Of a DNA stretch of 64,000 nucleotides, positions 1 to 64,000 are shown in pieces. The stretch is from Candidatus Daviesbacteria bacterium (GTDB lineage Bacteria > Patescibacteriota > Microgenomatia > Daviesbacterales > UBA10151). The stretch's first letter is position 1. The number at the start of each line of letters is the position of its first letter. The stretch covers positions 94,616-158,615 of the forward strand of contig JACPKL010000010.1 of assembly GCA_016187035.1 (NCBI GenBank), given 5' to 3'. Both the position numbers and the translations under genes were made by a program. The notes below the pieces were generated by a model. The model had not been told where the DNA came from and searched no databases. It saw only the letters and a list, made by a program, of their open reading frames with translations.

Positions 1-98
1 GATCATTTTCAGGTACCAGCTTGGCAGCAGGAATTTGTTTATGACCACGACTTACAAAAAACTTAATATATTTTTCCCTGATATCTTTTGAACTCATG
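1..98 (-). CDS. alaS: alanyl-tRNA synthetase, N-terminal fragment (gene runs off the window start)
   Basis: The minus-strand translation from the ATG at 96-98 reads MSSKDIREKYIKFFVSRGHKQIPAAKLVPENDP, a typical AlaRS N-terminus. Confidence 0.6.
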
Positions 99-115
99 AA
101 GGTATTTTACCTCAT

Positions 116-364
116 TTATCTTTTCATTAAAACTCGTTTATGGAATCTTTTAGGTTTTAATTTATACTCTTTCCTTTTTATTTCTGTTAAAGCCTTTGCC
201 TTTTCAGCTATCTCTGTTACCAAAGAAGTTGTAGTATTATTGTTAAATCTATCTAAAGTTTTTTTAAGATCTCTCAAAATAAAAAAGACCTGGACGCCAG
301 TTATTGCCAGAAAAATAGATAAAAGAAAAGTTAAAAAGATTAAAGCTATTTGCAGTAAATCCAT
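116..364 (-). CDS. small membrane protein, hypothetical
   Basis: 82-aa ORF with one hydrophobic helix, co-oriented with alaS and the rodZ-like gene. It competes with a low-complexity plus-strand ORF at 96..488. Confidence 0.3.
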   Translation of the reverse strand: MDLLQIALIFLTFLLSIFLAITGVQVFFILRDLKKTLDRFNNNTTTSLVTEIAEKAKALTEIKRKEYKLKPKRFHKRVLMKR

Positions 365-382
365 GGCGCTAAGTGTAACATA

Positions 383-1021
383 TCACCTTTTCAGAAAAAT
401 AGTCCTTTGTATTCTAGTTTGCTTACCGCTATTTGAAACAGCAGCAATAACGATGTTATTAACATTATCAGATAATTTAATAGTTTGAGAAAATCTTCCA
501 TTTTGATCAACAGCAATTTCTTGCTCATTAATATTCACCTTTACCTCAGGGTCTGTTCTACCTGAAATAACTATCTCTAAAGAACTTGTGCTAAATTGGT
601 CAGGTGGTTGACTAATTTCTAGACGCGGAGCACCAACCAAAAATCTATATTCAAACCAAAGGTATGTGAAAAAAATCACCACTAATGTTAAAACAACAAA
701 TCCTAAAACCCTAGCAGGAGTTATTCTAATTCTTGTTCTATTAATAGGATGACTGAATGATTCTAGGATCCTTGGAGGATGTTTTTGATCGGAAAATTCT
801 CTTCTAAACACTGCTAGAAGTTTATCTTTGTCAAGCCCTAAGAATTTACCGTAATTTTTAATAAATCCCTGAACAAAGGTTGGCGGGGGAAGTTTTTGAT
901 ATTGACCGGCCTCTAAAGCTTGTAGTAATTCTTTTCTAATTTTAGTTGCCTTTTCTACCTCATCAAGGGTATAGAATTTTTTTTCTCTTTCTTCTGCTAA
1001 AATTTGTCCTACAGTCCTCAT
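383..1021 (-). CDS. RodZ-like HTH (XRE) domain membrane protein
   Basis: N-terminal HTH (TLDEVEKATKIRKELLQALEAG), a central TM helix and an extracytoplasmic C-terminal domain. Confidence 0.55.
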   Translation of the reverse strand: MRTVGQILAEEREKKFYTLDEVEKATKIRKELLQALEAGQYQKLPPPTFVQGFIKNYGKFLGLDKDKLLAVFRREFSDQKHPPRILESFSHPINRTRIRITPARVLGFVVLTLVVIFFTYLWFEYRFLVGAPRLEISQPPDQFSTSSLEIVISGRTDPEVKVNINEQEIAVDQNGRFSQTIKLSDNVNNIVIAAVSNSGKQTRIQRTIFLKR

Positions 1022-1076
1022 TAATGGAATAATATACCAGTTGACAGATAAAGTCTAACAAATTAATATACAGTTA

Positions 1077-1574
1077 ATGTCCGATCAACAACCACTTCCA
1101 CCGCCCAGCGGTGACTGCGAAAAAGCAGAAAAATATATTAGCCAACTGATTAATCTAATTAAAATAGATAAGTTAACAGTTACCCATACTGATCTTTCTA
1201 AATTCGACCCCTCCTCCCTGCAAGATCACTATCGTCTGGATTTAAAAGACTATGAGATAGAAATTAGCCATAGCAAAGAACCTGATTCCGGACAAGATTT
1301 CTATGTAATTTTGTTCAACAACTTAAAATACATCAATCAACAATGCAGTGAAAAAGTAATCTTAGCTTATATGCATTTAAATGAGACTCTATTTATAAGC
1401 TTTAAAACAACTGCAGATGAGCAGTTAGAAAAGAACAGGAAGGAAGCTGAGGAAAAAAGATTTAAAGAAGCCATGAATCCAATTGACCAAGCACTTGAAC
1501 AGTTAACAAAATCGTCCTCAGGAGCTGATTTTTTAGAAAACACCGCTTTCCCTTCTCCCTTTGCTGCAACCTAA
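1077..1574 (+). CDS. hypothetical protein
   Basis: 165-aa ORF with no recognisable motif. Confidence 0.35.
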   Translation: MSDQQPLPPPSGDCEKAEKYISQLINLIKIDKLTVTHTDLSKFDPSSLQDHYRLDLKDYEIEISHSKEPDSGQDFYVILFNNLKYINQQCSEKVILAYMHLNETLFISFKTTADEQLEKNRKEAEEKRFKEAMNPIDQALEQLTKSSSGADFLENTAFPSPFAAT

Positions 1575-1587
1575 GTAAATGGAGTTA

Positions 1588-2148
1588 CTAAATTTTAAAT
1601 ATTCCTCGACGTAATATTTTTACTAAATTATTGTCAAAAGCAACTATTGTAGAAGGCTTTGACTCTCTATACCCTCCATCTAGATAGAAAGAAACTTTAT
1701 CTCCAAAATACTTCCTAGCTTGATTAATATTTGTTGCATGCTTTTTTCCTTCTAGATTTGCGCTTGGCGCAACTACAGGACCAGCCTCTCTTAAAATATT
1801 TAAAAGCTTCGTATCTTTGGGCATTCTAAAAGCTAAAGTATTTGTCCCTCTATGAAGATAGGAAAATCTCTGAACTTTACATGATAAAACTACACTCAAG
1901 GGATTTGGCCAATTCTTCTTCAGGAAATCCCTTTGGATATCAGTTAATTTAATATCAAATTTTTTTAAATCATCTATAGAAGAAATCAAAATAATCATTG
2001 GTTTATCTTTAACTCTTTTCCTTAACTTATAAATCTCTTCCACAGTATGAGGGTTAAAAGCTGATCCAATTAATCCGTAAATGGTGTCTGTGGGAATTAC
2101 CCCTATCTTGCCTTCTTTTAAGAATCTAACAATTTGTGAGAATTCCAT
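1588..2148 (-). CDS. tsaC: L-threonylcarbamoyladenylate synthase (YrdC/Sua5 family)
   Basis: PTDTIYGL motif, about 186 aa, YrdC-domain architecture. Confidence 0.8.
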   Translation of the reverse strand: MEFSQIVRFLKEGKIGVIPTDTIYGLIGSAFNPHTVEEIYKLRKRVKDKPMIILISSIDDLKKFDIKLTDIQRDFLKKNWPNPLSVVLSCKVQRFSYLHRGTNTLAFRMPKDTKLLNILREAGPVVAPSANLEGKKHATNINQARKYFGDKVSFYLDGGYRESKPSTIVAFDNNLVKILRRGIFKI

Positions 2149-2156
2149 TCTGATAC

Positions 2157-4253
2157 TTAAGCTGAGGAGCCTTGTTGGACGGCAAGATATTCTTCAGCAT
2201 TTTTAACTAACACATCTCTGGGTTTCGAACCTTCCCCTGTCCCTACAATTCCTGCGGTCTCCAACTCATCTAAAATCCTAGCAGCCCTAGCATAACCAAT
2301 TTTTAATCTTCTTTGTAGCAAAGAGGCTGAAGCCCGGTCGTATTGACACACTGTTCTGACTGCTTCCTCAAACAACTCATCTCTATCTTCACCATTACCT
2401 CCTTTGCTTCCTGCTTTACCCAAAGGCATCTCAGTTACTTCAGCAGTATATTGAGGAGCAATACCGGTAGCTTTCAGGTATTTAATTAAACTGTTTATTT
2501 CTGAATCTTGAACAAAAACTCCTTGAATTCTCATTGGTTTTGAAGCATCTGGAGGTAAAAATAACATATCCCCTCGGCCCAATAATTTTTCTGCTCCTGG
2601 TCCGTCTAAAATGACCCGAGAATCAACCATCGAGGATACATTAAAAGCAATCCTACAAGGAATATTAGCTTTAATCAAACCTGTGATTACATCAACAGAT
2701 GGTCTTTGAGTGGCTACTACCAAATGAATCCCTGTAGCGCGTGCCAGTTGAGCAATTCTGGTAATAGCATCTTCAATTTCTACTGGAGCAAACATCATTA
2801 AATCAGCCAGCTCATCAACAATAATGATAATATAGGGCAAAGCTTGGAATCCTGACATATCATTAAACCCAGCAATATTTCTTACTCCTGCTGATTGAAA
2901 TAATTTATACCTTCGGTCCATTTCTGCCATAGCCCATTTAAGAGAAGATAAGATTTTTTCTGGATCTGTAATAACAGGAGTGAGCAAATGAGGAATACCA
3001 TTATAATTTGTCAATTCCACTCTTTTGGGATCGATCAAAATCAGTTTTAATTCATCTGGTGAATTTCTAAATAGTAAAGAGGTGATCACCGCATTTAACA
3101 TGATTGATTTACCTGAACCTGTGGTACCAGCGATTAAACAGTGAGGCATTCGGTCAATATCTACTATCATGGCCTTAGATGAAGTATCCCTTCCTAAAGC
3201 AACTGCTAATTTTGACTTATGCCTTCGCATCTCATCAGAGGCTAATAATTGTTTTAATCCAACGACCTCCAACGACCTGTTTGGCACCTCTATTCCTACT
3301 AAAGATTTACCGGGAATAGGAGCTTCTATCCTGACCGTACCAGTGGGTGTAGCTAAAGCTAAAGCCAAATCATGTTGTAGATTAGCTATTTTGGAGATTT
3401 TGGTACCTGCTGATATTTCTAAAGCATATTGAGTAACAGCCGGACCACCATTTACCTCTGCTACTCTGGCTTGTATACCAAAAGAGTCTAAAGTCCTTTC
3501 TATAATAGCTGCACTTTTTTTAACATCACCTCTGTCAGCTGGAGAACCAACTTTATCAGATAATAAAGATAGCACCGGGTATTTCCATACTTTTGATTGT
3601 CCAGCCATATTCTGCACTAAAGCATCTGCAATAATAGGCTCTTTGGTAAAAACTGGCGTATTCCTTACTTGAGGCTTCTCATCTACCCCGTAAACCTTAA
3701 TTGGAATATGTTTGGCCTCAAATGTTCTTTGTCTTACGAACAAGGATTTAAAAAGATTCTTTGCTGCTCCAAATACAAAACCAAATATTTTTAAGATTTG
3801 ATTCAAAGAAGTATTAAAAAGAACTACCAAACCCACTAAAAACAACAATATTAATAAGGCTGCTCCTCCAAAAGGAGTAACAAAAGAGGCTAATTCTCTC
3901 CAAAACAATTGTCCAATTAGACCTCCTTTTTCATATTTTAGTGCAGCTATCAAAGAAGAGAGTGCGATAACTATTAATAAAAAGCCCAGTAATACATTAG
4001 TTTGAGCAAATCTCCATTTCGCTTTTGTTAAAACAAGTCCTGATAACAAAAAAATAATAGGCGCAACTATACTCATCAAACCAAGTGTATTCATTAAAAA
4101 ATCTTTCCAAAAAGTTAACGTTTCAGACTGTGTTGTTAAAGCAACTATTGATACAACAGCTAAAATAAAAGCGATTAATGTTCCCACTGCAGTGATTGTT
4201 TTTTGTCTTAACTTTAGTTTGGGTAATTTATAAACAGAGCGTCTTCTAGACAT
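2157..4253 (-). CDS. ftsK: DNA translocase FtsK/SpoIIIE
   Basis: N-terminal TM helices, Walker A GTTGSGKS and a C-terminal winged-helix (gamma) region. Confidence 0.9.
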   Translation of the reverse strand: MSRRRSVYKLPKLKLRQKTITAVGTLIAFILAVVSIVALTTQSETLTFWKDFLMNTLGLMSIVAPIIFLLSGLVLTKAKWRFAQTNVLLGFLLIVIALSSLIAALKYEKGGLIGQLFWRELASFVTPFGGAALLILLFLVGLVVLFNTSLNQILKIFGFVFGAAKNLFKSLFVRQRTFEAKHIPIKVYGVDEKPQVRNTPVFTKEPIIADALVQNMAGQSKVWKYPVLSLLSDKVGSPADRGDVKKSAAIIERTLDSFGIQARVAEVNGGPAVTQYALEISAGTKISKIANLQHDLALALATPTGTVRIEAPIPGKSLVGIEVPNRSLEVVGLKQLLASDEMRRHKSKLAVALGRDTSSKAMIVDIDRMPHCLIAGTTGSGKSIMLNAVITSLLFRNSPDELKLILIDPKRVELTNYNGIPHLLTPVITDPEKILSSLKWAMAEMDRRYKLFQSAGVRNIAGFNDMSGFQALPYIIIIVDELADLMMFAPVEIEDAITRIAQLARATGIHLVVATQRPSVDVITGLIKANIPCRIAFNVSSMVDSRVILDGPGAEKLLGRGDMLFLPPDASKPMRIQGVFVQDSEINSLIKYLKATGIAPQYTAEVTEMPLGKAGSKGGNGEDRDELFEEAVRTVCQYDRASASLLQRRLKIGYARAARILDELETAGIVGTGEGSKPRDVLVKNAEEYLAVQQGSSA

Positions 4254-4292
4254 AATTCATTATATATTATACCATACTTACTATAGGTTCTA

Positions 4293-5984
4293 TCACACTT
4301 CTACTATTATAGATAAAATCAATGGCCTTCTTAGAGTAGCTTGATAAAAAAACCTTTCCAAGGTATCCTCAACTAATTTCCGCGTAAATCTCCAGTCTGA
4401 AATTTTATGATGATGCTTATCTAAGTTATTTTTTAATAAAGTTTTAGCCTCATCTAACAATCCGCCAGATTGTTCCTCAAACACAAAACCCCTTGAGATT
4501 ACATCTATTTCTCCCTCTGATTTACCGCTATGTTGATCAATCGGCACAACCACCACCACTATTCCTTCCTCACTCATAACTTTTCTATCTCTTAACACCA
4601 CATGTCCTACATCACCAATCCCTAAACCATCCACAAAAACATTTTGCACCTCAATTCGATTTGATACTTTCATATTATCTGGTTTCACTTCTAAGATATC
4701 TCCGTCTAGAACTTGTAAGATTTTGTCTGTTTCATAACCCATGTTTGTAAAAACTTGAGAAAACTTTTTCATATGTCTGTAGGTCCCTCCAATTGGCATC
4801 ATAAATTTTGGTTTAATTAAATTTACCATAAGTCTTAATTCTTCCAAAGCTGCATGTCCTGAAACATGCAAAGAATCTGTAATAGCTGAATAATAAACAT
4901 TCGCTCCGAGTGTAGTTAAAGAATCAATTAAAGCATTTTGAGCAGATTCAGTAGAAGGAATTGGATCTGCTGAAAAAAGTACACTATCCCCCACTTTTAA
5001 TTTGATCAGTTTATGCTCTTCATTGGCAACTCTTGATAAAGAAGAATCTGGCTGACCTTGAGCTCCAGCAATTAAGACTAATAATCTATTAGGAGCAAAA
5101 GAATTAATAGCATCTGAAGCTATCATAACTGAAGGAGGAACATGTAGATAACCTAAATCTCTTGATACTTGAAAATTATTTTCAAAAGATCGCCCTACTA
5201 CAGCAACTTTTCTACCTAATCTTTGGGAAACATTAATTGCTTGCTGCATTCTGGAAACATTTGAGGATGTCATAGTTATCAGTAACTTCCCTTTAGTTTC
5301 CCGCGCAACCTGTTCAAAAGACTCCTCAATTGATTTTTCTGACTTATTAAAACCAGGTTTGTCTATTCTTAAGCAATCTATTAGTAGCAGTAAAACGCCT
5401 TCTGCTCCCAGACGGGAAACTGTTGATACATCAGTTACTTGTCCTGAAACTGGTGTCCAATCTATTTTAAAATCTGCTTGATGAATAATCAAACCAACTG
5501 GAGTTCTTAAAACTACTCCTGTTGAATCAGGCACAGAGTGAGAAACTTGATAAAAAGAAACTTTAAAACATCCTAAATTTAACTCCTCGTTAATTTTTAC
5601 TTCAAATATTTTATTTTTAGGTAAATTGTGTTCAGAAAATTTTGCTTTAATAAATCCAGCAGTAAGTTTTTGAGTATAAATAGGTACTTGAAGCTCTGGC
5701 CAAATATATGGTAATCCTCCTATATGATCTTCATGACCGTGAGTAATGATTATTCCTCTGATTTTATTTATTCTTTCCCGAAGATATGATATATCAGGAA
5801 TAACCAAATCCACACCTGGCATAGCTTCATCAGGGAAACCAACCCCACAATCTATAATGACAATATCATTATCATATTCATAAATATACATATTTTTGGT
5901 AACATCACCTACTCCACCTAAAGGAATTAATTTTAAACTCTGCCCTTTATCTAACATAAATTGCTTTGGGTGAAATATCTTCAT
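4293..5984 (-). CDS. rnj: ribonuclease J
   Basis: Metallo-beta-lactamase HGHEDHIGG motif with the beta-CASP architecture, 563 aa. Confidence 0.9.
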   Translation of the reverse strand: MKIFHPKQFMLDKGQSLKLIPLGGVGDVTKNMYIYEYDNDIVIIDCGVGFPDEAMPGVDLVIPDISYLRERINKIRGIIITHGHEDHIGGLPYIWPELQVPIYTQKLTAGFIKAKFSEHNLPKNKIFEVKINEELNLGCFKVSFYQVSHSVPDSTGVVLRTPVGLIIHQADFKIDWTPVSGQVTDVSTVSRLGAEGVLLLLIDCLRIDKPGFNKSEKSIEESFEQVARETKGKLLITMTSSNVSRMQQAINVSQRLGRKVAVVGRSFENNFQVSRDLGYLHVPPSVMIASDAINSFAPNRLLVLIAGAQGQPDSSLSRVANEEHKLIKLKVGDSVLFSADPIPSTESAQNALIDSLTTLGANVYYSAITDSLHVSGHAALEELRLMVNLIKPKFMMPIGGTYRHMKKFSQVFTNMGYETDKILQVLDGDILEVKPDNMKVSNRIEVQNVFVDGLGIGDVGHVVLRDRKVMSEEGIVVVVVPIDQHSGKSEGEIDVISRGFVFEEQSGGLLDEAKTLLKNNLDKHHHKISDWRFTRKLVEDTLERFFYQATLRRPLILSIIVEV

Positions 5985-5996
5985 AAGAGCGTTGAG

Positions 5997-7022
5997 TTAT
6001 CCTGTCAAGTAGTCTCCTAAATTATCTGAATTAATCTTAAACGGCCCACTTTGTCCTTCTACCATTTTTCTTGCAACCTTTCGGCAAATTGTTTGCAGTG
6101 TTCTTGCTAAAGATCTTATACCAGCGTCAAAACCTAAAGGACGAATAATCTGTGGCCAAATAGAATCATCAATCTGTAAAATATTATTATCTATTCCTGC
6201 TTCTTCTAATGCTTTTGGCAAAAGATAGTTTTTACCTATTATTTGCTTTTCTTCATCAGTAAAGCTGGGCATTTGAATTGGTTCTATCCTATCTAAAACT
6301 GCTGTTGCTATATTTGATGTATTATTGGCTGTAGCTATAAAAAGAACTTGTGATAAATCATAAGGAAAATCCAAATAATGATCTACAAAAGCTTGGTTTT
6401 GGCTGGGGTCCAAAAGCTCTACTAAAATCCCCATAATATCAACTCTATGCTCTTGAGCTACTCTATCTATTTCGTCAAGTAAAATAACCGGGTTTGAAAC
6501 TTTGGCTAGTCTAACAGCTTTGATAATTTGACCTGGTTCTGCTTCAGCTCTCTGGCGTGATTGGCCACGAAGCAAATTCGGATCACCCAAACCTCCAAAC
6601 GGAATCCTGACAATCGGCCTGCCTAGACTTTCTGCTATTGAATAAGCAAGAGAAGTTTTACCTGTTCCTACCAAACCAATAAAAGCTAAAATTGGGGCAT
6701 GTCCTTCGACTCGCTGACGCTGCGGATTTCTTCTGTTTAAAATCATGACTGCTAGGTATTCTAAAATCCTATCCTTTACCACTTGTAGGCCATAATGATT
6801 TTTATCCAGGATTTGTTTTGTGCGGTTAATGTCTAATATATCAGTAGAATTTTTATTAAAAGGCAGGGAAATTACAAAATTAATATAAGCTACTAAACTT
6901 GATAGTTCATGTATCCCAGAAAATTTCAAAGCAGTTAAGAGTTTCTCTGATACCTCAGGAGGTAAATTAGCTTGGGTAATTTTTATTTTTAGTTCTTCAA
7001 GACTTAATCGGGCAGAATCCAT
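5997..7022 (-). CDS. Lon-family AAA+ ATPase module only (no LON N-domain, no S16 protease domain)
   Basis: Aligns to E. coli Lon about residues 270-600: HYGLxxVKDRILEYLAV, Walker A GLVGTGKTSLA, LLDEIDR and a C-terminal AGIRSLxRxLxxICRK sensor region. The flanks are RNase J and a 125-bp intergenic region. Confidence 0.75.
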   Translation of the reverse strand: MDSARLSLEELKIKITQANLPPEVSEKLLTALKFSGIHELSSLVAYINFVISLPFNKNSTDILDINRTKQILDKNHYGLQVVKDRILEYLAVMILNRRNPQRQRVEGHAPILAFIGLVGTGKTSLAYSIAESLGRPIVRIPFGGLGDPNLLRGQSRQRAEAEPGQIIKAVRLAKVSNPVILLDEIDRVAQEHRVDIMGILVELLDPSQNQAFVDHYLDFPYDLSQVLFIATANNTSNIATAVLDRIEPIQMPSFTDEEKQIIGKNYLLPKALEEAGIDNNILQIDDSIWPQIIRPLGFDAGIRSLARTLQTICRKVARKMVEGQSGPFKINSDNLGDYLTG

Positions 7023-7147
7023 GCTTCATATTTTACCTCAAATGTTATTCCTATGAAAGTCCTTCGATCCCGAGGTCCTCAGGACCGAGGGGCAGTAATC
7101 CATAAAATAATATTGTCATTCTGATTTGCATCACCTTAAGTATACTA

Positions 7148-7991
7148 CTATCCTTGTACTTCTGACAAATAATTTTTTCCAGTCACAATTGATCTTTTTA
7201 AACGTTTTTCTAACAGTTTCCTGGTTTGTCCGGCTACACTACCGCCTGTTTTTGCATCTTTTTTAAGTTTCGGCATTCCTTTTGAATCCTCGGTCCGATG
7301 AATCTCTGTGGTGGTTCTTTCTCCAAGCATAGTCAGAATTAACTCAAAATCATCCATATGATCACGTAAATTCTCCCGTTTCAATAGTTAAAATTTCATA
7401 ATCTCTTTGAATTTGAGCGCCACGATTTTGCCATTCATTTGTTAACTCCTCGCGAATGGCAATACCCCTCATCCTTTTTTCAATCCAGGAATCTGGATAA
7501 CCTTTGGCTTTATATAAAGCCCTTGTTCTTTTGGTTGCCAACTCCGGGTCTTCTATTTCCTGCACTCTTTCATATCCCACCCTTGCTAACCACCTTTTAA
7601 AAGGTTCTGCCTTAGGTGAGGGAATTGATTGGATAATTCTAAAAATACCTTCTGTGTTAGCGCAATCTGTTTCTCTTAACTTTCCATCAAGAGCTTTCAG
7701 TTTCAACCTTCGACAAATTGTCGATAGTTCAACTCCGTCCTCACTTTTAACCCTGATCTTCATTTTGAACCAGTAGTCATTTGGATTAACGCTATCAGTT
7801 AAAACTGCAATTACATCTACTACAGAAAACCACCATTCATTTTTAAATATAGTATTTCTGATATTTTTGCCTTTGAAAATTGCTATTCTGGTTTCAGATG
7901 TTATATTAACCACATTCTCACTATATTCCAAATAATACCCGAATGTCAATAAGAAGTTTTGATACCTATATGCTATACTGCAATTATGCAA
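7148..7991 (-). pseudogene. DinD-like / Bro-N domain protein, apparently frameshifted into two overlapping ORFs (7362..7991 and 7148..7384)
   Basis: The N-terminal ORF carries a Bro-N-like segment (EWWFSVVDVIAVLTDSVNP). The downstream ORF matches the DinD C-terminal region (RDHMDDFELILTMLGERTTTE). The two overlap at 7362-7384 next to an A-run. Confidence 0.5.
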
Positions 7992-8040
7992 AGAGGATTT
8001 GCCCCAGTTATAATAGTTATCTTGGTGGCCTTAGGAATAG

Positions 8041-8421
8041 GTAGTTACTACTGTGACTTTTGTACGAGGTGGACAGTTTTATTTAGAAGTAGAAACAGCT
8101 GATGGTCAGAGGAGTAATAGACTCCCTTTTACTGTAGTTGCTGGTCAGCCTTACATTGAGAGTATCTCACCATCTGTTTTTAAGAAGGGATCTACAATCA
8201 CAATTACAGGGACTGAATTTGGTTCTTCAACAGGAAAGGTTAACTTTAACAGTAATAGTGGTTATGGGAATTTATTAGGTTATGGAATTATTGGCTCCTG
8301 GACAGATACCCAGATAATTTTTACAGTACCTTCCAGTTTAGAATCAAAAGAATATGCTTTGGAAATTATAACTTCAGATGGAAGAAAAAGTTCCTATAAA
8401 TACTTTAATGTTACTGATTAA
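8041..8421 (+). CDS. secreted beta-rich domain protein. The open frame begins right after a stop at 8038-8040. A separate 39-aa ORF (7986..8102) in another frame encodes a signal anchor MQRGFAPVIIVILVALGIG
   Basis: GTG/open frame from 8041. The upstream signal-anchor ORF overlaps it, so a +/-1 frameshift near 8045-8050 may join the two. Confidence 0.4.
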   Translation, partial: VVTTVTFVRGGQFYLEVETADGQRSNRLPFTVVAGQPYIESISPSVFKKGSTITITGTEFGSSTGKVNFNSNSGYGNLLGYGIIGSWTDTQIIFTVPSSLESKEYALEIITSDGRKSSYKYFNVTD

Positions 8422-8436
8422 CTAACTTTTTAAAAT

Positions 8437-9114
8437 ATGATTCAAAAAGGTTTTGCACCGATAGCTATACTACTTGTTTTAAGTTTAATAATTACTGGTA
8501 TAGTTTTGATCAGCAAAGGTAAAACTTCAAACGAGCAAATAAGTGATATTAAGCAAGAAAACATCTCAAGCACTGTTATCCCAACACTTACTCCAACAAA
8601 CCCATCTATCCAACCCTCTTTTAAACCTCAACCTACACAGAAACCAAGTCCAACTTTTCTTTACACTCCTGCTCCAACCCCTGCTCAAACTCCTATACCT
8701 ACACCCAAACAACCAATGTTGACAACTAAAGTTTATCTTGGCAGGTCACATAGCAATATACCTGAAAGTGCTTCAGGAAATGGGGAAATTAAATTAATGA
8801 GCCTTGATCCTTATATGTCAGAAGGCGCAAAGATTGCTTCTTTACAATATGATTTTAACTTAAGAGGATTGGAAGCAGAAAGAAAATATTCAATATCCAT
8901 CTGTACTATTCAAGAAGGGGGAGATTGTGTTGGGCTTGCTACTACTAAAACTGACAAATCAGGTAATGCAAGTTATAGTGGCAACTCAGGTATAACTATC
9001 ACCAAAGACAGACCTTTTAAGGCAATTAAGGTGACTCATCATAATGGAGGATTTTGTAGTAATTCTGGATCACCCTGCCTAAGAGGAGAACTTTCTTTAG
9101 AGGTTAATTTTTAA
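8437..9114 (+). CDS. secreted/membrane-anchored protein with a Pro/Thr-rich linker, hypothetical
   Basis: N-terminal MIQKGFAPIAILLVLSLIITGIV anchor followed by a P/T/Q-rich linker. Confidence 0.5.
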   Translation: MIQKGFAPIAILLVLSLIITGIVLISKGKTSNEQISDIKQENISSTVIPTLTPTNPSIQPSFKPQPTQKPSPTFLYTPAPTPAQTPIPTPKQPMLTTKVYLGRSHSNIPESASGNGEIKLMSLDPYMSEGAKIASLQYDFNLRGLEAERKYSISICTIQEGGDCVGLATTKTDKSGNASYSGNSGITITKDRPFKAIKVTHHNGGFCSNSGSPCLRGELSLEVNF

Positions 9115-9128
9115 ATAAGAAAAGGGTA

Positions 9129-11507
9129 TTAACGGTCAAATCCGCCTCTACCACCGCGACCTCCGCGGTCTCTTCCGCCTCTACCAAATCCACCAGTTCT
9201 GCCTCTCCCTCCAAACCTATCCTGGGTTCTATCAAAGGACCCGCCACTTCTACCGCCTCCACTGCCAAAGCTTGGACGATTACCAAATCCTCCACTTCTG
9301 GGTCTACCCGCTTCGCCAAAGCGAGGCGAATCGCCAAAAGAGGAACGAGATCTAAAACCTCCGCCTTCTCTCGGTCTAAAATTTCCACCACCAGTAGGCC
9401 TCCCCTCGGTCTCTGGTTTAATATTTGCCCCAAAAAGCATTGATAAACCAATCTTTCCGTCAGGAGAAACATCAGTTACCCTAACCTTTACCTCTTGACC
9501 TTCTAAGACTACATCTTCTGGTCTGTTAACATGTCCAGGTGCCATTTGGGAAATATGCACCAACCCATCTTTGCCAGGAGCAATTTCTACAAACGCCCCA
9601 AACGGAGCAAGTCGCACGACCCTACCACTCAACTCATCTCCTACATTAAAGCTTTTAAACATACCATGAATAGAAGCAATTGCTGCATCAACTCCTTCGG
9701 GATTGACGCCTGAGATCATCACTGTCCCATCATCCTCGATATCAATTTGAGCGCCTGTTTTAGAAATAATTGAGTTAATAGTTTTTCCACCTGTGCCGAT
9801 TAAAAGCCCTATCTCTTCTGGTTTGATATGCAAAATTTCAACTCTTGGGGCATGAGGAGATAAAGGCCCTGCACTAGGAATAACTTTATCCATTTGTTCT
9901 AAAAGTTGTATCCTGGCTTTGCCACCCATATTAAGGGCTTGCTCAATTATGTCAAAGGTTAAACCTTCCAGCTTAGTATCCATCTGAATGGCAGTAATTC
10001 CATTTTTAGTACCTGCTATTTTAAAATCCATCTCTCCGTAAAAGTCTTCCACTGCCCTCATATCTGTTACTACCTGAGTTTTTTTCTCATCGGAAAACAG
10101 CCCCAATGCAATTCCAGCAACAGGCTCTATCAGAGGTACACCAGCATTCAGTAAAGCTAAAGTGGTTCCACAAACTGCAGCCATAGAAGTTGAGGCATTG
10201 GCTGCTAATACTTCAGATACTACTCTGATTGCGTATGGGAATTGATCTTCTTTTGGAACAACTGCTATGATGGCTTTTTCAGCCAAAGCACCATGACCAA
10301 TATCACGTCTGTTAGGAGCAGCCAGTCTTTTAACCTCACCTACAGAAAATGGATTAATACTCATATTATAATGGTGCATAAACCTTTTTTGTCTTTCCCC
10401 TTCCATCCCATCCAAAGTTTGCTTCAAAGAAGGAGCCCCCAGTGTTACAACAGATAAAACTTGAGTGTCTCCTCTTTGGAAAAGTGCGCTGCCATGAGTT
10501 CTTGGCAAAATTCCAACTTCTATCTGAATTGGCCTAATCTCATCCATAACTCTCCCATCTACTCTTTTACCTTTTTCCAAAACCTCTTTCTGTAAAATTT
10601 CTTTGGCAACTTTGTCAAAAATGCCTGATATAACTTGTTCTGTTAAAGCTTCTGCGTATTGGGTAGCAAGCTCTTTTTTAATCAAATCACCAGTTGCCTC
10701 ATGCCAAGGGTGCTCATTATCAAACAAAGCCTTTTCGATTCGTTCTTTGGTAATTTTAGATACTTCTTTAAGTAACGCCTCTTCAATTTCCTCCTCTAGA
10801 TGGGAGTAGGTCTGTTTCGTTTTACCAGCAACTTTCCCAAATTCTTCAATCAAAGAAATAATTGGTTGGGCTTGTGCATAAGCTTCTTTAATCCCTGCAA
10901 AAACTAACTCGTCTTTAACCTGATTAGCCCCTGTTTCTATCATGACAACTTTGTCTTTGGTAGAAGCTACTAAAAGATCCATATTAAGATGTTCTATCTC
11001 ATTAATAGTGGGATTGACTACTAAACTGCCTTCTCTTTCACCGATTCTTACTCCAGCAATTGGGCCTTTCCAAGGAATAGAAGAGATAGATAAAGCAGCT
11101 GATGCACCGATTAAACCAACAATATCAGGATCGTTTGCCTGATCTACAGATAATACAGTCAAAATTACTTGCACCTCATGCATTTTAAAATCTTTAGGAA
11201 AAAGCGGGCGGATGGAACGATCCACTAATCTGCCTGTTAAAACAGCTTCATCAGTGGGTCTAGTCTCTCTTTTGATAAATTTTGAGGAAGAAATTCTACC
11301 TCCAGCATAATGTTTTTCTACATACTCAACTGAGAGAGGAAAATAACCAATATCTTCTTTTAAAGGTTGTGTGGCAACTGTTGCTAAAATTACAGTTTCA
11401 CCCCAAGACACTAAAACAGAAGCATCTGCTTGCAGAGCTAACTTGCCTGTTTCTAATTTCAACTTACGACCATTAAGATCGATTTCTTTTACTATAACTT
11501 TGTTCAT
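9129..11507 (-). CDS. pnp: polyribonucleotide nucleotidyltransferase (PNPase) with a C-terminal Arg/Gly-rich (RGG) tail
   Basis: Two RNase PH domains, KH and S1 domains, then an RGG/FGG tail of about 95 aa encoded by GC-rich DNA at 9129-9420. Confidence 0.95.
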   Translation of the reverse strand: MNKVIVKEIDLNGRKLKLETGKLALQADASVLVSWGETVILATVATQPLKEDIGYFPLSVEYVEKHYAGGRISSSKFIKRETRPTDEAVLTGRLVDRSIRPLFPKDFKMHEVQVILTVLSVDQANDPDIVGLIGASAALSISSIPWKGPIAGVRIGEREGSLVVNPTINEIEHLNMDLLVASTKDKVVMIETGANQVKDELVFAGIKEAYAQAQPIISLIEEFGKVAGKTKQTYSHLEEEIEEALLKEVSKITKERIEKALFDNEHPWHEATGDLIKKELATQYAEALTEQVISGIFDKVAKEILQKEVLEKGKRVDGRVMDEIRPIQIEVGILPRTHGSALFQRGDTQVLSVVTLGAPSLKQTLDGMEGERQKRFMHHYNMSINPFSVGEVKRLAAPNRRDIGHGALAEKAIIAVVPKEDQFPYAIRVVSEVLAANASTSMAAVCGTTLALLNAGVPLIEPVAGIALGLFSDEKKTQVVTDMRAVEDFYGEMDFKIAGTKNGITAIQMDTKLEGLTFDIIEQALNMGGKARIQLLEQMDKVIPSAGPLSPHAPRVEILHIKPEEIGLLIGTGGKTINSIISKTGAQIDIEDDGTVMISGVNPEGVDAAIASIHGMFKSFNVGDELSGRVVRLAPFGAFVEIAPGKDGLVHISQMAPGHVNRPEDVVLEGQEVKVRVTDVSPDGKIGLSMLFGANIKPETEGRPTGGGNFRPREGGGFRSRSSFGDSPRFGEAGRPRSGGFGNRPSFGSGGGRSGGSFDRTQDRFGGRGRTGGFGRGGRDRGGRGGRGGFDR

Positions 11508-11521
11508 GATTTATATTCTTT

Positions 11522-11645
11522 GGACGATAGAATATAGATAATAGAGGATAGTGTTTTTGAAAATAGAAGATAGATATTAGATCGCTTCTAACTTCTATTT
11601 TCCATCTTCAAAATACTACCTTCTACATTCTACCATCTATCGTTC
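11522..11645 (-). promoter_or_regulatory. long imperfect inverted repeat (about 50-bp arms) between rpsO and pnp, a candidate RNase III-processed pnp leader or rpsO terminator
   Basis: The arm at 11522-11573 (ggacgatagaatatagataatagagg...) pairs with the arm at 11587-11645 (...ccttctacattctaccatctatcgttc). Confidence 0.5.
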
Positions 11646-11673
11646 TACTTTACAACAGTAAAGCAAGCTATGC

Positions 11674-11943
11674 TTATTTTGCCAGACCCAACTTCTCTAT
11701 CACTATTTTGTATCTCTCTTCATCCTTTTTAACTAAATATTGTAAAAGTCTTCTTCTTTTATTCACCATTGATAACAATCCACGTCTTGAGTGAATATCA
11801 TGAGTATGTTCTTTTAAGTGAGCGGTCAGATTTTTAATTTGTTCTGTAAGAAGCGCTACCTGAACTTCCGGTGAACCTGTATCGCCACTTTTTGTGGCAA
11901 ACTCTTTAATAATCTTTTGCTTAAGCTTTGGATCAAGTGGCAT
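11674..11943 (-). CDS. rpsO: 30S ribosomal protein S15
   Basis: 89 aa with a typical S15 sequence (HSRRGLLxMVxKRRRLLxYL). Confidence 0.95.
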
Positions 11944-12080
11944 CTTTAATCTCCTTTTTTAGGAACAACTTTGATGCCAAAGTCGTCCTTTAATTTATCC
12001 TGGGCGTATCTTAACAGAAGTTCTAAGATTATGCAAGCTTTGCTTATAGTCTGATTTCCACACCGAATGTGGAAATTCAG

Positions 12081-12530
12081 TTAAGGTTTAGAGAGTCTAC
12101 CTGAGGCTATTTGTGATTCTAATTCTGTCCTACGTCTCTCCAATTCTAAGGCTAGTTTCTCATTTAAACCCTCAAGCACAACAAGTTCATTTTCAGCACC
12201 ACCATTTCTTAAATAATCTTGATAACTCAGATCTACTACTCTTTCCTCCATACAAGCATTTTCTTTAACTAGATCCAGCGCCGAGGCAGTACTCCTGCTG
12301 TTAGACATACCCATTCTTTCCTCCATTTTTCTAATATTATTTTCACTTGCGGTTTGATATGCTTTTAGTAAAATATCTTGCTTATCTGTTTCACCAAGTT
12401 TAGTTATCTGTAATTCTCTGGCAGTTTGGCGCAAATCACCTCTGGCTGCAGCAGCTTTTGCTCGCTCATCAGCTCCTTTGCCAAATAAGCTTCCTCTAAG
12501 AGAGGTTAAAATTCCTGGTTCTTGTGCCAA
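12081..12530 (-). CDS. hypothetical coiled-coil protein
   Basis: 149-aa ORF with no family recognised. Confidence 0.35.
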   Translation of the reverse strand: MAQEPGILTSLRGSLFGKGADERAKAAAARGDLRQTARELQITKLGETDKQDILLKAYQTASENNIRKMEERMGMSNSRSTASALDLVKENACMEERVVDLSYQDYLRNGGAENELVVLEGLNEKLALELERRRTELESQIASGRLSKP

Positions 12531-12583
12531 AGTATTCAGTTCTTGATCGATGGTTTTATATTCCGGGCATTTAACTTGAATTC

Positions 12584-12859
12584 CTAAATCACCAAGAGCT
12601 TCTCTAAGTGATCCGGACCAGGACCAAGGACCGGAGGGAAAATTGGCAAAACAGGTAGAGGAGTACGCCCAGGAGTAGGCTCTGCGGCAGGAACTTCCTG
12701 GTTTAATCCCCTTGGTAAGTCCCCTAATGCAATTACCGGGGAGGCAGCAAATACTGATCCTGTTAAGATTGCCCCAGCAAAACTGATGGATCCAATCATA
12801 CTTAATTTCCTACCCCTCTGAGAGGGACTATAACGAAGCTCTGAATCTACTCTCTTCAT
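12584..12859 (-). CDS. small secreted/membrane protein, Pro-rich, hypothetical
   Basis: Signal-like hydrophobic segment followed by a Pro-rich tail. Local GC is higher than the surroundings. Confidence 0.3.
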   Translation of the reverse strand: MKRVDSELRYSPSQRGRKLSMIGSISFAGAILTGSVFAASPVIALGDLPRGLNQEVPAAEPTPGRTPLPVLPIFPPVLGPGPDHLEKLLVI

Positions 12860-12975
12860 ATATCCATTATACTATTAAATAAACCTATAGTCAAGTTGGG
12901 CACCCACTATCAGTCTTGACCAATTAGTTTTTCCCTGCTTGACATATATTATCAAAATAATATAATTATAATACT

Positions 12976-13260
12976 ATGAATAATACAGTTTTACAAATCC
13001 CTGTTGATAAAAATGTGAGAAATCAGGCTGCTTCTAAAGCAGAAAAAATGGGCTTTTCCTCTTTACAGGAAGTAGTCAGGTTATTTCTTAATAAAATAGC
13101 ATCAGGAAAAATTGATGTGACTTTTGAACCAACAGTCAAATTATCCACTAAAGCTACTAAAAAGTATAACAAAATCATAGATGAGATAGAATCTGGCAAA
13201 GCTCAAACAAAATCATTTACAGATGTTAAAAACTTAATGAAGTATTTAAATGAAGGTTAA
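12976..13260 (+). CDS. RelB/DinJ-family antitoxin
   Basis: VDKNVRNQAASKAEKMGFSSLQEVVRLFLNKIA resembles the DinJ N-terminus. It overlaps the downstream toxin gene by 11 bp. Confidence 0.7.
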   Translation: MNNTVLQIPVDKNVRNQAASKAEKMGFSSLQEVVRLFLNKIASGKIDVTFEPTVKLSTKATKKYNKIIDEIESGKAQTKSFTDVKNLMKYLNEG

Positions 13261-13516
13261 CCTGTATCATGGTTTTGTAAAAGCTTACAAAAAAAGGATT
13301 GCTCCAAACATCAAACTTGTCTCAAAAACAGAGGAAAGAATTTCTCTTTTTAAATCTAATCCTAAAAATCCTCTTTTAAAAGATCATGGATTAACTGGAG
13401 CTAAAAAGAATCTTCGAGTATTTTCCATTACAGGAGATATCAGAATAGTTTATCTTCCTGTTTCTGAGGAAGAAGTTACTTTTATTAATATTGGATCACA
13501 TAATCAAGTTTATTAA
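13250..13516 (+). CDS. RelE/ParE-superfamily toxin (YafQ/RelE-like)
   Basis: C-terminal KDHGLTGAKKNLRVFSITGDIRIVY...IGSHNQVY is the RelE/YafQ signature (L.G....R..........Y...H...Y). Confidence 0.75.
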   Translation: MKVNLYHGFVKAYKKRIAPNIKLVSKTEERISLFKSNPKNPLLKDHGLTGAKKNLRVFSITGDIRIVYLPVSEEEVTFINIGSHNQVY

Positions 13517-13641
13517 GGATATAAAATCTCGCGTGAAATCTATATATAGATCCTATGGAGCCTAAGTAATTGATTGAATCTTTTACTCTACCATTAGAAA
13601 TAAGATGATCCACTATAGGATCTAGTTCTCCACGCATCTGC

Positions 13642-14727
13642 TTACCCTAACGATGATCCTTTGAAGATTTTTGGGGTCAGCCATTCTGGCTCAATTGTTT
13701 CTGAAATTACACCTTCTTGAGCTGGCCGCTCTTCAGGTGACCCCGATTGAATCGGGGGTGAAGGCTGATAATCATCTCCCTTATCAACTACTGATTGGGT
13801 AGGTGAGCTTGATGAAACCACTGGAGGAACAGTATAATCTGGTGCTGTTTGACTCGTTGGTTGAGTATTAATTGGATCTTTTGGTATTAGAGCACTCCAA
13901 TCATAAGCTGGTGCAGCCTGCGATTGAGCTTTTGTATCAACTCGAGAAGAACTGTTAGGCTTTTTCCCTCCGGCTCTTAAACAGTTAGCTACAGCTAAAT
14001 ATGTTTCTGCAGTAATTTTCTCATTAGTTAAGGAGTTGGTCGCATCGAAAATACCCACAAGTAGATTGCTAGCGCAGTCTGCAGATAAAGTAAACCCTAA
14101 ATCAGCAATAACAGAGCTGACCACTTCAGACACAGATGAAACATTATCTATCACATTGGTTTGACCAAAACCAGTGTTAACAGATTCTTTATCAATATTA
14201 ACTATATGTGTCCCGGAAAAAACTTGAGTATTAGATTGGTAAATATTCCCTAAAGCAGTTAAATTTACTGCTCCTATTGCAAATATTAAATTAAAACCGC
14301 TTCCCTGGAAATGAGGGACTATTTTGGCCGGCTGAAAAGTCTGGTTGGGTAAACAATGGAAAACTAAATTCAAATTATTGTTTTGGGCATACCAGTCTAA
14401 TTTTTCCAAAGCAGGAATAGTATTATCTGAAGCTGCCACACCTTCTAAAACTAGAGTTAAACTACCACCACCTGTGGAAGGAATGTTTTTTTGAACATGG
14501 TCTACTCCAAATAAGTGTGATTGACCAACCTTTATAGTATCATCTGAAACAATTGAAACTTGTTTACCAACTCCTTCCAAGGTTAAGAATAGAGCTAAGC
14601 TGGCAGCCAGTTGGTCAATATTAGCATTAGCAGGTATAGCAATTAGAATGCTTTTAGCAACGGGTAACAAAGTTTTGAGTTCTGCAAGTTGTGAATCGTA
14701 TTTCATTAGTATGGGGAATTTTATCAT
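13642..14727 (-). CDS. DHH/DHHA1-like (NrnA-like) protein with degenerate catalytic motifs and an S/P/Q-rich C-terminal tail
   Basis: DHH-fold-like N-terminal region in the expected position downstream of infB, but the DHH and DxD motifs are not conserved. The C-terminal about 110 aa are low-complexity. Confidence 0.45.
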   Translation of the reverse strand: MIKFPILMKYDSQLAELKTLLPVAKSILIAIPANANIDQLAASLALFLTLEGVGKQVSIVSDDTIKVGQSHLFGVDHVQKNIPSTGGGSLTLVLEGVAASDNTIPALEKLDWYAQNNNLNLVFHCLPNQTFQPAKIVPHFQGSGFNLIFAIGAVNLTALGNIYQSNTQVFSGTHIVNIDKESVNTGFGQTNVIDNVSSVSEVVSSVIADLGFTLSADCASNLLVGIFDATNSLTNEKITAETYLAVANCLRAGGKKPNSSSRVDTKAQSQAAPAYDWSALIPKDPINTQPTSQTAPDYTVPPVVSSSSPTQSVVDKGDDYQPSPPIQSGSPEERPAQEGVISETIEPEWLTPKIFKGSSLG

Positions 14728-14768
14728 GAATAGCCCATAATTGCAAGTTCAGGCGCAGCAATTATAGT

Positions 14769-16232
14769 CTAAATTACTCTGAAGCTTTCAACTATATCTC
14801 CTATCTGGAAATCTAGGCTTGGGTTAAATAACATCCCGCAGTCATTGCCTTTTTCTACCTTATTCACTTCTTCTTTAACCTTTTTTAATGATTTCAGCTT
14901 AACTTCACCTATTAACTGGCCTTCCCTAACCACCCTGATTCTTTGCCCTTTGGCTATTACCCCCTCCAGCATCCTGCAACCAGCAATTTTTTCCTCCTTA
15001 CCATGAGCAAACTCTGCTAAAATTTCTGCTTTACCTGTCACTTCCTCCAGTTGCCCAACCTCTAAAAGCGTGTTGACCACTTCTTCCACATCTTCCAAAA
15101 GCTCGTAAATAATATTATAAGTTCTGATTAGGACATGTTCATTCTCAGCCATCTTTTGGGCAGTAGAAGCTACTTTAACATTAAATCCAATCACAATTGC
15201 TCCAACTACTGCAGCCAATTTAATATTTTCCTCACCAATAGGGCCGGTCCCGCTGAAAATATAGTCAATAACCTGTCTTTCAATATTGAATTTATCTAAA
15301 GAAGCGATAATTGCCTCCAAAGATCCTTGCTTATCTGCCTTGATAATAACCTTTAAAGTTTTAGTCTCACCTTGTCTTAGTTTATCCATTAAGGATTTAA
15401 CTTCTTCAGTCTGCTTTACCTCTGCTAACTGCCCTAAAACAGCTCCTACTTGAGGTACTGCTTCTAAACCTAAAACCTCCACAGGACTGGAAGGAGGGGC
15501 GAAGTCTACACTTTTTAAAGCATAATCAAACATTCCCCTGACTTTTCCTTTAATTCCTCCTACTAAAATTTGATCGCCTTTTTTTAAAGTCCCATTCCTG
15601 ATCAGTAAGGTTGCCACTGGACCTTTGAACTTATCTAAATTAGCTTCAATTACTACCCCTGAGGGGGACAAACTCGGATCACCTTTAATCTCATTTAACT
15701 CTGCCACCAGTAAGATATTTTCCAATAGTTTATCCACACCTTCTCCTGTTTTAGCAGACAAAGGTACAATAGGCACATCTCCACCATATTCTTCAACTAG
15801 AATCCCTTTATCAGAAAGCTGTTTTTTAATTTTTTCTGACTGGATTTTTAAATTTAACCCGGGTAAATCTATTTTGTTGATTACGATAATCTGTGGTACT
15901 TTTGCAGCCTGGATATGTTTTATAGCCTCCATGGTTTGAGGCATAATCCCATCATCAGCAGCGACCACCAGAACAGCTATGTCTGCCACTTTCGCCCCTC
16001 TTGACCTCATTTTTTCAAAAGCAGCATGGCCGGGAGTATCAATAAAGGTAATTAATTTTCCATTATGATTTACTTGATAAGCACCAATATGCTGAGTGAT
16101 TCCCCCATGTTCTTTTGCTGTCATATCAGTTTGTCTGATATAGGAAAGTAGAGTGGTTTTGCCATGATCAACATGACCAAGTATGGTGACTATAGGAGTT
16201 CTGTACATTTCAGCCATTTTTATTCCTTTCAA
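14769..16232 (-). CDS. infB: translation initiation factor IF-2 (short form: G domain to C-terminus)
   Basis: [12 protein letters not shown]1 motif and the DTPGH and NKID motifs, 487 aa. Confidence 0.9.
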
Positions 16233-16257
16233 AATACTAAACCTGAAGAAGAATTAA

Positions 16258-16330
16258 GATTTATGAATATAGATTTATGAGTAGAACAAAACTTTTCATT
16301 CTTAAATCCTAACTCTTAAATCATAAATCA
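16258..16330. repeat. AT-rich intergenic repeat, first copy, between nusA and infB
   Basis: gatttatgaatatagatttatgag...cttaaatcataaatca. Confidence 0.5.
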
Positions 16331-17404
16331 TGCTTGCTTCTCTTCTTTATCTGCTTCTTCTTTATCTGCTTCTGATTTTTCTGACTTATCTGAGTCTTTC
16401 TGATCCTCTGATCCGCTGATCCTCTGATCCGCTGGTTCTGGTTCTTCTGCTCCTTCAATATCTATTTTCCAACCAGTCAGTTTGGCAGCCAGCCTGACAT
16501 TTTGGCCACCTTTACCAATGGCTAAAGACAGCTGGGATTGAGGTACAGTCACTGTAGCCACTTTGTCTGCCTCATTCAATTTAACCTGGATATCTTTGGC
16601 AGGGGAAAGAGCAGCAGCTATAAATCTGGCTGGATCTTCAGAATAGGAGATAATGTCAATTTTTTCCTCGCCTAATTCACTCATTACAGCCTGCACCCTG
16701 ACTCCTTTTTGCCCAACCAAAGATCCGACCGGATCAACCCCATCCTGGGTAGACACAGCCGCAATCTTAGTTCTGGAACCGGCTTCCCTGGCAATCACTT
16801 TTATTTCCACAGCGCCTGATTGGATCTCCGGCACTTCAAGAGCGAAAACTGCCTTTACTAAAGCTGGATCAGACCTGGAGACAATTACTTCTGATCCTCT
16901 TCCTCCCTCCTTAATTTCTTTAACTAAAAATTTTAATCTTTGATTTTGATGATACATTTCACTATGGACTTGTTCTGATGGAGGCAATACCCCTTCAGCC
17001 CTACCTAGATCCACAAAAAAAGTATTGCCTTCTTGCCTTTGAATATTACCTGAAATAACAGTCCCTACTTTATTCTCGTATTCCGACAAAATCGCCCCTC
17101 TTTCGGCTTCGTTTAACTTTTGCATAATTACTTGTTTGGCAATTGAAGCAGCAATTCTGGCAAAACCTGGAGGGGTAACGTTTTTTTCACCGTCAAAAAT
17201 AGAGATCTCACCGGATGAGGGATCAACTTTTGAGATAAACTCTTCAAAATTATCCGGCACAGCTTCATTCCTGATTGTTAAATCCTTTTTATAAGCCGCT
17301 AGAGCGGCTTGGCGGATAGCATCTAAAACCACTTCCACTTCCACCCCTTTTTCAGAGGCTATTTGGTTTAACGCAGCTGCAAATTCAGTTCTAGCTTGTG
17401 CCAT
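16328..17404 (-). CDS. nusA: transcription termination/antitermination factor NusA with an acidic repetitive tail
   Basis: NusA N-terminal domain, S1 and two KH domains, then an acidic C-terminal EADKEE-type repeat. Confidence 0.9.
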   Translation of the reverse strand: MAQARTEFAAALNQIASEKGVEVEVVLDAIRQAALAAYKKDLTIRNEAVPDNFEEFISKVDPSSGEISIFDGEKNVTPPGFARIAASIAKQVIMQKLNEAERGAILSEYENKVGTVISGNIQRQEGNTFFVDLGRAEGVLPPSEQVHSEMYHQNQRLKFLVKEIKEGGRGSEVIVSRSDPALVKAVFALEVPEIQSGAVEIKVIAREAGSRTKIAAVSTQDGVDPVGSLVGQKGVRVQAVMSELGEEKIDIISYSEDPARFIAAALSPAKDIQVKLNEADKVATVTVPQSQLSLAIGKGGQNVRLAAKLTGWKIDIEGAEEPEPADQRISGSEDQKDSDKSEKSEADKEEADKEEKQA

Positions 17405-17520
17405 AAACTCCTTTCAGTCGTAAATTCCAAGAAACAAGTACCAAGTCTTCCAAACAAATTATAATATTCAAAATTTAAATAAATATTTTGTATCTTGTTA
17501 TTTGGTACTTGGTTATTTCT

Positions 17521-17563
17521 TTTAACAATTGTTAAAAGAAAAGGTGGGACTAGCCCACCTTTA
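17521..17563 (-). terminator. candidate rho-independent terminator (minus strand)
   Basis: Perfect 9-bp stem aaaggtggg/cccaccttt with a T-run following on the minus strand. Confidence 0.35.
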
Positions 17564-17614
17564 CTGGTAACTGGATTGTTAACCAGCTACTATTTTAGCT
17601 TTTTACTAACTTGA

Positions 17615-17833
17615 AGTCAAGCTAACAAAAGGAAATTATGGTGTGTTACATATGGTAAAGACTTGAAAGAAGCCAAAAAAATGGCTGAAGATGCTATCCG
17701 TTTATACCTTGAGAGTCTAAAAAAGCATGAGGAACCAATTCCACAGGAAGAAAGTTCTGAATTGCCCAAAGGCACATTCAAAGCAATCTTAAGAGAATCC
17801 AAAGTTTCCCTAGAAGAATTTGAATCAACTTGA
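17615..17833 (+). pseudogene. HicB-family antitoxin remnant. The frame is open from 17615 but lacks an N-terminus and start codon
   Basis: Translation ...TYGKDLKEAKKMAEDAIRLYLESLKKHEEPIPQEE matches the HicB/UPF0150 core. The first in-frame ATG would give only 50 aa. Confidence 0.45.
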
Positions 17834-17919
17834 TTTCTCAATCAGTAAACCTATTCCCGCCTCAAAAATCCAAGACAACCATTGACTAAGTCCTATTAAA
17901 ATGCATAATATTATAAGTA

Positions 17920-18666
17920 ATGGAGTTTATTTTCTGGCCAGTTTTAGTCTTCCTAATTATTATTCTTCTTGCTGGCATCAAGATTATTGACCAATATCAA
18001 AGGGGTGTCGTTTTAACTCTTGGAACTTTTACAGGAGTTCTAAATCCAGGATTGAAAATTGTCATCCCCATTATCCAAAGGCTTATCAGAGTAGATTTGA
18101 GGATTACCACAGCTGATATTCCTCAACAAGAGGTTATTACTAAAGACAATGTGCCTGTTGGGATTAACGCAGTGGTCTATTTCCAAGTTGTCAGACCAGA
18201 GGATGCTGTTTTAAAAATTCAGGATTATCATTATGCTGTCACCCAATATGCCCAAACTGCTTTAAGAGATGTGATAGGTGGAGTGGAGCTGGATATGCTT
18301 CTGACAGAAAGAGAGAAGCTAGCAGAACAAATTAAGGCACTAGTAGATAAAGAAACAGATCAATGGGGTGTAAATGTTAACGCCATCAAGATGCAGGATA
18401 TTGAGCTACCAGCTGATATGAAAAGGGTGATGGCTAAACAGACTGAGGCAGAAAGAGAACGAAGAGCAACAATTATTAGAGCTCAAGGAGAGTTGTCAGC
18501 ATCAAAAAACCTGCAAGAAGCTATGCAGAATATGAATCAATCAGGCGGGATTGCCTTAAGAACTTTACAAACAATTGAGGCAACAACTGCCAATCCTGCC
18601 AATACTGTAGTTTTTGCACTTCCCACTGAAGTATTGGCAGGACTTAAGAATTTATTGAAAAAATAA
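17920..18666 (+). CDS. SPFH/band-7 (stomatin/prohibitin-like) membrane protein
   Basis: N-terminal TM helix followed by an SPFH domain and a coiled-coil region. Confidence 0.85.
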   Translation: MEFIFWPVLVFLIIILLAGIKIIDQYQRGVVLTLGTFTGVLNPGLKIVIPIIQRLIRVDLRITTADIPQQEVITKDNVPVGINAVVYFQVVRPEDAVLKIQDYHYAVTQYAQTALRDVIGGVELDMLLTEREKLAEQIKALVDKETDQWGVNVNAIKMQDIELPADMKRVMAKQTEAERERRATIIRAQGELSASKNLQEAMQNMNQSGGIALRTLQTIEATTANPANTVVFALPTEVLAGLKNLLKK

Positions 18667-18677
18667 TGACATCAATT

Positions 18678-19352
18678 TCATTTAATTTCTTTTAAAAACT
18701 CCTCTGCCAGTTGGCCTGTGTTTGAGGCAGGAGAATAAAAGTTTTTCCAAACCACCACAATATCTGCATCATTAAAGATGGCTCTTTGCACCTCTCTGAT
18801 AGTATCTCCCCCAGCAATGGAGATCATGGTATTAAAACTACTTCTGATTTTATTAATCTGAAGATAAGGGATAGGTTTGTTTTTATCAAAAGCTTCCTCA
18901 TCAACACCTCTATGCAGTATTACAACATTAGGCATTTTTTTAAGTTTTCTGAAAACTTTAATCGGCTGTTCTACACCAATCATATCTACCATTGAATCCA
19001 AACCTAAATCCTCGCATGAAGAAATAAAGTAATTAATTGTTTCAATAGGGGCTGCTCCTAAAGCCGTAGCTGCGCTGGCTCTTCCACTTCGGGCAATCTC
19101 CACCTCTGTTTTACCCCTATCCATGCACTTGGTATCAGCCACAATATACACATCTGTCTCTGCTTGATATTGCCAAGCTTCTTTTAATCTCCTAATTCCG
19201 TCTACTCCATAGGCCTTAATCAGAGGAGTTCCAGCTTCAATAATAATCCTGTCTGAGGAGGGAAGTTGAGAAATGATTTCCTCCCCTTCTTCAGGTGTGC
19301 TATTCAAAGCAATTTGTAGATATTTCTTCTTTTTATCAAGTAAGGTAGGCAT
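18678..19352 (-). CDS. 3-hexulose-6-phosphate synthase-like (OMP decarboxylase superfamily)
   Basis: IIEAGTPLIKAYG and VADTKCMD motifs, as in HxlA/HPS. Confidence 0.6.
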   Translation of the reverse strand: MPTLLDKKKKYLQIALNSTPEEGEEIISQLPSSDRIIIEAGTPLIKAYGVDGIRRLKEAWQYQAETDVYIVADTKCMDRGKTEVEIARSGRASAATALGAAPIETINYFISSCEDLGLDSMVDMIGVEQPIKVFRKLKKMPNVVILHRGVDEEAFDKNKPIPYLQINKIRSSFNTMISIAGGDTIREVQRAIFNDADIVVVWKNFYSPASNTGQLAEEFLKEIK

Positions 19353-19354
19353 AA

Positions 19355-21349
19355 CTATTTCTTTTGAAAATTCTGCAGATTTTCTTTGGCAATTGTCAAA
19401 TCAGGATCAATTTCCAAAGCTTTCTTAAATTCCACAATAGCCTCTGCAATATTTCCTTGTAATGCTAAGGTGTAGCCGAGATTATTATGTGCCAAGGCAT
19501 GTTGTGGGTCAAGCTGTAATGCTGCCTTTTGCTGACTCACTGCCTCTTTTAACATCCCTTTTGCTCTATATGTTTCTCCTAAATTAATATAAATTGTCGC
19601 TTGTTTAGGATCATATTTGAGGGCGTTCTTAAAAGCTTCTTCTGCTAAAGCAAACTGCTTGGTATTATTGTAGTAAACTAAACCCAAGTTTTCATAAATC
19701 CGAGCTTTTTCCACTACACTATCTGAGATATTTAAAGCTTTTTGATATGTTCGTATAGCCTCCTGAAAACGGCCTTCTAAAGTATACAATGTGGCTAGAT
19801 AATCCAATACATTTGCCTCTTTTGGATTAGCCTGTGCCACTCTTTCTAATCTCTCGATAGCTTCTTTCTCATCACCCTGTAAATATCTAATTTCTGAACT
19901 TAATATATAAGCATCCATACTTTTTGGATCTTTGTCCAAACTTTTGCCTATCGCAGTTCTTGCTTCTGGTAATTGATTTAGTTCTTTATGAGCTAGGGCC
20001 GCAAAATAATGAACATAAGATTTATCAATATCTTGTCGTTTGGCTTTTTGATAAGATTCAACAGCTTTTTGGTAATCACCATTTAGGGTATAAAGCCTAA
20101 CCAAGTAACCGTATACTAAACCGTATTTTGGATCTATTTTTAAAGCTTTGTGGCAATAACCTATCGCTTTTTCTATATCTTGTTTATTATAGTATCCCCA
20201 ACAGAGACTGGCATGAATTACTGGGATGTTTTCATTAATCTGAGCAGCTTTGTGATACATCTCAATAGCCTGATCAACTTTTTCTTGATCTATAAAATAA
20301 TGGCCATAAGTTGTATATGCAGGTAAGAATTTATCATCCTTTTTAAGCGCTTTTTGAATATAATTTAGAGCTTGATCAAATTTCTTTTGATCAAGGTAAT
20401 ATTGAGCATAAGCAATCCGAATAGAGGTATCTAAATTATTTAGTTTTATATAACTTGGAAAGTTATGTTGTAGTTGTTCATAGTAAGGAACAATTTTTAG
20501 TGTTTCTTTCAAAGGTATTTTTTGATTAAAGATACTTTCCTTTATAAAGAAGATACTATTAAACCGAGTAACAAGAAATGACTTGGCAAATATAATCACT
20601 CCAATAATAAAAATTATTGAGAATACCCGCCAAAAGGATGTTCCTAACCAGGTGGTCAGTACTGTAGGGGTAGTTGGTTGTGGCTTTTGTCCATTTCTAA
20701 TTTGATCTTTCTGATTAGACAATATTTCAATTTGTTTTAGGTATACTTCTTCAGCTTTTAATACAGCTGATATATGTTCCAAAGGATAATTTTTACCTTT
20801 TTCCTTAGCTTTGCTAGCAATAAAAACCCTCAGATCCTGTTCATCAATCTCGATAGGTTGTTTTGTCTTTATCTCGCCAACATTTTTAACTAAACCAATT
20901 TTTTGTTGATACTCAAATTCCAGATCTAAAATGAGATTGATATCATCTTTTTTAAGAGTAGACTGGAGATTGAGTGGAAGATGTTGATATGTAACTGAAG
21001 CTACCTGATCTGGATCATAAATTGGCAGGCGAGATTTAAGGAGTCTTTCATATAAAAAACTAAGCGGGATAGCGATTATGACTAAACTTATAAACAGTCC
21101 GACAATAACAGATCTGTTATAACCCCAGTCGGTAGCTATCTGAAAGGAAAGACTGCCTATAAGAGCAAAAATAATAAAATACATCAAACCCCAAACGACC
21201 GCCCAAACTCCTTCTTTTAAAGAGGCATCTGCAGAATATAGCCTTCTTTTAAAAACTCCAATTAAATTCTGAAAAGCAATCACCCATATTAATAGCGTCC
21301 CTAAAGCAAATAGAATCAATCTACCATTTATATCGACTAAGCCAGTCAT
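19355..21349 (-). CDS. TPR-repeat membrane protein
   Basis: N-terminal TM helices followed by more than 10 TPR-like repeats. Confidence 0.6.
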   Translation of the reverse strand: MTGLVDINGRLILFALGTLLIWVIAFQNLIGVFKRRLYSADASLKEGVWAVVWGLMYFIIFALIGSLSFQIATDWGYNRSVIVGLFISLVIIAIPLSFLYERLLKSRLPIYDPDQVASVTYQHLPLNLQSTLKKDDINLILDLEFEYQQKIGLVKNVGEIKTKQPIEIDEQDLRVFIASKAKEKGKNYPLEHISAVLKAEEVYLKQIEILSNQKDQIRNGQKPQPTTPTVLTTWLGTSFWRVFSIIFIIGVIIFAKSFLVTRFNSIFFIKESIFNQKIPLKETLKIVPYYEQLQHNFPSYIKLNNLDTSIRIAYAQYYLDQKKFDQALNYIQKALKKDDKFLPAYTTYGHYFIDQEKVDQAIEMYHKAAQINENIPVIHASLCWGYYNKQDIEKAIGYCHKALKIDPKYGLVYGYLVRLYTLNGDYQKAVESYQKAKRQDIDKSYVHYFAALAHKELNQLPEARTAIGKSLDKDPKSMDAYILSSEIRYLQGDEKEAIERLERVAQANPKEANVLDYLATLYTLEGRFQEAIRTYQKALNISDSVVEKARIYENLGLVYYNNTKQFALAEEAFKNALKYDPKQATIYINLGETYRAKGMLKEAVSQQKAALQLDPQHALAHNNLGYTLALQGNIAEAIVEFKKALEIDPDLTIAKENLQNFQKK

Positions 21350-23286
21350 AAATATTGGTTTGTTTCTTCTTTGGAAAAAAAGGGCAGAATAGTTAAAAAT
21401 CCTGCTGACATGAAGCTGACTATAGAGATACTACCAAAGACTAAAAGCACCATATTGGCATATTTGCCTTTGATAAAGCTGACCAGTCCTTCCAGACTCT
21501 CCCCTTTATCAATAGCTTGTTCAGATACACTAATCAATTCTTTAACAGTGGGGTGACTGGGACTTTGAGACTCCACTTTCTTAAAATATTTCAAAGCAGA
21601 GCGATAATATTGACTTCTATACTCAGTTAGACCTTTCCTCCAATCAGTGCTCAGACTACCCAGCTTATTTTCTATCTTGTTTTTAGCCATTAAATCTTTA
21701 AGTTCTGCCACATCTCTTAAAAAATTAAAATTGCCGCTTTTACTCTCAGCCATAAATGTAGCTATTCCGATTACTTGACCTGTTGAGTTAAAGCCAGGTC
21801 CACCACTATTACCGTGGTCTATTGACGCATCTGTTTGTAAAACTGTTTTACCTGTTAAATCCTTTTTAACAGCACTGATAATGCCTCTGGTGATAGTAGG
21901 TTTGGTGGAGGTTTGATAACTGATTGCTGCCTTGGGATCTTGTTCACCCTCTACCAAAGTAGGATAGCCTGCTACCACTACCTCTGAGCCTTCTCTTAAA
22001 CCTTCTATACTGCCTAACTTAAGCGCAGGAAAAGGATTTGCAGCAGTTTTAATCCGCAGTAAGGCTACATCCGCTCCTTTGCGGTAGTTTTTATTAACAA
22101 CAGCTTCATATGAGTATATATTAGGATAATTGAAGTCTATCAGGCTTGCAACATAGGTAGTTGAGGAAGGTATCACAGCTTTAGTATAATCTCCTTCAGA
22201 CATTTTTTGAGAATCAATTTGGACAGGTTCATTTCCTACATTCACAAAGTATTTTTCCTGATTTGTGACCACAGATAATTTCTTTTTACCAATCAGGTCA
22301 AAAATTTCTGTTAAAAATCTGTCCAAATATTGCGGATTCATGCTTAAATCCCGGTGAATTTGCTCAATCTGAGCTGAAGTAGGGGTTTGTCCTTTGGATA
22401 AGTAAATACCTCTGATCAGATCTGTACTGAAATCTCTGCTACCAGCCTGCAGTAGATTGGTAACTAAACTTTCCTCAGGATAAATCCTCGCCACATGACC
22501 ATTGGTAGCCACTACTCCTTGCTCATTAATAATAAAACCAGAACCTTTAGTAAGAGAGCAAAAATTATATTTTGGCTTTGACAACACTGATGAGGCAGGC
22601 TCCAGATTCACTATATCCAGACAATAAACATAAACAATATTGACAATTGAAGGCCTGACCAGATCAACTAATTCCACTGTGCTTAAATTGTCTTGCGAAC
22701 TGGCTATTCCCTTAACTTTTGGTGTAAAAGAGAGGCTTGATAATAAATTATCTAAAAAAGCATTGCTATCACCTATATTCGGAGCTCTTTTTTCCAAAAT
22801 TAAAAATTTACTGCCATCTTTGACAATCTGTTTATAAAAATAAATATCCTTCCCCAAAACTTCCTCTTTATAAGTCAAGAGCTGGGCTGATTTGCCCTGA
22901 AACTGAGAAACTTCAGCCTTAACTGGAGTCGATCCTTTCATAATCTCCTGAGTCAAACCATCAAGATCCTGATCACTCTCACCTTCAACAATATCCAGCC
23001 TGGCAAAACCATACTCCTGATTTAAATCAAACCTAACCCTATTACCTAAGTGTTGGGACACCCAAAGTCTGTTATCATAAGAAAGGCTGTACAAACCTCT
23101 AGAAGAGGTGAATTCCCTAATATTTCCAGGAGTTGGTGATGGACGGGAAGATGCTGCTTTGGAAAAATAAGTCTGGGGACGCTGTACCAAAATCATCCCA
23201 TCTATCACTGCACTCAATATCCCAATTGACAGAAAGAAAGATATCAAAATTTTCCGATTTTCTTTTATAAAAAATATCACTATCAA
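21346..23286 (-). CDS. membrane-anchored trypsin-like serine protease (S1C/HtrA-like catalytic domain)
   Basis: GNSGGP active-site motif, a catalytic His context (ATNGHV), and N- and C-terminal TM segments. Confidence 0.65.
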   Translation of the reverse strand: MIVIFFIKENRKILISFFLSIGILSAVIDGMILVQRPQTYFSKAASSRPSPTPGNIREFTSSRGLYSLSYDNRLWVSQHLGNRVRFDLNQEYGFARLDIVEGESDQDLDGLTQEIMKGSTPVKAEVSQFQGKSAQLLTYKEEVLGKDIYFYKQIVKDGSKFLILEKRAPNIGDSNAFLDNLLSSLSFTPKVKGIASSQDNLSTVELVDLVRPSIVNIVYVYCLDIVNLEPASSVLSKPKYNFCSLTKGSGFIINEQGVVATNGHVARIYPEESLVTNLLQAGSRDFSTDLIRGIYLSKGQTPTSAQIEQIHRDLSMNPQYLDRFLTEIFDLIGKKKLSVVTNQEKYFVNVGNEPVQIDSQKMSEGDYTKAVIPSSTTYVASLIDFNYPNIYSYEAVVNKNYRKGADVALLRIKTAANPFPALKLGSIEGLREGSEVVVAGYPTLVEGEQDPKAAISYQTSTKPTITRGIISAVKKDLTGKTVLQTDASIDHGNSGGPGFNSTGQVIGIATFMAESKSGNFNFLRDVAELKDLMAKNKIENKLGSLSTDWRKGLTEYRSQYYRSALKYFKKVESQSPSHPTVKELISVSEQAIDKGESLEGLVSFIKGKYANMVLLVFGSISIVSFMSAGFLTILPFFSKEETNQYL

Positions 23287-23304
23287 TAGTTTATCACAGA
23301 AGAT

Positions 23305-24219
23305 TTAAAACCAGCTCTTTTTCTTTGAAGATAAATTATATAACTCTTCATAAAGCTGTTTTTCTTGTTTGGATGGGTTTTTAGGAATCTGTAGGTTCAC
23401 TCTGACATAATGATCCCCCTGCCCTGAAGATCCCAAGCGTGCTATACCCTTACCTTTAAGCTTAACCAAAGAACCAGGCTGGGTACCTGGAGGCACTTTA
23501 ACTTTAACCTTGCCAGAAACAGTCTCTACTTCAAACACATCCCCTAAAACCAGCTGGGGAATGTTAACAGTAATTTCTGAAAAGACATCTGCTCCTTCTC
23601 TTAAAAACTGGGGATGGCGGCTAACTTGAAAAATAATATCCAGATCACCAAATCTCATCTTAGTACCGTTATCAACACCGGCTGGAACTTTAATCTTCAT
23701 TCTCTGCCGTGTTAATCTGCCTTGCTGATTTCTTTCTTCTATTTCAATCTCTTTTGTTACCCCATTTGCAGCCTCATTAAAGGTGATGTTTAACTGGTAA
23801 GTCGGACGTCTTCTAAAGGTTTGGCCGAAAGGGGAGCCTCCTCCAAAAATTTGTTCAAATAAATCAAACGGGTCTTCAAAACCTCCAAAATCAAACTGGA
23901 CATTAGGCCCGCCCTGAGCGGAGCCGAAGGGATTTCCTCCTGTATTTGACCAGGAGTATGTGCTAAAACCACCTTGATTACCAAAACCTCCAAAAGGAGT
24001 AGGACCAGCATGGCCAAATTGATCGTAGGATTTTCTCTTTTGAGCATCTGACAAAACCTGGTAAGCTTCAGAGATTTCTTTAAATTTCTCGGAAGCATCA
24101 GCAGTTTTATCTACATCAGGATGATGTTTTCTGGCAAGTCTTCTGTATGCAGACTTAATTTCGCTATCTGAGGCAGATTTGCCAATACCCAAAACCTCGT
24201 AGTAATCTCGTTTTGCCAT
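23305..24219 (-). CDS. dnaJ: DnaJ-class co-chaperone lacking the Zn-finger (CbpA-like)
   Basis: J-domain with HPD, a G/F region and C-terminal domains, and no CxxCxGxG repeats. Confidence 0.8.
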   Translation of the reverse strand: MAKRDYYEVLGIGKSASDSEIKSAYRRLARKHHPDVDKTADASEKFKEISEAYQVLSDAQKRKSYDQFGHAGPTPFGGFGNQGGFSTYSWSNTGGNPFGSAQGGPNVQFDFGGFEDPFDLFEQIFGGGSPFGQTFRRRPTYQLNITFNEAANGVTKEIEIEERNQQGRLTRQRMKIKVPAGVDNGTKMRFGDLDIIFQVSRHPQFLREGADVFSEITVNIPQLVLGDVFEVETVSGKVKVKVPPGTQPGSLVKLKGKGIARLGSSGQGDHYVRVNLQIPKNPSKQEKQLYEELYNLSSKKKSWF

Positions 24220-24225
24220 ATTTTC

Positions 24226-24259
24226 TTTGTCATCCCCAACTTGATTGGGGATCCATATA
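24226..24259 (-). repeat. palindromic repeat copy 1 immediately 5' of the dnaJ start codon
   Basis: tttgtcatccccaacttgattggggatccatata, forming the hairpin atcccca/tggggat. Confidence 0.6.
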
Positions 24260-24261
24260 GA

Positions 24262-24816
24262 TTATTGCTTAATAGCTTTTAAAACTATATGAATTCTACC
24301 TTGTGCAACTATTGTACTGTTTCCGAAATATTTCTGAAATATTCTCTCAATGACTGGTTTAATATGATTTTGTACCACTAAATAAACTTCACCATTTTCT
24401 TTTAAGTGTCTATGGCATTCGCTAACCAGCTCTTCTAAAAATTCATTTCCCATGTCTTGAGGAGGATTACAATAAATTTGATGATAAGTTCGCTCTTGAA
24501 CGGATGAAAAAAGGTCACTTAAATAAACTTCAACGTTTTTAAAATTATTTGAAGTTGCATTCTCTTTTGCCAATTCTATAACTCTTAAACTATCATCCAA
24601 TAAATGAACATGACCTTTTGGATTTAATTTCGCAGCTACAAAACCAATTACCCCAGTACCGCAACCTAAATCTACCACTAAACTACCGTTGGGAATCTCC
24701 AAGTTATCTATCAAGAGTTTGGTTCCTAAATCCAAGCCCTTCTCAGAAAACACTCCTGGTCTAGTTTTAAATTTGATTTCAAACCCCCTTATATATTCGG
24801 TAATTATGTTATTCAT
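24262..24816 (-). CDS. class I SAM-dependent methyltransferase (small MTS domain; RsmC/PrmA-like)
   Basis: VVDLGCGTGVIG motif, 184 aa. Confidence 0.7.
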   Translation of the reverse strand: MNNIITEYIRGFEIKFKTRPGVFSEKGLDLGTKLLIDNLEIPNGSLVVDLGCGTGVIGFVAAKLNPKGHVHLLDDSLRVIELAKENATSNNFKNVEVYLSDLFSSVQERTYHQIYCNPPQDMGNEFLEELVSECHRHLKENGEVYLVVQNHIKPVIERIFQKYFGNSTIVAQGRIHIVLKAIKQ

Positions 24817-24824
24817 AAATCTCT

Positions 24825-24858
24825 TTTGTCATCCCCAATCTAATCGGGATCCATATTA
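24825..24858 (-). repeat. palindromic repeat copy 2 immediately 5' of the methyltransferase start codon
   Basis: tttgtcatccccaatctaatcgggatccatatta, nearly identical to copy 1. Confidence 0.6.
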
Positions 24859-25140
24859 TACGATTTTTGAATATAAATCTTTCCATTTTGGATTATTTTT
24901 TTCTATTAGTTCTATTTTCCATTGTCTATTCCATTGCTTGAGTCTTTTCTCTCTTAATATTGCTTGATTACTATCTTCATAAAGTTCAAAGTAAACCAAA
25001 TTATGGATCTGGTATTTACTTGTAAAACCCTCTACTAAATCATTTTTATGTTCGTAAATTCGTCTTATTAAATTATCAGTTACCCCAATATATAGTGTTC
25101 CATTTCTTCTACTTGCGAGTATATAAACGAAGTATTGCAT
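24856..25140 (-). CDS. GIY-YIG nuclease-family protein (UPF0213-like)
   Basis: YFVYILASRRNGTLYIGVTDNLIRRIYEH GIY-YIG core, 94 aa. Confidence 0.8.
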   Translation of the reverse strand: MQYFVYILASRRNGTLYIGVTDNLIRRIYEHKNDLVEGFTSKYQIHNLVYFELYEDSNQAILREKRLKQWNRQWKIELIEKNNPKWKDLYSKIV

Positions 25141-25145
25141 TTATA

Positions 25146-25172
25146 GATTCCCGCTTTCGCGGGAATGACAAA
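25146..25172 (-). repeat. related minimal hairpin (gtcattcccgcgaaagcgggaatc on the minus strand) between the dnaK stop and the GIY-YIG start
   Basis: Perfect GC-rich hairpin with the same GTCAT...GGGAAT-type termini. Confidence 0.5.
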
Positions 25173-25178
25173 TTGGAG

Positions 25179-27098
25179 TTATTCTTTTTTGTCTTCTTCT
25201 ACCACTTCACCTTCCACAGCCTCCTCAGTTTTGGGAGCTGCTTCCTCTTTGGGTTGCTCATCTGTTGGTTGTTCTGCTCCTGGCTGAGGTCCAGGCTGTC
25301 CACTTGGCTGTTGATACATAGCAGCTCCTACTTTTTGGGCTGACTCAGCCAAAGCGTCTGCTTTGGTTTTAATATCCTCTGTTGAACCAGATTTTAGGGC
25401 TTCTTTCAGCTCATTTATTTTTTGCTCAACTTCAGTCCTGACTTCAGCCGATACTTTATCCGAAGCATCCTTTAAAGTCCGCTCAGTTGAATAAACCAGG
25501 CTGTCAGCAGTGTTTTTTACCTCAATTCCCTCTTTTCTCTTTTTATCCTCCTCAGCATGAGCTTCTGCTTCCTTTGTCATTTTCTCTACTTCATCTTTGG
25601 ACAAACCTGTGGAACCGGTAATAGTAATTTTTTGTTCTTTGTTGGTAGCTTTATCTTTGGCTGAAACATTTAAAATGCCATTAGCGTCAATATCAAAGGT
25701 AACTTCAACTTGTGGCACACCCCTGGGAGCAGGAGGAATTCCGTCCAAAACAAACCTGCCTAAAGATTTATTATCAGCTGCCATCTCCCTTTCACCTTGT
25801 AATACATTAATTTCTACAGCCGGCTGGTTATCTGCAGCTGTTGAAAATACCTCAGATTTTGAAGTAGGAATAGTAGTATTTCTTGGGATTAATGGCGTCC
25901 TTACTCCACCTAAGGTTTCTATACCTAAAGTCAGGGGAGTCACATCTAAAAGCAGCACGTCTTTAACTTCTCCTCCCAACACTCCACCCTGGATAGCAGC
26001 TCCCACAGCTACCACTTCATCGGGGTTAATCCCTTTGTGCGGTTCTTTGCCAAAAAAGTCTTGGACCGACCTTTGACAGAGGGGCATCCTGGTCATTCCA
26101 CCCACCAGCACTACTTCATCAACATCTTTTGCTTCTATCTTGGCATCTTTTAAGGCAGCTTTAACAGCATCAAAGGTCTTGTCAATTAAAGGTTTAACCA
26201 TAGCTTCAAGTTTTGCTCTTGACAGCTTCATCTCCAAATGCTTGGGGCCAGAGGCATCAGCTGTGATAAAGGGAATGGAGATTGCTGCCTCCTGGGTTGA
26301 GGACAATTCAATTTTCGCTTTTTCTGCAGCATCCCTTAACCTTTGCAAAGCCTGTCTGTCGCCTTTAAGATCAATTCCCTGCTCTTTTTTAAATTCTTCT
26401 GCTAACCAGTCCAAAATCACCTGGTCAAAATCATCTCCACCCAAATGAGTATCACCATTAGTTGATTTAACCTCAAATACACCGTCTCCCAACTCAAGGA
26501 TGGAGATATCAAAAGTTCCGCCACCTAAATCATAAACAGCAATGGTATGTGCGTGAGCTTTATCCAAACCATAAGCCAAAGCAGCAGCAGTCGGCTCATT
26601 AATAATCCTTTGAACATTTAACCCGGCTATTTCACCAGCTTGTTTGGTGGCTTGCCTTTGGGCGTCATCAAAATAGGCCGGAACTGTGATAACTGCATCT
26701 GTCACTTTCTCACCCAAATAGCCTTCAGCATCTGCTTTAATCTTTTGTAAAATCTGGGCAGAAATTTCCTGGGGGGTATACTCATGGCCTTCTACTTCCA
26801 CAACAGCCATACCTTCCCTGCCTTCTTTGATAGTGTAAGGAAGCCATTTAATATCTCTTTGCACTTCAGGATCTTTAAACTTTCTGCCCATTAACCTCTT
26901 GATAGAAAAGATGGTTTCTTTAGGGTTTACTACAGCCTGTCTTTTGGCTACCCTGCCAACAATGTTTTTAATAGGATTAACAACAGAAGGGATAATATTT
27001 TCCCCCTCAGCACTATGAATAACTTTGGGCTTACCACCTTCCATTACAGCCACGGCAGAATTGGTTGTTCCTAAATCAATGCCTACAATTTTGCTCAT
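25179..27098 (-). CDS. dnaK: chaperone DnaK (Hsp70)
   Basis: [18 protein letters not shown] and related motifs. A canonical AAGGAGG Shine-Dalgarno lies upstream. Its start overlaps the grpE stop. Confidence 0.95.
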
Positions 27099-27649
27099 AT
27101 TGCCTCCTTAATAGATCCTTCGGCTCGTCCGCCTTCGGCGAGACTTCGCTCAGGATGATCGTTTGACTTTCGTCCCACGATCACCTGAGCAGGCCTAATT
27201 ACCTTATCATTTAAAGTATAACCTTTTCTGACTACTTTTAATATTTTATTATCATCCCCCTCTGCTGTGTCAACTGCTTCATGAAGGGCAGGATCAAATA
27301 CTCCGTCTGCAGGTATCTGATCCAACCCCTCCTGAGCTAATACCTGATTAAACTCTTTTACTGCCAGCTCTACCCCCTTAAACCACCCATTCAACTCGCT
27401 TCGCTCGCTCAGGGCGGGACCGCTCTGCTTATCTTGCTCTGATATCCCTGTTAAAGCTTGCTCCAAATGATCTAGAACAGGCAGCAATCTTTTAACCAAT
27501 TCCGCTCCCACAAAACTAGTTAATTCAGATCTACCCTGACTAACCCTTGATTCCAAATTCCTGTAATCAGCCACTGCTCTTTTCAACTGAGAATCTAACT
27601 CAGCAATTTTTTGTTCTAATTCTTTAACTTTGTCTTGTTTTTTTGCCAT
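27095..27649 (-). CDS. grpE: nucleotide exchange factor GrpE with GC-rich insertion-like patches
   Basis: GrpE coiled-coil and beta-domain. GC-rich segments at 27110-27190 and 27396-27432. Confidence 0.85.
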
Positions 27650-27650
27650 A

Positions 27651-28382
27651 TTAACTCCTTAACATTACCTCAGTCACCAAATCCCTGATATATTTAACAT
27701 AAGGCAAAACCAAAGCAAAATTCATCCTGGCAGGACCAACTACTCCTAATACACCAGATTTATCAGCAAGTCCAGAATATCTAGTAAACACAAATCCTGT
27801 TGGCTTCAAGTTCTCAAATTCCATATCCTCTCCAAACAAAATATGGATTGGATCGCTGCCTGTAGCCCGACCGATAATCTCTTGTAACCTTGGGTTCTCA
27901 TCAAATAAACCTAACACAAAACGAGTCACATCAATATCGTAAAACTCAGGCCAATCCAAAATATTGGCTGCTCCTGCCCAGTAGAGTTGACTCTCGTCAT
28001 CTATGGCCAACCCTAGCATATCACACTTTTGCGCTAGAGTAGAGACTGCTTCCTTCAGTAATCTTTCTCTTTTATACCTTTCCTGCCATAGCTTTTCTTT
28101 AATAGAGACCTCAGCTGTGATAGGTAAAGTCTTTTCCTTCATCAGCTCAGCAACATATAATCTAAAACCCATGGAGGTTGGTATCCTGCCTGCGCTGGTA
28201 TGCGGTTGTCTTAAAAACCCTGCCTCAGTTAATTTCACCATCTCAATCCTGATGGTAGCAGGGGAGACTCCCAAATCATACTTCCTTTCAATTATCTCAG
28301 AACCAACAGGTTCTGCACCCTCAATATATTCTTCAACAATTGCTTTTAAAAGCGCTTTTTGTCTGTCAGTCAAATCTGTCAT
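27651..28382 (-). CDS. hrcA: heat-inducible transcription repressor HrcA
   Basis: N-terminal winged HTH (RQKALLKAIVEEYIEGAEPVGSE), 243 aa. Confidence 0.8.
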   Translation of the reverse strand: MTDLTDRQKALLKAIVEEYIEGAEPVGSEIIERKYDLGVSPATIRIEMVKLTEAGFLRQPHTSAGRIPTSMGFRLYVAELMKEKTLPITAEVSIKEKLWQERYKRERLLKEAVSTLAQKCDMLGLAIDDESQLYWAGAANILDWPEFYDIDVTRFVLGLFDENPRLQEIIGRATGSDPIHILFGEDMEFENLKPTGFVFTRYSGLADKSGVLGVVGPARMNFALVLPYVKYIRDLVTEVMLRS

Positions 28383-28385
28383 AGA

Positions 28386-28412
28386 TTAGCACTAATCTAT
28401 CATGACTGCTAA
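28386..28412. promoter_or_regulatory. CIRCE-like operator (TTAGCACTA-N9-GACTGCTAA) overlapping a TTGACA-N17-TAGATT promoter for hrcA
   Basis: Matches 16 of 18 arm positions of the CIRCE consensus TTAGCACTC-N9-GAGTGCTAA, 4 bp upstream of the hrcA ATG. Confidence 0.65.
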
Positions 28413-28452
28413 TATCTGTCAATACTTCAATTTTATTCAGTATTAACCTATT

Positions 28453-28674
28453 ATGAGTGCAATTGATATGACTCACATTTATGGTAATAAAGCTTATAAA
28501 GGTAAGTGGGTGGCTATGAAAAAGTATGAGCCTAATCCAAAGGTTATAGCCTCAGCTGAGACACTTGATGAGGTGCTTAAGAAAGCAAAGGAAAAGGGTT
28601 ATGATCTGCCTTGGATAACCCGTATTCCAGAAAAAATCCTTCCTATGGTTGGTCCATATACCTCGATTAAATGA
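28453..28674 (+). CDS. small conserved hypothetical protein (paralog of 32467..32754)
   Basis: The VIASAETLDEVLKKAKEKGYDLP block is shared with the second paralog (VVAASRNLKKAFKEAEEKGYQNP). Confidence 0.4.
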   Translation: MSAIDMTHIYGNKAYKGKWVAMKKYEPNPKVIASAETLDEVLKKAKEKGYDLPWITRIPEKILPMVGPYTSIK

Positions 28675-28745
28675 CTTTTACTTATCAGGATATTAGTCCT
28701 CAAATTATTAGACCAATCATTCCACCTGAAATATGTGTACCAATT

Positions 28746-28797
28746 TACTGTACGATCGTACAGTAAAATGGTATGGACATACATATATACGATCGTA
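28746..28797. repeat. two TACGATCGTA-core palindromes (tactgtacgatcgtacagta; catacatatatacgatcgtatcaatgtatg)
   Basis: Perfect 20-bp palindrome at 28746-28765 and a second copy at 28788-28797 inside a larger inverted repeat. Confidence 0.6.
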
Positions 28798-28835
28798 TCA
28801 ATGTATGGGATAGATTTCTGTGTTATGATTAATTT

Positions 28836-29498
28836 ATGCAAAAAGGATCAGCTCTAATTTTTTTATTGGTAGGAGTATTAGTTATCATTGTAGCTGGCGG
28901 AGCATTTTACCTTGGTAAATTAACCCTTCGTCAAAATTCCTCAGGGCAAACTACACCAAAACCATCTTCAGTGACTGCCGTACAACCCACTCCTCAAACT
29001 ACACCAGTCTCCAGTCCTTCTGATGAAACCGCCAACTGGAAAACATACACAGATACTCAACTGGGGTTTTCTCTTAAATATCCTGAGGGTTGGATAGTTG
29101 AATCTGCAGGAACACCTTCGGGATCAACCAGATTAAACAACAATAATACTAATTGGGGAAAAATTGCTACAGAGCAGAACAAAAAAACATACCAAGTTAT
29201 TGACGACACTTTTGGTGTGGAAATAGTTAGGTCTAGTGACCCAGCTTACATTTCCGATATAGGCGAGAATAGACTAATAAAATCAGAGACAACTGTTGTT
29301 GATGGAATAACTGGCAAGAAGCAATACTTTAGGAACAGCAGCGAACCTCGTCTTGGGACTGGTGTGGCAGTAAAGATCACAAGGGGCAAGTATACGTACA
29401 GTATAGCAGGTGGCCTAACTGACCAAACCCAAGAATACTTAGACTCTCAATATGCTAAGATTTTTGACCAAATTCTTTCTACCTTTAGATTCGACTAG
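28836..29498 (+). CDS. secreted/anchored hypothetical protein (MQKGSALIFLLVG... anchor)
   Basis: N-terminal anchor, a P/T/S-rich linker and a globular C-terminus. Confidence 0.45.
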   Translation: MQKGSALIFLLVGVLVIIVAGGAFYLGKLTLRQNSSGQTTPKPSSVTAVQPTPQTTPVSSPSDETANWKTYTDTQLGFSLKYPEGWIVESAGTPSGSTRLNNNNTNWGKIATEQNKKTYQVIDDTFGVEIVRSSDPAYISDIGENRLIKSETTVVDGITGKKQYFRNSSEPRLGTGVAVKITRGKYTYSIAGGLTDQTQEYLDSQYAKIFDQILSTFRFD

Positions 29499-29518
29499 CT
29501 CACTACAAGTAAATTCCT

Positions 29519-30757
29519 TTAAACCACCAGTTCTTTACCTTGATAGTTTCTTAAGGCTTTACTTTTTAAAGCAACCAGGGAGGTAATCAGGATTACCCCT
29601 GCCCCACCTATTACTACTGATGCCGGGCCACCGATTGCTTTAGCTAAAAATCCAGCCTCTATCTCTCCCAACTGCGGCCCGCCTTGGAAGAAAATTCTGG
29701 TAATTGAGGCCATCCTACCTCTTAGATGATCAGGAGTGACTATTTGCCTGATAGTATTCCTAATAATACTTGAAACCATATCTCCAAAGCCTACTAACAT
29801 CAAAAATAAAAGTGATAAAGTAAAAGATTTAGATAAACCAAAAGCAATAGTAGCTGCCCCGTATAAAATAACAGCCACTATGATCATTTTACCTTGATAT
29901 TTAATTTTATGATGCAAGGCGGCAATGAGAACACCGGCAAATACCCCGCCTATGGCTGGGGCTGAATATAAAAACCCCAAACCTTGCGCACCTACATGCA
30001 ATACATCTTTGGCAAAAACAGGCATTAATATATTGGCTGTCCCAAAAAATGAGGCTAGAAAATCTAAAATCATAGTTGAATAAAGTATGGGGGTGGAAAT
30101 AACAAACTTAATACCTTCAGAAACAGCAGACAAACTAAATTTAACTTTTTCCCTATTGTGCTGATGCAAAGGAATTTTCAAAGCAAAGATTGCTACAATA
30201 AAAAATAGGAAAGAAAAGGCATTAAACAGATAAACCGGGGGTACTCCTGCTGCCCCAATTAAAAAACCGGCAATGGCCGGTCCGATCATAATAGCAGCTT
30301 GAAACTGCAGAGAGCCTAAAGAAACTGCATTCATAAAATTGTTTCTTGGCACTAAATGAGGTATAACCGCTTGCCTGGCAGGAATAGAAAAAGACTGGGC
30401 AGTAGCTATTAAGATCAAACATAAATAGATTAAATTAGGATTGATTACCTGAAAATAGCTTAAGACAAACAGAATCAAAGCAATACCAGCTTGAGTCGTC
30501 AGACTAGCAATTAGCAGCTTCCTTCTGTCCAGCTTATCAACTGTTAATCCTCCAATCAGTGAAAATAATAAAATTGGGATAAAGTTAGCTACACCTATCA
30601 AACCTAATGAGGCAGGATTTCTGGTGATTTCATAAAGTTGCCAAGCTACAGCCACAACTTGCATTTGGTTACCAATCTCAGAAATAAATGCCCCGAAAAG
30701 ATAATTTCTAAAATGTGTTATCTTAAGAGAAGAAAAAGGGGAAAGTGCAGATTTCAT
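29519..30757 (-). CDS. MFS transporter
   Basis: 12 predicted TM helices with MFS-like motifs, 412 aa. Confidence 0.75.
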   Translation of the reverse strand: MKSALSPFSSLKITHFRNYLFGAFISEIGNQMQVVAVAWQLYEITRNPASLGLIGVANFIPILLFSLIGGLTVDKLDRRKLLIASLTTQAGIALILFVLSYFQVINPNLIYLCLILIATAQSFSIPARQAVIPHLVPRNNFMNAVSLGSLQFQAAIMIGPAIAGFLIGAAGVPPVYLFNAFSFLFFIVAIFALKIPLHQHNREKVKFSLSAVSEGIKFVISTPILYSTMILDFLASFFGTANILMPVFAKDVLHVGAQGLGFLYSAPAIGGVFAGVLIAALHHKIKYQGKMIIVAVILYGAATIAFGLSKSFTLSLLFLMLVGFGDMVSSIIRNTIRQIVTPDHLRGRMASITRIFFQGGPQLGEIEAGFLAKAIGGPASVVIGGAGVILITSLVALKSKALRNYQGKELVV

Positions 30758-30781
30758 CAGTAAACTGATATTATACAGGGT

Positions 30782-31486
30782 GTGAAAATACTTTTGTATG
30801 GCAGAACTGCGAAAAATATAGAAGAATTAGTTAAAAACTTAGGATTTGAAATAGTTAATGCCAATCCGGAAGTAGTTATCAGCTACGGTGGAGACGGCAC
30901 TCTGCTTTCAACCGAAAGAAGGTTTCCTCATATTCCTAAATTACCTATTAGAAGCAGCCAGCTTTATAATAAATGCCCCAAACACACAAATGAAGTGATG
31001 CTGAAAAAGCTGCTAGATGTCAAACTACATCTGAGAGAATACAAAAAACTGGTAACGACAATTTTATATAAAAATTTTTATGCTTTAAACGATTTTGTTA
31101 TCAGAAACTCTGATACCACTCACTCTATCAGATTTAAAACATCTGCAACAGTAGACCAGGTACTAATCGGAGATGGTGTTGTTATTTCTACTCCTCTTGG
31201 ATCAACAGCTTATTTTAAAAGCATTACTGCCAAATCTTTCACTTCAGGATTTGGTTTGGCTTTTAATAATACTACCAAGAAAATTCCTCCTGCCCTATTT
31301 AAAGATCAGGATCAAATAACTGTCAATTTAATCAGAGGTAAGGCAACTTTGTCTTTTGATAACAGTCCTGATATTTTTGTAATTGATGAAAACTCAGAGT
31401 TAACCTTTTCTCTTTCTGACCAAACTGCCCAAATTTATGATGCTGAAACCCTAAGATGTCCTGACTGCAGACTCAAGAAAGTTTAA
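30782..31486 (+). CDS. nadK: NAD+ kinase
   Basis: GGDGTLL motif, 234 aa. Confidence 0.8.
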   Translation: MKILLYGRTAKNIEELVKNLGFEIVNANPEVVISYGGDGTLLSTERRFPHIPKLPIRSSQLYNKCPKHTNEVMLKKLLDVKLHLREYKKLVTTILYKNFYALNDFVIRNSDTTHSIRFKTSATVDQVLIGDGVVISTPLGSTAYFKSITAKSFTSGFGLAFNNTTKKIPPALFKDQDQITVNLIRGKATLSFDNSPDIFVIDENSELTFSLSDQTAQIYDAETLRCPDCRLKKV

Positions 31487-32446
31487 CTGACTTTTGGAAG
31501 TATCAAAGGAAACTTTAATGCCTAATGGCATAGGGATATTGACTGTGAAATGGCCAAAATCTAAGTTAGACATTATAGGAAACCTGTAACCATTTAGGAT
31601 TTCTAAAATCATTTCTTTGATATCTGGAACAACTACTTCTTTTTCTCTGGGAGGCTTTATATAAGTGATTTTACCAATCAGCATACCTGCAATTTTATCT
31701 AAAACTCCAGCATATTTTAGATGTGTTAAAAACCTAGCTATATTATATAAAGGCTCACCCACTTCTTCCCAAAACAAAATAGCTCCTTTCCAGTATTTCA
31801 GAGAAGGGAAATATGGAGTGCCAATTAGATTAGTCAACAAGTGTAAATTGCCTCCTATTAAATGGCCTTCTGTTTTCCCTTTTTTCCACTCCTCCCATTC
31901 AGTTAAAGCATCAACTATTCCAGGCGGATCTGCTCTTGTAAGAAATTTCATAAATATTTCTTTTTGGAACTGTCCTAAGTACTCCTCACCTTCTGCTGAT
32001 GGATGCCCCAACCCAAAAGTCACATCATCCATATGAAATCCCACCATTTTGCATTTAGTTAAAAAAGCCATATGGAAATTGGTCACATCAGACATCCCTA
32101 TATAGGGTTTTATATTTTCTCCAATCATTTCATAATCCAAATATTCCAATACAGAAGATGCTGAATACCCACCAGTTTGGGCAAAAATAGCTTTGATATT
32201 TTTATCAGCAAACATTGAGTTAATATCTTCTGCTACTTCTTTTGGTGTACCTGTCATCCACCATCTTGTTTTACCAATAGTATTACCTTCTTTAATCTTA
32301 AATCCTAAATCTTGAATCACTTTCTTACCCTTTTCATAACTTTCTTTAAACGAGGGCAAAACAGGTAAAGAGGAAGCCACAATTCCAATTGTATCCCCAA
32401 TATTTAATTTAGCAGGCTTACGAATATTCACCGACCCATTATACAA
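31451..32446 (-). CDS. LD-carboxypeptidase (peptidase S66, LdcA/MccF-like)
   Basis: LNIGDTIGIVASS N-terminal motif and S66 architecture. Confidence 0.7.
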   Translation of the reverse strand: MYNGSVNIRKPAKLNIGDTIGIVASSLPVLPSFKESYEKGKKVIQDLGFKIKEGNTIGKTRWWMTGTPKEVAEDINSMFADKNIKAIFAQTGGYSASSVLEYLDYEMIGENIKPYIGMSDVTNFHMAFLTKCKMVGFHMDDVTFGLGHPSAEGEEYLGQFQKEIFMKFLTRADPPGIVDALTEWEEWKKGKTEGHLIGGNLHLLTNLIGTPYFPSLKYWKGAILFWEEVGEPLYNIARFLTHLKYAGVLDKIAGMLIGKITYIKPPREKEVVVPDIKEMILEILNGYRFPIMSNLDFGHFTVNIPMPLGIKVSFDTSKSQLNFLESAVRTS

Positions 32447-32466
32447 AATGGTATAATTAATTTACT

Positions 32467-32754
32467 ATGACTAAAGTTTCCTACACCCAACTTCAGAAAA
32501 AATATGGGGGAATGTATGTTTTGACTGATAAACCAGAAGGGAAGGTGGTAGCTGCTTCCAGAAATCTAAAAAAAGCTTTCAAAGAGGCTGAGGAAAAAGG
32601 TTATCAAAATCCCGCAGTTCAATTTGTTCCGCCTTATGGAGTCATCGCAATTTATGAAGAAGTACCGATTTTGTTAGGCAGAGCAGGCATCTTAGATAGA
32701 TTTACTATTCATATGGATGCTAAAAAGAAAGAAATTGAATTTGAAGAAATTTAG
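32467..32754 (+). CDS. small conserved hypothetical protein (paralog of 28453..28674)
   Basis: Shared sequence block. Followed by a TACGATCG palindrome at 32790-32798. Confidence 0.4.
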   Translation: MTKVSYTQLQKKYGGMYVLTDKPEGKVVAASRNLKKAFKEAEEKGYQNPAVQFVPPYGVIAIYEEVPILLGRAGILDRFTIHMDAKKKEIEFEEI

Positions 32755-32825
32755 CTACTTAGATCTAAATAATTAATTCCATACATTGATACGATCGTTT
32801 AAATGTATGTCAACTATTTAAAATT

Positions 32826-34592
32826 TTAACTCTTTAAAATACTTAAAAATGCTTCTTGGGGGATTTCGATACGGCCTACCATTTTCATTTTTTTCTTACC
32901 CTTTTTTTGTTTTTCCAAAAGCTTGTCTTTTCTGGTCCTGTCTCCACCGTATAATTTAGCAGTGACATCTTTTCTAAATGGTGAGATGGTTTCTCTTGCT
33001 ATAATTGTCCCGCCAATTGCTGCCTGAATTGCCACCAGGAAGTTTTGCCTAGGTAGAACCTCTTTTAATTTTTCTACTATTCTCCTGCCTAACTTTGCGG
33101 CCTTTGGCCTGTAAACTATAGTTGAAAGGGCATCTACTTTTTCTCCCCCAACCAGGATGTCTACCCTGACTGCATCCACTTCCCTGAATTCCAAAAATTC
33201 CCAGTCTAAAGAGGCAAAACCGGATGATACAGATTTTAATCTATCATAAAAATCTGTCACCATTTCAGAAAGAGGCATCTCATATGATAGTTCCACTTGT
33301 ATTCCAAAATGCTGCATATTTAAAAATTTTGCCCGTCTTTCCTGAATTAATTCCATGACAGCTCCTATATAAGTTTGTGGTACAAAAATTTTTAAGCTTA
33401 CCCATGGCTCTTTAATATCTTTAGATGATGGATCTAAATCTGCAGGATTATCTAAACTTTGACCGTTTACTAAATATTCCACAGAAGGGGCAGTTGCCAA
33501 AAGATTAACCCCAAATTCCTCTGATAACCTTTCCTGGACCACTTCTGCATGCAAAAGCCCTAAAAACCCACACCGGAAACCTGAACCCAAGGCTTGAGAC
33601 TGTTCCAACTCATAAGAAAAAGCCGGATCATTTAGCTTAAATTTAGCTAAGGCTTCTTTTAAACTAAAATATTCTGATGTCTCAATTGGGTAAAGGCCAA
33701 CAAAAACCATTGGCTTAACTGCTTTATAGCCCGGTAAAGGCTGTTCATTCAAATCAGTGGAAATAGTATCCCCAACCCTGACTAAATCCGGTACTTTAAT
33801 GCCTGTGGCAATATAACCAATTTCCCCACTTTCCAAACCATTATTAGTAGTCAGCTGGGGGGCAAAAAATCCGGTTTCTAAAACATGCCCTTGTGCTTTT
33901 GTCTGCAAGAAATAAATAGGAGCATTAACTGGTGGGGTTTGGCCCTCTACTATCTTAACTTGTGCTATTACCCCTTTAAATGAATCAAAGAATGAATCAA
34001 AGATTAAAGCTCTTAGGGAATTTAGGGTATTTACCTTTGGAGCTGGAATTCTTTTGACAATCTCCTCAAGAAGTTTGTCCACCCCTTGACCAGTCTTGCC
34101 TGAAACCAGTAGAATTTCCTCACTGCTAAAACCGAAAGTATCTATCAGTTGCTTTTTCGCTGCTTCAATATCAGCATTTGGTAAATCTATTTTGTTTATA
34201 ACAGGGATCAAAGTTAGATTTTGCTCCAAAGCAGCGAAACCATGGGCTAAAGTCTGGGCCTGGATACCTTGTGTAGCATCAACCAAAAGTACAGCTCCTT
34301 CAACTGCTGCTAAAGCCCTTGACACCTCATAAGAAAAATCAACATGGCCCGGTGTGTCAATTAAGTTAAGGGTATAAACTTCCTCTTTGTCATTTTTTTT
34401 ATAAATGTATTCCAATCTGACAGGAGCTAGCTTTATTGTGATTCCACGTTCCCTTTCCAGCGCTAAACTATCCAAAAGCTGTGGTTGTAATTTATCTTTT
34501 GGTACAGTTCCTGTAATTTCTAACAGTCTGTCTGCCAGGGTAGATTTTCCATGGTCAATGTGAGCAATTATTGAAAAATTCCGAATATTCAT
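32826..34592 (-). CDS. lepA: elongation factor 4 (LepA)
   Basis: NFSIIAHIDHGKSTLADR G domain and the LepA C-terminal domain, 588 aa. Confidence 0.95.
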   Translation of the reverse strand: MNIRNFSIIAHIDHGKSTLADRLLEITGTVPKDKLQPQLLDSLALERERGITIKLAPVRLEYIYKKNDKEEVYTLNLIDTPGHVDFSYEVSRALAAVEGAVLLVDATQGIQAQTLAHGFAALEQNLTLIPVINKIDLPNADIEAAKKQLIDTFGFSSEEILLVSGKTGQGVDKLLEEIVKRIPAPKVNTLNSLRALIFDSFFDSFKGVIAQVKIVEGQTPPVNAPIYFLQTKAQGHVLETGFFAPQLTTNNGLESGEIGYIATGIKVPDLVRVGDTISTDLNEQPLPGYKAVKPMVFVGLYPIETSEYFSLKEALAKFKLNDPAFSYELEQSQALGSGFRCGFLGLLHAEVVQERLSEEFGVNLLATAPSVEYLVNGQSLDNPADLDPSSKDIKEPWVSLKIFVPQTYIGAVMELIQERRAKFLNMQHFGIQVELSYEMPLSEMVTDFYDRLKSVSSGFASLDWEFLEFREVDAVRVDILVGGEKVDALSTIVYRPKAAKLGRRIVEKLKEVLPRQNFLVAIQAAIGGTIIARETISPFRKDVTAKLYGGDRTRKDKLLEKQKKGKKKMKMVGRIEIPQEAFLSILKS

Positions 34593-34616
34593 GGTGAGTA
34601 TTGTAGCAAATCTTGC

Positions 34617-36251
34617 TTAAACAGTCTCAGGGAGAATCTCTTTTGATTTAAGCTTCGCTCTAAACTCACCCAATCTCTTAAAAAGCTCTACATACGTGAC
34701 CAGCTCCCTAACATCTAAAAACTTAACTAATAATATATACACCGACAAAGCAAATATAGATGAAGCGCCAGTCAATACTAACAAATTTATTGTCCTGGTA
34801 GTGTCTATAATTACCTGATCCAAAAGTTTTATCGGGATATATAATGCCATACCCATAATTACAGTTGCCATTATCATCTTAAGAAAGGGCACTAACACTA
34901 CCCTCAAGTTAAATTTCCCTACTTTTAAATGAAGAGTCCAAAAAAGCAGTATTCCTGATAGTAAGGCTGAGATGGAATTAGCAAGACCAATGCTCCAAAC
35001 ATCAAATTTTAAAATTACCACAAAAAATATACTTAATATAATATTTAATATCACTACTATTAAAGAAACTATCACCGGTGTTTTTGTATCTTTGAGCGCA
35101 TAAAAACCCCTTACCAAAAGCAGAGAAACAGCTTGAGCAGTTAGCCCAATAGAAAGGTAAGCCAGGGTAGCTCCTGTTAAAACAGTAGCCTCCCAATTAA
35201 ATTGGGAGGCACCGAATATTAACCTTACAACTGGTATTCTAATTACAATCAGAATAACCGTAGCCGGTAAAGCTAGAAAAAGAATTTGGTGAAAAGTAGT
35301 TAAAATAGTAACTTTAAATTCCTCTATTTTTCCCCGAGCTCTTTCAGCTGACAAAACAGGCAAAGCAGCTTGAGCCAAGGTTGCCCCAAAAAGCCCTATT
35401 GGTACTACTTGCAGATGCTGAGCAAAAGTAAGGTATGTAACCGACCCTATAGAGGCTAGAGAAGCTAAAGCAATTCCTACCTTTTCGTTAATTTGCTCAG
35501 CAGCTAGTCCTAAAGTTCTCACACTCATCAATTTAATTAGTTCCCTTACACCTGGATGAAAAAACTTTGGCGGGAATTTAAACCTAAATCCTAAGGACCA
35601 AATAAGCGGCAACTGCACTAAAGCGTGCATTAAAGCACCTAATACTACTCCCCACGCTGCCCCCATAATGCCATACGATCTGGATAAAAATACTATACCA
35701 ATAATTATTCCTAAGTTATAAAAGAGGGGAGCTAAAGAGGGAATAACAAATCTTTGGAAAGATTGTAAAATACCAATGAAAAAAGATCCAAACACCAGTA
35801 TTACTTGACCCAGTAGAATAACTCTGGTCAGAGAAATCACCTGCAATTGTTTATCAAAAGTAAATCCAGGTGCTATAAAGTTAATAATAATAGGCTGAGC
35901 TAATATATAAATTAGGATTGTTGCTAAACCAAACAACCCTAAAAAGATATTCAAAATCACTCTCGCCATCTCAAAAGCATCCTTTTCTCCTTTATTTTCA
36001 TAATGTTCAGTAAAAACAGGAATAAAGGCCACAGACAAAGCCCCCAAAATAACTATCTGAAAAACCAGATCCGGTAGGCTGAAAGCTGCCCAAAAAATAT
36101 CTATCTTATCCGGTGAAAATACATGAGCTAATAAACGATCACGGATTAAACCTAATACTTTAGATAGCATTAAGGTAACCATTATTATAAACGCACCTGA
36201 TAAAATTGAAGTTTGTCTTGAGTAAAGCAGAGAAAAAAGATTTTTAACCAT
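34617..36251 (-). CDS. murJ: lipid II flippase MurJ
   Basis: 14-TM MOP-family protein with a MurJ-type N-terminus. Confidence 0.8.
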   Translation of the reverse strand: MVKNLFSLLYSRQTSILSGAFIIMVTLMLSKVLGLIRDRLLAHVFSPDKIDIFWAAFSLPDLVFQIVILGALSVAFIPVFTEHYENKGEKDAFEMARVILNIFLGLFGLATILIYILAQPIIINFIAPGFTFDKQLQVISLTRVILLGQVILVFGSFFIGILQSFQRFVIPSLAPLFYNLGIIIGIVFLSRSYGIMGAAWGVVLGALMHALVQLPLIWSLGFRFKFPPKFFHPGVRELIKLMSVRTLGLAAEQINEKVGIALASLASIGSVTYLTFAQHLQVVPIGLFGATLAQAALPVLSAERARGKIEEFKVTILTTFHQILFLALPATVILIVIRIPVVRLIFGASQFNWEATVLTGATLAYLSIGLTAQAVSLLLVRGFYALKDTKTPVIVSLIVVILNIILSIFFVVILKFDVWSIGLANSISALLSGILLFWTLHLKVGKFNLRVVLVPFLKMIMATVIMGMALYIPIKLLDQVIIDTTRTINLLVLTGASSIFALSVYILLVKFLDVRELVTYVELFKRLGEFRAKLKSKEILPETV

Positions 36252-36347
36252 TTTTATTTAATTGACATTAATATTTTAGAATAAATAGGGTAAAAGAAAC
36301 TAGATATTAATATTGCAGCCAATATACTAATATGTTAAGATCCCACC

Positions 36348-36578
36348 ATGCCTATCATCCGATCAGCAATAAAAAAGGTTAGAAAAGACAAAACAAGAAC
36401 AGCTAGGAATAAAAAAAGAGAGATGGTATTGAAATCTCTGATAAAAAAAGCTCGAACTAGTAAGTCAGCTAAAGATATCAATGCTGCATTTTCTGCTTTG
36501 GATAAAGCAGCCAAGGTGAAATTAATTCATTCAAATAAGTCTGCCCGCTTAAAATCAAGATTATCGAAATTAAAGTAG
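36348..36578 (+). CDS. rpsT: 30S ribosomal protein S20
   Basis: Basic 76-aa protein beginning MPIIRSAIKKVRKDKTR. Confidence 0.9.
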   Translation: MPIIRSAIKKVRKDKTRTARNKKREMVLKSLIKKARTSKSAKDINAAFSALDKAAKVKLIHSNKSARLKSRLSKLK

Positions 36579-36592
36579 GGTATAATTAATTC

Positions 36593-37180
36593 ATGCCCAA
36601 ACCCAAAAACCCTAAACTAACTATCCGTTTAAATTTATTAAAACCTCAATCTAACCCAGAAAAACTGTTTGTTAAATTAATTAAATGGTTATTATCAACC
36701 GGCCGTTTTATATTTATCTTTGTAGAAGCCTTAGTTCTACTGGCATTTATTGCCCGATTTAAATTAGATGCTGATATAGCTTCCACTAAAGAAGATATCG
36801 AGCAGCAGATACCGTATATAGAAAGTTTAAAACCATTTGAAATCTTGATTAGACAAACGCAACTTAAACTATCAACTATTAATTCTTTTTACGTTAACTA
36901 TCCTGATTACTCACAAGTAATGAAAAAAGTTGCTGATCAAACTCCCGCTGGTGTGAAAATAGGTAATCTCAGTCTTGAAAAGAATATCAATAAAACTACG
37001 ATCCGTTTGAGCGGTGTTGCACAAAATAATACTGATTTATCTGTTTTTGTCGGCGGGTTAAAACAGGACCAATTATTTGTTGATACCACAATAACTAGTA
37101 TAGGTTTTGAAAAAGGAAATATAAGCTTTTCTTTAAGTTTTTCGGCAAAATTAACAAAAAAGGAAGGAAAAAGTTTATAA
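36593..37180 (+). CDS. pilN: type IV pilus assembly protein PilN-like
   Basis: N-terminal IRLNLLKP (INLLP-type) motif, a single TM helix and a periplasmic domain. Confidence 0.6.
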   Translation: MPKPKNPKLTIRLNLLKPQSNPEKLFVKLIKWLLSTGRFIFIFVEALVLLAFIARFKLDADIASTKEDIEQQIPYIESLKPFEILIRQTQLKLSTINSFYVNYPDYSQVMKKVADQTPAGVKIGNLSLEKNINKTTIRLSGVAQNNTDLSVFVGGLKQDQLFVDTTITSIGFEKGNISFSLSFSAKLTKKEGKSL

Positions 37181-37219
37181 GCAAAGCTTGAAAAGCGAGC
37201 TTACAGACTTGTTTATAAT

Positions 37220-37825
37220 ATGCGGTCACAATCTCAAATATATTCAAGATATTTCACTTATATAAAGCCAATTACTAAATCACCAATCATCAGAACATAC
37301 GGTTCAACTGTTTTTACTCTAATAATAATAACAATATTTATATTCTTTGCTATAAAACCAACTATTGAAACAATTGTAGTTCTGCAAAAAAAATTAGCTG
37401 ATTCGAATGAGGTTCTAAAAAAGGTTAATCAAAAAGCTAACAATTTATCGTTAGGTAAAGCAAACCTCGAAAAATTGCCTGCAGATATTAAATCTAAAAT
37501 ATCTGCAGCTATTCCTGATACAGCTAGCCTAAAATCAGTTATTCAAAGCCTCGAAAAAACAGCTAAAGCGCACAATGCTTCAGTTTCTGCTTTACAATTT
37601 CAACCACTTGTATTAGAAACAAAAATAGAAAATCAGCTAGGCAAACTTTCGGAGGTTTCTTTCACTTTTAATGCTGAAGGCGAATACCAGAATCTGGTCT
37701 TGCTACTCAGGGATTTAAGAGATAGTGCTAGGTTAATTGCCATAGACAGTCTAACTTTTTCAAAACTGTCTTCAGGTAATGGACTAATTATGTCAATTAC
37801 GGGGAAAGCATATTATCTAAAATAA
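37220..37825 (+). CDS. pilO: type IV pilus assembly protein PilO-like
   Basis: TM helix, coiled-coil and a C-terminal PilO-like domain, directly after pilN. Confidence 0.55.
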   Translation: MRSQSQIYSRYFTYIKPITKSPIIRTYGSTVFTLIIITIFIFFAIKPTIETIVVLQKKLADSNEVLKKVNQKANNLSLGKANLEKLPADIKSKISAAIPDTASLKSVIQSLEKTAKAHNASVSALQFQPLVLETKIENQLGKLSEVSFTFNAEGEYQNLVLLLRDLRDSARLIAIDSLTFSKLSSGNGLIMSITGKAYYLK

Positions 37826-37833
37826 GAACCTGC

Positions 37834-38097
37834 TTGCACTGTTGTATGATAAATTTTACAACAGTGCTCGCAGAACCTTGCCTTTTTGAAAGGATCAAAA
37901 ACGTGAACAAAAAAGAATGGTTGATTGCAGCAATATTAACTTTTATTACTATTTGCGCCTGGGTAATTTTTGATATCATTCATATCAGATCTCAGGTAGA
38001 AATTCCTGCCAAAATTAAAGAAGTCATTGAACCAATCGAACCTAATCTGAATTATTCTATTTTCGAAACATCTCCTCTTCAACCTGAATCACCATGA
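37834..38097 (+). CDS. small single-TM protein, hypothetical (pilus-cluster associated)
   Basis: One TM helix. The real start is probably internal. Confidence 0.3.
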   Translation: MHCCMINFTTVLAEPCLFERIKNVNKKEWLIAAILTFITICAWVIFDIIHIRSQVEIPAKIKEVIEPIEPNLNYSIFETSPLQPESP

Positions 38098-39131
38098 GAA
38101 ACATAACTGAAGCAGCAAGCAACTTAATTAAGACATTACCATCGGATTCGCTTTTTGATAAATTCAAAATCCCTACGTTATTAGGATTTGCAATTATTAT
38201 TTTGGGGATTTTTGCTGGAGTTATCTTGGTTTCGAGTAAGCAAATATTTATTTCTAAAGCTTCACCTGATATAGCACCACAGAATGTTACTGTTTCTAAT
38301 CTTTCAGACACTGAAGCAACTATCTCTTATCAAACATCAACACCAGTGACCTCTTTTATAAACTTTGGTCAGATTACTCCCAATGAACAAACTATATTAG
38401 AGGACAAAGACTTATCACAGGCTGATGAACAAAATCCCTCTTCTGGAGCTAAACCGCAGCCTCGTTTAGTGCACTATATTACCTTGAAAAATTTACTTCC
38501 CAAAACCACATATCAATATAAAATTATCACTGGTAAGAAACTTGGTGAGATTCAAAATCTTACCACCGCTTCTCCTCTTAACTCTCAGGTGGGATTCAGA
38601 CCAATTATTGGATCTGTGATAGATAAAGATAGTCCTCTAACTGAGGGGGTAGTTTACCTATCTATTGCAGGCGCAACTACTCAATCTGCACAAATTAAAG
38701 CATCTGGTAATTTTTTAATCCCAGTCTCTCAAATTAGAAAAGATGACTTAACCGATACTTACAGTCTAACAGATGATACTCTTGCCAAATTAATAGTAAT
38801 TTCCAATTCAGGGTCAGCCAGTGCCCTTTTTAAATTCAAAATATCAGGTAATACATTACCTCCGTTAGAATTGGGTAGAGATGTGGATTTAACAAATTTT
38901 TTAGAACCTACTCCAAAACCTGCTAGTCCATCCGCTCAAGAACTTAATGAGCAAAGCTCTTCTACAAATAAGTTTGATCTAAATGGTGACGGAAGAGTTA
39001 ATGCCACAGATAACGCTATCATCTTACAAAATTTTGGCAGTAAACCTAAAAACAATAAAGCTGATTTAAATAACGATGGAAAAGTAGATCAAAAGGACTT
39101 AGACCTGATGGCAAAACAAATTAACCAGTAG
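38094..39131 (+). CDS. secreted fibronectin type III domain protein with a C-terminal dockerin-like Ca-binding repeat
   Basis: Fn3-like NVTVSNLSDTEATISYQT and dockerin-like DLNGDGRVNATD...DLNNDGKVDQKD repeats. Confidence 0.55.
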   Translation: MRNITEAASNLIKTLPSDSLFDKFKIPTLLGFAIIILGIFAGVILVSSKQIFISKASPDIAPQNVTVSNLSDTEATISYQTSTPVTSFINFGQITPNEQTILEDKDLSQADEQNPSSGAKPQPRLVHYITLKNLLPKTTYQYKIITGKKLGEIQNLTTASPLNSQVGFRPIIGSVIDKDSPLTEGVVYLSIAGATTQSAQIKASGNFLIPVSQIRKDDLTDTYSLTDDTLAKLIVISNSGSASALFKFKISGNTLPPLELGRDVDLTNFLEPTPKPASPSAQELNEQSSSTNKFDLNGDGRVNATDNAIILQNFGSKPKNNKADLNNDGKVDQKDLDLMAKQINQ

Positions 39132-39761
39132 AAATTCTGCTTGGGGTTTTTCTAAAAGGCCGGATTTTATTTTGAAATCTATATCTAAAATATTTTTATA
39201 AAGATTTATTATTTTTTCTAAATTAAAATTTTTTCTTTGTCTTTCCAATTTTTCCCTCATAAACGGTTTTGCCCCTTTGGGAGTAACTGCTAAATTCCTT
39301 AACAGATAAAAAACCATGGTAATAAAATATTGCATTTCAAACCCTGCATTTTTTAATTTTTCTATCTCTATAAAAGCTTTTTTGTCGGAAGTTGCCAAAT
39401 AATCTAAAAACGGAAAAACAGATACTTCTCTAGCTTCCGGGAAAAAGAGAATCTGTCCTTTACTGCTTTCAACCCATTTAATAACAGCTTTTTTCTGATT
39501 GACCTCATGGTCAAACCACATGATGAGTTGGTAGTTGGTAGTTGGTAGTTGGTAGTTGGTAAAATCTTCCGGAGGATTTTCTAAGATGATTAATCGGAGA
39601 TCTGAGAAAAGTAAAGGAGTGACTAGAGCGCCTAATATGGTTTGCAAATCAAATCCTTCTTCAAAAACTACTACATTATTTGTATCAAATCCTTGTTTTA
39701 AATCTATTAATTTTTTTCTTGAAGCAGTTTTAGCGGACCCGTGCAGCAGCAGTAGCTTCAT
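39099..39761 (-). CDS. DNA polymerase III delta subunit-like (HolA-like, short), containing an in-frame heptanucleotide microsatellite
   Basis: N-terminal LLLHG...FSDLRLIIL resembles HolA. A (TACCAAC)x5 repeat encodes TNYQLPTTNYQL. Confidence 0.45.
   Translation of the reverse strand: MKLLLLHGSAKTASRKKLIDLKQGFDTNNVVVFEEGFDLQTILGALVTPLLFSDLRLIILENPPEDFTNYQLPTTNYQLIMWFDHEVNQKKAVIKWVESSKGQILFFPEAREVSVFPFLDYLATSDKKAFIEIEKLKNAGFEMQYFITMVFYLLRNLAVTPKGAKPFMREKLERQRKNFNLEKIINLYKNILDIDFKIKSGLLEKPQAEFLLVNLFCHQV
39527..39561. repeat. (GTTGGTA)x5 perfect tandem heptanucleotide repeat inside a CDS
   Basis: 35-bp perfect array at 39527-39561. Confidence 0.9.
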
Positions 39762-40977
39762 ACTCAGTTATTTCTCCTGACAACACCTTTCTAACATATT
39801 CTTGGATAATAGAAAAGTCATCATCCTGAGAAATCAGCACATAAGCACCTCCGTAATCTGAGGAGAGTGGATGTACAAGCAGAGACTTCCTGTTATTTGG
39901 TAAATTCATCTTTGGGGAATCATCTAGTACAAAATTATAAGTTTTTTCCATTTTTTTGGATAATTTATAGAACTCAACAGCATCTTCGACAGAAATGTCT
40001 GTATCCACGCTTTTACCTAATGCTTTGATTAAATCAGCAATTTTTTGAGGGTTTGTTAAAGTTTCCAAAGATAAAATCTTATTTCTGACTGCCTCAATTA
40101 CCTGTTGTTGCCTGTTTGAGCGGGCAAAATCAGATCCTTGTCTATTCGTACCATGTCTTGAGCGAACATAAGATAAGGCTACTGCTCCTGACATTTTCAT
40201 CTTCCCCTTGTCAAAGCCAATATGTTCATATCTACAGCTAAAATACTTAATCCCTTTATCCTCCTCTGCTGAATCAGTGGCAATTCTTCCGTCAGCCAGT
40301 ATCAGCACTTGTCTTTTACCAGGTTCTATATTCAATTTCTTTGCCTCATCTTCATTAAAATCAATCTCCTTACTTTCATTGCCACAAAGATTATTTTCCT
40401 CACCCTGGATTGGATAAAGATAATCATCAAAAGGGGTTTCAACATCAATATCTATTCCGTCAATAGCATCTATAGCTTGCACAAATCCTCTAAAATCTAC
40501 TCTTAAACCATAATGTATGGGTATTCCTAAAATATTACCCATAATTGTTTTAGCCAATCCTAAACCATTATTTTGTAGTTTACCAATTTCATATACAGCA
40601 TTGGCCTTACTTCTTAATGAGGGTAGCCAAAGGTCCCTGGGTATAGAAAATAAATATACCTGGTTAGTTTTTAGATTATATGAGGCAACCATAATCGTAT
40701 CTGTCAGATTACTACCATCGTGTATTCCACCAGCTGTTCCAAGTAGCAATATATTTACTCTATTACTAGTTGATTTAAGGCTGCTTTGGGAAAAGATATA
40801 ATTCACAACAGAAGTTGAACCAGACAATGTTGTTAAAAAAATGGCCAATGAGATTAAAATAGCTATGACCAAACAAAGGGGTATTAATTTAGAGAAAACT
40901 TGTTTTACCCTTCTGACTTTTAAAGGATTGTCTTTTCCGCTTTTGCCAAGCCTTAGAGGTTTTAATTTCTTCACCAA
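39730..40977 (-). CDS. LytR-CpsA-Psr (LCP) family protein
   Basis: N-terminal TM anchor and an LCP domain (LLLGTAGG...SIPRDLWL). Confidence 0.8.
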   Translation of the reverse strand: MVKKLKPLRLGKSGKDNPLKVRRVKQVFSKLIPLCLVIAILISLAIFLTTLSGSTSVVNYIFSQSSLKSTSNRVNILLLGTAGGIHDGSNLTDTIMVASYNLKTNQVYLFSIPRDLWLPSLRSKANAVYEIGKLQNNGLGLAKTIMGNILGIPIHYGLRVDFRGFVQAIDAIDGIDIDVETPFDDYLYPIQGEENNLCGNESKEIDFNEDEAKKLNIEPGKRQVLILADGRIATDSAEEDKGIKYFSCRYEHIGFDKGKMKMSGAVALSYVRSRHGTNRQGSDFARSNRQQQVIEAVRNKILSLETLTNPQKIADLIKALGKSVDTDISVEDAVEFYKLSKKMEKTYNFVLDDSPKMNLPNNRKSLLVHPLSSDYGGAYVLISQDDDFSIIQEYVRKVLSGEITEYEATAAARVR

Positions 40978-40986
40978 AAGTATCTC

Positions 40987-41685
40987 CTACATCAGGTTAC
41001 ATATTCTAACAAATTCCTCGGGATTAAGCGAAGCATTTCCTACTAGTACTCCACCAATATCGCCTTGTGTAATAAAACCTTTAACATTTTGTGAGTTTAC
41101 GCTTCCGCCATATATTACCTCCAAATTATTGCCATATTTTTGTCTTATAGCTTTGGCTACTTTATTTGCATCTTCGGGTGTGTCTGCTTTACCAACCCCT
41201 GGAGTATTAACCAAACCTGTACTAATTGCCCAGATTGGTTCATAAGCTACCATATTGCAATTTTGAGGGATTGGGGTTTCTTCACTCTGTATACATACTA
41301 ATGGAGTAATGTTATTTTCCAAAGCTTGTTTAAATTTTTTCTCAACCATATCATCTGTCTCTGCAAAATTTTTTCTCCTTTCGGAATGACCCAAAATAGC
41401 CAGATCAACAAATTGTTTAATTAAAGAAGCTGATTCTTCCCCTGTATATGCCCCTTGTTCAAATGGGGATAAGTCTTGTGAACCCAGCATAATAGGATAA
41501 GCACCAACAGTAATAGCTTTTTTTAACTCAGATAAAACACTAAAGGCAGGACAAACCACTATTTTCAAATTATCTTTTTTGGGAATTTGTGGTCCCACTA
41601 TAGACACCCAGTCTAAAGCTTCACTAATAGTTTTATTACTTTTCCAATTAGCAATAATCCAAATATCTTTATCCAAACCAGCCAT
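40987..41685 (-). CDS. tpiA: triosephosphate isomerase
   Basis: IIANWKSN and AYEPIWAISTG motifs. Confidence 0.9.
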   Translation of the reverse strand: MAGLDKDIWIIANWKSNKTISEALDWVSIVGPQIPKKDNLKIVVCPAFSVLSELKKAITVGAYPIMLGSQDLSPFEQGAYTGEESASLIKQFVDLAILGHSERRKNFAETDDMVEKKFKQALENNITPLVCIQSEETPIPQNCNMVAYEPIWAISTGLVNTPGVGKADTPEDANKVAKAIRQKYGNNLEVIYGGSVNSQNVKGFITQGDIGGVLVGNASLNPEEFVRICNLM

Positions 41686-41980
41686 ACTTTTGTAAGTCTA
41701 TCATGAAATCCTTTGATACTGCTATCCCTTCCTGCTGAAGAAGAGCTTTTTGCAAAGCTTGAGGATGTTCCAGACATTTGGTGGAAATAAACCCATGACG
41801 GTTAACCACCCTATGCCATGGAGCCTCATCAATATCAAAATGTAAAATCCCACCAACCAATCTGGCACCCCTTGGAAGTCCTGCCAGGGCAGCTACAGTT
41901 CCGTAAGTAGTAACTTTACCATAGGGAATTTTCTTAACAATTTCAATCACTTTATCTCCGAAGGAGAGAGCTTGTCTCAT
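41669..41980 (-). CDS. alkyltransferase-like protein (ATL; MGMT DNA-binding domain with Trp replacing the active-site Cys)
   Basis: PWHRVVN replaces the canonical PCHRVV. 103 aa with the winged helix only. Confidence 0.7.
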   Translation of the reverse strand: MRQALSFGDKVIEIVKKIPYGKVTTYGTVAALAGLPRGARLVGGILHFDIDEAPWHRVVNRHGFISTKCLEHPQALQKALLQQEGIAVSKDFMIDLQKYGWFG

Positions 41981-41989
41981 CTTTGAAAT

Positions 41990-42253
41990 TCAACTTTGCA
42001 GCAATTTTAAAAGCTCAGCTTTTGATGTGACACCAATCTTTCTACCTATTTCTTTCCCGTCTTTAAGCACAATAAAGGTGGGAATACTCATTACACCATT
42101 TTTGGATGCTTCTTCGGGTTTTTCATCTACATTGATTTTAACAACCTCAACTTTACCAGCCAGTTCCTTCTCTAACTCTTCAATAATAGGAGCCATAGTC
42201 TTGCATGGAAAACACCAGCCTGCCCAAAAGTCCAGAAGTTTAACAGCTGCCAT
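41990..42253 (-). CDS. trxA: thioredoxin (CFPC active-site variant)
   Basis: WAGWCFPCK active site, 87 aa. Confidence 0.8.
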   Translation of the reverse strand: MAAVKLLDFWAGWCFPCKTMAPIIEELEKELAGKVEVVKINVDEKPEEASKNGVMSIPTFIVLKDGKEIGRKIGVTSKAELLKLLQS

Positions 42254-42296
42254 ATAATTTTATCTTACCAAACATACCTCAAAATTGTCTATATAG

Positions 42297-42995
42297 TCAG
42301 TTATGTTCAATAAAAGCTTTATAGCCTGTGAGTTGTTTTTGATCTGCTTTGCCCTGGTAAATATTTTTAGTACCAAAAGTTAAAAATAGATCATCTTTGG
42401 CATAAGTAATGGTGATCCCTTCAGGATCAACAGAATTTAAGGTTTCTTTAAAACCTCTATCTTTAAACTCTCCAAGATAATAGTTAATAAAATCCTGGGG
42501 AAAAGCAGAAATTTGAGCAGATTCTAAATATACTCCCTCCTGCTCTATCTTTCTTTTGCCTGAGGTAAAGATTAACACTCTCTTTTGTGTTGTTTGCCAA
42601 TCTAAACTTGGGTATAACCGGGGCAGTTCAGAAGAAGAAGGAGAACTGATAGGATCAGGAGGATTAGAGGGAATAGGAGGAGTAATTTGAGGAGAAGAAT
42701 CCAGGGAAGTAATCTCAGATGCTTCAATAACAAATTTCTCCTTGGTTAAATTACCTTTAACCAAAACCAAACCATTAGATAAAGATTTAAAATTAACAGA
42801 GGTATTGGACTTAGGCCTTAAGGTATACAACTCAGAATTAGGCAAAGTTAATATGAAGCCACTTGGCGTCCTTTGCAAGTCACCTTGATAAACAACCTCT
42901 CTGTGTAGTACCGGACTGGAATTTGGAAAGAAGAATTTTGCAATAGCTAAACCAGTGCCTGTAAAAACGCTGGCGAAAGAGGTGGTAATTAACAT
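42297..42995 (-). CDS. secreted hypothetical protein with a Pro/Ser-rich linker
   Basis: N-terminal hydrophobic anchor with a PPIPSNPPDPISSPSSS linker. Confidence 0.4.
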   Translation of the reverse strand: MLITTSFASVFTGTGLAIAKFFFPNSSPVLHREVVYQGDLQRTPSGFILTLPNSELYTLRPKSNTSVNFKSLSNGLVLVKGNLTKEKFVIEASEITSLDSSPQITPPIPSNPPDPISSPSSSELPRLYPSLDWQTTQKRVLIFTSGKRKIEQEGVYLESAQISAFPQDFINYYLGEFKDRGFKETLNSVDPEGITITYAKDDLFLTFGTKNIYQGKADQKQLTGYKAFIEHN

Positions 42996-43097
42996 TGCTG
43001 TTAAAGGCTTAATGGTAAGCCCAAAGCTTTTGATGTATCACAAGTAAAGTATAGAAAACCAATTGATGAGCAACTAGTCACCAAATTAATTTATTAT

Positions 43098-43760
43098 TTG
43101 CAAAACTATTACCGGCATTTATCCAAACATGGTGCTCACAAAATCATGATAGGAATTGATGGAGAAATAAACTCTCTGGTAGCAGCTAAATTATTAAAAC
43201 AAGCCTTAGAGGAAAACGTTGTAGCTTTGGTTTTTGATTTTGGAGGGGTACAAACAAATGACTTAGTAAACTTCTGTAGACAGCTGGGGCTTGAAACTTA
43301 TATTTTACAGCGAGGGCAAGCTTATCAATCTGAAGTTTCTGCCTACCGTCTTCATAAACCGTCTGGCCTTAGCAGTTTTTATAAGCGCTTTATTAATTAT
43401 CATTTACTTATCCAGGCAGATCATATGAAAACTGTATTAGTTGATACTTTTGATAAAAGCGACAGATTATTAGGTATGAAACCTGAAGGCTTTTATGGCC
43501 ACTTGATGCCATTTTACTCTTTATATAAATCAGAAATATGCGAGTTGGCTAAATTTTTGGGCATTCCTGCTGTACCTACCAATTATCAGGGCTTACCCTG
43601 GGATAAGATTGACCCGGTATTATATTTACTGACTGAGAAACAACTTAAGATAGAGGATATTTCTAAAGAACACAATATAGATCTACACTGGTTAAGAAGT
43701 TTAAAGATTCATGTTAATAAACAACTTTTCCAGACAACCATCAGCCAGTTTATAATTTAG
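43098..43760 (+). CDS. NAD synthetase (NadE)-like PP-loop-fold protein with a degenerate SGGxDS motif
   Basis: IGIDGEINS stands in place of SGGxDS. C-terminal LYKSEICELAKFLGIP is NadE-like. Confidence 0.5.
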   Translation: MQNYYRHLSKHGAHKIMIGIDGEINSLVAAKLLKQALEENVVALVFDFGGVQTNDLVNFCRQLGLETYILQRGQAYQSEVSAYRLHKPSGLSSFYKRFINYHLLIQADHMKTVLVDTFDKSDRLLGMKPEGFYGHLMPFYSLYKSEICELAKFLGIPAVPTNYQGLPWDKIDPVLYLLTEKQLKIEDISKEHNIDLHWLRSLKIHVNKQLFQTTISQFII

Positions 43761-43785
43761 CACAGGCTTTTTAGCGCTATTTCTA

Positions 43786-43822
43786 TTGACAGGAAAGTAT
43801 TACTATGCTAGTATAGCAATAC
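43786..43822 (+). promoter_or_regulatory. sigma70-like promoter (TTGACA-17-TAGTAT) overlapping an imperfect palindrome/direct repeats (TACTATGC x2), a candidate vapB operator
   Basis: -35 at 43786-43791 and -10 at 43809-43814. Palindrome gtattactatgctagtatagcaatac at 43797-43822. Confidence 0.5.
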
Positions 43823-43859
43823 TATGCAAGTAGGTATTACTCATGGAAGAAACATTACT

Positions 43860-44120
43860 ATGAGAGAATTGGAAACCACCCTGACGCAGAAGGGTCAAGT
43901 GACAATCCCCGTGGAGATCCGTTCCCGCCTGGGCCTGAAACCGAAAGATAAGGTGCGGTTTGAAGTGGAGGGGGATGAAGTCAAGATCAAGCCCGCGCCC
44001 TCGCGCATTGCCCGCCACTTTGGGGCGGTGGCTGTATCTGGAAAGTCGCTGGATTGGCGAGTCGAGCGGAAGGCGTTTGAGGAAGGCGTGGCCGAGGAGG
44101 TAGTGGCCGAGGATCGGTGA
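43860..44120 (+). CDS. vapB: AbrB/MazE (SpoVT-AbrB) family antitoxin VapB
   Basis: TLTQKGQVTIPVEIRSRLGLKPKDKVRFEVEGDEVKIKP swapped-hairpin motif in GC-rich DNA. Overlaps vapC by 4 bp. Confidence 0.75.
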   Translation: MRELETTLTQKGQVTIPVEIRSRLGLKPKDKVRFEVEGDEVKIKPAPSRIARHFGAVAVSGKSLDWRVERKAFEEGVAEEVVAEDR

Positions 44121-44542
44121 TGTCTATGCCACGCTTCCTGGACACCAATATCCTGCTGCGCTACTTCACAGGCAGTGGTAGCGAGAAGGCCCTGGCAGCC
44201 AAAGTACTGCTTGAGCGCATAGAACAGAGCGAGGAGAAGGTAGTCATCTCCGTACTGGTGGTGTTTGAGACAATTTTCACCCTACAGCGCACCTACAAGG
44301 TGCCCAAGGTCAAGATCCGCGAGATGGTCGGCGATGTGATCGCCCTGCGCGGTGTCCAACTCACGGGCAAACGGCTATGCTTGCAAGCCTTGGATCTCTA
44401 TGTGGGAAAAAACATCTCCTTCGCCGACGCCTACAACGTCATCTACATGCAGTCGCAGCAGTTCTCGGAGATCTACAGCTGGGATACCGACTTTGACAGG
44501 ATCGAGGGCATTACTCGCATTGAGCCAGCCCAGGATATGTAA
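44117..44542 (+). CDS. vapC: PIN-domain toxin VapC
   Basis: FLDTNILLRYF N-terminal PIN motif and conserved acidic residues, in GC-rich DNA. Confidence 0.8.
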   Translation: MMSMPRFLDTNILLRYFTGSGSEKALAAKVLLERIEQSEEKVVISVLVVFETIFTLQRTYKVPKVKIREMVGDVIALRGVQLTGKRLCLQALDLYVGKNISFADAYNVIYMQSQQFSEIYSWDTDFDRIEGITRIEPAQDM

Positions 44543-44647
44543 GATTTCAATGTTGAAATACCGTATTTTTCAATCCTCTAGCCTTAAAACATTGAAAAAC
44601 TACCTAAACTTTGACTGAAATCTTACAGTATATGTTAATATAGGCAG

Positions 44648-46651
44648 ATGCCCACTTCGCAAAAGCTCAGTGTAAACTTTCTTGATGACTTAAATTCCAT
44701 TCAACAAAAAGCGGTTAAAACAACTGAGGGACCGGTATTAATTTTGGCCGGGGCTGGCTCCGGCAAAACCAGGGTGTTAACTTACCGCGTAGCTTATTTG
44801 ATTGCTGAGAAAAAGATTCCTCCTGAAAATATCCTTTGCCTGACCTTCACAAATAAAGCTGCTGGAGAAATGATGGATCGTATTTTAAAACTTTTGGACC
44901 ACCAGCTACCAGCTACTAACTACCAACTACCTATTATGGGCACTTTTCATTCTTTTTGTGCCAAAATCCTAAGACGTGATGGCAAAGCCTTAGGATTGCC
45001 TCCTGGCTTTACCGTATATGATGAATCCGATGCATTAGATGCTATAAAAGAAGCTATGGGTAATTTGAATATTCCGACCCAAAAAACTTCTCCTTTTTCA
45101 GTAAGACACACTATTTCTTCAGCTAAAAATGAATTAATTTCTGCACTTGAATACCCACAATATGCCAGAGGGTATTTCCAGGAAACTGTAGCTAAAATTT
45201 ATTTAGAATATCAGAAGATTTTAGAGAAAAATAAAGCCCTGGATTTTGATGACCTGCTGCTGACAACTATTAAGCTGTTTCAAACAGAACCAGCTATATT
45301 GACCCGCTATCAAATTCAATTCCGTTATATCTTAATAGATGAATACCAGGATACCAACCCTGCTCAATATCTGATTTCAAAATATTTAGCAAACAGGCAT
45401 AAAAATATTTGTGTAGTCGGGGATGCTTCACAATCTGTGTATTCTTTCAGAGGAGCAGATTTCAGAAACATTGTTAATTTTCAAAAAGACTACCCAAACG
45501 CTAAAGTTTTTAACCTGGAGCAAAATTACCGCTCTACCCAAAATATCCTGGATGCAGCCCATGCTGTAATTTCTAAAAATAAATTACATCCTATTTTGAA
45601 ACTTTGGACAAATAAAAATGGGGGAGAAAAAATTGAAATAGTGGAGGTAAGAAATGAAATTGAGGAAGCTCTATTTATCTTGTCCACCATAGATCACCTC
45701 CGAGGTGTAAGCGCATTTTTTCACCTCGGAGGTGTAGCCGTGCTTTATAGAACTAATGCCCAATCCCGTGCTTTAGAAGAACAATTTTTAAAATCTGGTA
45801 TCCCTTATAAATTAGTTGGTGGAGTAAGCTTTTACGAGAGAAGAGAGATTAAAGATATTTTATCCTACCTTAGGTTACTGCAAAATCCTAAGGACTCTGT
45901 ATCTTTAAAAAGAGCAGAAAAAATTGGCAAAGGAAGACTGGGAAAAGTTTTAGGATTCTCAGCGTCATTGCGGGGAATCGGACCGAGCGAAGCCAAGTCA
46001 GACTTGGTTTCGCCAAGTCTGACTTGGCGAAGCGAGGGAGATCGCTTGCAAAATGCGAAGCATTTTGACAAGGGCTCGAGTGAAACGAGCGGCCCTTCAG
46101 GCCTCGGAATGACCACAATCGAGCTATTAGATCAACTTCTAGCAAAAACAGGCTATTTGGCTTATTTGGATGATGGAACAGATGAAGGAGGGGGCAGGGT
46201 GGAAAATGTTAAAGAACTTAGGTCGGTAGCAGAAGAGTTTCCTAGTTTAGTCCAATTTTTAGAGAACGTGGCTTTGGTGGAAAATGGTTTTCTGCCTTCT
46301 TCTGAAAAAAATATTCAGCAAGACGTAGTAACTTTAATGACCCTGCATTCTGCTAAAGGCTTGGAGTTTCCGACAGTTTTTATGGTAGGAATGGAGGAAG
46401 GACTATTCCCCCATTCACGCTCTATGCTAAATCCTCAGGAACTTGAAGAGGAAAGAAGGCTTTGTTATGTGGGCATCACCAGGGCAAAAGAAAAATTATA
46501 TTTAACTTACAGCAGGCAAAGATTATATTTTGGCACCAGATCTAATAATTTAGTTTCCCGCTTTTTATCTGATATTCCCCAAGACTTAATTTCCTCTAAC
46601 ACAAACTTCAAAAACCAAGATCAAGATAATGAAGATTGGTTAAACACATGA
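44648..46651 (+). CDS. uvrD: ATP-dependent DNA helicase UvrD/PcrA, carrying an in-frame palindromic insert
   Basis: AGAGSGKTRVLT Walker A and UvrD motifs throughout. Insert at about 45965-46113. Confidence 0.9.
   Translation: MPTSQKLSVNFLDDLNSIQQKAVKTTEGPVLILAGAGSGKTRVLTYRVAYLIAEKKIPPENILCLTFTNKAAGEMMDRILKLLDHQLPATNYQLPIMGTFHSFCAKILRRDGKALGLPPGFTVYDESDALDAIKEAMGNLNIPTQKTSPFSVRHTISSAKNELISALEYPQYARGYFQETVAKIYLEYQKILEKNKALDFDDLLLTTIKLFQTEPAILTRYQIQFRYILIDEYQDTNPAQYLISKYLANRHKNICVVGDASQSVYSFRGADFRNIVNFQKDYPNAKVFNLEQNYRSTQNILDAAHAVISKNKLHPILKLWTNKNGGEKIEIVEVRNEIEEALFILSTIDHLRGVSAFFHLGGVAVLYRTNAQSRALEEQFLKSGIPYKLVGGVSFYERREIKDILSYLRLLQNPKDSVSLKRAEKIGKGRLGKVLGFSASLRGIGPSEAKSDLVSPSLTWRSEGDRLQNAKHFDKGSSETSGPSGLGMTTIELLDQLLAKTGYLAYLDDGTDEGGGRVENVKELRSVAEEFPSLVQFLENVALVENGFLPSSEKNIQQDVVTLMTLHSAKGLEFPTVFMVGMEEGLFPHSRSMLNPQELEEERRLCYVGITRAKEKLYLTYSRQRLYFGTRSNNLVSRFLSDIPQDLISSNTNFKNQDQDNEDWLNT
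45965..46113 (+). repeat. GC-rich palindromic element (GTCATTGCGGGG...CCTCGGAATGAC termini) inserted in-frame in uvrD
   Basis: Imperfect 12-bp terminal inverted repeats, internal palindromes ccaagtcagacttgg x2, and GC far above the local value. The ORF stays open across it. Confidence 0.65.
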
Positions 46652-47346
46652 TAGAACGTTACTTAGGAATTTTACTAATTATTTTATTGACAGTTCTTGC
46701 AAAAAATTTCTGGCAGCCTTCTGCTGTTTTAGGACAATCTACCTCCTTACCTGCTCAAACCCTGCCTGTTAACCAACCAATTACTACTGAGTCTAGTTTT
46801 ACTGAAAAACTCGAGGAAGAAACCCAAAATTTACCTAAAAAAACAATTTTTGAAGATGATCCTGACATGGAAGCCGGTGAAGAAAAAGTATTGGAGGAAG
46901 GTGAAGATGGACAAAGAGTGACAGTATTTAAAATTACATACTCAAATGATGGAGAAGAATACCAAAGAGATGTTGTTTCAACTACAAACACCCAGCCTAA
47001 AAATAAAAAGGTATTAAGAGGAACTAAAATTGTCTGGAAAACTCTTAATATCCCTGAGGGAGAGATTAAATATTGGAAGAAAATGAGAGTGTATGCTACC
47101 CATTACGATTGGCGTTGCCCAGGATGTAATGAATGGACAGCCATAGGAATGAGAGCAGGTAAGGGGGTAGTTGCAGTTGACCCAAAAGTGATCCCTTTAA
47201 GAAGTAAGGTTTATATTCCAGGATACGGGATTGCCATAGCAGGTGATACTGGCGGAGCTATCAAAGACAACAAAATTGACTTAGGTTTTGATGATGCAAA
47301 AACTGCCGGCTGGAAGGCGCACTTTATTGATATTTACCTGCTGTAA
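46636..47346 (+). CDS. G5 + 3D domain protein (YabE/YuiC-like cell-wall binding or lytic protein)
   Basis: G5-like region followed by a C-terminal 3D domain (AVDPKVIPLRSKVYIPGYGIAIAGDTGGAIK). Confidence 0.7.
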   Translation: MVKHMIERYLGILLIILLTVLAKNFWQPSAVLGQSTSLPAQTLPVNQPITTESSFTEKLEEETQNLPKKTIFEDDPDMEAGEEKVLEEGEDGQRVTVFKITYSNDGEEYQRDVVSTTNTQPKNKKVLRGTKIVWKTLNIPEGEIKYWKKMRVYATHYDWRCPGCNEWTAIGMRAGKGVVAVDPKVIPLRSKVYIPGYGIAIAGDTGGAIKDNKIDLGFDDAKTAGWKAHFIDIYLL

Positions 47347-47382
47347 TTGCGCCTGGAAGCACTGAGTTTACCGAAGTGCTGG

Positions 47383-47406
47383 TCAGCCAGATTTGTGGAT
47401 ATATAT
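47383..47406. repeat. 24-bp direct repeat, copy A (tcagccagatttgtggatatatat)
   Basis: Identical to 48332-48355. Confidence 0.9.
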
Positions 47407-47410
47407 CTTA

Positions 47411-47854
47411 TTAATTAATTTTTATACATTTTCCAAAGCAATCATGGCAACCTGGCTTGATATCGCATCTATACCCATCTAAGCACTTTAATCCTACAAA
47501 ACCACCGCATTTGATATTTTCACAACTATCTACCTTCTTCCAACCTTCTGGCACATCACACGGAGTACCAAATTCTTTACACTCGCCTGTCTTGGGATTT
47601 TTAGCAGGGGTAATAACTTGAGCACAAATTTGATCTACAGAAGAAGGACTTGGAATTGGTGTAGGTTTGATATTCACATCCAAAAATTTTTGCCCTAAGG
47701 AAAACCCAAGCGGTTGAGTAAAAAACCATCCACCTGGACAATCCACAGTAAGGGTGAAACATGGTTTCCGGGGAATATAATAGGGCAAAGGTAAAACCAA
47801 AATTCCAATAACAATTAAAAAAATAATTCTAAGTGGCGTGATCCATTTTCGCAT
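47411..47854 (-). CDS. small secreted cysteine-rich protein
   Basis: N-terminal signal/TM segment and 12 Cys in the C-terminal 70 aa. Confidence 0.45.
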   Translation of the reverse strand: MRKWITPLRIIFLIVIGILVLPLPYYIPRKPCFTLTVDCPGGWFFTQPLGFSLGQKFLDVNIKPTPIPSPSSVDQICAQVITPAKNPKTGECKEFGTPCDVPEGWKKVDSCENIKCGGFVGLKCLDGYRCDIKPGCHDCFGKCIKIN

Positions 47855-47890
47855 AGGTTAAGTTTAACATAGAGATGGTATAATTATTCA

Positions 47891-48106
47891 ATGAGACGAA
47901 TTCATTCTGTTACCTGGAAAGAAGATAAGTGGTATGTGGCTAAAGCTCTTGAGTTAGAGATAGCTAGCCAGGGAAAAACCCAGAAAGAAGCTCTTGATAA
48001 TTTAAAAGAAGCATTAGAATTATATTTTGAAGATCAATCTAAAGTAGAACTATCACCTGTTAGTAAACCTAAACTTCAAGATTTATCCATCCAGGTTAAT
48101 GCCTAA
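47891..48106 (+). CDS. hicB: HicB-family antitoxin
   Basis: WKEDKWYVAKALELEIASQGKTQKEALDNLKEALELYFED, HicB/UPF0150. Confidence 0.75.
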   Translation: MRRIHSVTWKEDKWYVAKALELEIASQGKTQKEALDNLKEALELYFEDQSKVELSPVSKPKLQDLSIQVNA

Positions 48107-48323
48107 ACTATATTCTGCCAGAGTCATCATTCATGCTTTACAAAGAGCAAATTTTGAGGTTATTAGTCAGAAAGGCAGTCATATTAAACTGCATAAAAAA
48201 GAGGGAGAAAAATCTTCTACAGTGATCGTTCCTAATCACAAAGAAATAGCCATCGGGACTTTTAACAGTATCTTAAAACAAGCAGGAATAACACGAAAAG
48301 TGCTTGAAGAATTTATTAGATGA
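48099..48323 (+). CDS. hicA: HicA-family mRNA interferase toxin
   Basis: VIIHALQRANFEVISQKGSHIKL...ILKQAGI, YcfA/HicA fold. Overlaps hicB by 8 bp. Confidence 0.75.
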   Translation: MPKLYSARVIIHALQRANFEVISQKGSHIKLHKKEGEKSSTVIVPNHKEIAIGTFNSILKQAGITRKVLEEFIR

Positions 48324-48331
48324 TGAACTGA

Positions 48332-48355
48332 TCAGCCAGATTTGTGGATATATAT
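48332..48355. repeat. 24-bp direct repeat, copy B
   Basis: Identical to 47383-47406. Confidence 0.9.
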
Positions 48356-48358
48356 TTA

Positions 48359-48781
48359 TTATAATCTCTCTAAATATTTTAAAATTTCAGCCCCAAATTG
48401 ACGGAGATCTTTTAAGTCCTCTTTATAATCTTTAAAAAGAAGATGGAAGTCGAAATCATTATAGCCGTGTACAACTCTATTTCTAAAATCTGCTGCCTGA
48501 CCCATTTCAAAAGCTAGCTCTTTTGATATAATTCCTTTTTCTCCTAAAAAGCTAAAGGCATCTTTTGCTGTCTCTTTTTCAGATACATTAAGCCCGGCAA
48601 TAGTATGGGCTGCAATATCAATGCAAGTTTCAACTCCCTGCTGCAAACGGAAAACCACCAAATCATGAATATCAGGGTTTTCCACAAAAGTTTCTTCACT
48701 AAAATCCATGTTCTCAATTTTTTGGGTTTGTTCGTTCAGAAAATCCAGTTTTTTGGCAATTAAAGATTTATTAACCGGCAT
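48359..48781 (-). CDS. hepT: HepT-like (DUF86) toxin
   Basis: FRNRVVHGY (Rx4HxY) motif near the C-terminus. Confidence 0.75.
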   Translation of the reverse strand: MPVNKSLIAKKLDFLNEQTQKIENMDFSEETFVENPDIHDLVVFRLQQGVETCIDIAAHTIAGLNVSEKETAKDAFSFLGEKGIISKELAFEMGQAADFRNRVVHGYNDFDFHLLFKDYKEDLKDLRQFGAEILKYLERL

Positions 48782-49178
48782 AAGCGAATTTATCTTTCAA
48801 ATAAGAATAGTATATTTTTCTAATGTGAGCGCTATCGTAATAATTCCTAGCAGCGAATACTTCAAAATAAACCTTAGCCTGTTCTGATTTCTGATAAATA
48901 CATTTTCCGGTACTTATAACTTGAAACAAAAATATTGGGGAAGATCTTTTATCAACTACAGACAAATCCAAATCCTTAGGAAAACTAATATGGGAAATTA
49001 GATTATAAACATCCTTATGGTCTAGTCTGGATACATCATCTATCACCACAGCTAAATCAAAATCGCTCTCCTTTTTTACTCTACCACTAACTGCCGAACC
49101 TAAAACATAGGCCAGTTTTATTTTCGGCTCCTTGGATAAAGCTGTGTTAATTTGCTTAGTCAAATTATTATCTATCAT
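48771..49178 (-). CDS. mnt: MNT-type minimal nucleotidyltransferase antitoxin
   Basis: GSAVSGRVKKESDFDLAV (GSx9-13DxD) motif. Overlaps hepT by 11 bp. Confidence 0.75.
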   Translation of the reverse strand: MIDNNLTKQINTALSKEPKIKLAYVLGSAVSGRVKKESDFDLAVVIDDVSRLDHKDVYNLISHISFPKDLDLSVVDKRSSPIFLFQVISTGKCIYQKSEQAKVYFEVFAARNYYDSAHIRKIYYSYLKDKFAYAG

Positions 49179-49188
49179 TAGATGAGTA

Positions 49189-49878
49189 TTATAGCATCTC
49201 TGAGAATTTAAAACTTTCTAAAATTTTATCTCCGCTTTCGTCTATTATTCTAAATAAATACATCTTGCCATTATTTGATATATAAAGATATTTAGGGGTA
49301 TTTGGCTGATAAGTAACAATTTTATATTTGGCAATCTTCCCGCTTATTGTTGCCTCTTTATCCAAAGCTACATGTCCCTTTGATTCAAAGTCAAATACTC
49401 CCCAAAGAAAAGGGTAATACCAATATTTATCAAACCAACTTTCTACGGTTAAACCATTTGGGTTGTCAAATACCCAGACAGAAATAGGGCTTTTATCAAA
49501 GTTTTGGTCTTTTTCTAAAACTACTACAGCTCCTAATAATTTCCCTGGCTCATACCCCACATATCCTTTAAAATTCTTTCTAAAATCCCCATTACCTCTT
49601 TTGTTATATTCTTCTTCAGAATCTTCTTTTACAGTTAAATCCTCATTAGGATAAGTTAACTGAAAACCCAGTTGCTTATTCTGATACGTTTGCTCTTTAT
49701 TTTTTTCGACAGATTTTAAGCTTAAGACGTTTTTTTGTATTGGTAAGATAGTCTTTTTTATATCTGGCTGATTTATATTTTTTGGCTGTTTATTTCGTAA
49801 TATCCAATACACTCCACCACTGGCCAATATCGTTAATACTACAGAAATCATTAAAAGCTGGGCAAAACCTTTTTGCAT
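49189..49878 (-). CDS. membrane-anchored hypothetical protein (MQKGFAQLLMISVV anchor)
   Basis: N-terminal anchor with the recurrent MQKGFA motif. Confidence 0.45.
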   Translation of the reverse strand: MQKGFAQLLMISVVLTILASGGVYWILRNKQPKNINQPDIKKTILPIQKNVLSLKSVEKNKEQTYQNKQLGFQLTYPNEDLTVKEDSEEEYNKRGNGDFRKNFKGYVGYEPGKLLGAVVVLEKDQNFDKSPISVWVFDNPNGLTVESWFDKYWYYPFLWGVFDFESKGHVALDKEATISGKIAKYKIVTYQPNTPKYLYISNNGKMYLFRIIDESGDKILESFKFSEML

Positions 49879-49899
49879 AATTACATAATAAATTAACTA

Positions 49900-50610
49900 T
49901 TGCTAAAATACAATTCATTCTGTTATTATCGGCCAATGGTGAAAAAAGCTCAAAATTCAAAAGTTAAAATTCAAAACTTAATTAGTTTTCCCGGTGGAAA
50001 ATTAAATAATTTTCTTAATACTATACCTGAAACTATTGCTCATTTTAGATCAAGTAAAACTTTTTACCTTATTCTTCTGGCGGTTGGAATTTTACTTTTA
50101 GCTATTTTTAAAAAAGGTTGGTTTGTGGCAGCCTCTGTTAATGGAGCACCTATCACTAATTTAGAGTTGCAAAGCAAATTAAACCAACAATTCAGGACCC
50201 AAACATTAAACCAATTAATTAATGAAAAGATTATCCTGTCTGAAGCCGGCAAAAACATGGCTATCCCAATTGAACAAGATATAGATAAAAGGATAGCAGA
50301 ACTTGAAACAAATGTTGGAGGTAAAAGCACCTTAGATACCCTGCTTTCTCAGCAAGGACAAACCAGAGCCTCCTTGAAAGATCAAATTAGAGTACAACTA
50401 GCTATTACCAAAATGTATGAGAAAGAAGCTACAGTATCTGCTGAAGAAGTTACCAAGTTTTTAGAAAACAACAGACAAAGTTTACAAGCCACAGAATCTG
50501 CTGCCCAGGAAAAAGAAGCATATGACAGTCTAAAAAGCCAAAAACTTTCCCAGATTTTTTCCCAGAAATTCCAAGAACTCAAAAATAAAGCTAAAATCCA
50601 GATTTTTTAG
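49900..50610 (+). CDS. SurA N-terminal-domain-like periplasmic chaperone (no PPIase domain)
   Basis: TM anchor followed by a SurA_N-like helical region. Confidence 0.45.
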   Translation: MLKYNSFCYYRPMVKKAQNSKVKIQNLISFPGGKLNNFLNTIPETIAHFRSSKTFYLILLAVGILLLAIFKKGWFVAASVNGAPITNLELQSKLNQQFRTQTLNQLINEKIILSEAGKNMAIPIEQDIDKRIAELETNVGGKSTLDTLLSQQGQTRASLKDQIRVQLAITKMYEKEATVSAEEVTKFLENNRQSLQATESAAQEKEAYDSLKSQKLSQIFSQKFQELKNKAKIQIF

Positions 50611-50622
50611 TATAATGGGTCG

Positions 50623-51705
50623 ATGGATTTAAGGCCAATAGCTGACAAACAAAAATCTCAATACAACAAATTAGTTACTCATGTTATCCAGTCATGGGAG
50701 TGGGGAGAATTTAGAAAATCATTAGGGTTACCGGTTTTAAGATATGGGCTTTTTGAAGCTAACCAACTTACTGCAGCTTTTCAACTGACTTTGCACAAAA
50801 TACCTTTTACTAACAAATATGCCGGCTATTTACCAAAAGGCCCTGCTTCTGATTCGCAACTAGCTGAGGCTTTGGAAAAGATTGGCAGAAAACATAATTG
50901 CGCTTTTATCAAGCTGGAACCTAATATCCCCGTCATTGCGAGCGAAGCGAAGCAATCTTCTACCTTAACTAATAAGATTGCCACAGTACGTTCAGTTGAC
51001 ATGAACGTACCTCGTAATGACAAATTAGTAGATAAAAGTTTTATTCCTTCTCCAAAACCATTATTTACTAAATATAATTTTGTTTTGGATCTAACACAAT
51101 CAGAAGAGCAAATTTTAAAAAACATGCATTCAAAAACCAGATACAATATTAAACTAGCTCAAAAACATGAAGTAAAAGTTGAAGAAAAAACTGATGATGA
51201 AGCTTTTAAGATTTATTTAAAATTATATTTTGAAACAACTAAAAGGCAAGGTTACCATGGACATAATGAGTATTATCACCAAAAGGTTTGGGAAACTTTA
51301 AAAAAAACAGGAATGGCCAGATTACTGATTGCCTCATACAAAAACGAGCCTTTAACTGCCTGGATGCTTTTGAATTTCAAAGACACCCTTTATTACCCTT
51401 ATGGCGGATCTAACAAAAACCATCCGGAAGTAATGGCCAGTAACTTGATAGCCTGGGAAGCTATAACTTTAGGTAAAAAGCTGAAGCTTAAAAAGTTTGA
51501 TATGTGGGGAGCTTTGGGACCTGATGCTAATTCCAAAGATCCCTGGTATGGATTTCATAGATTTAAAGCTGGTTTCGGAGGAAAACTCATAGAATATATC
51601 GGCACTTATGATTTAGTCTTTGACTGGCCACTTTACTGGATGTTTACTTTAATAGATAAATTAACACCACTAAAAGTCTTTCTGTTAAAATTACTTGGAA
51701 AATAG
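50623..51705 (+). CDS. FemAB-family peptidoglycan interpeptide-bridge peptidyltransferase, carrying an in-frame palindromic insert
   Basis: FemAB/MurM-like N-terminus (HVIQSWEWGEF) and a GNAT-like C-terminal half. Insert at 50932-51021. Confidence 0.7.
   Translation: MDLRPIADKQKSQYNKLVTHVIQSWEWGEFRKSLGLPVLRYGLFEANQLTAAFQLTLHKIPFTNKYAGYLPKGPASDSQLAEALEKIGRKHNCAFIKLEPNIPVIASEAKQSSTLTNKIATVRSVDMNVPRNDKLVDKSFIPSPKPLFTKYNFVLDLTQSEEQILKNMHSKTRYNIKLAQKHEVKVEEKTDDEAFKIYLKLYFETTKRQGYHGHNEYYHQKVWETLKKTGMARLLIASYKNEPLTAWMLLNFKDTLYYPYGGSNKNHPEVMASNLIAWEAITLGKKLKLKKFDMWGALGPDANSKDPWYGFHRFKAGFGGKLIEYIGTYDLVFDWPLYWMFTLIDKLTPLKVFLLKLLGK
50932..51021 (+). repeat. 90-bp GC-rich palindromic element with perfect 11-bp terminal inverted repeats GTCATTGCGAG / CTCGTAATGAC, in-frame in the FemAB-like CDS
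   Basis: Shares its ends, core (gcgaagcaatcttc...aataagattgccac) and translation frame with the sbcD copy. Confidence 0.7.
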
Positions 51706-51768
51706 ATTTATGATTCACGATTTATGATTTATGAATATTCTTAAATCTTTAATCTTAAATCATTAATC
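51705..51768. repeat. AT-rich intergenic repeat with internal gatttatga/tcataaatc inverted repeats, second copy of 16258-16330
   Basis: Shares gatttatga, attcttaaatc and cttaaatcat blocks with 16258-16330. Confidence 0.5.
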
Positions 51769-51777
51769 AATTCTAAT

Positions 51778-52284
51778 ATGGACACTACACTAATCATCTC
51801 CGGAGGTATTTTGATAGGCTGCATTATATCCCTATCCTGGTTTGCTGGCTCTGATGCACCCTTTGTACCCACCAAAATGGATCATATCAGAAAAATCCTC
51901 AAGCTTGCCGGAGTTAAAAAAGGAAAAAGATTTTATGAGCTAGGATCTGGTGATGGCAGGGTTGTCCTTGCTGCTGCCAAACTGGGTGCTTATGCCGTTG
52001 GCATAGAACAATCCTGGATTAGGATTTTATATTCCAAACAATTAGCTTTACACCTTCCAGGTATCAACGTAAAGTTCTATCATGGAAATTTATTTTCCAA
52101 ATCCTATAAAGATGCTGATATTATTTATATTTACCTGCTTCATAAAGGTGTTAAGAAACTGGAGGAAAAGCTTAAAAAGGAATTAAAAAAAGGTGCTATA
52201 GTAATTACCCAAACTTATCATTTCCCAAACTGGAGACCATTTAAAAAAGAGGGGGATTTTTGGTTGTACAAACAAACATTTTAG
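51778..52284 (+). CDS. small class I methyltransferase-like protein
   Basis: YELGSGDGRVVLAAAKLGAYAVGIE Rossmann motif I. Confidence 0.5.
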   Translation: MDTTLIISGGILIGCIISLSWFAGSDAPFVPTKMDHIRKILKLAGVKKGKRFYELGSGDGRVVLAAAKLGAYAVGIEQSWIRILYSKQLALHLPGINVKFYHGNLFSKSYKDADIIYIYLLHKGVKKLEEKLKKELKKGAIVITQTYHFPNWRPFKKEGDFWLYKQTF

Positions 52285-53468
52285 TGTACGATCGTACAAG
52301 CAATTGGTACGGCTTTTGTAATCTGCTCAAGTCTCTCGTTTCTAATTGTATACAAATCCTCTATTCTGACCCCACCAAACATAGGAATATAAATCCCAGG
52401 CTCTATGGAAAAAACCATTCCTGTCTTTAAAACTTCCTTGCTTTTGGGTGAAAGGGAAGGATGTTCATGAACTTCAAGTCCTATCCCATGACCTAAGGAG
52501 TGAGGTAAATTCGGATAACCCTTAGACTTAATATAATCCCTGGCTACTTTGTCTACATCTGCTGACTGCACTTGCTTAGTAGAATTAATATAGTCTACTG
52601 CTTTCTTTTGTGCTTCTAAAGCTACCTCGTACATTTCCTGTTGTTTCCTGATAGGTTTTCCAAAAAATACAGTCCTGGTCATATCAGAACAATAATTTTC
52701 CCATTTTACTCCGAAATCGAGAAGGACGATTAGTCCTTCTCGTCCTGAGCGAGACTTCGACGGTGAGCTCAGTCGAACCGCGGAGCGAGTCGCACGTTCG
52801 ACAAGCTCAGTGCGACCCTGAGCGACAGTCGAATGGGTCGAAAGACCCAAAACAGTTTGTCCAGTTTGATGATGCGGTATAGCAGAATTTTTACCAAAAG
52901 CAACTATAGCTGGAAAAGAAAACTCTCCTCCTTGCCCTTTAATAAAATCCTCCAATTTATTAGCAATTTCTTTTTCAGTTACACCTATTTTAATCTGTTT
53001 TAAAATATACTCAAAAGCCAAATCCCCTATCTTACAAGCCTTTTTTATTTTCTTTATTTCATCAGGAGTTTTTATGCTCCTATTTAATTTAAAATGTTTT
53101 GTGGTTTTAAAATGCTTTTTTACTAATTTTGCCTCTAGTACAGTTAAATTATCCTCCTCTATTCCTAAAATTTTAATTTGATTTTTTAGCTTTTTAAACA
53201 ACTGTTCCGTTGGTGTTTGATGACTTCTTTCAAAAAGTTCAAAATGTGGCACTTGTTTTTTTATGGCATGGGTATATCTGCCATCAGTAATAATATATTG
53301 AAGATTATTTCCTATTATTAAGTAGGCTTCTCTTTCTTCCTTTGAAAAATTAGCATAACCTGTCAGATAAGTAATATTAGAAACAGAGGAAATAAAAACT
53401 GCATCTAATTTTCTTTCTTTAAGATTTTCCCTGATATTTTTTAATCTGGTTACAAACATGCCCCACAT
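52281..53468 (-). CDS. pepP: Xaa-Pro aminopeptidase (M24B), carrying a GC-rich in-frame insert
   Basis: Creatinase-like N-domain with M24 metal ligands (HGIGLEVHE) at the C-terminus. GC-rich insert at about 52745-52855. Confidence 0.8.
   Translation of the reverse strand: MWGMFVTRLKNIRENLKERKLDAVFISSVSNITYLTGYANFSKEEREAYLIIGNNLQYIITDGRYTHAIKKQVPHFELFERSHQTPTEQLFKKLKNQIKILGIEEDNLTVLEAKLVKKHFKTTKHFKLNRSIKTPDEIKKIKKACKIGDLAFEYILKQIKIGVTEKEIANKLEDFIKGQGGEFSFPAIVAFGKNSAIPHHQTGQTVLGLSTHSTVAQGRTELVERATRSAVRLSSPSKSRSGREGLIVLLDFGVKWENYCSDMTRTVFFGKPIRKQQEMYEVALEAQKKAVDYINSTKQVQSADVDKVARDYIKSKGYPNLPHSLGHGIGLEVHEHPSLSPKSKEVLKTGMVFSIEPGIYIPMFGGVRIEDLYTIRNERLEQITKAVPIACTIVH
52285..52298. repeat. TGTACGATCGTACA palindrome at a convergent gene junction
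   Basis: Perfect 14-bp palindrome between the 51778..52284 (+) and pepP (-) stops. Confidence 0.6.
52745..52855 (-). repeat. GC-rich palindromic in-frame insert within pepP, related to the grpE patch by the shared 11-mer gcgagacttcg
   Basis: Multiple internal inverted repeats (gctcagg/cctgagc, gggtctttcgaccc). Encodes HSTVAQGRTELVERATRSAVRLSSPSKSRSGREG. Confidence 0.55.
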
Positions 53469-53488
53469 TTTACCATGATATAATCCCT

Positions 53489-54733
53489 TTGATGAAACTT
53501 CTTCATTTTTCTGATCTTCATATTGGGATGGAAAATTATGCTAAATTGGATCCTGAAACAGGATTATCCTCAAGACTTTTGGACTTTTTTAAAACTTTTG
53601 ATTTTATTGTTGAAACTGCTTTTACAGAAGATGTTGATGCTGTTATTTTTGCTGGAGATGCTTATAAAACCCGTGACCCAAACCCTACCCAGCAAAGAGG
53701 TTTTGGTGAAAGAATTAAAAAACTAGCCAAAAAAATCCCGGTAATATTGGTCGTGGGAAACCACGATACTCCTAATGCTGACGGCAAAGCTAATACTTTG
53801 GATATATATTCTGCTTTGGAAATAGAAAATGTTTTGGTATCAAGAAAACCTGAGTACTTAGAAATCTCCACTAAATCAGGCTCCTTACAAATTATCACTC
53901 TTCCCTGGCTGCATAAAAATGACTACAAAACAATCGGGGATAAACTGCAACTGCAGTATGACAAAATCAAACCTTCCTCTCCTGCTATACTTTTATCACA
54001 TGCTGAAGTAGAAGGAGCAACATATGGGTCTGAAAAAGGCCTGGCAATTGCAAATGATGTGACTATTCCCCTGCCTCTTTTACAGGATAAAAGAATATCT
54101 TATGCGGCTTTAGGCCATATCCACAAACATCAAGTTTTATCAAAAAACCCTTTGGTTGTTTACTGCGGCTCTCCCCAAAGGATTGATTTCGGAGAAGAAA
54201 AGGAAGAAAAAGGCATATGCCTTGTGGAAATAAGTCCCTCTTTGTCATTGCGAGCGACAGCGAAGCAATCTTCCACCTCCAATAATAAGATTGCCACGTC
54301 CTCGTCTACGGCGACTCCTCGCAATGACGGTTTTACCGCCTCTTTTCAATTTATCCCTACCAATGCCAGAAAATTTTTAACCATTATCGTTAATTTAAAA
54401 AACGGACAAGAAAACCCTACTCAAACCATTCTGGAAGAAATTCAAAATTATGATATTAAAGACAAGATAGTCAGGCTGATTATAAACATCCCTGCTGATT
54501 GTAATAAAGAAATCCATATGGACAAAATTAAAAAAGCTTTATCCGCCTCTCACCTGATTGCCGGTATTTCCAGAAATGTGGAAAGAGTAGAAAGGGTGAA
54601 GTTTGATGGAGGGAAAGAAGTGGAAACTTTAACACCAGTTATGGCTTTAAGAAAATATTTTGAGTTTAAAAAATACCCTCTTCAAAAACAAAAAGAGTTG
54701 GAAAAATACGCTGCCCAGCTGTTAGATAGTTAA
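53489..54733 (+). CDS. sbcD: exonuclease SbcD (Mre11-like), carrying an in-frame palindromic insert
   Basis: LLHFSDLHIG phosphoesterase motif I. Insert at 54244-54328. Confidence 0.85.
   Translation: MMKLLHFSDLHIGMENYAKLDPETGLSSRLLDFFKTFDFIVETAFTEDVDAVIFAGDAYKTRDPNPTQQRGFGERIKKLAKKIPVILVVGNHDTPNADGKANTLDIYSALEIENVLVSRKPEYLEISTKSGSLQIITLPWLHKNDYKTIGDKLQLQYDKIKPSSPAILLSHAEVEGATYGSEKGLAIANDVTIPLPLLQDKRISYAALGHIHKHQVLSKNPLVVYCGSPQRIDFGEEKEEKGICLVEISPSLSLRATAKQSSTSNNKIATSSSTATPRNDGFTASFQFIPTNARKFLTIIVNLKNGQENPTQTILEEIQNYDIKDKIVRLIINIPADCNKEIHMDKIKKALSASHLIAGISRNVERVERVKFDGGKEVETLTPVMALRKYFEFKKYPLQKQKELEKYAAQLLDS
54244..54328 (+). repeat. 85-bp GC-rich palindromic element with 11-bp TIRs GTCATTGCGAG / CTCGCAATGAC, within sbcD
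   Basis: Encodes ...RATAKQSSTSNNKIATSSSTATPRND..., paralleling the FemAB copy (...SEAKQSSTLTNKIAT...PRND...). Confidence 0.7.
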
Positions 54734-54734
54734 T

Positions 54735-56954
54735 ATGATACCTACTAAACTTAAACTATCCAATTTCACATCATATGGGGAAAACCCTCCGGAGTTGGAC
54801 TTTACCAAATTTAAACTGGCTGCTATTTCAGGCCTTAACGGAGCCGGTAAATCCTCTCTTTTGGATGCCATTACCTGGTGTGTCTGGGGCACTTCTCGGG
54901 CTGGAGATTCTGCAGATTCTCTAATACATCTTGGAAAAGACAGTATGCAGGTTGAATTTTCCTTTAAACTGGACACCCATACATACACTGTCAAACGAAA
55001 ACGTTCCAAAAAAGGTGGTGGTTCAACTAGTCTGGAGTTATGGTCAAACTCTCATAACTTGACTGAAGGCACTATCAAAACAACCCAAGAGAAAATCATC
55101 CAAACCCTACATTTAACTTTTGAAACTTTTACCAATTCCTCTTACCTTAGGCAAGGACATGCAGATGAATTTACTACTAAAGGACCAACTGACCGAAAAA
55201 GAATCCTAGCAGACATTTTAGGATTGGACCATTATGATAAGTTAGAAGAAAAGGCTAAAGAAAAAGCAAAAGAGTCTCAAACCAAATTACAACTTTTAGA
55301 TTATCAGCTGCTGGAAATTGAAGCAGAGCTTTCTCAGAAAGAAGAAAGAGAAAAATCCTTATTCTTAAAAGAAACAGAGGCAAAAAAAGTGGAAGCAGAG
55401 CTTCTAGAAGTTGAAAGATTAATTAAAACTATCCAAGAGGAACATCAAACTATATATTCTACTGTTAAATCTTTTGCAGAAAAAAGGATCCAAATAGAGA
55501 AAGTAAAAAAAGAGTTGGAAGATACTAATTTACAAATTTCCCTTAAAGAAAAGGCAAAACAGGAATTTCAAGACGTCTTAGAACAAAAACAAGTGATAGA
55601 AACCAATTATCAAAAGTTGCAAAGACTTGAGCAGGAAAAGAGTGAATTAGAGATAAAACGGTCGAGCCTTTTAAAGGTTAGGGACGAACTGGCAGCCGTC
55701 CAAAAAATTTTAATCAGCAGAGAAGAAAAAAGACAGATCACTATCAAAAACTTAGAAATAGAAATAAAAAAATTAGAAACTGAGAACGAACAATTACAAA
55801 ACCAAAACAATCATCTGAAATCCCACAAAAATACTTGCCCTACTTGTAACCAAACAATCGGTAAAGATAGAAATGAGCAAATTTCATCTAAAAATAAAGC
55901 ATCTATAGATAAAAATGAGCTTCGAATTACAGAGTTGCAGGAAAAATCACAAAAATACCAATCTGTCGTATTACCTGAGCAGATTCAAGCTAGTGATTTA
56001 GAAAAACAGGTTAAGATTTTAGACAACCAGACAAAACACTATCCCCAAATCAAGGATCAAATCTTTCAGTTAGATAAATATCAAAATCTATATATCAAAC
56101 TTCAACAGGCAGAGATCGGGGTCAAAACCCACCAAGAAGCTATCCTGGATTTAAAGAGGATCTACGACAGCAAAGATCAACACTTAAAAGACGGGCAAAA
56201 GGAATTAGAAGGATTAGAAGGATTAGAAAATAAATTAAAAGAAGTCCAAAAAAAATTATTCTCTAAGGAAGCTGTTAAGATGGAATTATCTCGGAAAGCA
56301 TTAGAGTTAAGCAGCATTGTTGGTGAAGCTAAGCAATTAGTTTCCCAATCTGAGCAACTGGAAAAATTGGCTAGCCAAAAACAGGCAGATAAACATAATT
56401 TACAAAAGGAAAAAGAGATTTTTGAGGAGTTATCTTTGGCTTTTGGCAAAAAAGGCATCCAGGCAATGATTATTGAAGCAGCAATTCCGGAAATTGAGGA
56501 GGAGACAAATCAGTTGTTAGGAAGATTGACAGAAGACAGAATGAAAGTTACTTTGCAGACTCAAAGAGAAGCCAAGACTAAAATAGCTGGCGGAGAAAAA
56601 GGGATTGTGGAGACTTTGGATATTATTATTTCTGATGAGATGGGAGAAAGAGCTTATGAGCTATATAGTGGCGGCGAGGCTTTCAGGGTAAATTTTGCTA
56701 TCAGGCTGGCTATCTCTAAATTATTAACTCACAGGGCTGGGGCCAAACTGCAGTTTTTAGTAATTGATGAAGGGTTTGGCTCACAAGATACACCAGGCAG
56801 GGCAAAGCTGGTTGAAGCCATAGATACCATTAAAGATGATTTTGAAAAAATTTTGGTTATCACCCATATTGAGGAACTTAAAGAAGAATTCCCGGTCAGG
56901 ATTGAGGTGTCTAAAAATTCTATGGGTTCCACTTTTGAACTAATAGGTATTTAA
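54735..56954 (+). CDS. sbcC: exonuclease SbcC (Rad50-like ATPase)
   Basis: N-terminal Walker A GLNGAGKSSLLDAI, a long coiled coil with a CPTC zinc hook, and a C-terminal signature/Walker B. Confidence 0.85.
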   Translation: MIPTKLKLSNFTSYGENPPELDFTKFKLAAISGLNGAGKSSLLDAITWCVWGTSRAGDSADSLIHLGKDSMQVEFSFKLDTHTYTVKRKRSKKGGGSTSLELWSNSHNLTEGTIKTTQEKIIQTLHLTFETFTNSSYLRQGHADEFTTKGPTDRKRILADILGLDHYDKLEEKAKEKAKESQTKLQLLDYQLLEIEAELSQKEEREKSLFLKETEAKKVEAELLEVERLIKTIQEEHQTIYSTVKSFAEKRIQIEKVKKELEDTNLQISLKEKAKQEFQDVLEQKQVIETNYQKLQRLEQEKSELEIKRSSLLKVRDELAAVQKILISREEKRQITIKNLEIEIKKLETENEQLQNQNNHLKSHKNTCPTCNQTIGKDRNEQISSKNKASIDKNELRITELQEKSQKYQSVVLPEQIQASDLEKQVKILDNQTKHYPQIKDQIFQLDKYQNLYIKLQQAEIGVKTHQEAILDLKRIYDSKDQHLKDGQKELEGLEGLENKLKEVQKKLFSKEAVKMELSRKALELSSIVGEAKQLVSQSEQLEKLASQKQADKHNLQKEKEIFEELSLAFGKKGIQAMIIEAAIPEIEEETNQLLGRLTEDRMKVTLQTQREAKTKIAGGEKGIVETLDIIISDEMGERAYELYSGGEAFRVNFAIRLAISKLLTHRAGAKLQFLVIDEGFGSQDTPGRAKLVEAIDTIKDDFEKILVITHIEELKEEFPVRIEVSKNSMGSTFELIGI

Positions 56955-56968
56955 GCTACAATGGTCTC

Positions 56969-57340
56969 ATGTTACTAAAAATTATTTCTGCTCTGATTTG
57001 CTGGGGGGCTTTTACCCTGGCTATTATCAAAATTCCTTATCCTGAGACTCTAAGCCAAGCTAATATTATTCAATTACTGGCCTTATTTATCCCATTATTT
57101 GTAGCTATTACTTTCACTTTTAATATTTTCCTAAAAAATATTTTTGTTTCCGGTTCTATATCTTTGGGTTTAATTTTTTTACTTATTCTCAAATCCCTGG
57201 ATTCACTCAATGCAGTTACAGGTATTTTAATCATAATTATTATGTATTTACTGATAAGCTACTTTAAGAAAAAGAAAGGGGGCAGTTTGACTAAATGGCC
57301 AAAAATCCCTAAACTTACAAGACTTAAGAAAAAATCATGA
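56969..57340 (+). CDS. small polytopic membrane protein, hypothetical
   Basis: 3-4 TM helices. Overlaps the metG start by 4 bp. Confidence 0.35.
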   Translation: MLLKIISALICWGAFTLAIIKIPYPETLSQANIIQLLALFIPLFVAITFTFNIFLKNIFVSGSISLGLIFLLILKSLDSLNAVTGILIIIIMYLLISYFKKKKGGSLTKWPKIPKLTRLKKKS

Positions 57341-58743
57341 ATAAATATTACATAACTAGCACTTTACCTTATGTTAATGCCGAACCGCATTATGGCTTTG
57401 CTATGGAAATAGTACAGGCAGATATTGTTGCTAGGTATCATAGATTAATCGGTGATGAAGTTATTTTTAATACCGGCACAGATGAACATGGTATAAAAAT
57501 TTATAGAGCCGCATTAAAACAAGGAAAGAATTCTCAAGATTACGTTGATGAATATGCAGCTAAGTTCGATGGACTTAAACAGGCTTTAAATTTAAGTTAT
57601 ACAAATTTTTTAAGAACTAGTAGTTCACAGCATAAAAAAGCTGCACAAGAATTTTGGAGGAGGTGTTTTAACAATGGTGATATTTATAAAAAGAATTATA
57701 AAGTTAAATATTGTATTGGTTGTGAATTAGAAAAAACTGAATCGGAATTACAAAATAACAAATGCCCAATACATCCAAATTTAGAAATAGAAATAATAGA
57801 AGAAGAAAATTATTTTTTTAAATTTTCCAAATACCAAAAACGTCTTCTGGATCTATATGAAAAAAATCCTCAATTTGTATCACCGGATTTTCGCTTAAAA
57901 GAAATTAAGGAATTTGTTTCTTCTGGTTTACAGGATTTCAGTATTTCCAGGCTTAAAGAAAAATTACCATGGGGAGTCGATGTTCCAAGTGATCCAAAAC
58001 ATGTTTTCTATGTTTGGTTCGACGCGCTTGTAAGCTATATTTCCACTCTGGGCTGGCCTGATGACGAGAAAACATTTAATGATTTCTGGCCAGTCGTGCA
58101 AATGGCTGGCAAAGATAATTTAAGACAACAATCAGCAATGTGGCAAGCAATGTTAATGTCTGCAGGATTACCAAATTCTAAACAGATAATTATACATGGG
58201 TTTATTACTAATAATGGTCAAAAAATGAGCAAGAGCTTAGGAAATGTGATAGACCCCTTTGAATTAGTAAACAAGTATGGAACAGACGCTGTACGCTTCT
58301 TTATCGCCCATGATCTAAATACTTTTGAAGATAGTGATATAACAATAGAAGGAATTCACCAAAGTTATAATGCTAATTTGGCTAATGGATTGGGAAATTT
58401 AGTGGCCAGAGTTGCCAAGCTTTGTGAGAAAAACAATATTGAAGCAGATCAAAACTCTAATATCTGGTGTGCTGATTTGGAAAAGTTCATGGGGGAGTTT
58501 AAATTTAATGAAGCTATATTTGTAATCTGGCAGTTGATTACCCAAACAGATAAAAAAATTAACCAGGAAAAACCTTGGCAGGCTTCCGGTGATAAATTAA
58601 GGGAAGTTCTGCAAGACCTGGTGAAAAGAATTCAGGCTATTGGATTTAACCTGCAGCCTTTTATGCCTGAAACTGCCCAAAAAATATTAAAACAATTTTC
58701 AGGACAAATTAAATCTTCATCTCCGCTATTTCCCAGAATTTAA
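57337..58743 (+). CDS. metG: methionyl-tRNA synthetase (minimal form), HIGH motif reads HYGF
   Basis: HYGFAMEIVQADIVARYHRL (compare HLGHAYTTVAADALARYHRL), a CxxC...CPxH zinc knuckle and KMSKS. Confidence 0.85.
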   Translation: MNKYYITSTLPYVNAEPHYGFAMEIVQADIVARYHRLIGDEVIFNTGTDEHGIKIYRAALKQGKNSQDYVDEYAAKFDGLKQALNLSYTNFLRTSSSQHKKAAQEFWRRCFNNGDIYKKNYKVKYCIGCELEKTESELQNNKCPIHPNLEIEIIEEENYFFKFSKYQKRLLDLYEKNPQFVSPDFRLKEIKEFVSSGLQDFSISRLKEKLPWGVDVPSDPKHVFYVWFDALVSYISTLGWPDDEKTFNDFWPVVQMAGKDNLRQQSAMWQAMLMSAGLPNSKQIIIHGFITNNGQKMSKSLGNVIDPFELVNKYGTDAVRFFIAHDLNTFEDSDITIEGIHQSYNANLANGLGNLVARVAKLCEKNNIEADQNSNIWCADLEKFMGEFKFNEAIFVIWQLITQTDKKINQEKPWQASGDKLREVLQDLVKRIQAIGFNLQPFMPETAQKILKQFSGQIKSSSPLFPRI

Positions 58744-58786
58744 GTATTAGAGGAATTAGGAGGATTAGAAGGATTAGGGATTAAAA

Positions 58787-59602
58787 ATGTTAATTGATAC
58801 ACATGCTCATCTATACTGGGATAGCTTTAAAGAAGACTTTGATCAAGTTATCAAACGCTCTATTAAGGCTGGGGTTACCACTATTATTAATAGTGGAGTT
58901 GATATTAAATTATCACAAGCAGCAGTAGAGCTAGAATCAGAAAAAATTAAATTTTATTCTACTATTGGTATCCATCCACATGACTCTGTAAATTATTTTT
59001 CTAATTCCACTGAATCCATACATAGGGACATAGAGAGATTAAAACAAATATATCAAAATAACTCAGCTAAAGTAGTTGCTGTTGGGGAGTGTGGATTAGA
59101 TTATTTATTTGATCATGCAGGATTACTGCCCTCTCCTATATCAAAAAATCAAGCCAAGAAGTTGCAGAGGCAGCTTTTCCAAGCTCAGATTGATTTGGCA
59201 AAAAAGTTAAAGCTGCCATTAATAGTTCATTGCAGGGAAGCTTGGGATGAAGTTTTGGGGATGACTAAAGATTGGTATGGTGTTTACCATTGTTATTCTG
59301 GTCTCCCCCATAATACTAAATACATAATACATAATACTAATTTCCTGGTTTCTTTTGCAGCCAATATCACTTATCCTAAAAATGAATACTTAAGGCAAGC
59401 AGCCAAAACATTACCTTTAGAAAAAATTATTTTAGAAACAGACTCACCTTTTTTATCTCCCCAGTCAAAAAGAGGCCAAAGGAATGAACCAGCCAATGTC
59501 TTAGAAGTCGCCCAATTAGTTGCTGATATTAAAGGAGTTTCTTTAGAAGAAGTAGCCCACCAAACTAGTAAAAATGTTAAAATATTATTCAATTTAAGAT
59601 AA
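58787..59602 (+). CDS. tatD: TatD-family deoxyribonuclease
   Basis: MLIDTHAHL and conserved metal ligands, 271 aa. Confidence 0.9.
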   Translation: MLIDTHAHLYWDSFKEDFDQVIKRSIKAGVTTIINSGVDIKLSQAAVELESEKIKFYSTIGIHPHDSVNYFSNSTESIHRDIERLKQIYQNNSAKVVAVGECGLDYLFDHAGLLPSPISKNQAKKLQRQLFQAQIDLAKKLKLPLIVHCREAWDEVLGMTKDWYGVYHCYSGLPHNTKYIIHNTNFLVSFAANITYPKNEYLRQAAKTLPLEKIILETDSPFLSPQSKRGQRNEPANVLEVAQLVADIKGVSLEEVAHQTSKNVKILFNLR

Positions 59603-59608
59603 AAGTTT

Positions 59609-61384
59609 ATGCGAATTATCCTGGTCTTTTTTATTGGTTTCTTGTCATTTTTTTATCTATCTGAAATCCTGTCACGTCTGACTAAAAGTCTTCGTTATAG
59701 TATTGGAGGGATGATTTTAGCGCTATCAGGATTAATGATAGGGCTTTTTGGCCGTAATATTTTGGGCGAAAGCCTTAATATTCTAACCTCTTTTTTCTTG
59801 ATTGGATCAGGTCTTGGCCTAATATTGCATCATCTTTTATCTCAACGTTTTATTCTTTTTGAAAGAGTAGAACGGGAATTTGTCATAAAGCATGAAAGTG
59901 CTTTTGAGAGAATTTTGGAAATTCTACCTGGTAGTATAACCTGGCTTGCCTTGACCTCTCCGATTTGGTTAGCATTTACTTTACCTTATGCTGTTGCTTA
60001 TTTAATCTTAATTGCAGATGTTTACTGGTTACTTTCCGCCTTAAGGATTGGTATATTCATTTTAATTGGATTCCGAAAAATGGAACACACCAAAAAACAA
60101 AATTGGTCAAACTTATTAAAAAAAGATTTCCCAAAAGATTATCAAAAGTTTTATCACTTAGTATTAATTCCCACTTTTAAAGAAGCTCTTTATATTCTTG
60201 CTCCAACATTTGATGCTATTTTAAAATCAACTTATCCTAAAGATAGAATCTTTTTGGCAGTTGGATTTGAAGAAAGAGACGACCCTGAGAAGATTTCCCA
60301 AACAACTGATTATTTACAAAAGATTAAAGGTCAATTAGCAGGCGTTTTTACAACTATTCATCCTTTTGATCTACCTGGAGAGGTACCAGGCCAAGGTTCG
60401 AACAAAAACTGGATGATTAAACAGATTGTTCCCCAACTTCAGAAAGAAGGTATCAAACTCGAAGATATTTTTGTCACAACCCTGGATGCTGATTTTGTTA
60501 TACATCCACAATTTTTATCAGGTGCATTATATAAATATCTATCAGAACCTGATATTACCCGAGATAAACGTTCGTTTACTGGAGTATTCTTATACCATAA
60601 TAATTACTGGCAAACTCCTGCGCCAATGAGATTAATGGCATCAGGAACATCTTTTTGGCAACTAGCTGAAATGGTAGGTTCTGATAAATACATGAATTAT
60701 TCCTCTATGTCTATCTCTTTAAAAGCGCTTTTAGATATTGGCGGTTGGATACCTGATAAAGTTAACGATGATAATGGTTTTTATTGGAAAGCCTATTTTC
60801 ATTTTAATGGTGATTATAAAGTCATTCCTCATTACTTACCTATTTCCGGCGATGCTGTTCAAGACACTACTCTACTTAAGACTTTCCAAAACCAATACTT
60901 TCAAATCAAAAGGTGGGCATATGGGGTAGAACATATCCCTTATATCATCAGACAATACTTCACTAACGAAATAGACTTTTGGGATAAAACAGATAAGGTG
61001 CTTTTCAAAATTTGGGGTGATTTAAAATGGGGGTTTTTAGCTTTGTTTGTGACATTCGGCAGTTTGTTTATTCCCTTGGTCAACCCAAATTTTAGGACAT
61101 CTGTACTGTCTATAAACTTGCCGATTATCTCTTCCTGGATATTAACTATCGCATTTTTTGGATTATTTGCCACTATTTTTGTCCATGAAAAAATAGTCCC
61201 GAAAAGACCATCAAGTTGGTCCTCTTTCAAAAAAATATGGTCTTATATCCAGTGGTTATTAGTACCTATTATCTTAATTACTATTTCATCCCTTCCAGCA
61301 ATAGATGCTCAAACTTCTTTGATGTTTGGTAAAAAATTGGAGTTTAGAGTAACTAACAAAGCTCGATTACTAGAAAAGGTTTAG
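59609..61384 (+). CDS. polytopic membrane protein with a glycosyltransferase family 2-like cytoplasmic domain
   Basis: About 5 N-terminal TM helices, a GT-A-like region with a DxD (TLDADF), and C-terminal TM helices. Confidence 0.45.
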   Translation: MRIILVFFIGFLSFFYLSEILSRLTKSLRYSIGGMILALSGLMIGLFGRNILGESLNILTSFFLIGSGLGLILHHLLSQRFILFERVEREFVIKHESAFERILEILPGSITWLALTSPIWLAFTLPYAVAYLILIADVYWLLSALRIGIFILIGFRKMEHTKKQNWSNLLKKDFPKDYQKFYHLVLIPTFKEALYILAPTFDAILKSTYPKDRIFLAVGFEERDDPEKISQTTDYLQKIKGQLAGVFTTIHPFDLPGEVPGQGSNKNWMIKQIVPQLQKEGIKLEDIFVTTLDADFVIHPQFLSGALYKYLSEPDITRDKRSFTGVFLYHNNYWQTPAPMRLMASGTSFWQLAEMVGSDKYMNYSSMSISLKALLDIGGWIPDKVNDDNGFYWKAYFHFNGDYKVIPHYLPISGDAVQDTTLLKTFQNQYFQIKRWAYGVEHIPYIIRQYFTNEIDFWDKTDKVLFKIWGDLKWGFLALFVTFGSLFIPLVNPNFRTSVLSINLPIISSWILTIAFFGLFATIFVHEKIVPKRPSSWSSFKKIWSYIQWLLVPIILITISSLPAIDAQTSLMFGKKLEFRVTNKARLLEKV

Positions 61385-61385
61385 T

Positions 61386-61718
61386 ATGTTAAAATTTAGG
61401 ATGAATTATTGGCTATATTTTACCCCCTTTTTTTTAGCTTTACTGATTACTTTATTTATTGAAGTTTTTAGTAAGTTTTTACCTCCTAGGCTACCTCTTT
61501 TTTACTCACTTCCTTGGGGGGAAAAACAGCTTGCTAATAGCCAGCAATTACTGATTATTCCTGCCATTATTATTTTAGTCACACTCTGTAATGTAATTAT
61601 TTCCTGGCAACTTCATACCTCTCAAATATTTTTCAAAAGAATTTTACTTTTTTCTTCAATCCTAGTTTGCCTAATATTAACTATTACATTTCTAAAAATA
61701 ATATTAATTTTTATCTAA
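61386..61718 (+). CDS. small membrane protein, hypothetical
   Basis: 3 TM helices, 110 aa. Confidence 0.3.
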   Translation: MLKFRMNYWLYFTPFFLALLITLFIEVFSKFLPPRLPLFYSLPWGEKQLANSQQLLIIPAIIILVTLCNVIISWQLHTSQIFFKRILLFSSILVCLILTITFLKIILIFI

Positions 61719-61721
61719 AAA

Positions 61722-62771
61722 ATGGATTTTTTTCTACCTGCCACTATTTCTTTTATTATCACAGTTTTAATAATTCCTCCTACTATTAAACTTGCCAAGA
61801 AATTTAATCTAGTAGATAATCCAAAATTAAGACCTCATCCAGCTCATATACAAAACCGTATTGTCCCAAGAATTGGAGGTTTACCAATTTTCACCGCACT
61901 TTTTCTTACTATCCTGATCTTCACTCCTTTTGAAAAGGAGACAGTTGGAATACTAATTGGTTTAATTATTCTTATTATAATCGGCATAATGGATGATAAA
62001 TTTCAGAACTTATCCCCATACATTAGATTAGTAAGCCAATTCTTTGCAGCCCTAGCAATAGTCATAAGCGGAGTTGGGATAAATTTTATTACTAATCCTT
62101 TAGGAGGTATTCTTCATCTTGATATAATCGAATTCTTACCAAGTATCTTAGCGGTCTTTTGGATTGTTTGGGTAATGAATATGATTAATTGGTCAAAAGG
62201 AGTTGATGGACAAATGCCTGGAATCGTAACAGTTTCAGCCATCACTTTAGGACTGCTCTCTTTAAAACTGACTACCCAGCAAGATTTATCGCAAGAAAAT
62301 ATTGCCAAACTCTCGTTTATCACTGCAGGAAGCGCTTTTGGTTTGTTAATTTTTAACTGGCATCCAGCCAAAATTTTCCCTGGATTCTCTGGTTCAACAA
62401 TTTTAGGATTTATGTTAGCGGTTCTGGCCATTTTATCAGGGGCAAAACTAGCCACACTTGGATTAGTCCTTTTAATCCCAGCTACTGATTTTGCTTATAC
62501 TTTTTTTAGAAGAATTTTGCAGGGTAAATCACCTGTTTGGGGAGACAGAGGTCATCTGCATCACAAACTTTTAGAAAAAGGCTTTACACATCAGCAAATC
62601 TCCTTGTTTTACATTTTAGGATCTGTTATCTTAGGGGCAGTTGCACTAAATTTATCCTCGCAGGATAAATTATTTGCAGCCAGTTTAATAGCAGGAATAT
62701 TATTAGGAACTATTTTATGGCTAAATTTCTTTGGGGGTTTATCAAAGCAATCAGACCCAGACAATGGATAA
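61722..62771 (+). CDS. MraY/WecA-family polyprenyl-phosphate phospho-sugar transferase (GT4)
   Basis: MNMINWSKGVDGQMPG (NxxNxxDGxDG) and GHLHHKL motifs with about 10 TM helices. Confidence 0.7.
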   Translation: MDFFLPATISFIITVLIIPPTIKLAKKFNLVDNPKLRPHPAHIQNRIVPRIGGLPIFTALFLTILIFTPFEKETVGILIGLIILIIIGIMDDKFQNLSPYIRLVSQFFAALAIVISGVGINFITNPLGGILHLDIIEFLPSILAVFWIVWVMNMINWSKGVDGQMPGIVTVSAITLGLLSLKLTTQQDLSQENIAKLSFITAGSAFGLLIFNWHPAKIFPGFSGSTILGFMLAVLAILSGAKLATLGLVLLIPATDFAYTFFRRILQGKSPVWGDRGHLHHKLLEKGFTHQQISLFYILGSVILGAVALNLSSQDKLFAASLIAGILLGTILWLNFFGGLSKQSDPDNG

Positions 62772-63649
62772 AAAACTTTGCTGTTTTTGCAGCATTAATC
62801 TTTTCCGGAACACTACTTGATCCAACAAACCAACTTAAAAGCCTTGAAGCCTTTTTACTGTTTTGCGTTTTTTCATCAGCTACCTATCTTTTAAATGATA
62901 TTTTTGATATTGAAAGGGATAAGTTACACCCGTTTAAAAAGAAGCGGCCGATTGCTTCGGGATTAATTCCCCTGCCTTTAGCTTTAACGCTGGCACTGTT
63001 TTCAATCATCATCTCTTTGCCTCTGGCATATAGACTTTCTCCTGCTTTTTTCTTTGCCTCGCTTAGCTATTTAATTTTGCAGCTTTTTTATTCATCTTAC
63101 TTAAAACAAATTATCCTGCTTGATGTTTTAGTAATTGCTGCCGGATTTGTTTTACGGGTCTACGGCGGAGTTTGGGTCATAGATGCCCACTTAAATGTCT
63201 GGTTTTTATTATCAGTGACATCTTTTGCTCTTTTCCTTGCTATTGGAAAGAGAAGGTCTGAGAGAACTCTAATGGAGGGACAAGCACCAGCCCACCGGGA
63301 AACTTTACTTCATTATCCGGAAAATCTATTGGACAGCCTAACAGGCATGTTTGCTACTTCTGCCTGGTTAACTTATGCTTTTTTTGCTTTTTTACAACCC
63401 CCTATTCAAGCCCGCCGGGCTATTAACAATCTCTTGGGAGGGTTTGAATTACCTTTTTCTGAAGCAAAATATTTAATGGCTACTGTACCTATCGTTATTT
63501 ATGCGGTAATGAGATACTTATATATTATCTACGAGAAAAAAGAAGGCGAATCCCCGGAAAGAGTCTTGCTTTCTGACAAACCCTTGCTTGTCACTGTTAT
63601 CATCTGGACAATTTTGGTTATAGGAATTATCTATTACTTAGGAGCCTGA
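62717..63649 (+). CDS. UbiA-family prenyltransferase (decaprenyl-phosphate phosphoribosyltransferase-like)
   Basis: YLLNDIFDIERDKLHP (NDxxDxxxD) and a polytopic membrane topology. Confidence 0.75.
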   Translation: MAKFLWGFIKAIRPRQWIKNFAVFAALIFSGTLLDPTNQLKSLEAFLLFCVFSSATYLLNDIFDIERDKLHPFKKKRPIASGLIPLPLALTLALFSIIISLPLAYRLSPAFFFASLSYLILQLFYSSYLKQIILLDVLVIAAGFVLRVYGGVWVIDAHLNVWFLLSVTSFALFLAIGKRRSERTLMEGQAPAHRETLLHYPENLLDSLTGMFATSAWLTYAFFAFLQPPIQARRAINNLLGGFELPFSEAKYLMATVPIVIYAVMRYLYIIYEKKEGESPERVLLSDKPLLVTVIIWTILVIGIIYYLGA

Positions 63650-63664
63650 ATGGACATAAATGTG

Positions 63665-63674
63665 GACGATCGTA
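63665..63674. repeat. GACGATCGTA palindrome copy downstream of the UbiA-family gene
   Basis: Same ACGATCGT core as 28746-28797, 32790-32798 and 52285-52298. Confidence 0.5.
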
Positions 63675-63871
63675 TTAATGTATGGGGTAAGAACCCCCTA
63701 TTCAAGGCAGGGCCAACCAGGCAATTCTTAAAACACTGGCAGAATATTTTCAAGTCCCAATTTCCTCTGTCTCCCTGGTCTCAGGCTACACCTCCAAACA
63801 AAAAATAATTAATATTGAGGCATAAACAATTAGTTAACCAGGGCAATCTCTGAAGAAGGTTTTCCTTCAAT

Positions 63872-64000
63872 CTTTTATGTAATTAAGCCCTCTTCTTCCC
63901 AGTGAGTGAACTTTCCATACCCCTGTACCAAAAGCTAACACCACTCCAACCAGATTTCCCAAAACCAGATTTGTTCCATCCTGATCAAGTTGATTAAAGT
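63872..64000 (-). CDS. 3' end of a membrane-protein gene running off the window end
   Basis: The minus-strand frame reads ...DQDGTNLVLGNLVGVVLAFGTGVWKVHSLGRRGLNYIKD* to a stop at about 63872. Confidence 0.3.

Follow-up and report, generated by a model that had tools for sequence, protein, structure and literature searches.

Between dnaK and dnaJ, in a heat-shock operon of Candidatus Daviesbacteria, lie three short hairpin elements that are very probably SRM repeats of the NTS/dRS3 type, and the small GIY-YIG gene among them very probably encodes an Ssn-family nuclease, gene and repeats forming a cassette inserted in the operon. The GIY-YIG enzymes Ssn and SsnA cut ssDNA and are accompanied by repeats termed NTS or SRM, for Ssn-related motif (Chenal et al., Nat Commun 2025, PMC11893778). 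The dRS3 core of Neisseria, ATTCCC-N8-GGGAAT, is part of the NTS; GTC directly 5′ of the palindrome is needed for cleavage and C directly 3′ of it for binding (PMC11893778). The window, the whole 64-kb stretch of DNA that was analysed, contains three minimal SRMs (A, B and C), three long GTCATTGCG elements and one SRM-like insert in grpE. The heat-shock operon here carries an HrcA gene and a CIRCE operator. Gene names given in a first-pass annotation were borne out by Pfam (DnaJ, MTS methyltransferase, GIY-YIG, HSP70, GrpE and HrcA), and the three elements lie where that annotation had placed them (Table 1).

Table 1. Repeats, genes and the high-identity block around the three hairpin sites (window coordinates)
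Feature	Position	Strand	Description
dnaJ	23305-24219	-	Pfam DnaJ, DnaJ_C; downstream neighbour
SRM A, whole repeat	24226-24259	+	Solo repeat in the methyltransferase/dnaJ spacer; subtype as B
Site A hairpin	24229-24253	+	GTCATCCCCAACTTGATTGGGGATC; perfect 8-bp stem
Methyltransferase gene	24262-24816	-	Small, RsmC/RlmG-like; lies between SRM B and SRM A
High-identity block	24790-25220	-	dnaK 3′ end (~40 nt), SRM C, ssn, SRM B, 5′ end of the methyltransferase gene (~25 nt)
SRM B, whole repeat	24825-24858	+	Downstream, inverted repeat of the ssn cassette
Site B hairpin	24828-24851	+	GTCATCCCCAATCTAATCGGGATC; degenerate stem, 5 bp and then a mismatch
ssn	24856-25140	-	94-aa single-domain GIY-YIG protein; putative Ssn-family site-specific ssDNA endonuclease
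SRM C, whole repeat	25143-25170	-	NTS-type TGTCATTCCCGCGAAAGCGGGAATCTAT; upstream, sense-oriented repeat of the ssn cassette
Site C hairpin	25146-25169	-	GTCATTCCCGCGAAAGCGGGAATC; perfect 8-bp stem, GAAA loop
dnaK	25179-27098	-	Pfam HSP70, E = 9e-263; upstream neighbour

Hairpins of the form GTCAT-palindrome-ATC occupy the dnaK/GIY-YIG, GIY-YIG/methyltransferase and methyltransferase/dnaJ spacers. Site C lies past the dnaK stop codon (25179-25181) and 6 nt short of the GIY-YIG start codon (25138-25140). Site B is 4 nt past the ssn stop, its 34-mer beginning 8 nt from the ATG of the methyltransferase gene (24814-24816), and the dnaJ ATG (24217-24219, minus strand) is 6 nt from where the site A 34-mer begins with TTTG. 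The description of A and B as nearly identical 34-bp sequences was generous: the 5′-terminal 14 nt (TTTGTCATCCCCAA) and the 3′-terminal 11 nt (GGGATCCATAT) are common to both, and the loop differs, with one indel besides. The single degenerate 34-mer that had been written for both matches A only, even with three mismatches allowed. It had also been missed that C is opposite in orientation to A and B, so B and C are inverted repeats bracketing the GIY-YIG gene with their GTCAT ends outward. The sequence GTCATYCCC was observed five times (0.68 expected), and the motif GTCA-hairpin-C eight times in the 64 kb as against 1.48 in shuffled sequences; the hairpin pattern is not due to chance. All three sites read GTC-AT...AT-C. 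The frame GTC-[AT..palindrome..AT]-C is common to them and to the longer GTCATTGCG elements of the window, in keeping with the early suggestion that they are the smallest members of a palindromic-element family, here one of SRM/NTS type.

When the published SRM search pattern HGTCWYN(0-2)YYVSBRHN(0-5)WNVSBRGN(0-2)RNCYNB (PMC11893778) was applied to the window, site C was the only match (0.09 expected from shuffles). Site C is identical to the NTS core GTCATTCCCGCGAAAGCGGGAATC and agrees with the Neisseria NTS consensus CGTCATTCCCGCGMAVGCGGGAATCYRG at 26 of 28 positions. Neither A nor B matches the strict pattern, because they carry A at a stem position that is written B (C/G/T). They represent a stem subtype (ATCCCCAA/ATCCCCGA) outside the pattern that keeps the GTC...C frame described as critical in PMC11893778, and variants like them also adjoin ssn in five other loci (L021, L034, L035, L036 and L089).

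The protein encoded between B and C has GIY-YIG as its sole domain (Pfam, E = 3.8e-15) and possesses Y6, Y17 and E64. SsnA of N. meningitidis likewise has 94 aa, and these are the residues that were mutated there (PMC11893778). A search of PDB sequences with the protein returned zero matches, and NCBIfam, in which a model of the family is absent, gave a sub-threshold match to a group I intron endonuclease only. We assign the protein putatively to the Ssn family by its length, the positions of its catalytic residues and the flanking repeats. Homologues number in the thousands, at 58-82% identity, in many phyla. An oriented GTC/C hairpin, a small adjoining GIY-YIG gene and repeats on both sides are all found here, as are the inverted SRM-ssn-SRM layout and the extra solo repeats near neighbouring genes that are known from the Ssn/SRM system. 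The case differs from those known in that the cassette lies inside an HrcA/CIRCE heat-shock operon and in its CPR host, a group unmentioned in PMC11893778.

The layout was surveyed in 80 genome loci with ssn homologues, with counts over 76 and a hairpin scored when it lay ≤80 nt from the gene. An upstream hairpin on the strand of the gene was present in 47/76 loci (median gap 19 nt), a downstream inverted hairpin in 41/76 (median gap 12 nt), and hairpins on both flanks in 35/76. In a second set of 69 metagenome loci the corresponding counts were 39/69, 37/69 and 22/69. Near ssn the density of hairpins was 4.5 per kb in the genome loci and 4.46 per kb in the metagenome loci; at distances >1 kb it was 0.20 and 0.21 per kb, respectively. 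Thus, in two independent locus sets, hairpins are ~22-fold denser ≤300 nt from ssn homologues than >1 kb off. The repeats also flank ssn beside unrelated genes in other phyla. We also considered a preference of ssn for dnaK neighbourhoods in distant genomes; three loci were found (L003, L107 and L152), as against 0-2 for most of 50 control proteins from the window and eight for one control, which is too weak a signal.

Related operons with and without ssn were compared. The gene lies between dnaK and dnaJ in the window and in L001, L005, L009 and L089/L090, and SRMs are present in that interval; in L055 and L003, loci in which dnaJ was not found, ssn is downstream of dnaK and SRMs are there too. 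Ten related loci that are free of ssn (L081-L088, L091 and L092) have zero such hairpins between dnaK and dnaJ. Some of their spacers are only 1-3 nt long and others hold a CIRCE-like promoter instead. Site A is found at the same junction in the ssn-bearing L089/L090 and L001, and is absent from L091 and L092, in which dnaK, the methyltransferase gene and dnaJ follow one another without ssn and the methyltransferase/dnaJ spacer is 1 nt. Since spacers go down to 1-3 nt, any intergenic insertion ends just 5′ of a start codon. The position of the elements 5′ of three consecutive start codons is, on this comparison of operons, the result of insertion into ancestral spacers of only 1-3 nt and says nothing on regulation.

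The methyltransferase gene was tried as cargo of the cassette and rejected. Its product matches Pfam MTS (E = 1.7e-40) and, below cut-off, RsmC/RlmG-like models of NCBIfam. Only 150 homologues were found, all named ones being Daviesbacteria proteins; among the 80 ssn loci the gene is present in L001 only, and in L091 and L092 it stands between dnaK and dnaJ where ssn is missing. Judged by this distribution, it is a resident gene of the operon. More generally, the interval between dnaK and dnaJ is an insertion hot spot of the clade, holding MNT/HEPN, PIN/DUF433 and HicAB modules.

REP elements carry GTAG 5′ of a palindrome, their RAYT partner is an IS200/IS605-like Y1 (HUH) transposase, and they have side effects on the stability of operon mRNA. 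The elements described here resemble REP/BIME-RAYT systems in being short intergenic hairpins with a conserved asymmetric 5′ flank, and in the presence of a small nuclease gene amid its own repeats with recognition, here predicted, of ssDNA hairpins. They could on this ground be taken for an unrelated miniature palindromic repeat, of REP/RAYT type or an IS MITE, that is only by chance adjacent to a GIY-YIG gene, and the hot-spot character of the interval would suit such an origin. However, their 5′ flank is GTCAT and not GTAG, the nuclease has a GIY-YIG and not an HUH/Y1 fold, the ~22-fold enrichment near ssn recurs in both locus sets, and the toxin-antitoxin insertions in L081 and L084 are without GTCAT-type hairpins. 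We consider a coincidental repeat extremely improbable, and membership in REP/RAYT was rejected on the flank and the associated gene. A reading as integron attC sites was dropped as well, there being no integrase among the Pfam-annotated genes around the sites and the GTCAT/ATC frame being that of SRM.

The longer GTCATTGCG...CGCAATGAC relatives in the window lie in frame within UvrD, FemAB and phosphoesterase genes. In this they are like the Rickettsia palindromic elements (RPE), which Ogata and colleagues are said to have described in 2000 as in-frame palindromic insertions. A, B and C are unlike RPE in being intergenic, single-hairpin elements of about 25-34 nt. Rickettsia is listed among SRM-rich genomes (PMC11893778).

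Covariation of the stems was examined in 82 distinct 24-mers that were anchored by their flanks alone. Pairing was found in 88.9% of cells, as compared with 78.1% in shuffles and 28-46% when the partners were slid. Double changes occurred at 7/8 pairs, in 73 cells versus 21.7 in shuffles. Between the window and L089, compensatory G-C to A-T changes are seen in the stems of A and C; the ortholog of site B in L089 is intact (GTCATCCCCGATCTAATCGGGGATC, 9-bp stem), and the copy in the window has undergone a G>A change and lost one G. Judging by these substitutions the hairpin structure is under selection, and covariation alone fits a DNA hairpin and an RNA hairpin equally. Mispairs on the GTCAT-bearing strand were of the G.T type in 24 cases and of the A.C type in 7 (14:4 and 10:3 by orientation to ssn), and the hairpins are equally common on both strands (145/146). 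The mispair bias and the strand balance fit a hairpin of the DNA strand rather than a feature of the transcript.

A stable structure in the mRNA orientation was predicted for all three elements; the folding of 70-nt pieces gave z values of -2.7 (A), -1.75 (B) and -4.45 (C). RNA thermometers such as ROSE and FourU sequester the SD or the AUG in a labile helix, and like them the present hairpins lie in the 5′ region of heat-shock genes. The first-pass annotation had proposed a thermosensor or translational control. On the polycistronic mRNA, under such a scheme, each hairpin would cover the RBS or the AUG of the gene that follows and would open upon heat shock; that the host is a heat-shock operon with a CIRCE operator would agree with this. 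At site A a weak outer 6-bp helix, in which CUAUAU pairs with AUAUGG and which includes the dnaJ AUG, does loosen: the AUG is predicted to be unpaired with a probability of 0.27 at 30°C and of 0.63 at 42°C. In A and C, however, the GC-rich core stems, perfect over 8 bp, were predicted to stay folded in the minimum-energy structure from 25 to 70°C. The region from -15 to -1, with its purine-rich SD-like tracts, is 0.63-0.91 unpaired in A and B at every temperature, so these tracts are not sequestered, and the stretch that had been proposed to double as or occlude an RBS (GGGGAUGAC) ends ~12 nt before the AUG, a distance beyond that of a normal RBS. On the mRNA, moreover, C is present in the GTCAT sense and A and B as the complement. 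The stable stems, the unpaired tracts and the mixed orientation together do not support a thermosensor. In addition, no thermometer family was matched in an Rfam search, the orthologous dnaJ and methyltransferase genes of the ten ssn-free relatives show no hairpin, and the repeats accompany ssn next to other genes elsewhere. Control by heat-labile RNA is very unlikely.

The hairpins might also have been co-opted as intercistronic mRNA elements, which would protect the upstream cistron from 3′ exonucleases, or else would break translational coupling and fix the proportions of dnaK, ssn, methyltransferase and dnaJ. A role of this kind would agree with an origin as SRM. Stable hairpins stand here between cistrons of one operon, and all three junction hairpins are kept in the window, L089/L090 and L001 although the host genes have only 63-78% nucleotide identity. 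At the methyltransferase/dnaJ junction, SRM A stands in place of a coupled 1-nt spacer, and the leader that results is rich in A and unpaired, AUGACAAAGAAAAU (AAGGAAAAU in L089). The Francisella sRNA FtrB (Rfam RF02748) contains the same hairpin, in the Northern probe sequence GTCATTCCCGCGTAGGCGGGAATC (PMC3091763), and such repeats are therefore transcribed. Against this, the subtypes are shuffled between junctions when L001 is compared with the window, which points to turnover and not to a fixed RNA element; the G.T versus A.C bias goes with the GTCAT strand whichever way transcription runs; and deletion of FtrB was without growth, stress or virulence phenotype (PMC3091763). We regard a co-opted function of this kind as unlikely. 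Membership of site C in FtrB itself was rejected, the score of 30.2 bits being below the gathering score of 66 and nothing but the hairpin being shared.

On the SRM reading, the repeat is a short DNA element whose GTCAT-bearing strand would fold into a hairpin once single-stranded. By homology, the Ssn-family nuclease would bind such ssDNA hairpins, read the 5′ GTC and the 3′ C, and cut a few nt upstream. In a Daviesbacteria lineage, an SRM(+)-ssn-SRM(-) cassette would have entered the junction of dnaK and the resident methyltransferase gene, and a further repeat (A) would have seeded the methyltransferase/dnaJ junction. From the literature we infer the binding and cleavage of ssDNA as well as any role in restricting or shaping the recombination of incoming ssDNA.

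In a sliding comparison with L089, the high-identity block is 85-100% identical (mostly ≥90%) and its flanks 50-80%. Gene by gene, the identity is 96.9% for ssn, 77.9% for dnaK, 76.4% for the methyltransferase gene and 68.5% for dnaJ. A cassette with ~97% identity between flanking genes with 69-78% suggests that the SRM-ssn-SRM block was recently exchanged laterally, by transposition or by homologous replacement. When metagenomes were scanned for closer relatives of ssn in other contexts, the L090 contig was found again at 92% (L093), and the rest were ≤74%. In L089/L090, the closest relative, the ssn copy is frameshifted, and the system may thus be decaying in the lineage.

These results remove a false lead, in that the hairpins of this heat-shock operon would not be regulatory RNA and are placed in a system described in 2025. 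They extend Ssn/SRM pairs to the candidate phyla radiation, with related operons compared with and without the cassette. For annotation, the repeats and their in-frame relatives would explain recurrent odd peptides (VIASEAKQS...PRNDK) and odd extensions in CPR proteins. Mobility was suggested in PMC11893778 only by analogy with insertion sequences; sequence evidence of recent lateral exchange is added here. It is possible, though we hold it doubtful, that SRM-ssn-SRM is an actively spreading selfish CPR cassette that moves between diverged genomes into the same junction by homing-like or transformation-mediated replacement and seeds hairpins at junctions and in frame, that its nuclease is heat-induced via HrcA/CIRCE, and that its hairpins have replaced the methyltransferase/dnaJ coupling and set chaperone stoichiometry. 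If true, the mobility of the Ssn family would here have its first direct sequence evidence, and the family would be tied physiologically to stress.

The heat-shock operon on the minus strand of the window consists of hrcA, grpE, dnaK, a 94-aa GIY-YIG ORF (ssn), a 184-aa MTS-type methyltransferase gene and dnaJ, and each of the three spacers downstream of dnaK contains one GTCAT-palindrome-ATC hairpin (C, B and A). The first-pass annotation located these hairpins and called the genes correctly; it overlooked that C is oriented opposite to A and B. Because of this orientation, B and C flank the GIY-YIG gene as inverted repeats whose GTCAT ends point outward, C lying 6 nt upstream and B 4 nt downstream. 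Both GTCATYCCC (5 in the window versus 0.68 expected) and GTCA-hairpin-C motifs (8 versus 1.48 in shuffles) exceed chance.

Positions of the features discussed (window coordinates unless a comparison locus, L, is named)
Feature	Position	Strand	Remarks
Operon, hrcA to dnaJ	23305-28382	minus	
Hairpin C	25146-25169	minus	GTCATTCCCGCGAAAGCGGGAATC; perfect 8-bp stem
ssn	24856-25140	minus	
Hairpin B	24828-24851	plus	GTCATCCCCAATCTAATCGGGATC; 5 bp, then mismatch
Hairpin A	24229-24253	plus	GTCATCCCCAACTTGATTGGGGATC; perfect 8-bp stem
FtrB-like match	25130-25195	minus	site C
First block shared with L089	~25220 to 24790		dnaK tail, C, ssn, B, first methyltransferase codons
Second block shared with L089	~24380 to 24204		methyltransferase 3' end, A, dnaJ start
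Frameshifted ssn	L089 2623-2908		same in L090/L093
CIRCE operator	28386-28412	minus	TTAGCAGTC-N9-TAGTGCTAA; 3 nt upstream of hrcA start codon
Promoter-like sequence	28422-28394		TTGACA-17-TAGATT; overlapped by operator
GTCA-hairpin match	28378-28401	plus	rejected as SRM
grpE 3'-end palindrome	27114-27160	minus	GATCATCCTGAGCGAAG...GAAGGATC
SRMs at grpE end or grpE/dnaK spacer	L001 863-888; L083 2834-2856; L086 2780-2921		
dnaK-dnaJ insertions	L005 34-2233; L081 1148-3282; L084 204-654		also L085, L088
CIRCE-like repeat with TATAAT before dnaJ	L005 3320-3350; L009 3310-3345; L081 ~3440-3470; L084 ~660-690		
Long element	45964-46113		UvrD-type helicase, ORF 44648-46651
Long element	50932-51021		FemAB-family protein, 50623-51705
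Long element	54244-54328		metallophosphoesterase, 53489-54733
TACGATCGTA-centred repeats	28737-28816, 32771-32814, 52277-52312, 63650-63689		intergenic
209-aa ORF	7362-7991	minus	homologues beside ssn: L027, L037, L043, L044, L058, L074, L166, L169

A full-text literature search with the hairpin sequence led to the Ssn family of small single-domain GIY-YIG proteins (CDD cd10448), whose Neisseria meningitidis member, SsnA, has 94 aa (Chenal et al. 2025, PMC11893778). Ssn proteins bind a hairpin repeat as ssDNA only, with the cut falling a few nucleotides upstream; cleavage requires the three bases 5' of the palindrome, while binding chiefly requires the C directly 3' of it (PMC11893778). The Neisseria repeat, NTS, is CGTCATTCCCGCGMAVGCGGGAATCYRG, its generalised form, SRM, is HGTCWYN(0-2)YYVSBRHN(0-5)WNVSBRGN(0-2)RNCYNB, and the usual arrangement is NTS-ssnA-NTS (PMC11893778). 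Site C was the sole SRM match in the window (1 versus 0.09 in shuffles) and shares 26 of 28 positions with the NTS consensus. In A and B a single stem position departs from the strict pattern, and the GTC...C frame is kept. The window protein has 94 aa, no domain besides GIY-YIG, and Y6, Y17 and E64, the residue numbers mutated in SsnA (PMC11893778). By its length, single domain, residue numbers and flanking repeats it is a putative Ssn. The protein matches a Candidatus Daviesbacteria entry at 100% identity, and its homologues number in the thousands at 58-82% identity.

A genome scan for ssn homologues gave 80 loci from more than ten phyla, whose flanks were searched for GTCA, a perfect stem of at least 5 bp and C. 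Upstream, 47 of 76 loci carry a hairpin on the same strand as the gene, no more than 80 nt from the start codon (median gap 19 nt); downstream, 41 have an inverted one no more than 80 nt past the stop (median gap 12 nt); 35 have both. Hairpin density was 4.5 per kb within 300 nt of ssn versus 0.20 per kb beyond 1 kb. In an independent second set, comprising 69 metagenome loci, the corresponding counts were 39 upstream, 37 downstream and 22 with both, and the densities were 4.46 and 0.21 per kb. The positions of C and B in the window fit this layout.

We also compared related operons with and without ssn. Another Daviesbacteria genome, L001, reads grpE-dnaK-SRM-ssn-SRM pair-methyltransferase-SRM pair-dnaJ; the closest relative, L089/L090, matches the window in having one hairpin at each of the three junctions, and L005 and L009 carry ssn with flanking SRMs immediately upstream of dnaJ. 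No GTCAT hairpin was found between dnaK and dnaJ in the eight ssn-less loci anchored on DnaJ (L081-L088; 73-80% identity), among them L082 and L087 with dnaK/dnaJ spacers of 3 and 23 nt. L091 and L092, which read dnaK-methyltransferase-dnaJ with a 1-nt methyltransferase/dnaJ spacer, have neither ssn nor hairpins; since the methyltransferase occurs there without ssn, it is a resident operon gene of one sub-clade. Hairpin presence and absence thus follow ssn, and the position directly before three start codons reflects the scant intergenic room in the operon.

Daviesbacteria have an insertion hot spot between dnaK and dnaJ, which holds MNT/HEPN, PIN/DUF433 and HicAB modules along with unknown ORFs. 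In L005 the inserted HEPN ORF ends in a repeat of the final 15 codons of dnaK, apparently a target duplication. In several relatives, L081 and L084 included, a conserved CIRCE-like inverted repeat, TAGCA(C/G)T-N11-ACTGCTA, is fused to TATAAT directly before dnaJ and suggests a separate HrcA-type dnaJ promoter; the window has no such site before dnaJ. Three distant genomes (L003, L107, L152; DnaK 58-66% identical) likewise have ssn no more than 3 kb from dnaK; most of the 50 control window proteins gave fewer such loci, but the numbers are small. A homologue (~44% identity) of a 209-aa window ORF adjoins ssn in eight loci, a neighbourhood or insertion site that may be preferred; all six of these loci with a taxon label belong to Nitrosomonadales, Gallionella or other (beta)proteobacteria.

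For stem covariation, 82 distinct 24-mers near ssn were picked solely by outer flanks (GTCAY...RTC) and position. The 8-bp helix was paired in 88.9% of cells, versus 78.1% in shuffles and 28-46% with partners slid; 7 of 8 pairs had both-sided changes, and double-change cells numbered 73 versus 21.7 in shuffles. Between the window and L089, A and C each show one compensatory G-C to A-T change and their stems stay perfect. In a set of 291 hairpins having one mispair or none, split evenly between strands (145 versus 146), mispairs on the GTCAT strand were G.T-type in 24 and A.C-type in 7; the bias persisted whichever way the hairpin faced relative to ssn (14:4 and 10:3). The folded strand is therefore the GTCAT strand regardless of transcription direction, which is the prediction for a DNA-strand target, not for a transcript element.

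The first-pass annotation had proposed an RNA thermosensor or translational control by the hairpins 5' of three start codons, which was not borne out. Each hairpin is predicted to fold as RNA, and the minimum-energy structures predicted between 25 and 70°C all retain the cores of A and C. At A and B the 15 nt upstream of the AUG are predicted to be mostly unpaired (0.63-0.91); the unpaired leaders contain purine-rich tracts, AAAGAAAAU and AAAGAGAUUU (AAGGAAAAU in L089), and the GGGGAUGAC stretch ends ~12 nt from the AUG. The dnaJ AUG is touched only by a weak 6-bp outer helix of A, and its predicted probability of being unpaired is 0.27 at 30°C and increases to 0.63 at 42°C; since the effect hinges on the CCATAT flank, we consider it incidental. 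An Rfam search matched no thermometer family, and its sole sub-threshold match was Francisella FtrB (RF02748; 30.2 bits versus 66). The FtrB Northern probe contains GTCATTCCCGCGTAGGCGGGAATC (PMC3091763), and RF02748 appears to be built around an SRM hairpin. Since the sRNA FtrB has the same hairpin, SRM-type repeats can be transcribed; an FtrB deletion mutant showed no phenotype in growth, stress or virulence (PMC3091763). The hairpins may have a side effect on mRNA stability or translational uncoupling.

Nucleotide identity of the window to L089 and L001, respectively, was 77.9% and 75.6% for dnaK, 76.4% and 67.1% for the methyltransferase, 68.5% and 63.4% for dnaJ, and 96.9% and 78.3% for ssn; against L001, ssn shows no such excess over dnaK. 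In a sliding comparison with L089, a first block was 85-100% identical (mostly at least 90%) and a second 85-93%, with flanking regions at 42-80%. The L089 ssn, still 97% identical, has a 1-nt insertion causing a frameshift at codon 16/17, so that only an 82-aa ORF without the GIY motif is called; this product is on record from ENA, JGI and NCBI sources. The simplest reading of these sequences is that two diverged lineages recently exchanged the cassette laterally at the same site. Homologous replacement would fit better than precise transposition because identity fades gradually at the block ends.

Other palindromes occur in the window. Longer elements, GTCATTGCG...CGCAATGAC, sit in frame within real genes, adding peptides such as VIASEAKQS...PRNDK, and behave similarly to Rickettsia palindromic elements; they start with the GTC-[AT..AT]-C hairpin module common to SRMs. 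The GC-rich SRM-like palindrome at the grpE 3' end encodes most of the GrpE C-terminal ~25 aa past the Pfam domain (residues 160-184). A separate intergenic family is centred on TACGATCGTA, e.g. ACATACAT..TACGATCGTA..ATGTATG. The plus-strand GTCA-hairpin match near hrcA is the CIRCE operator; given this operator before hrcA, ssn lies inside an apparently HrcA-controlled operon.

Together with ssn, the hairpins make up a CPR member of the Ssn/SRM system rather than a regulatory RNA. By analogy with the Neisseria work, the window Ssn would cleave ssDNA and may have a role in recombination or transformation.

Follow-up and report, generated by a model that had tools for sequence, protein, structure and literature searches.

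A GC-rich vapBC cassette abutting a transposon-end-like repeat upstream of uvrD in a Candidatus Daviesbacteria genome

RESULTS AND DISCUSSION

Composition and synteny of the islet

A short GC-rich block carrying a toxin-antitoxin gene pair lies between a nadE-like gene and uvrD in a 64-kb stretch of DNA from a Candidatus Daviesbacteria bacterium (the whole stretch analyzed, referred to here as the window), which raises the question of where this block came from and what set its edges. The features of the locus are listed in Table 1. The islet (positions 43860 to 44542) has a GC content of 0.561, which lies 5.4 standard deviations (SD) above the mean of the window (0.365). It is the most GC-rich of all 683-bp blocks in the window (SD, 0.037), with the runner-up reaching 0.479, and the compositional contrast with the flanks reported in a preliminary description of the locus is thus real. 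The third-position GC content is 0.69 for vapB and 0.75 for vapC, and it is 0.32 to 0.33 for the flanking nadE-like gene and uvrD. Other GC peaks were considered as further islets and rejected; the largest, near position 9141 (0.479), corresponds to the Arg/Gly-rich (RGG) tail of PNPase.

Table 1. Features of the vapBC locus and its flanks (window coordinates)
Feature	Position	Strand	Basis or remark
nadE-like gene (PP-loop protein), left flank, host	43098..43760	+	GC 0.35; weak Pfam NAD_synthase hit, 1.1e-12
vapBC promoter, TTGACA (43786-91)-17-TAGTAT (43809-14), TG extension, sigma-70-like	43786..43814	+	Sequence, BLAST
Candidate VapB(C) operator, 26-bp dyad GTATTAC-N4-CTAG-N4-GCAATAC, over -10 box	43797..43822	.	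Sequence
vapB, AbrB/SpoVT-fold antitoxin, 86 aa	43860..44120	+	PF04014 (MazE_antitoxin/AbrB) 3.8e-12; TIGR01439 6.4e-12
vapC, PIN-domain toxin, 140 aa	44120..44542	+	PF01850 1.1e-13; ATG 44120
Element E, 90 bp, double terminal repeat (TGTAAGATTTCA...TGAAATCTTACA)	44538..44627	+	Only copy in the 64-kb window
Probable uvrD promoter, TTGACT -35 within right end of E, 18-nt spacer, TTAATA	44611..44640	+	Sequence
uvrD, right flank, host	44648..46651	+	Pfam UvrD-helicase 2.5e-89; synteny with many loci

The nadE-like protein scores 53.9 bits with the NCBIfam model, far under the NAD synthase cutoff of 255, and has an orthologue of 51% identity in the syntenic relative L001. In line with the insertion put forward in the preliminary description, L001 presents an empty site, in which the spacer between the nadE-like gene and uvrD is only 23 bp and holds no insert. 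A scan of genome contigs with the nadE-like protein recovered this one relative only, which is too few for a presence/absence survey, and other content sits between nadE and uvrD in the close relative L010. The nadE-vapBC junction recurs with 100% identity in the Logan assemblies SRR12113430 and SRR12113422, which indicates that the left junction did not arise as a chimera in one assembly.

The nearest named relatives are from Chloroflexi. Similar vapBC cassettes, with nucleotide identities of 79 to 84% by BLAST, reside in contigs of 52 to 64% GC, and cassettes with about 81 to 85% identity over the common alignment occur in contigs of 48 to 64% GC that lack the 90-bp element E described below. 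The donor pool of vapBC was probably higher in GC content than the host. The islet is almost certainly a horizontally acquired vapBC. The acquisition had also been called recent; the foreign composition and the empty site in L001 agree with acquisition, but "recent" holds only in a relative sense, as the window copy carries about 58 private substitutions, including 41 GC-to-AT and 13 AT-to-GC changes (approximately 3:1 toward AT). Pairwise distances among five vapBC copies are star-like (81 to 85% nucleotide identity), so one ancient capture is not separated from several independent ones. The same distances neither support nor contradict the idea that the window and L003 cassettes, both beside uvrD, are sister copies of one ancestral capture.

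The VapBC module and its regulatory region

The two genes had been described as an AbrB-type VapB antitoxin and a PIN-domain VapC toxin, and the profile matches agree with this assignment (Table 1). In a comparison of 20 homologs, the VapC acidic residues D9, E51, D104, and D127 are invariant, and D123 and D125 are nearly so. The start of vapB is probably at 43860, where GGAAG lies 10 nt upstream and short homologs agree, rather than at the alternative in-frame start at 43824 (98 aa), and the NCBI annotation also uses the 86-aa form (P0121). On the other side, about a quarter of the 120 VapB homologs listed are called with an N-terminal extension (97 to 99 aa), and the internal Met is missing in two close homologs. 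The argument first offered for the later start, the low GC content of the first codons of the longer form, does not hold, since the AT-rich leader is the cassette's own promoter/operator and is kept even in a 64% GC context.

The vapC gene most likely starts at ATG 44120, with AGGA 6 nt upstream and with the MPxPRF N termini of homologs in agreement; GTG 44117 and ATG 44126 are the alternatives. The 4-bp overlap of the two genes that was initially described presumes GTG 44117. With ATG 44120, the vapB stop codon (TGA, 44118 to 44120) and the vapC start codon share 1 nt (TGATG), an overlap that is also called in L002 to L004. An exact-sequence look-up of a 138-aa VapC returned no record. Judged from its sequence, the islet is an intact type II VapBC module, organized as a coupled bicistronic operon with a predicted addiction function.

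The TTGACA-17-TAGTAT promoter noted earlier was confirmed, with the addition of a TG extension. In BLAST comparisons, the alignments with four further vapBC copies (L002, L003, L004, and L025) all begin exactly at the TTGACA hexamer at 43786, which indicates that the AT-rich promoter/operator moves with the cassette; this predicted regulatory region is part of the cassette and not host DNA. The imperfect palindrome with two TACTATGC direct repeats, also noted earlier, was recovered at 43796 to 43823 with 86% self-complementarity, and the repeats lie at 43801 to 43808 and 43820 to 43827. A further GTATTAC occurs at 43834 to 43840, and ATTACTATG occurs at 43854 to 43862. The promoter and the dyad are kept across five genomic contexts, one of them 64% GC. 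In four cassettes, 20 to 24 of the 26 dyad positions are self-complementary, and positions 4 and 8 vary symmetrically, being T/T in the window and A/A or C/C in L003 and L004. The dyad is a probable VapB(C) operator.

Element E and the linked IstA/IstB pair

In the preliminary description, the islet stood as an insertion on its own. This view had to be abandoned, because on its right side the foreign DNA is bounded by the left end of a 90-bp element of the host lineage, termed here element E. In the window, foreign sequence gives way to E at the first base of this element, which supplies the vapC stop codon (TAA, 44540 to 44542) from within its first bases. E holds four GATTTCAATGTT-like repeats in the order L1, L2 / R2, R1, with motif copies at positions 6 to 17 and 29 to 40 on the plus strand, at 51 to 62 on the minus strand, and at the right terminus, and with a 12-nt perfect terminal inverted repeat. 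Its ends are TG...CA, and the consensus and 17 aligned copies end TGTAAGA...TCTTACA. In its predicted repeat architecture, E resembles a pair of IS21-type terminal repeats placed directly against each other. The atttcaa-tg-ttgaaat inverted repeat that had been noted downstream of vapC is present at 44544 to 44559, but it is not a toxin-antitoxin feature and belongs to the left terminal repeat of E; other E copies read GTTATTAT at this position. As an intrinsic terminator, the 7-2-7 repeat was rejected, having no T-tract, no terminator-scan call, and no conservation among E copies. The right end of E carries the -35 hexamer of the probable uvrD promoter, and in sister loci an E-borne outward -35 is paired with TATAAT ahead of istA. 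No tRNA was found, and Rfam searches of 43500 to 44900 at a permissive threshold and of the whole window at the gathering threshold returned nothing relevant, which indicates that E is not a known RNA and that the islet is not tRNA targeted. Viral contigs scanned with the right-end sequence of E yielded no match.

In sister loci, E is accompanied by genes for IstA (NF033546, 197 bits; cutoff, 160) and IstB (NF038214, 204 bits; cutoff, 200). The identities of IstA and IstB track that of UvrD in 6/6 pairs of four lineages, and among the clusters listed, nearly all occur on one or a few contigs. Given these few contigs per listed cluster and the codivergence with UvrD, the mobile, multicopy behavior of IS21 was not observed, and the predicted istA-istB pair is vertically inherited and single copy in the sister genomes. 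The two genes lie to the right of a complete E and outside it, no terminal repeat follows istB, whose stop codon abuts the next gene (TAAATG), and IstA lacks the N-terminal approximately 50 positions of the IS21 profile, so an activity of IstAB on E is putative. Neither transposase genes between terminal repeats nor a 4- to 8-bp target duplication was found for E/istAB.

E arrays and foreign DNA in related loci

The right end of E was found in 18 metagenomic loci, in which E is positioned upstream of uvrD or of istA-istB-uvrD and lies on the uvrD strand throughout, save for one inverted copy in L029; two chromosomal positions are represented across genomes. Co-oriented arrays contain five copies in L019, four in L018, three in L006, and two in several other loci. 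The segments flanked by E have a GC content of 0.47 to 0.64 in 11 of 12 cases, and that of the host is 0.30 to 0.37. In more than 10 cases besides the window, the GC switch falls within 200 bp of E ends, and the outermost E copies mark the border between native and foreign DNA. The cassettes are often gene fragments or truncated genes in either orientation. Four different modules were found beside E, namely, vapBC in the window, an AT-rich vapBC in L029, hicBA in L001, and a PIN pair in L010. In addition, L003 carries a second vapBC of the same clade, also by E and uvrD. The vapBC islet probably occupies an E-defined capture hotspot upstream of uvrD.

The strongest competing explanation is a one-off insertion of vapBC by illegitimate recombination, with E being an unrelated host repeat or MITE that lies upstream of uvrD by chance. 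Such an event would fit a left junction (43761 to 43785) that has neither a repeat nor a target duplication, a window with a single E and no transposase, and the general observation that VapBC modules are among the most often transferred genes. It is nevertheless unlikely, as the foreign DNA ends at the very base where E begins and borrows its stop codon, the composition switches at E ends in the other cases given above, and the L003 vapBC has the same neighbors; with so many boundaries coinciding with E, a chance adjacency is not expected.

An account that we favor by a modest degree is that the window holds a foreign, self-regulated VapBC at an E/IstAB capture site that has been trimmed to a minimal unit. 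Incoming circular DNA would receive E by IstAB-catalyzed replicative transposition (cointegrate formation), and the foreign DNA would thereby be joined to the chromosome exactly at E ends. Later E-mediated adjacent deletions may trim the cassettes, and in this genome they would have removed everything but a minimal functional toxin-antitoxin unit that runs from its -35 hexamer through the vapC stop codon. The loss of the antitoxin would kill the cell, and addiction may thus be the reason that the cassette persists. No E flanks the window cassette on its left, and istAB is absent from the 64 kb; a left E copy and istAB would since have been lost from this genome. Both the joining chemistry and the order of these events are inferred.

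IstAB cointegration as the joining mechanism is put forward tentatively. A 7-bp direct repeat, CTGTATG, is present without mismatch at the termini of one cassette (chance, about 6e-5 per cassette), which is the expectation for a cointegrate, but the predicted terminal duplication occurs in only 1 of the 12 cassettes. Circularizing the CTGTATG cassette, to see whether its junction restores a gene, extends an open reading frame from 227 to 294 codons, which is not significant in DNA of 55 to 60% GC. In L001, E adjoins an istA gene truncated at residue 176, a signature of adjacent deletion. At its broadest, and with somewhat greater reserve, the account would be that a Daviesbacteria-like clade of Microgenomates has domesticated IstA/IstB with E as the sole substrate and uses them as a transposase-based, integron-like platform, which stitches mostly GC-rich foreign DNA, possibly from host or neighbor cells, before uvrD, with toxin-antitoxin cassettes as the stabilizers that survive trimming.

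Two further explanations concern the nature of E itself. An ordinary MITE that inserted repeatedly into an earlier GC-rich island, preferring such DNA or toxin-antitoxin loci, would share the TG...CA inverted ends, compact size, and strong hairpin potential of E (z = -4.8). This is improbable, since no target duplications were seen around individual E copies, the two sides of an E copy are not contiguous genes, the orientation is uniform and polar toward istAB/uvrD, the outermost copies stand at the native/foreign border, and the 64 kb analyzed here hold a single copy. An integron-like platform, with E as an attC-type site served by a tyrosine recombinase encoded elsewhere, is a very remote prospect: the gene tables of L029 to L032 contain no Phage_integrase-family gene, the consensus and 17 aligned copies of E have no RYYYAAC or GTTRRRY cores, truncated genes occur in both orientations, vapBC has its own promoter, and the conserved neighbors of E are istA and istB. 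Its appeal lies in the co-oriented repeats between cassettes at a fixed chromosomal site and in the toxin-antitoxin cassettes, which are also described for sedentary chromosomal integrons (PMC13108822).

That the arrays are a metagenome assembly artifact, in which GC-rich fragments of other organisms were joined via a shared repeat, is the least credible explanation, since the nadE-vapBC junction is repeat free and recurs in two other assemblies, the same architecture is found across projects and assemblers (Hainich ERZ1292623, JGI, OBEQ01, Logan, and NCBI MAGs), and any GC-rich source organism would have to carry many identical copies of the AT-rich E in its own genome, even though many assembly k-mers or reads exceed the 90-bp length of E and two contigs of one sample (L018 and L009) disagree on one cassette. 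The array order in metagenome contigs does run through identical 90-bp repeats, and partial misassembly is possible.

Significance of the proposed capture site

The reading of the locus as a trimmed VapBC at an E/IstAB capture site separates an ordinary component from a less familiar one. The VapBC itself is ordinary, and taken alone the islet is a routine acquired addiction module, useful chiefly as a clear sign that genes have passed from higher-GC bacteria into an ultrasmall CPR genome. The E/IstAB platform appears to be undescribed; full-text literature searches returned no account of IstAB-linked repeat arrays in CPR bacteria, which is no proof of novelty. What makes the setting interesting is that diverged relatives have, at the same chromosomal site, a short transposon-end repeat together with an IS21-type transposase that is inherited vertically, and that the two bracket arrays of DNA with a foreign composition. 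If the transposase does the joining, this would be a gene capture device that works by transposition chemistry and not by integron-type site-specific recombination. If true, the account would be relevant to the ways in which episymbiotic CPR bacteria acquire and retain DNA from other cells, and it would provide an example of toxin-antitoxin modules persisting through resistance to the deletions that erase neighboring cargo.

Comparison with known systems

The islet resembles type II VapBC systems with AbrB/SpoVT-fold antitoxins in its antitoxin-then-toxin order, stop/start overlap, AbrB N-terminal DNA-binding domain, PIN domain with all acidic residues, and candidate operator dyad over the -10 box. 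It differs in nothing essential and is set apart by its CPR Daviesbacteria host, its composition contrast, and its place against E; it is known here from sequence.

Toxin-antitoxin cassettes of sedentary chromosomal integrons have their own promoters and are thought to guard the array from loss (PMC13108822). The E loci share with these integrons, such as the Vibrio superintegron, a same-orientation repeat array at a fixed site and toxin-antitoxin cassettes with their own promoters. Unlike them, the E loci have no IntI or attC cores, the repeats have TG...CA ends, the linked proteins are a DDE transposase and an AAA+ helper, and many cassettes consist of gene fragments, which lie in either orientation.

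Tandem and cointegrase behavior of IS21 is known from plasmid R68.45, and IS21-type cointegration yields whole foreign replicons joined between direct copies. The E loci resemble IS21 in the presence of IstA and IstB, in the two repeats per E end with terminal CA, and in a right-end -35 that pairs with a -10 just outside. The corresponding terminal-repeat architecture of IS21 comprises two repeats per end, with a -35 in the right terminal repeat (PMC10122671). In contrast to IS21, both terminal repeats of E are abutted in 90 bp, the transposase genes lie outside with no repeat after istB, these genes are single copy and codiverge with UvrD, and the IstA N terminus is short.

REP/REPIN elements are dispersed genome-wide, and their domesticated RAYT transposases are IS200/IS605-like, whereas those at E loci belong to the IS21 family. 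To our knowledge, REPINs do not bracket foreign-DNA arrays at one locus. E/IstAB and REP/REPIN-RAYT nevertheless have in common a single-copy, vertically inherited transposase gene and short palindromic repeats on which the product of that gene is presumed to act.

Identity and composition of the vapBC pair

Domain searches identified the upstream ORF of the islet as an AbrB/MazE-type antitoxin (3.8e-12) and the downstream ORF as a PIN protein (1.1e-13), in agreement with the preliminary description of a vapBC pair between a nadE-like gene and uvrD. The left neighbor is a weak NAD-synthase-like PP-loop protein scoring far under the NCBIfam cutoffs, and the right neighbor is uvrD. Among 20 VapC homologs, the PIN acidic residues D9, E51, D104, and D127 are invariant, and D123 and D125 are nearly so. 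The homologs start with M-P-x-P-R-F, and AGGA lies 6 nt ahead of the ATG at 44120, which makes this codon the likely vapC start, with a one-base overlap with the vapB stop (TGATG) rather than the 4-bp overlap first described; GTG 44117 is less likely, and NCBI uses 44126. The evidence on the vapB start is mixed. The proposed ATG at 43860 has GGAAG 10 nt upstream, fits the 85- to 88-aa homologs, and is NCBI's call, and the conserved K-G codons preceding the internal Met in distant homologs read AAGGG, a ribosome-binding site that favors the internal start. However, the alternative ATG at 43824, 9 nt past the -10 box, also has support: the extended form (97 to 99 aa) is called in roughly a quarter of 120 listed homologs, and the upstream Met is the sole Met in two close ones. 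The TTGACA-17-TAGTAT promoter, the two TACTATGC repeats, and the palindrome are all present as described. A 26-bp dyad, GTATTAC-N4-CTAG-N4-GYAATAC (20 to 24 of 26 positions self-complementary), covers the -10 box. It changes symmetrically between vapBC copies, as would be expected of an operator to which a protein binds. By every sequence criterion tested, the islet is a VapBC family member.

The GC content rises from ~0.33 to 0.36 in the flanks to 0.54 to 0.62 between about 43860 and 44500. The segment 43860-44542 (GC, 0.561, versus a window mean of 0.365) is the highest of all 683-bp windows in the 64 kb, 5.4 standard deviations over the mean; the second-highest value (0.479) comes from the Arg/Gly-rich PNPase tail. 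Third-position GC is 0.69 in vapB and 0.75 in vapC, versus 0.32 to 0.33 in the two neighboring genes, so that the reported contrast with the flanks is borne out.

Cassette extent and site of insertion

The window copy and those at four other loci (L002, L003, L004, and L025) share 81 to 85% DNA identity in a common alignment, with star-like distances, and the named relatives are from Chloroflexi. For all four, homology begins precisely with the -35 hexamer (43786) and stops at 44496 to 44531, so the AT-rich promoter/operator is part of the cassette; this region is kept even in L004, a contig of 64% GC whose RsgA gene has 68% GC. Private changes in the window copy comprise 41 GC-to-AT and 13 AT-to-GC, versus 21 and 30 in the copy on the 64% GC contig, so the cassette has been resident long enough to begin drifting toward host composition but is still far from ameliorated. 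Identical proteins in NCBI are named as Candidatus Daviesbacteria bacterium, and the nadE-vapBC junction is 100% identical in two other assemblies.

The proposed comparison with a related genome revealed the site without the insert. In L001, where the order hypothetical gene, nadE-like gene, uvrD, and 3D-domain gene is conserved, the nadE-like gene and uvrD are 23 bp apart. In a closer relative, L010 (UvrD N terminus, MPTSTKLSVNLLDDLNP), the interval holds an opposite-strand low-GC PIN pair, a 90-bp repeat, a GC-rich stretch of 360 bp, and an incomplete repeat. Being empty in one relative and differently filled in the other, the interval is a fast-turnover site.

Downstream of uvrD, a hicB-hicA pair of overlapping genes (71 and 74 aa; native composition) adjoins a HepT/DUF86-like HEPN toxin ORF that carries an RNRVVHGY motif, and the neighborhood therefore contains more toxin-antitoxin-type genes. 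The window uvrD carries an in-frame insertion of ~38 aa that is absent in three orthologues; its local GC is ~0.49 to 0.50, it contains a strong palindrome (GCCAAGTCAGACTTGG...CCAAGTCTGACTTGGC), and it may represent a short palindromic element placed in a linker of the helicase. Inteins were seen in relatives and none in the window.

Coordinates of element E and of other features in the window and in compared loci
Locus	Feature	Position	Details
Window	Element E	44538-44627	90 bp; perfect 12-nt terminal inverted repeats TGTAAGATTTCA...TGAAATCTTACA
Window	uvrD insertion	~45985-46110	codons ~446-488
Window	hicB-hicA and neighboring ORF	47891-48323 (+) and 48359-48781 (-)	
L006	Two cassettes	1152-2238 and 2329-3701	two similar 200- to 270-aa proteins (paralogous)
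L007	Split uvrD	9295-10458 / 11542-12303	probably intein interrupted too
L010	Thioredoxin intein	3354-5132	at CxxC site
L010	uvrD intein	(reverse strand)	in P-loop, after GSGK
L011	Mini-cassette	1071-1106	36 bp; GC, 0.64; between partial and complete E
L019	Cassette	1786-2776	membrane-anchored protein
L019	Cassette	3628-6322	membrane-anchored protein, N terminus similar to that in 1786-2776 (paralogous); exact 7-bp direct repeat at both ends
L029	AbrB/PIN pair	56-841 (reverse strand)	low GC; 29 to 40% identical to the window's
L029	uvrD	1054-4350	1,098 aa; Intein_splicing and LAGLIDADG matches
L032	E-like end, distant IstA, and its istB	60-86 / 207-2286	IstA, 423 aa, 48% identity

Element E and the istAB genes

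The inverted repeat atttcaa-tg-ttgaaat described downstream of vapC is present, but it is really the start of a longer element, E, whose first five bases contain the vapC stop codon. A profile search detected a single copy in the window, whereas the GC-rich vapBC contigs had none, so E belongs to the host lineage and not to the cassette. A metagenome scan yielded 18 loci with the E right end, and IstA look-ups yielded more. E lies upstream of the vapBC of L003, itself upstream of uvrD, and in L001 it lies behind a hicBA pair and abuts an istA truncated at residue 176. E is nearly invariant at its ends and has a variable hairpin at its center. The consensus contains four GATTTCAATGTT-like repeats (two direct and two inverted), a terminal CA, and TTGACT 11 nt from the right end. 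These traits, with each terminal repeat containing a pair of repeats, CA at the terminus, and a -35 within the right end, are those published for IS21 ends (PMC10122671). E follows the uvrD strand at all loci, except for one inverted copy in L029. After the last E, a TATAAT is suitably spaced from the -35 within E; in the window, this -35 is 18 nt from the uvrD -10-like TTAATA.

In sister loci, E adjoins istA and istB, which score above the NCBIfam IS21 thresholds and both lie outside E. At both chromosomal positions, the stop codon of istB directly adjoins the gene that follows (TAAATG), so that a right terminal repeat could not fit there. Pairwise IstA and IstB identities across four lineages follow those of UvrD, suggesting that IstAB are inherited with the host. 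The IstA homologs listed form a graded series of clusters, nearly every one seen on just one or a few contigs, and the clade at ≥57% identity is ~390 aa long and begins at IS21 profile position 50. The IstAB pattern is unlike the behavior of a free insertion sequence. The distant IstA of L032 has an E-like end (...ATTGAAAACTTACA) ~120 bp upstream, and its istB extends into the adjoining host gene, which is convergent, so the layout of upstream ends without a right repeat may extend past the uvrD-linked clade.

Pairwise identities (%) of IstA, IstB, and UvrD across four lineages
Pair	IstA	IstB	UvrD
1	60.5	64.8	61.3
2	75.4	77.0	76.1
3	76.0	83.6	75.9
4	58.7	62.2	60.9
5	58.8	60.9	61.8
6	73.3	80.3	72.7

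Arrays and their cargo

Two layouts recur: E, 39 to 43 bp, istA, istB, uvrD, and the 3D-domain gene; or E, 20 to 60 bp, and uvrD. In L001 and L029, a second E position is flanked by FemAB and a DOT1-like methyltransferase. Arrays contain 2 to 5 co-oriented E copies spaced by segments of 36 to 2,695 bp, and 11 of the 12 distinct segments have a GC of 0.47 to 0.64, versus 0.30 to 0.37 for native DNA of their contigs. The GC switch is visible in the 200-bp stretches flanking E, and the E ends are interpreted as the points where native DNA meets foreign DNA. Within one array, the istA-proximal E copies are identical and the distal copy differs. The cargo is mostly unannotated and includes genes that break off at E, among them one for a radical SAM protein and one for a possible M23 peptidase N-terminal fragment, the latter recognized by eye from an HAGID motif, without a Pfam match.

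The paralogous proteins encoded by different cassettes within an array (in L006 and in L019) suggest that related donors were sampled more than once or that the cargo is under selection. The mini-cassette of L011 may be what is left of a cassette after nearly complete trimming. In L029, an inverted E lies 5 bp beyond the AbrB/PIN pair and points away from uvrD, with two direct copies 9 kb off, an arrangement resembling the product of inversion between two E copies.

Proposed mechanism and comparison with known systems

Cointegration is a classic IS21 behavior. We propose cointegrate formation because replicative transposition into a circular target, which would bracket a whole foreign segment with direct transposon repeats, is the simplest chemistry giving this arrangement; the target duplication that it predicts at a cassette's two ends was seen once. 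Subsequent intramolecular events starting at the E ends would delete adjoining DNA, which could account for the truncated cargo genes, the truncated L001 istA, the missing duplications, and the loss of istAB where E is now 20 to 60 bp from uvrD. Deletions would be tolerated only up to an addiction module, matching the remaining foreign DNA in the window, which spans the -35 hexamer to the vapC stop codon. Four different toxin-antitoxin pairs adjoin E in different genomes, which fits this addiction-module reading. We infer both the cointegrate joining and the trimming steps.

The vapBC finding itself is correct but ordinary; its setting beside E raises its interest. No description of a platform of this type was found in the searchable literature. 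Chromosomal integrons have a similar layout, with toxin-antitoxin cassettes at both (PMC13108822), but the E locus has neither IntI nor attC cores, by which integrons are defined. Although the E/istAB locus differs from an insertion sequence in that its genes lie outside the ends, flanking duplications are absent, and it is single copy and vertically inherited, it has its enzymes and end architecture in common with IS21.

Follow-up and report, generated by a model that had tools for sequence, protein, structure and literature searches.

A degenerate composite dimer of CGTC-tagged hairpin repeats in uvrD of a Candidatus Daviesbacteria genome, and an ssn-like nuclease gene in the same window

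The E1 block and its host gene

The window, a 64,000-nt stretch of a Candidatus Daviesbacteria genome analysed here as a whole, contains a uvrD/pcrA-like gene interrupted in frame by a 150-bp GC-rich block (E1), two smaller related elements in other genes (E2 and E3) and a short ssn-like gene 21 kb from E1 (Table 1). E1 begins with GTCATTGCGGGG (start 45964) and ends with CCTCGGAATGAC (end 46113). The first-pass annotation had pointed to a GC-rich block of about 150 bp in uvrD; the block is present and starts one base before the 45965 given there. Its GC content is 0.56, versus 0.365 for the whole window and 0.33-0.37 for the flanks. The two termini are complementary to each other at 10 of 12 positions, and the terminal 12-mer, with up to two mismatches allowed, matched seven times in the window against 1.5 expected, a count reached in 0 of 100 shuffles. 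These seven matches correspond to three elements, E1, E2 and E3. Compared with shuffles, E1 stood out for its folding as DNA (Table 1) and also as RNA (-76.5 kcal/mol, z = -7.5). In-frame translation within the 667-aa ORF gives UvrD residues of about 440-489 and the predicted peptides GIGPSEAK, SDLVSPSLTWR and GSSETSGPSGLGMTTIELLDQLLAK; the peptide quoted in the annotation is this translation. Three of the six frames over E1 are stop-free, which accounts for the antisense ORFs 45865..46116 and 45888..46145. Both exist as annotated and can be regarded, as had been proposed, as by-products of a stop-poor, GC-rich block.

Table 1. Features of the window discussed in the text, with positions in the window
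Feature	Position	Strand	Basis or remark
Canonical single repeat TGTC-ATCCCCAA-CTTGA-TTGGGGAT-CCA	24228..24257	+	8-bp stem, 5-nt loop, CCA tail; fits the CGTC-REP description
Inverted hairpin repeat TGTCATCCCCAATCTAATCGGGATCC	24826..24852	+	just downstream of ssn; weak 5-bp stem
ssn-like gene, predicted 94-codon single-domain GIY-YIG nuclease	24859..25140	-	Pfam GIY-YIG 3.7e-15; Y6, Y17 and E64 present
Canonical hairpin repeat TGTCATTCCCGCGAAAGCGGGAATCTAT	25143..25170	-	2 nt upstream of the ssn start codon; core identical to Neisseria NTS; strict SRM match
UvrD/PcrA-like helicase, 667 aa	44648..46651	+	Pfam UvrD-helicase 2.5e-89, UvrD_C 1.9e-68; PcrA 1pjr E = 2e-166; 100% identical to a Candidatus Daviesbacteria protein
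E1, composite inverted dimer of GTCAT-tagged hairpin repeats	45964..46113		sequence, ORF, terminal inverted repeat, fold z = -7.6, absence from most orthologues
E1 left arm CGTCATTGCGGGGAATC: CGTC tag and degenerate hairpin, pairing left is ATT...AAT only	45963..45979	+	compared with NTS CGTCATTCCCGCGMAVGCGGGAATCYRG
Nested array CGAAG-[CCAAGTCAGACTTGG]-TTTCG-[CCAAGTCTGACTTGG]-CGAAG: two 15-nt palindrome copies, direct CGAAG flanks	45988..46032		sequence; same palindrome in metagenome arrays
Hairpin module GAGATCGCTTGCAAAA-TGCGAAGCA-TTTTGACAAGGG	46038..46074	+	flanks identical to intergenic hairpins in two other Daviesbacteria genomes
Modules GCTCGAGTGAAACGAGC and GGCCCTTCAGGCC	46074..46103	+	common to orthologous elements L002 and L126
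E1 right arm GTCATTCCGAGG	46102..46113	-	3' hairpin half (GGGAATC in L002) deleted in E1
E2, 90-bp dimer of E1's repeat family	50932..51021		in frame in a FemAB-family gene, VIASEAKQSS...PRND
E3, 85-bp dimer of E1's repeat family	54244..54328		in frame in an SbcD-like gene, SLRATAKQSS...PRND

E1 is a degenerate composite inverted dimer of CGTC-tagged hairpin repeats. Its left end carries CGTC and its right end GGTC, which is one base off the (C/T)GTC tag, and the arms fit neither the strict pattern of Ssn-related motifs (SRM), HGTCWYN(0-2)YYVSBRHN(0-5)WNVSBRGN(0-2)RNCYNB, nor the rule of 8-9 bp stems. Orthologous elements in the UvrD genes of loci L002 (84 bp) and L126 (96 bp) have both junctions and the 3' modules in common with E1; relative to L002, E1 has gained 93 nt and lost one 33-nt hairpin. 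Together with E2 and E3, these shorter copies bear out the suggestion that E1 is a longer variant of a palindromic element. The tandem palindromes that had been annotated in the block are GCCAAGTCAGACTTGG (45992-46007) and GCCAAGTCTGACTTGG (46012-46027), which lie 20 nt apart, pair perfectly over 16 nt and hold the two copies of the 15-nt palindrome CCAAGTCWGACTTGG (45993-46007 and 46013-46027). A search for the 16-nt motif, of the kind that had been recommended, returned, within the window and apart from E1, one match with three mismatches (27049-27064), which is at chance level (0.42 expected). In 24 metagenome contigs CCAAGTCWGACTTGG forms short tandem X-P-X-P-X arrays, sometimes nested in GTCAT elements; elsewhere the arrays lie inside coding sequences, inside other repeats and after a tRNA. 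Direct repeats of 4-6 nt flank the palindrome, which is often tandem, and GIY-YIG genes lie near it in L205 and L211/L214. What had been annotated as a duplication inside E1 is a nested repeat in its own right and no copy of E1's core.

Alignment to PcrA 1pjr places E1 at about PcrA residues 430-480, in agreement with the annotated location in the helicase 2B region, and orthologues without the insert exist. In an AlphaFold2 model, UvrD residues 454-483 have pLDDT values below 50 and lie between helices at 88-93, so that the E1 peptide is modelled as a low-confidence loop in the 2B region. About 40 residues of the 2B domain are absent from Microgenomates UvrD. The E1 segment, whose occurrence in unrelated phyla the annotation had named as evidence to the contrary, was not found in their UvrD proteins, which have an unrelated native segment of 84-91 aa at the site. 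Among 67 Microgenomates orthologues the same linker is filled in 15, with remnants in 3 more. All of these linker elements are in frame, in two reading frames and with differing subfamilies and junctions, and the decayed remnants (L154, L161 and L001) have lost their stems and are still coding. As judged from these alignments, the linker is a recurrent hot spot for hairpin elements. Element-bearing proteins were scattered in a neighbour-joining ordering of 120 UvrD orthologues; because the tree is nearly star-like, insertions were not counted from it.

Searches with E1 itself returned little. The sequence is unique to its own genome and absent from most UvrD orthologues, and an exhaustive profile search of 1.84 billion representative proteins with the E1 peptide found no relative, the two chance-level matches both being repeat proteins. 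No Rfam family was assigned at gathering thresholds to the window or to 12 loci with canonical copies, and a tRNA search found none. Some UvrD orthologues carry true inteins, but at other positions; E1 has no intein or self-splicing intron signature, being a 50-aa insert with no Rfam match and a peptide with no relatives. Scans of a viral collection with three E1 modules gave no match, cultured phage genomes contained no copy, and full-text literature searches for GTCATTGCGAG, CTCGCAATGAC, VIASEAKQS and one 24-mer retrieved only unrelated primers. An assembly artefact as the source of E1 was ruled out by the intact ORF and by related elements at the same site in independent assemblies.

Sister elements and the ssn-like gene

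E2 is tagged with CGTC and TGTC at its ends and E3 with TGTC and CGTC. The arms of all three elements have 3-5 bp stems of the form ATT(GC)...(GC)AAT with long loops and so fall short of 8-9 bp. The inverted-dimer form with a variable spacer is common to E1, E2, E3 and 143 dimers in other contigs; dimers with perfect ends were found in over 120 contigs of a viral collection (GC 36-73%) and in Novosphingobium, Methylosinus and Methylobacterium replicons. Stem positions 6-11 covary by subfamily (TGCGAG/CTCGCA, CCTGAG/CTCAGA and TCTGGA/TCCAGG), and a TCCCGC...GCGGGA stem variant was found as a single hairpin. In a count of 5-mer-tagged hairpins with perfect 11-nt ends, GTCAT ranked third (10 pairs), after two 5-mers of an 88-nt MITE-like repeat; the count is usable with perfect ends only, as one mismatch leaves it swamped by AT-rich background.

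A census of 1.245 Mb of Microgenomates DNA gave 27 real elements, 21 of which are read through inside ORFs, and every one of these 21 keeps the host frame and is stop-free. Among the hosts are a methyltransferase as well as UvrD, FemAB and SbcD, and there are orthologues in which the site is empty. Density in these small CPR genomes is about a dozen copies per megabase. Recurrent sites are the UvrD linker, UvrD at about aa 350, a FemAB loop and SbcD, a recurrence for which tolerance alone is no sufficient explanation. Interior similarity of the copies did not separate within-genome from between-genome pairs and did not follow orthology; repeated insertion and gene conversion among copies are both candidate processes. 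No polymorphism for the gain or excision of elements was observed.

The product of the ssn-like gene aligns with the N. gonorrhoeae SsnA homologue over 93 of 93 residues without gaps (58% identity), and the N. gonorrhoeae gene is itself followed by NTS copies. The window gene is a close homologue of SsnA and a candidate partner nuclease of the hairpin family. The hairpin next to its start codon has an 8-bp stem and a GAAA loop and is the only strict SRM match in the window (0.08 expected). With the inverted copy on the other side of the gene, the unit reads GTCAT...ssn...ATGAC (24826-25170). The single copies are tagged with TGTC, and the ssn-flanking hairpin (ATTCCCGC/GCGGGAAT) is unlike the ATTGC/GCAAT arms of E2 and E3. 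GTCAT hairpins or dimers flank the GIY-YIG genes of loci L114 and L205 as well.

Relation to described repeat families

The first-pass annotation did not extend to the known CGTC-REP/NTS/SRM family, the ssn gene in the same window or the composite nature of E1. By their CGTC/TGTC tags, closing stem and inverted-dimer form, E1-E3 belong to the family of CGTC/GTCAT-tagged hairpins that comprises CGTC-REPs, SRM, Neisseria dRS3/NTS and Rickettsia RPE-4/-6. CGTC-REPs have a tag, an 8-9 bp stem that starts with AT and closes a 4-5 nt loop, and a short tail resembling CCA; they form dimers and include intragenic copies, among them copies in UvrD/Rep helicases (PMC3733652). The same 2013 survey placed Neisseria dRS3 and Rickettsia conorii RPE-4/-6 in this family (RPE-6 as CGTC-1, RPE-4 as CGTC-4), linked no transposase to the repeats and listed hosts from five phyla, none of them CPR/Patescibacteria (PMC3733652). 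The elements described here share the unpaired (C/T)GTC tag, the mostly inverted-dimer form, the variable spacers and the presence in repair genes, and the single repeats at 24228-24257 and 25143-25170 agree in full with what was published. They differ in the short arm stems and long loops of E1-E3, in the extra nested hairpins of E1 and in their host, which is a CPR/Patescibacteria lineage.

Ssn proteins have been defined, together with NTS and SRM, as small single-domain GIY-YIG enzymes (cd10448); Neisseria SsnA binds the NTS hairpin as ssDNA and cuts a few nt upstream of the GTC tag, and binding and cleavage of the hairpin as ssDNA have been published for four species (PMC11893778). That report, Chenal et al. 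2025, makes no mention of Patescibacteria (PMC11893778), and how CGTC-REP/SRM repeats spread is left open in both papers (PMC3733652; PMC11893778). The window shares with the Neisseria system a hairpin core identical to the NTS consensus, the repeat-gene-repeat architecture and a 94-codon single-domain GIY-YIG protein with the same three residues, Y6, Y17 and E64. Neisseria repeats, however, lie around genes and modulate natural transformation, whereas the dimers here lie in frame within core genes, and the window ssn encodes a predicted nuclease for which a role in DNA uptake would be hypothetical.

The Rickettsia palindromic elements (RPE) that Ogata and colleagues described in 2000 are reportedly repeats found in frame in many unrelated genes and translated, and are said to be tolerated in permissive surface regions and to decay in place. 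E1-E3 resemble them in lying in frame in unrelated protein-coding genes with orthologues that lack the insert. RPE-1 is longer and belongs to a different sequence family, and the link of E1 to RPE-4/-6 comes from the 2013 classification (PMC3733652). REPINs, in turn, are extragenic inverted doublets of a short palindrome with a variable spacer that form one long hairpin or cloverleaf, insert into or next to existing copies and have a single-copy partner gene flanked by repeats (PMC3116915). The inverted doublet and the bracketed partner gene are found here too; the REPIN/RAYT system, in contrast, has a GTAG tag and a Y1 (HUH) transposase where the present elements have GTCAT ends. As for the nested palindrome, the cyanobacterial SDR of about 20 nt, reported in 2008 by Elhai and colleagues, are likewise said to nest within larger hairpin repeats. 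CCAAGTCWGACTTGG, nested in GTCAT elements, differs from them in having no sequence relation, in its direct-repeat flanks and in being often tandem.

Origin and persistence of E1

E1 is likely, in our view, to be a decayed and composite representative of the CGTC/GTCAT family, tolerated in a UvrD loop and with an Ssn partner. In the scheme that we propose for its persistence, built on comparative data and a structure model, E1 consists of two outward-pointing hairpin units (GTCAT...ATGAC), with an interior rebuilt by the 33-nt deletion and by about 93 nt of added small hairpins, including the tandem 15-nt palindromes. It sits in a 2B linker that was already shortened in Microgenomates and is tolerant of arbitrary sequence. 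Since E1 spans a whole number of codons and has no stop in the host frame, it would be transcribed and translated as an unstructured loop of roughly 50 residues, leaving the helicase intact; that it would be translated is judged from reading-frame conservation. The GTCAT...ATGAC geometry of the ssn unit is that of E1-E3. Dimers may be seeded, exchanged and eroded when Ssn nicks ssDNA at the hairpins and the nicks are repaired, recombined or copied, and selection would then keep only in-frame copies in permissive loops. This route of spread is hypothetical; Ssn is not known to move DNA. Cross-recognition of the E2 and E3 arms by the window Ssn, whose own hairpin differs, is putative, and the nuclease may recognise the arms of E1, which are too degenerate for certainty.

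Could E1 instead be a classical non-autonomous transposon, either a REPIN moved by a RAYT or a MITE of a DDE transposase that uses the GTCAT terminal inverted repeats, with the GIY-YIG gene a bystander? The build is REPIN-like, in that a variable spacer separates two conserved, inverted arms and compensatory changes are seen in the long hairpin. E1 also has terminal inverted repeats, and elements adjoin or sit inside other elements as REPINs do (PMC3116915). The tag, however, is (C/T)GTC rather than GTAG, and target-site duplications are missing from 24 of 27 CPR copies and 129 of 141 other copies; the flanks are complementary at -1/+1 in 19 of the 27 CPR copies and in 82% of 143 copies from viral-collection contigs. 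A tblastn search with E. coli RayT, which has limited sensitivity, covered the 64-kb window and 1.2 Mb of Microgenomates loci and gave no match. The 2013 survey had no transposase for CGTC repeats (PMC3733652), and in the window, L114 and L205 the repeats have Ssn-like genes as neighbours. We regard such a transposon as improbable. A different possibility is that E1 acts at the RNA level as an intervening sequence, the closing stem joining the uvrD exon ends for cleavage and ligation so that the insert is not in the protein. The closing stem and internal hairpins are indeed strong as RNA, and the stem covaries between subfamilies, which translation alone would not require. A spliced insert, though, would need neither a kept frame nor freedom from stop codons, and both are seen in all 21 intragenic census elements and in all 15 in the UvrD linker. 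Stemless remnants also persist as coding sequence, Rfam has no match, and the published partner acts on ssDNA, not RNA (PMC11893778), making this reading scarcely credible.

The 50 residues might also extend the UvrD 2B domain adaptively in this lineage, for instance as a partner-binding or regulatory loop, with the palindromes being incidental. The 2B domain is a regulator of UvrD/PcrA/Rep activity, the insert is kept in frame, and because Microgenomates lack about 40 residues there, a refill could matter. Against this stand the restriction of the E1 sequence to its own genome, orthologues with unrelated inserts in two frames or with none, the low confidence of the structure model and a peptide dictated by DNA hairpins common to the FemAB and SbcD inserts; an adaptive loop is, in our estimation, very improbable. 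Finally, the two 15-bp palindromes, two helical turns apart with a 20-bp spacing, and the TTGACA hairpin could be cis-regulatory DNA within uvrD, serving as paired operators or as an internal promoter from which downstream genes are transcribed. In L141, a hairpin that matches the 46038-46074 module does lie at a sigma-70-like promoter preceding murJ. A consensus scan, however, found no complete sigma-70-like promoter in E1 and no -10 box after its TTGACA, on which basis an internal promoter was rejected, and the locations of the palindrome arrays elsewhere (in coding sequences, in other repeats and after a tRNA) do not suit a dedicated operator. Such a regulatory role appears extremely unlikely.

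If the preferred reading of E1 as a decayed family member is correct, an otherwise unexplained GC-rich block in a CPR helicase finds its place in a known repeat family that has a characterised enzyme as partner, and for that reason neither a novel domain nor faulty assembly need be invoked. The known range of CGTC-REP/SRM repeats and Ssn nucleases would come to include Patescibacteria, where most of the repeats lie within core genes, not in the gaps between genes, and a few protein loops act repeatedly as sites of landing or retention. Small CPR genomes, with their empty and filled orthologous sites, may offer a compact system for the question of how such repeats spread. A bolder version, which we think unlikely, is that the ssn unit is an autonomous mobile element with its 94-aa GIY-YIG nuclease as "transposase", E1-E3 being miniature derivatives that home to, or convert, pre-existing hairpin sites in permissive loops of core genes; independently, CCAAGTCWGACTTGG would move as a nano-element, duplicate a CGAAG-like target and nest in these repeats. 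If true, this would account for the same codons in UvrD, FemAB and SbcD holding different subfamilies across Daviesbacteria and would put CCAAGTCWGACTTGG among the smallest mobile DNAs. For annotation, VIASEAKQS...PRND or SLRG...GLGMT peptides in CPR proteins can be read as repeat-derived and antisense ORFs over such blocks as spurious.

The uvrD element and its repeat family

The GC-rich block in uvrD, which the first-pass annotation had begun at 45965, one base too late, is a CGTC-REP/SRM hairpin dimer, composite and decayed, that lies in frame in a permissive loop of the helicase. This element (E1) begins GTCATTGCGGGG and ends CCTCGGAATGAC, has a GC content of 0.56 versus 0.365 for the window, and has termini complementary at 10/12 positions. 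As claimed, it contains a tandem pair of palindromes, GCCAAGTCAGACTTGG and GCCAAGTCTGACTTGG, which are 20 nt apart and pair perfectly across 16 nt. A search for this motif elsewhere in the window gave nothing beyond one three-mismatch match at chance level. Translation in the host frame gives the peptide quoted previously, and the insert is probably translated. Because three of the six frames across E1 are open, the two antisense ORFs reported there, both of which are present, are indeed by-products. The terminal 12-mer of E1 (≤2 mismatches) had seven matches in the window compared to 1.5 expected, which allowed us to delimit three elements: E1 and two shorter dimers, E2 and E3. Each folds into a closing stem with internal hairpins (z -5.4 to -7.6).

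Features in the window and at the compared loci (L###)
Feature	Coordinates	Strand	Size	Description
Upstream ORFs	43824-44542		98 and 141 aa	adjoining and overlapping, immediately upstream of uvrD
MITE-like repeat	44539-44626		88 nt	AT-rich, GTAAGATTTCAATG...TGACTGAAATCTTAC, 21 nt upstream of uvrD start codon
uvrD	44648-46651		667 aa	E1 host reading frame
Hairpin in uvrD	45695-45734		40 nt	CACCTCCGAGGTG-TAAGCGCATTTTTT-CACCTCGGAGGTG, in frame, ~residue 350 (HLRGVSAFFHLGG)
E1	45964-46113		150 bp	in uvrD
E2	50932-51021		90 bp	in frame, FemAB-family gene
E3	54244-54328		85 bp	in frame, SbcD-like phosphoesterase gene
ssn-like ORF	24859-25140	minus		GIY-YIG, Pfam 3.7e-15
Upstream hairpin			24-nt core	TGTCATTCCCGCGAAAGCGGGAATCTAT, 2 nt upstream of ssn-like ATG; core = NTS consensus
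Downstream hairpin				TGTCATCCCCAATCTAATCGGGATCC, just downstream of ssn-like gene, inverted
Textbook copy	24228-24257			TGTC-ATCCCCAA-CTTGA-TTGGGGAT-CCA
Extra segment	52710-52847	minus	~35 aa	GC-rich, STVAQGRTELVERATRSAVRLSSPSKSRSGREG, in M24 peptidase gene
Palindromes	28737-28816, 32771-32814, 52277-52312, 63650-63689		33-41 nt	around TACGATCGTA
Hairpin, L141	1004-1049	minus		GAGATCGCTTGCAAAA...TTTTGACAAGGG
Hairpin, L147	16262-16305			GAGATCGCTTGCAAAA...TTTTGACAAGGG
Tandem CCAAGTCTGACTTGG units	L225:2129-2164; L217:2191-2224			in one contig within a putative IF2-type GTPase gene (by sequence motifs), reading VVLTKSDLVLTKSDLVLTK; in another after a putative tRNA 3´ end
Small GIY-YIG genes	L205:4449-4745; L211:6481-6663; L214:2103-2285			0.7-1.5 kb from palindrome arrays

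No Rfam family matched, and the family of the E1-E3 dimers was identified from two published descriptions. CGTC-tagged REPs have a CGTC or TGTC tag, an 8-9 bp stem opening with AT, a 4-5 nt loop and a CCA tail, are mostly found as dimers, include Neisseria dRS3 and R. conorii RPE-6/RPE-4, and have copies within repair genes, UvrD/Rep helicases among them; no associated transposase was found in that 2013 survey (Di Nocera et al., 2013, PMC3733652). The NTS repeat is CGTCATTCCCGCGMAVGCGGGAATCYRG, and a degenerate SRM pattern was also published (Chenal et al., 2025, PMC11893778). The repeat is of a known kind, and what is new is the host phylum. Perfect-end dimers (GTCATTGCGAG-N40-70-CTCGCAATGAC) are present in at least 143 copies in a viral-contig collection, on contigs of 36-73% GC, and were also seen in Methylosinus, Methylobacterium and Novosphingobium, where a single replicon has them at 40 or more positions. 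Target-site duplications were absent at 24/27 GTCAT...ATGAC dimers and, among the matches listed, at 129/141; the flanks instead tend to be complementary.

An ssn-like gene flanked by hairpins

SsnA, a 94-aa single-domain GIY-YIG protein, is the partner of NTS. Its binding is confined to the single-stranded DNA form of the hairpin, and cleavage falls a few nucleotides upstream; the GTC triplet ahead of the palindrome and the C behind it are critical, and many ssn genes have repeats on both sides, insertion-sequence-like (PMC11893778). The ssn-like protein of the window shares 58% identity, over 93 residues without gaps, with a homologue from N. gonorrhoeae; two NTS copies lie downstream of the latter's gene. 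Y6, Y17 and E64, which were mutated in SsnA, are found in the window protein at the same positions. The strict SRM pattern matches just once in the window (0.08 expected), at the hairpin upstream of the gene, and the gene-strand unit GTCAT...ssn...ATGAC has the end geometry of E1-E3, on which Ssn may act. GTCAT dimers or hairpins also lie on both sides of the GIY-YIG genes of L114 and L205. No homologue of E. coli RayT was found in the window or the Microgenomates loci.

Recurrent sites in UvrD, FemAB and SbcD

The host gene product belongs to the UvrD/PcrA helicases (Pfam 2.5e-89; PcrA 1pjr E = 2e-166) and has the same sequence as a protein from Candidatus Daviesbacteria. Alignment with PcrA places E1 at about residues 430-480, which we take to be the 2B domain from PcrA/UvrD domain boundaries, in agreement with the location proposed earlier. 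The spacing from the LKRAEK...GK motif to GYL is 84-91 residues in ordinary bacterial UvrD versus 41-47 in Microgenomates, where a ten-residue linker, Y.E[IV]S.QLDK, lies between the two. In an AlphaFold2 model built from 83 sequences, pLDDT is <50 at residues 454-483 and 88-93 in the neighbouring helices.

This linker carries a GTCAT...ATGAC element in 15 of 67 Microgenomates loci or contigs, with remnants in three more. Several kinds were seen: GTCATTGCGAG...CTCGCAATGAC, translated VIASEAKQS...PRND; GTCATCCTGAG...CTCAGAATGAC, translated VILSE...PQND; the first kind shifted one base later with right end CTCGGAATGAC (SLRG...GLGMT; the window, L002 and L126); and, in the protein set, VIPAEAGIH. 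The junctions vary, some elements following EL plus two residues and others seven linker residues (L167, P0057, P0060). The reading frame is kept in every linker copy, and decayed remnants stay coding (e.g., ATCATTGCGAATGAC in L154). With the L002 (84 bp) and L126 (96 bp) elements, E1 has in common the modules GAGTGAAACGAGC and GGCCCTTCNGGCC as well as the junctions on either side, but is without their GCAATCT...AGATTCC hairpin and has 93 nt extra.

Of 120 UvrD orthologues, 25 also have GTCAT-type repeats at a second site, ~residue 352. In FemAB, the E2 position (after FIKxEPN) is in a loop hypervariable across all orthologues and holds other subfamilies in L146, L187 and L191, and the E3 position in SbcD is filled in L150 too. 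Overall, 21 of the 27 real elements in 1.245 Mb of Microgenomates DNA are read through within ORFs. Repeats may arrive, and be exchanged, at these recurrent hot spots.

Other features were noted in and around uvrD. The 40-nt hairpin occupies the same site in many orthologues, with the loop flipped in L125, L130, L135, L172 and L186 and GTCAT elements there in others. Inteins of 363-439 aa in three orthologues (P0083, P0090, P0117), after residues ~40 and ~262, are unrelated to the palindromic inserts. The ORFs upstream of uvrD, a possible antitoxin/toxin pair, stand out from the window (36% GC) by their 50-64% GC, which suggests recent acquisition. ORF 44352-44618 extends into the MITE-like repeat, which has 3-5 copies per ~15-kb locus in L125, L131 and L155.

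The nested palindrome and other hairpin modules

In a metagenome scan, paired copies of CCAAGTCNGACTTGG 3-8 nt apart were found on 24 contigs (~14 distinct loci), nearly all of 30-43% GC. Nearly all arrays read X-P-X-P-X, the spacer between palindromes (P) being repeated on both flanks, and X is often CGAAG, CTTCG, CCGAAG or CGAAAG. The palindrome nests within GTCAT elements at their CGAAG motif, as in L209 (GTCATTCTGGAACGAAG[P]CGAAGTGATAGAATC) and L227 (GTCATTCCCGCGAAAG[P]CGAAAGCGGGAATC). E1 reads CGAAG-P-TTTCG-P-CGAAG. The "duplicated internal palindrome" of the first-pass annotation is therefore a distinct small repeat of 15 nt, with two copies nested inside E1. The flanking repeats look like target duplications, though their length varies. 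A 21-nt period was seen in 6/8 arrays with a read-through ORF, translated as ..AKSDL.. repeats, and a 19-nt period in two arrays in open frames (L208, L218); the 20-nt arrays are all outside ORFs. Tandem CCAAGTCTGACTTGG units lie in a putative IF2-type GTPase gene and, in another contig, directly follow a putative tRNA 3´ end (...GGTCCA). The proximity of small GIY-YIG genes to arrays could be due to chance, since these contigs also bear GTCAT hairpins.

The E1 module GAGATCGCTTGCAAAA-hairpin-TTTTGACAAGGG has intergenic copies in two other Daviesbacteria (L141, L147), with compensatory changes in the centre. The L141 copy overlaps a promoter-like TTGACA-N16-TATCAT upstream of murJ; no promoter-like site was found within E1. 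The M24 peptidase segment is built of other small hairpins, outside the GTCAT family, and the TACGATCGTA palindromes are another dispersed repeat family.
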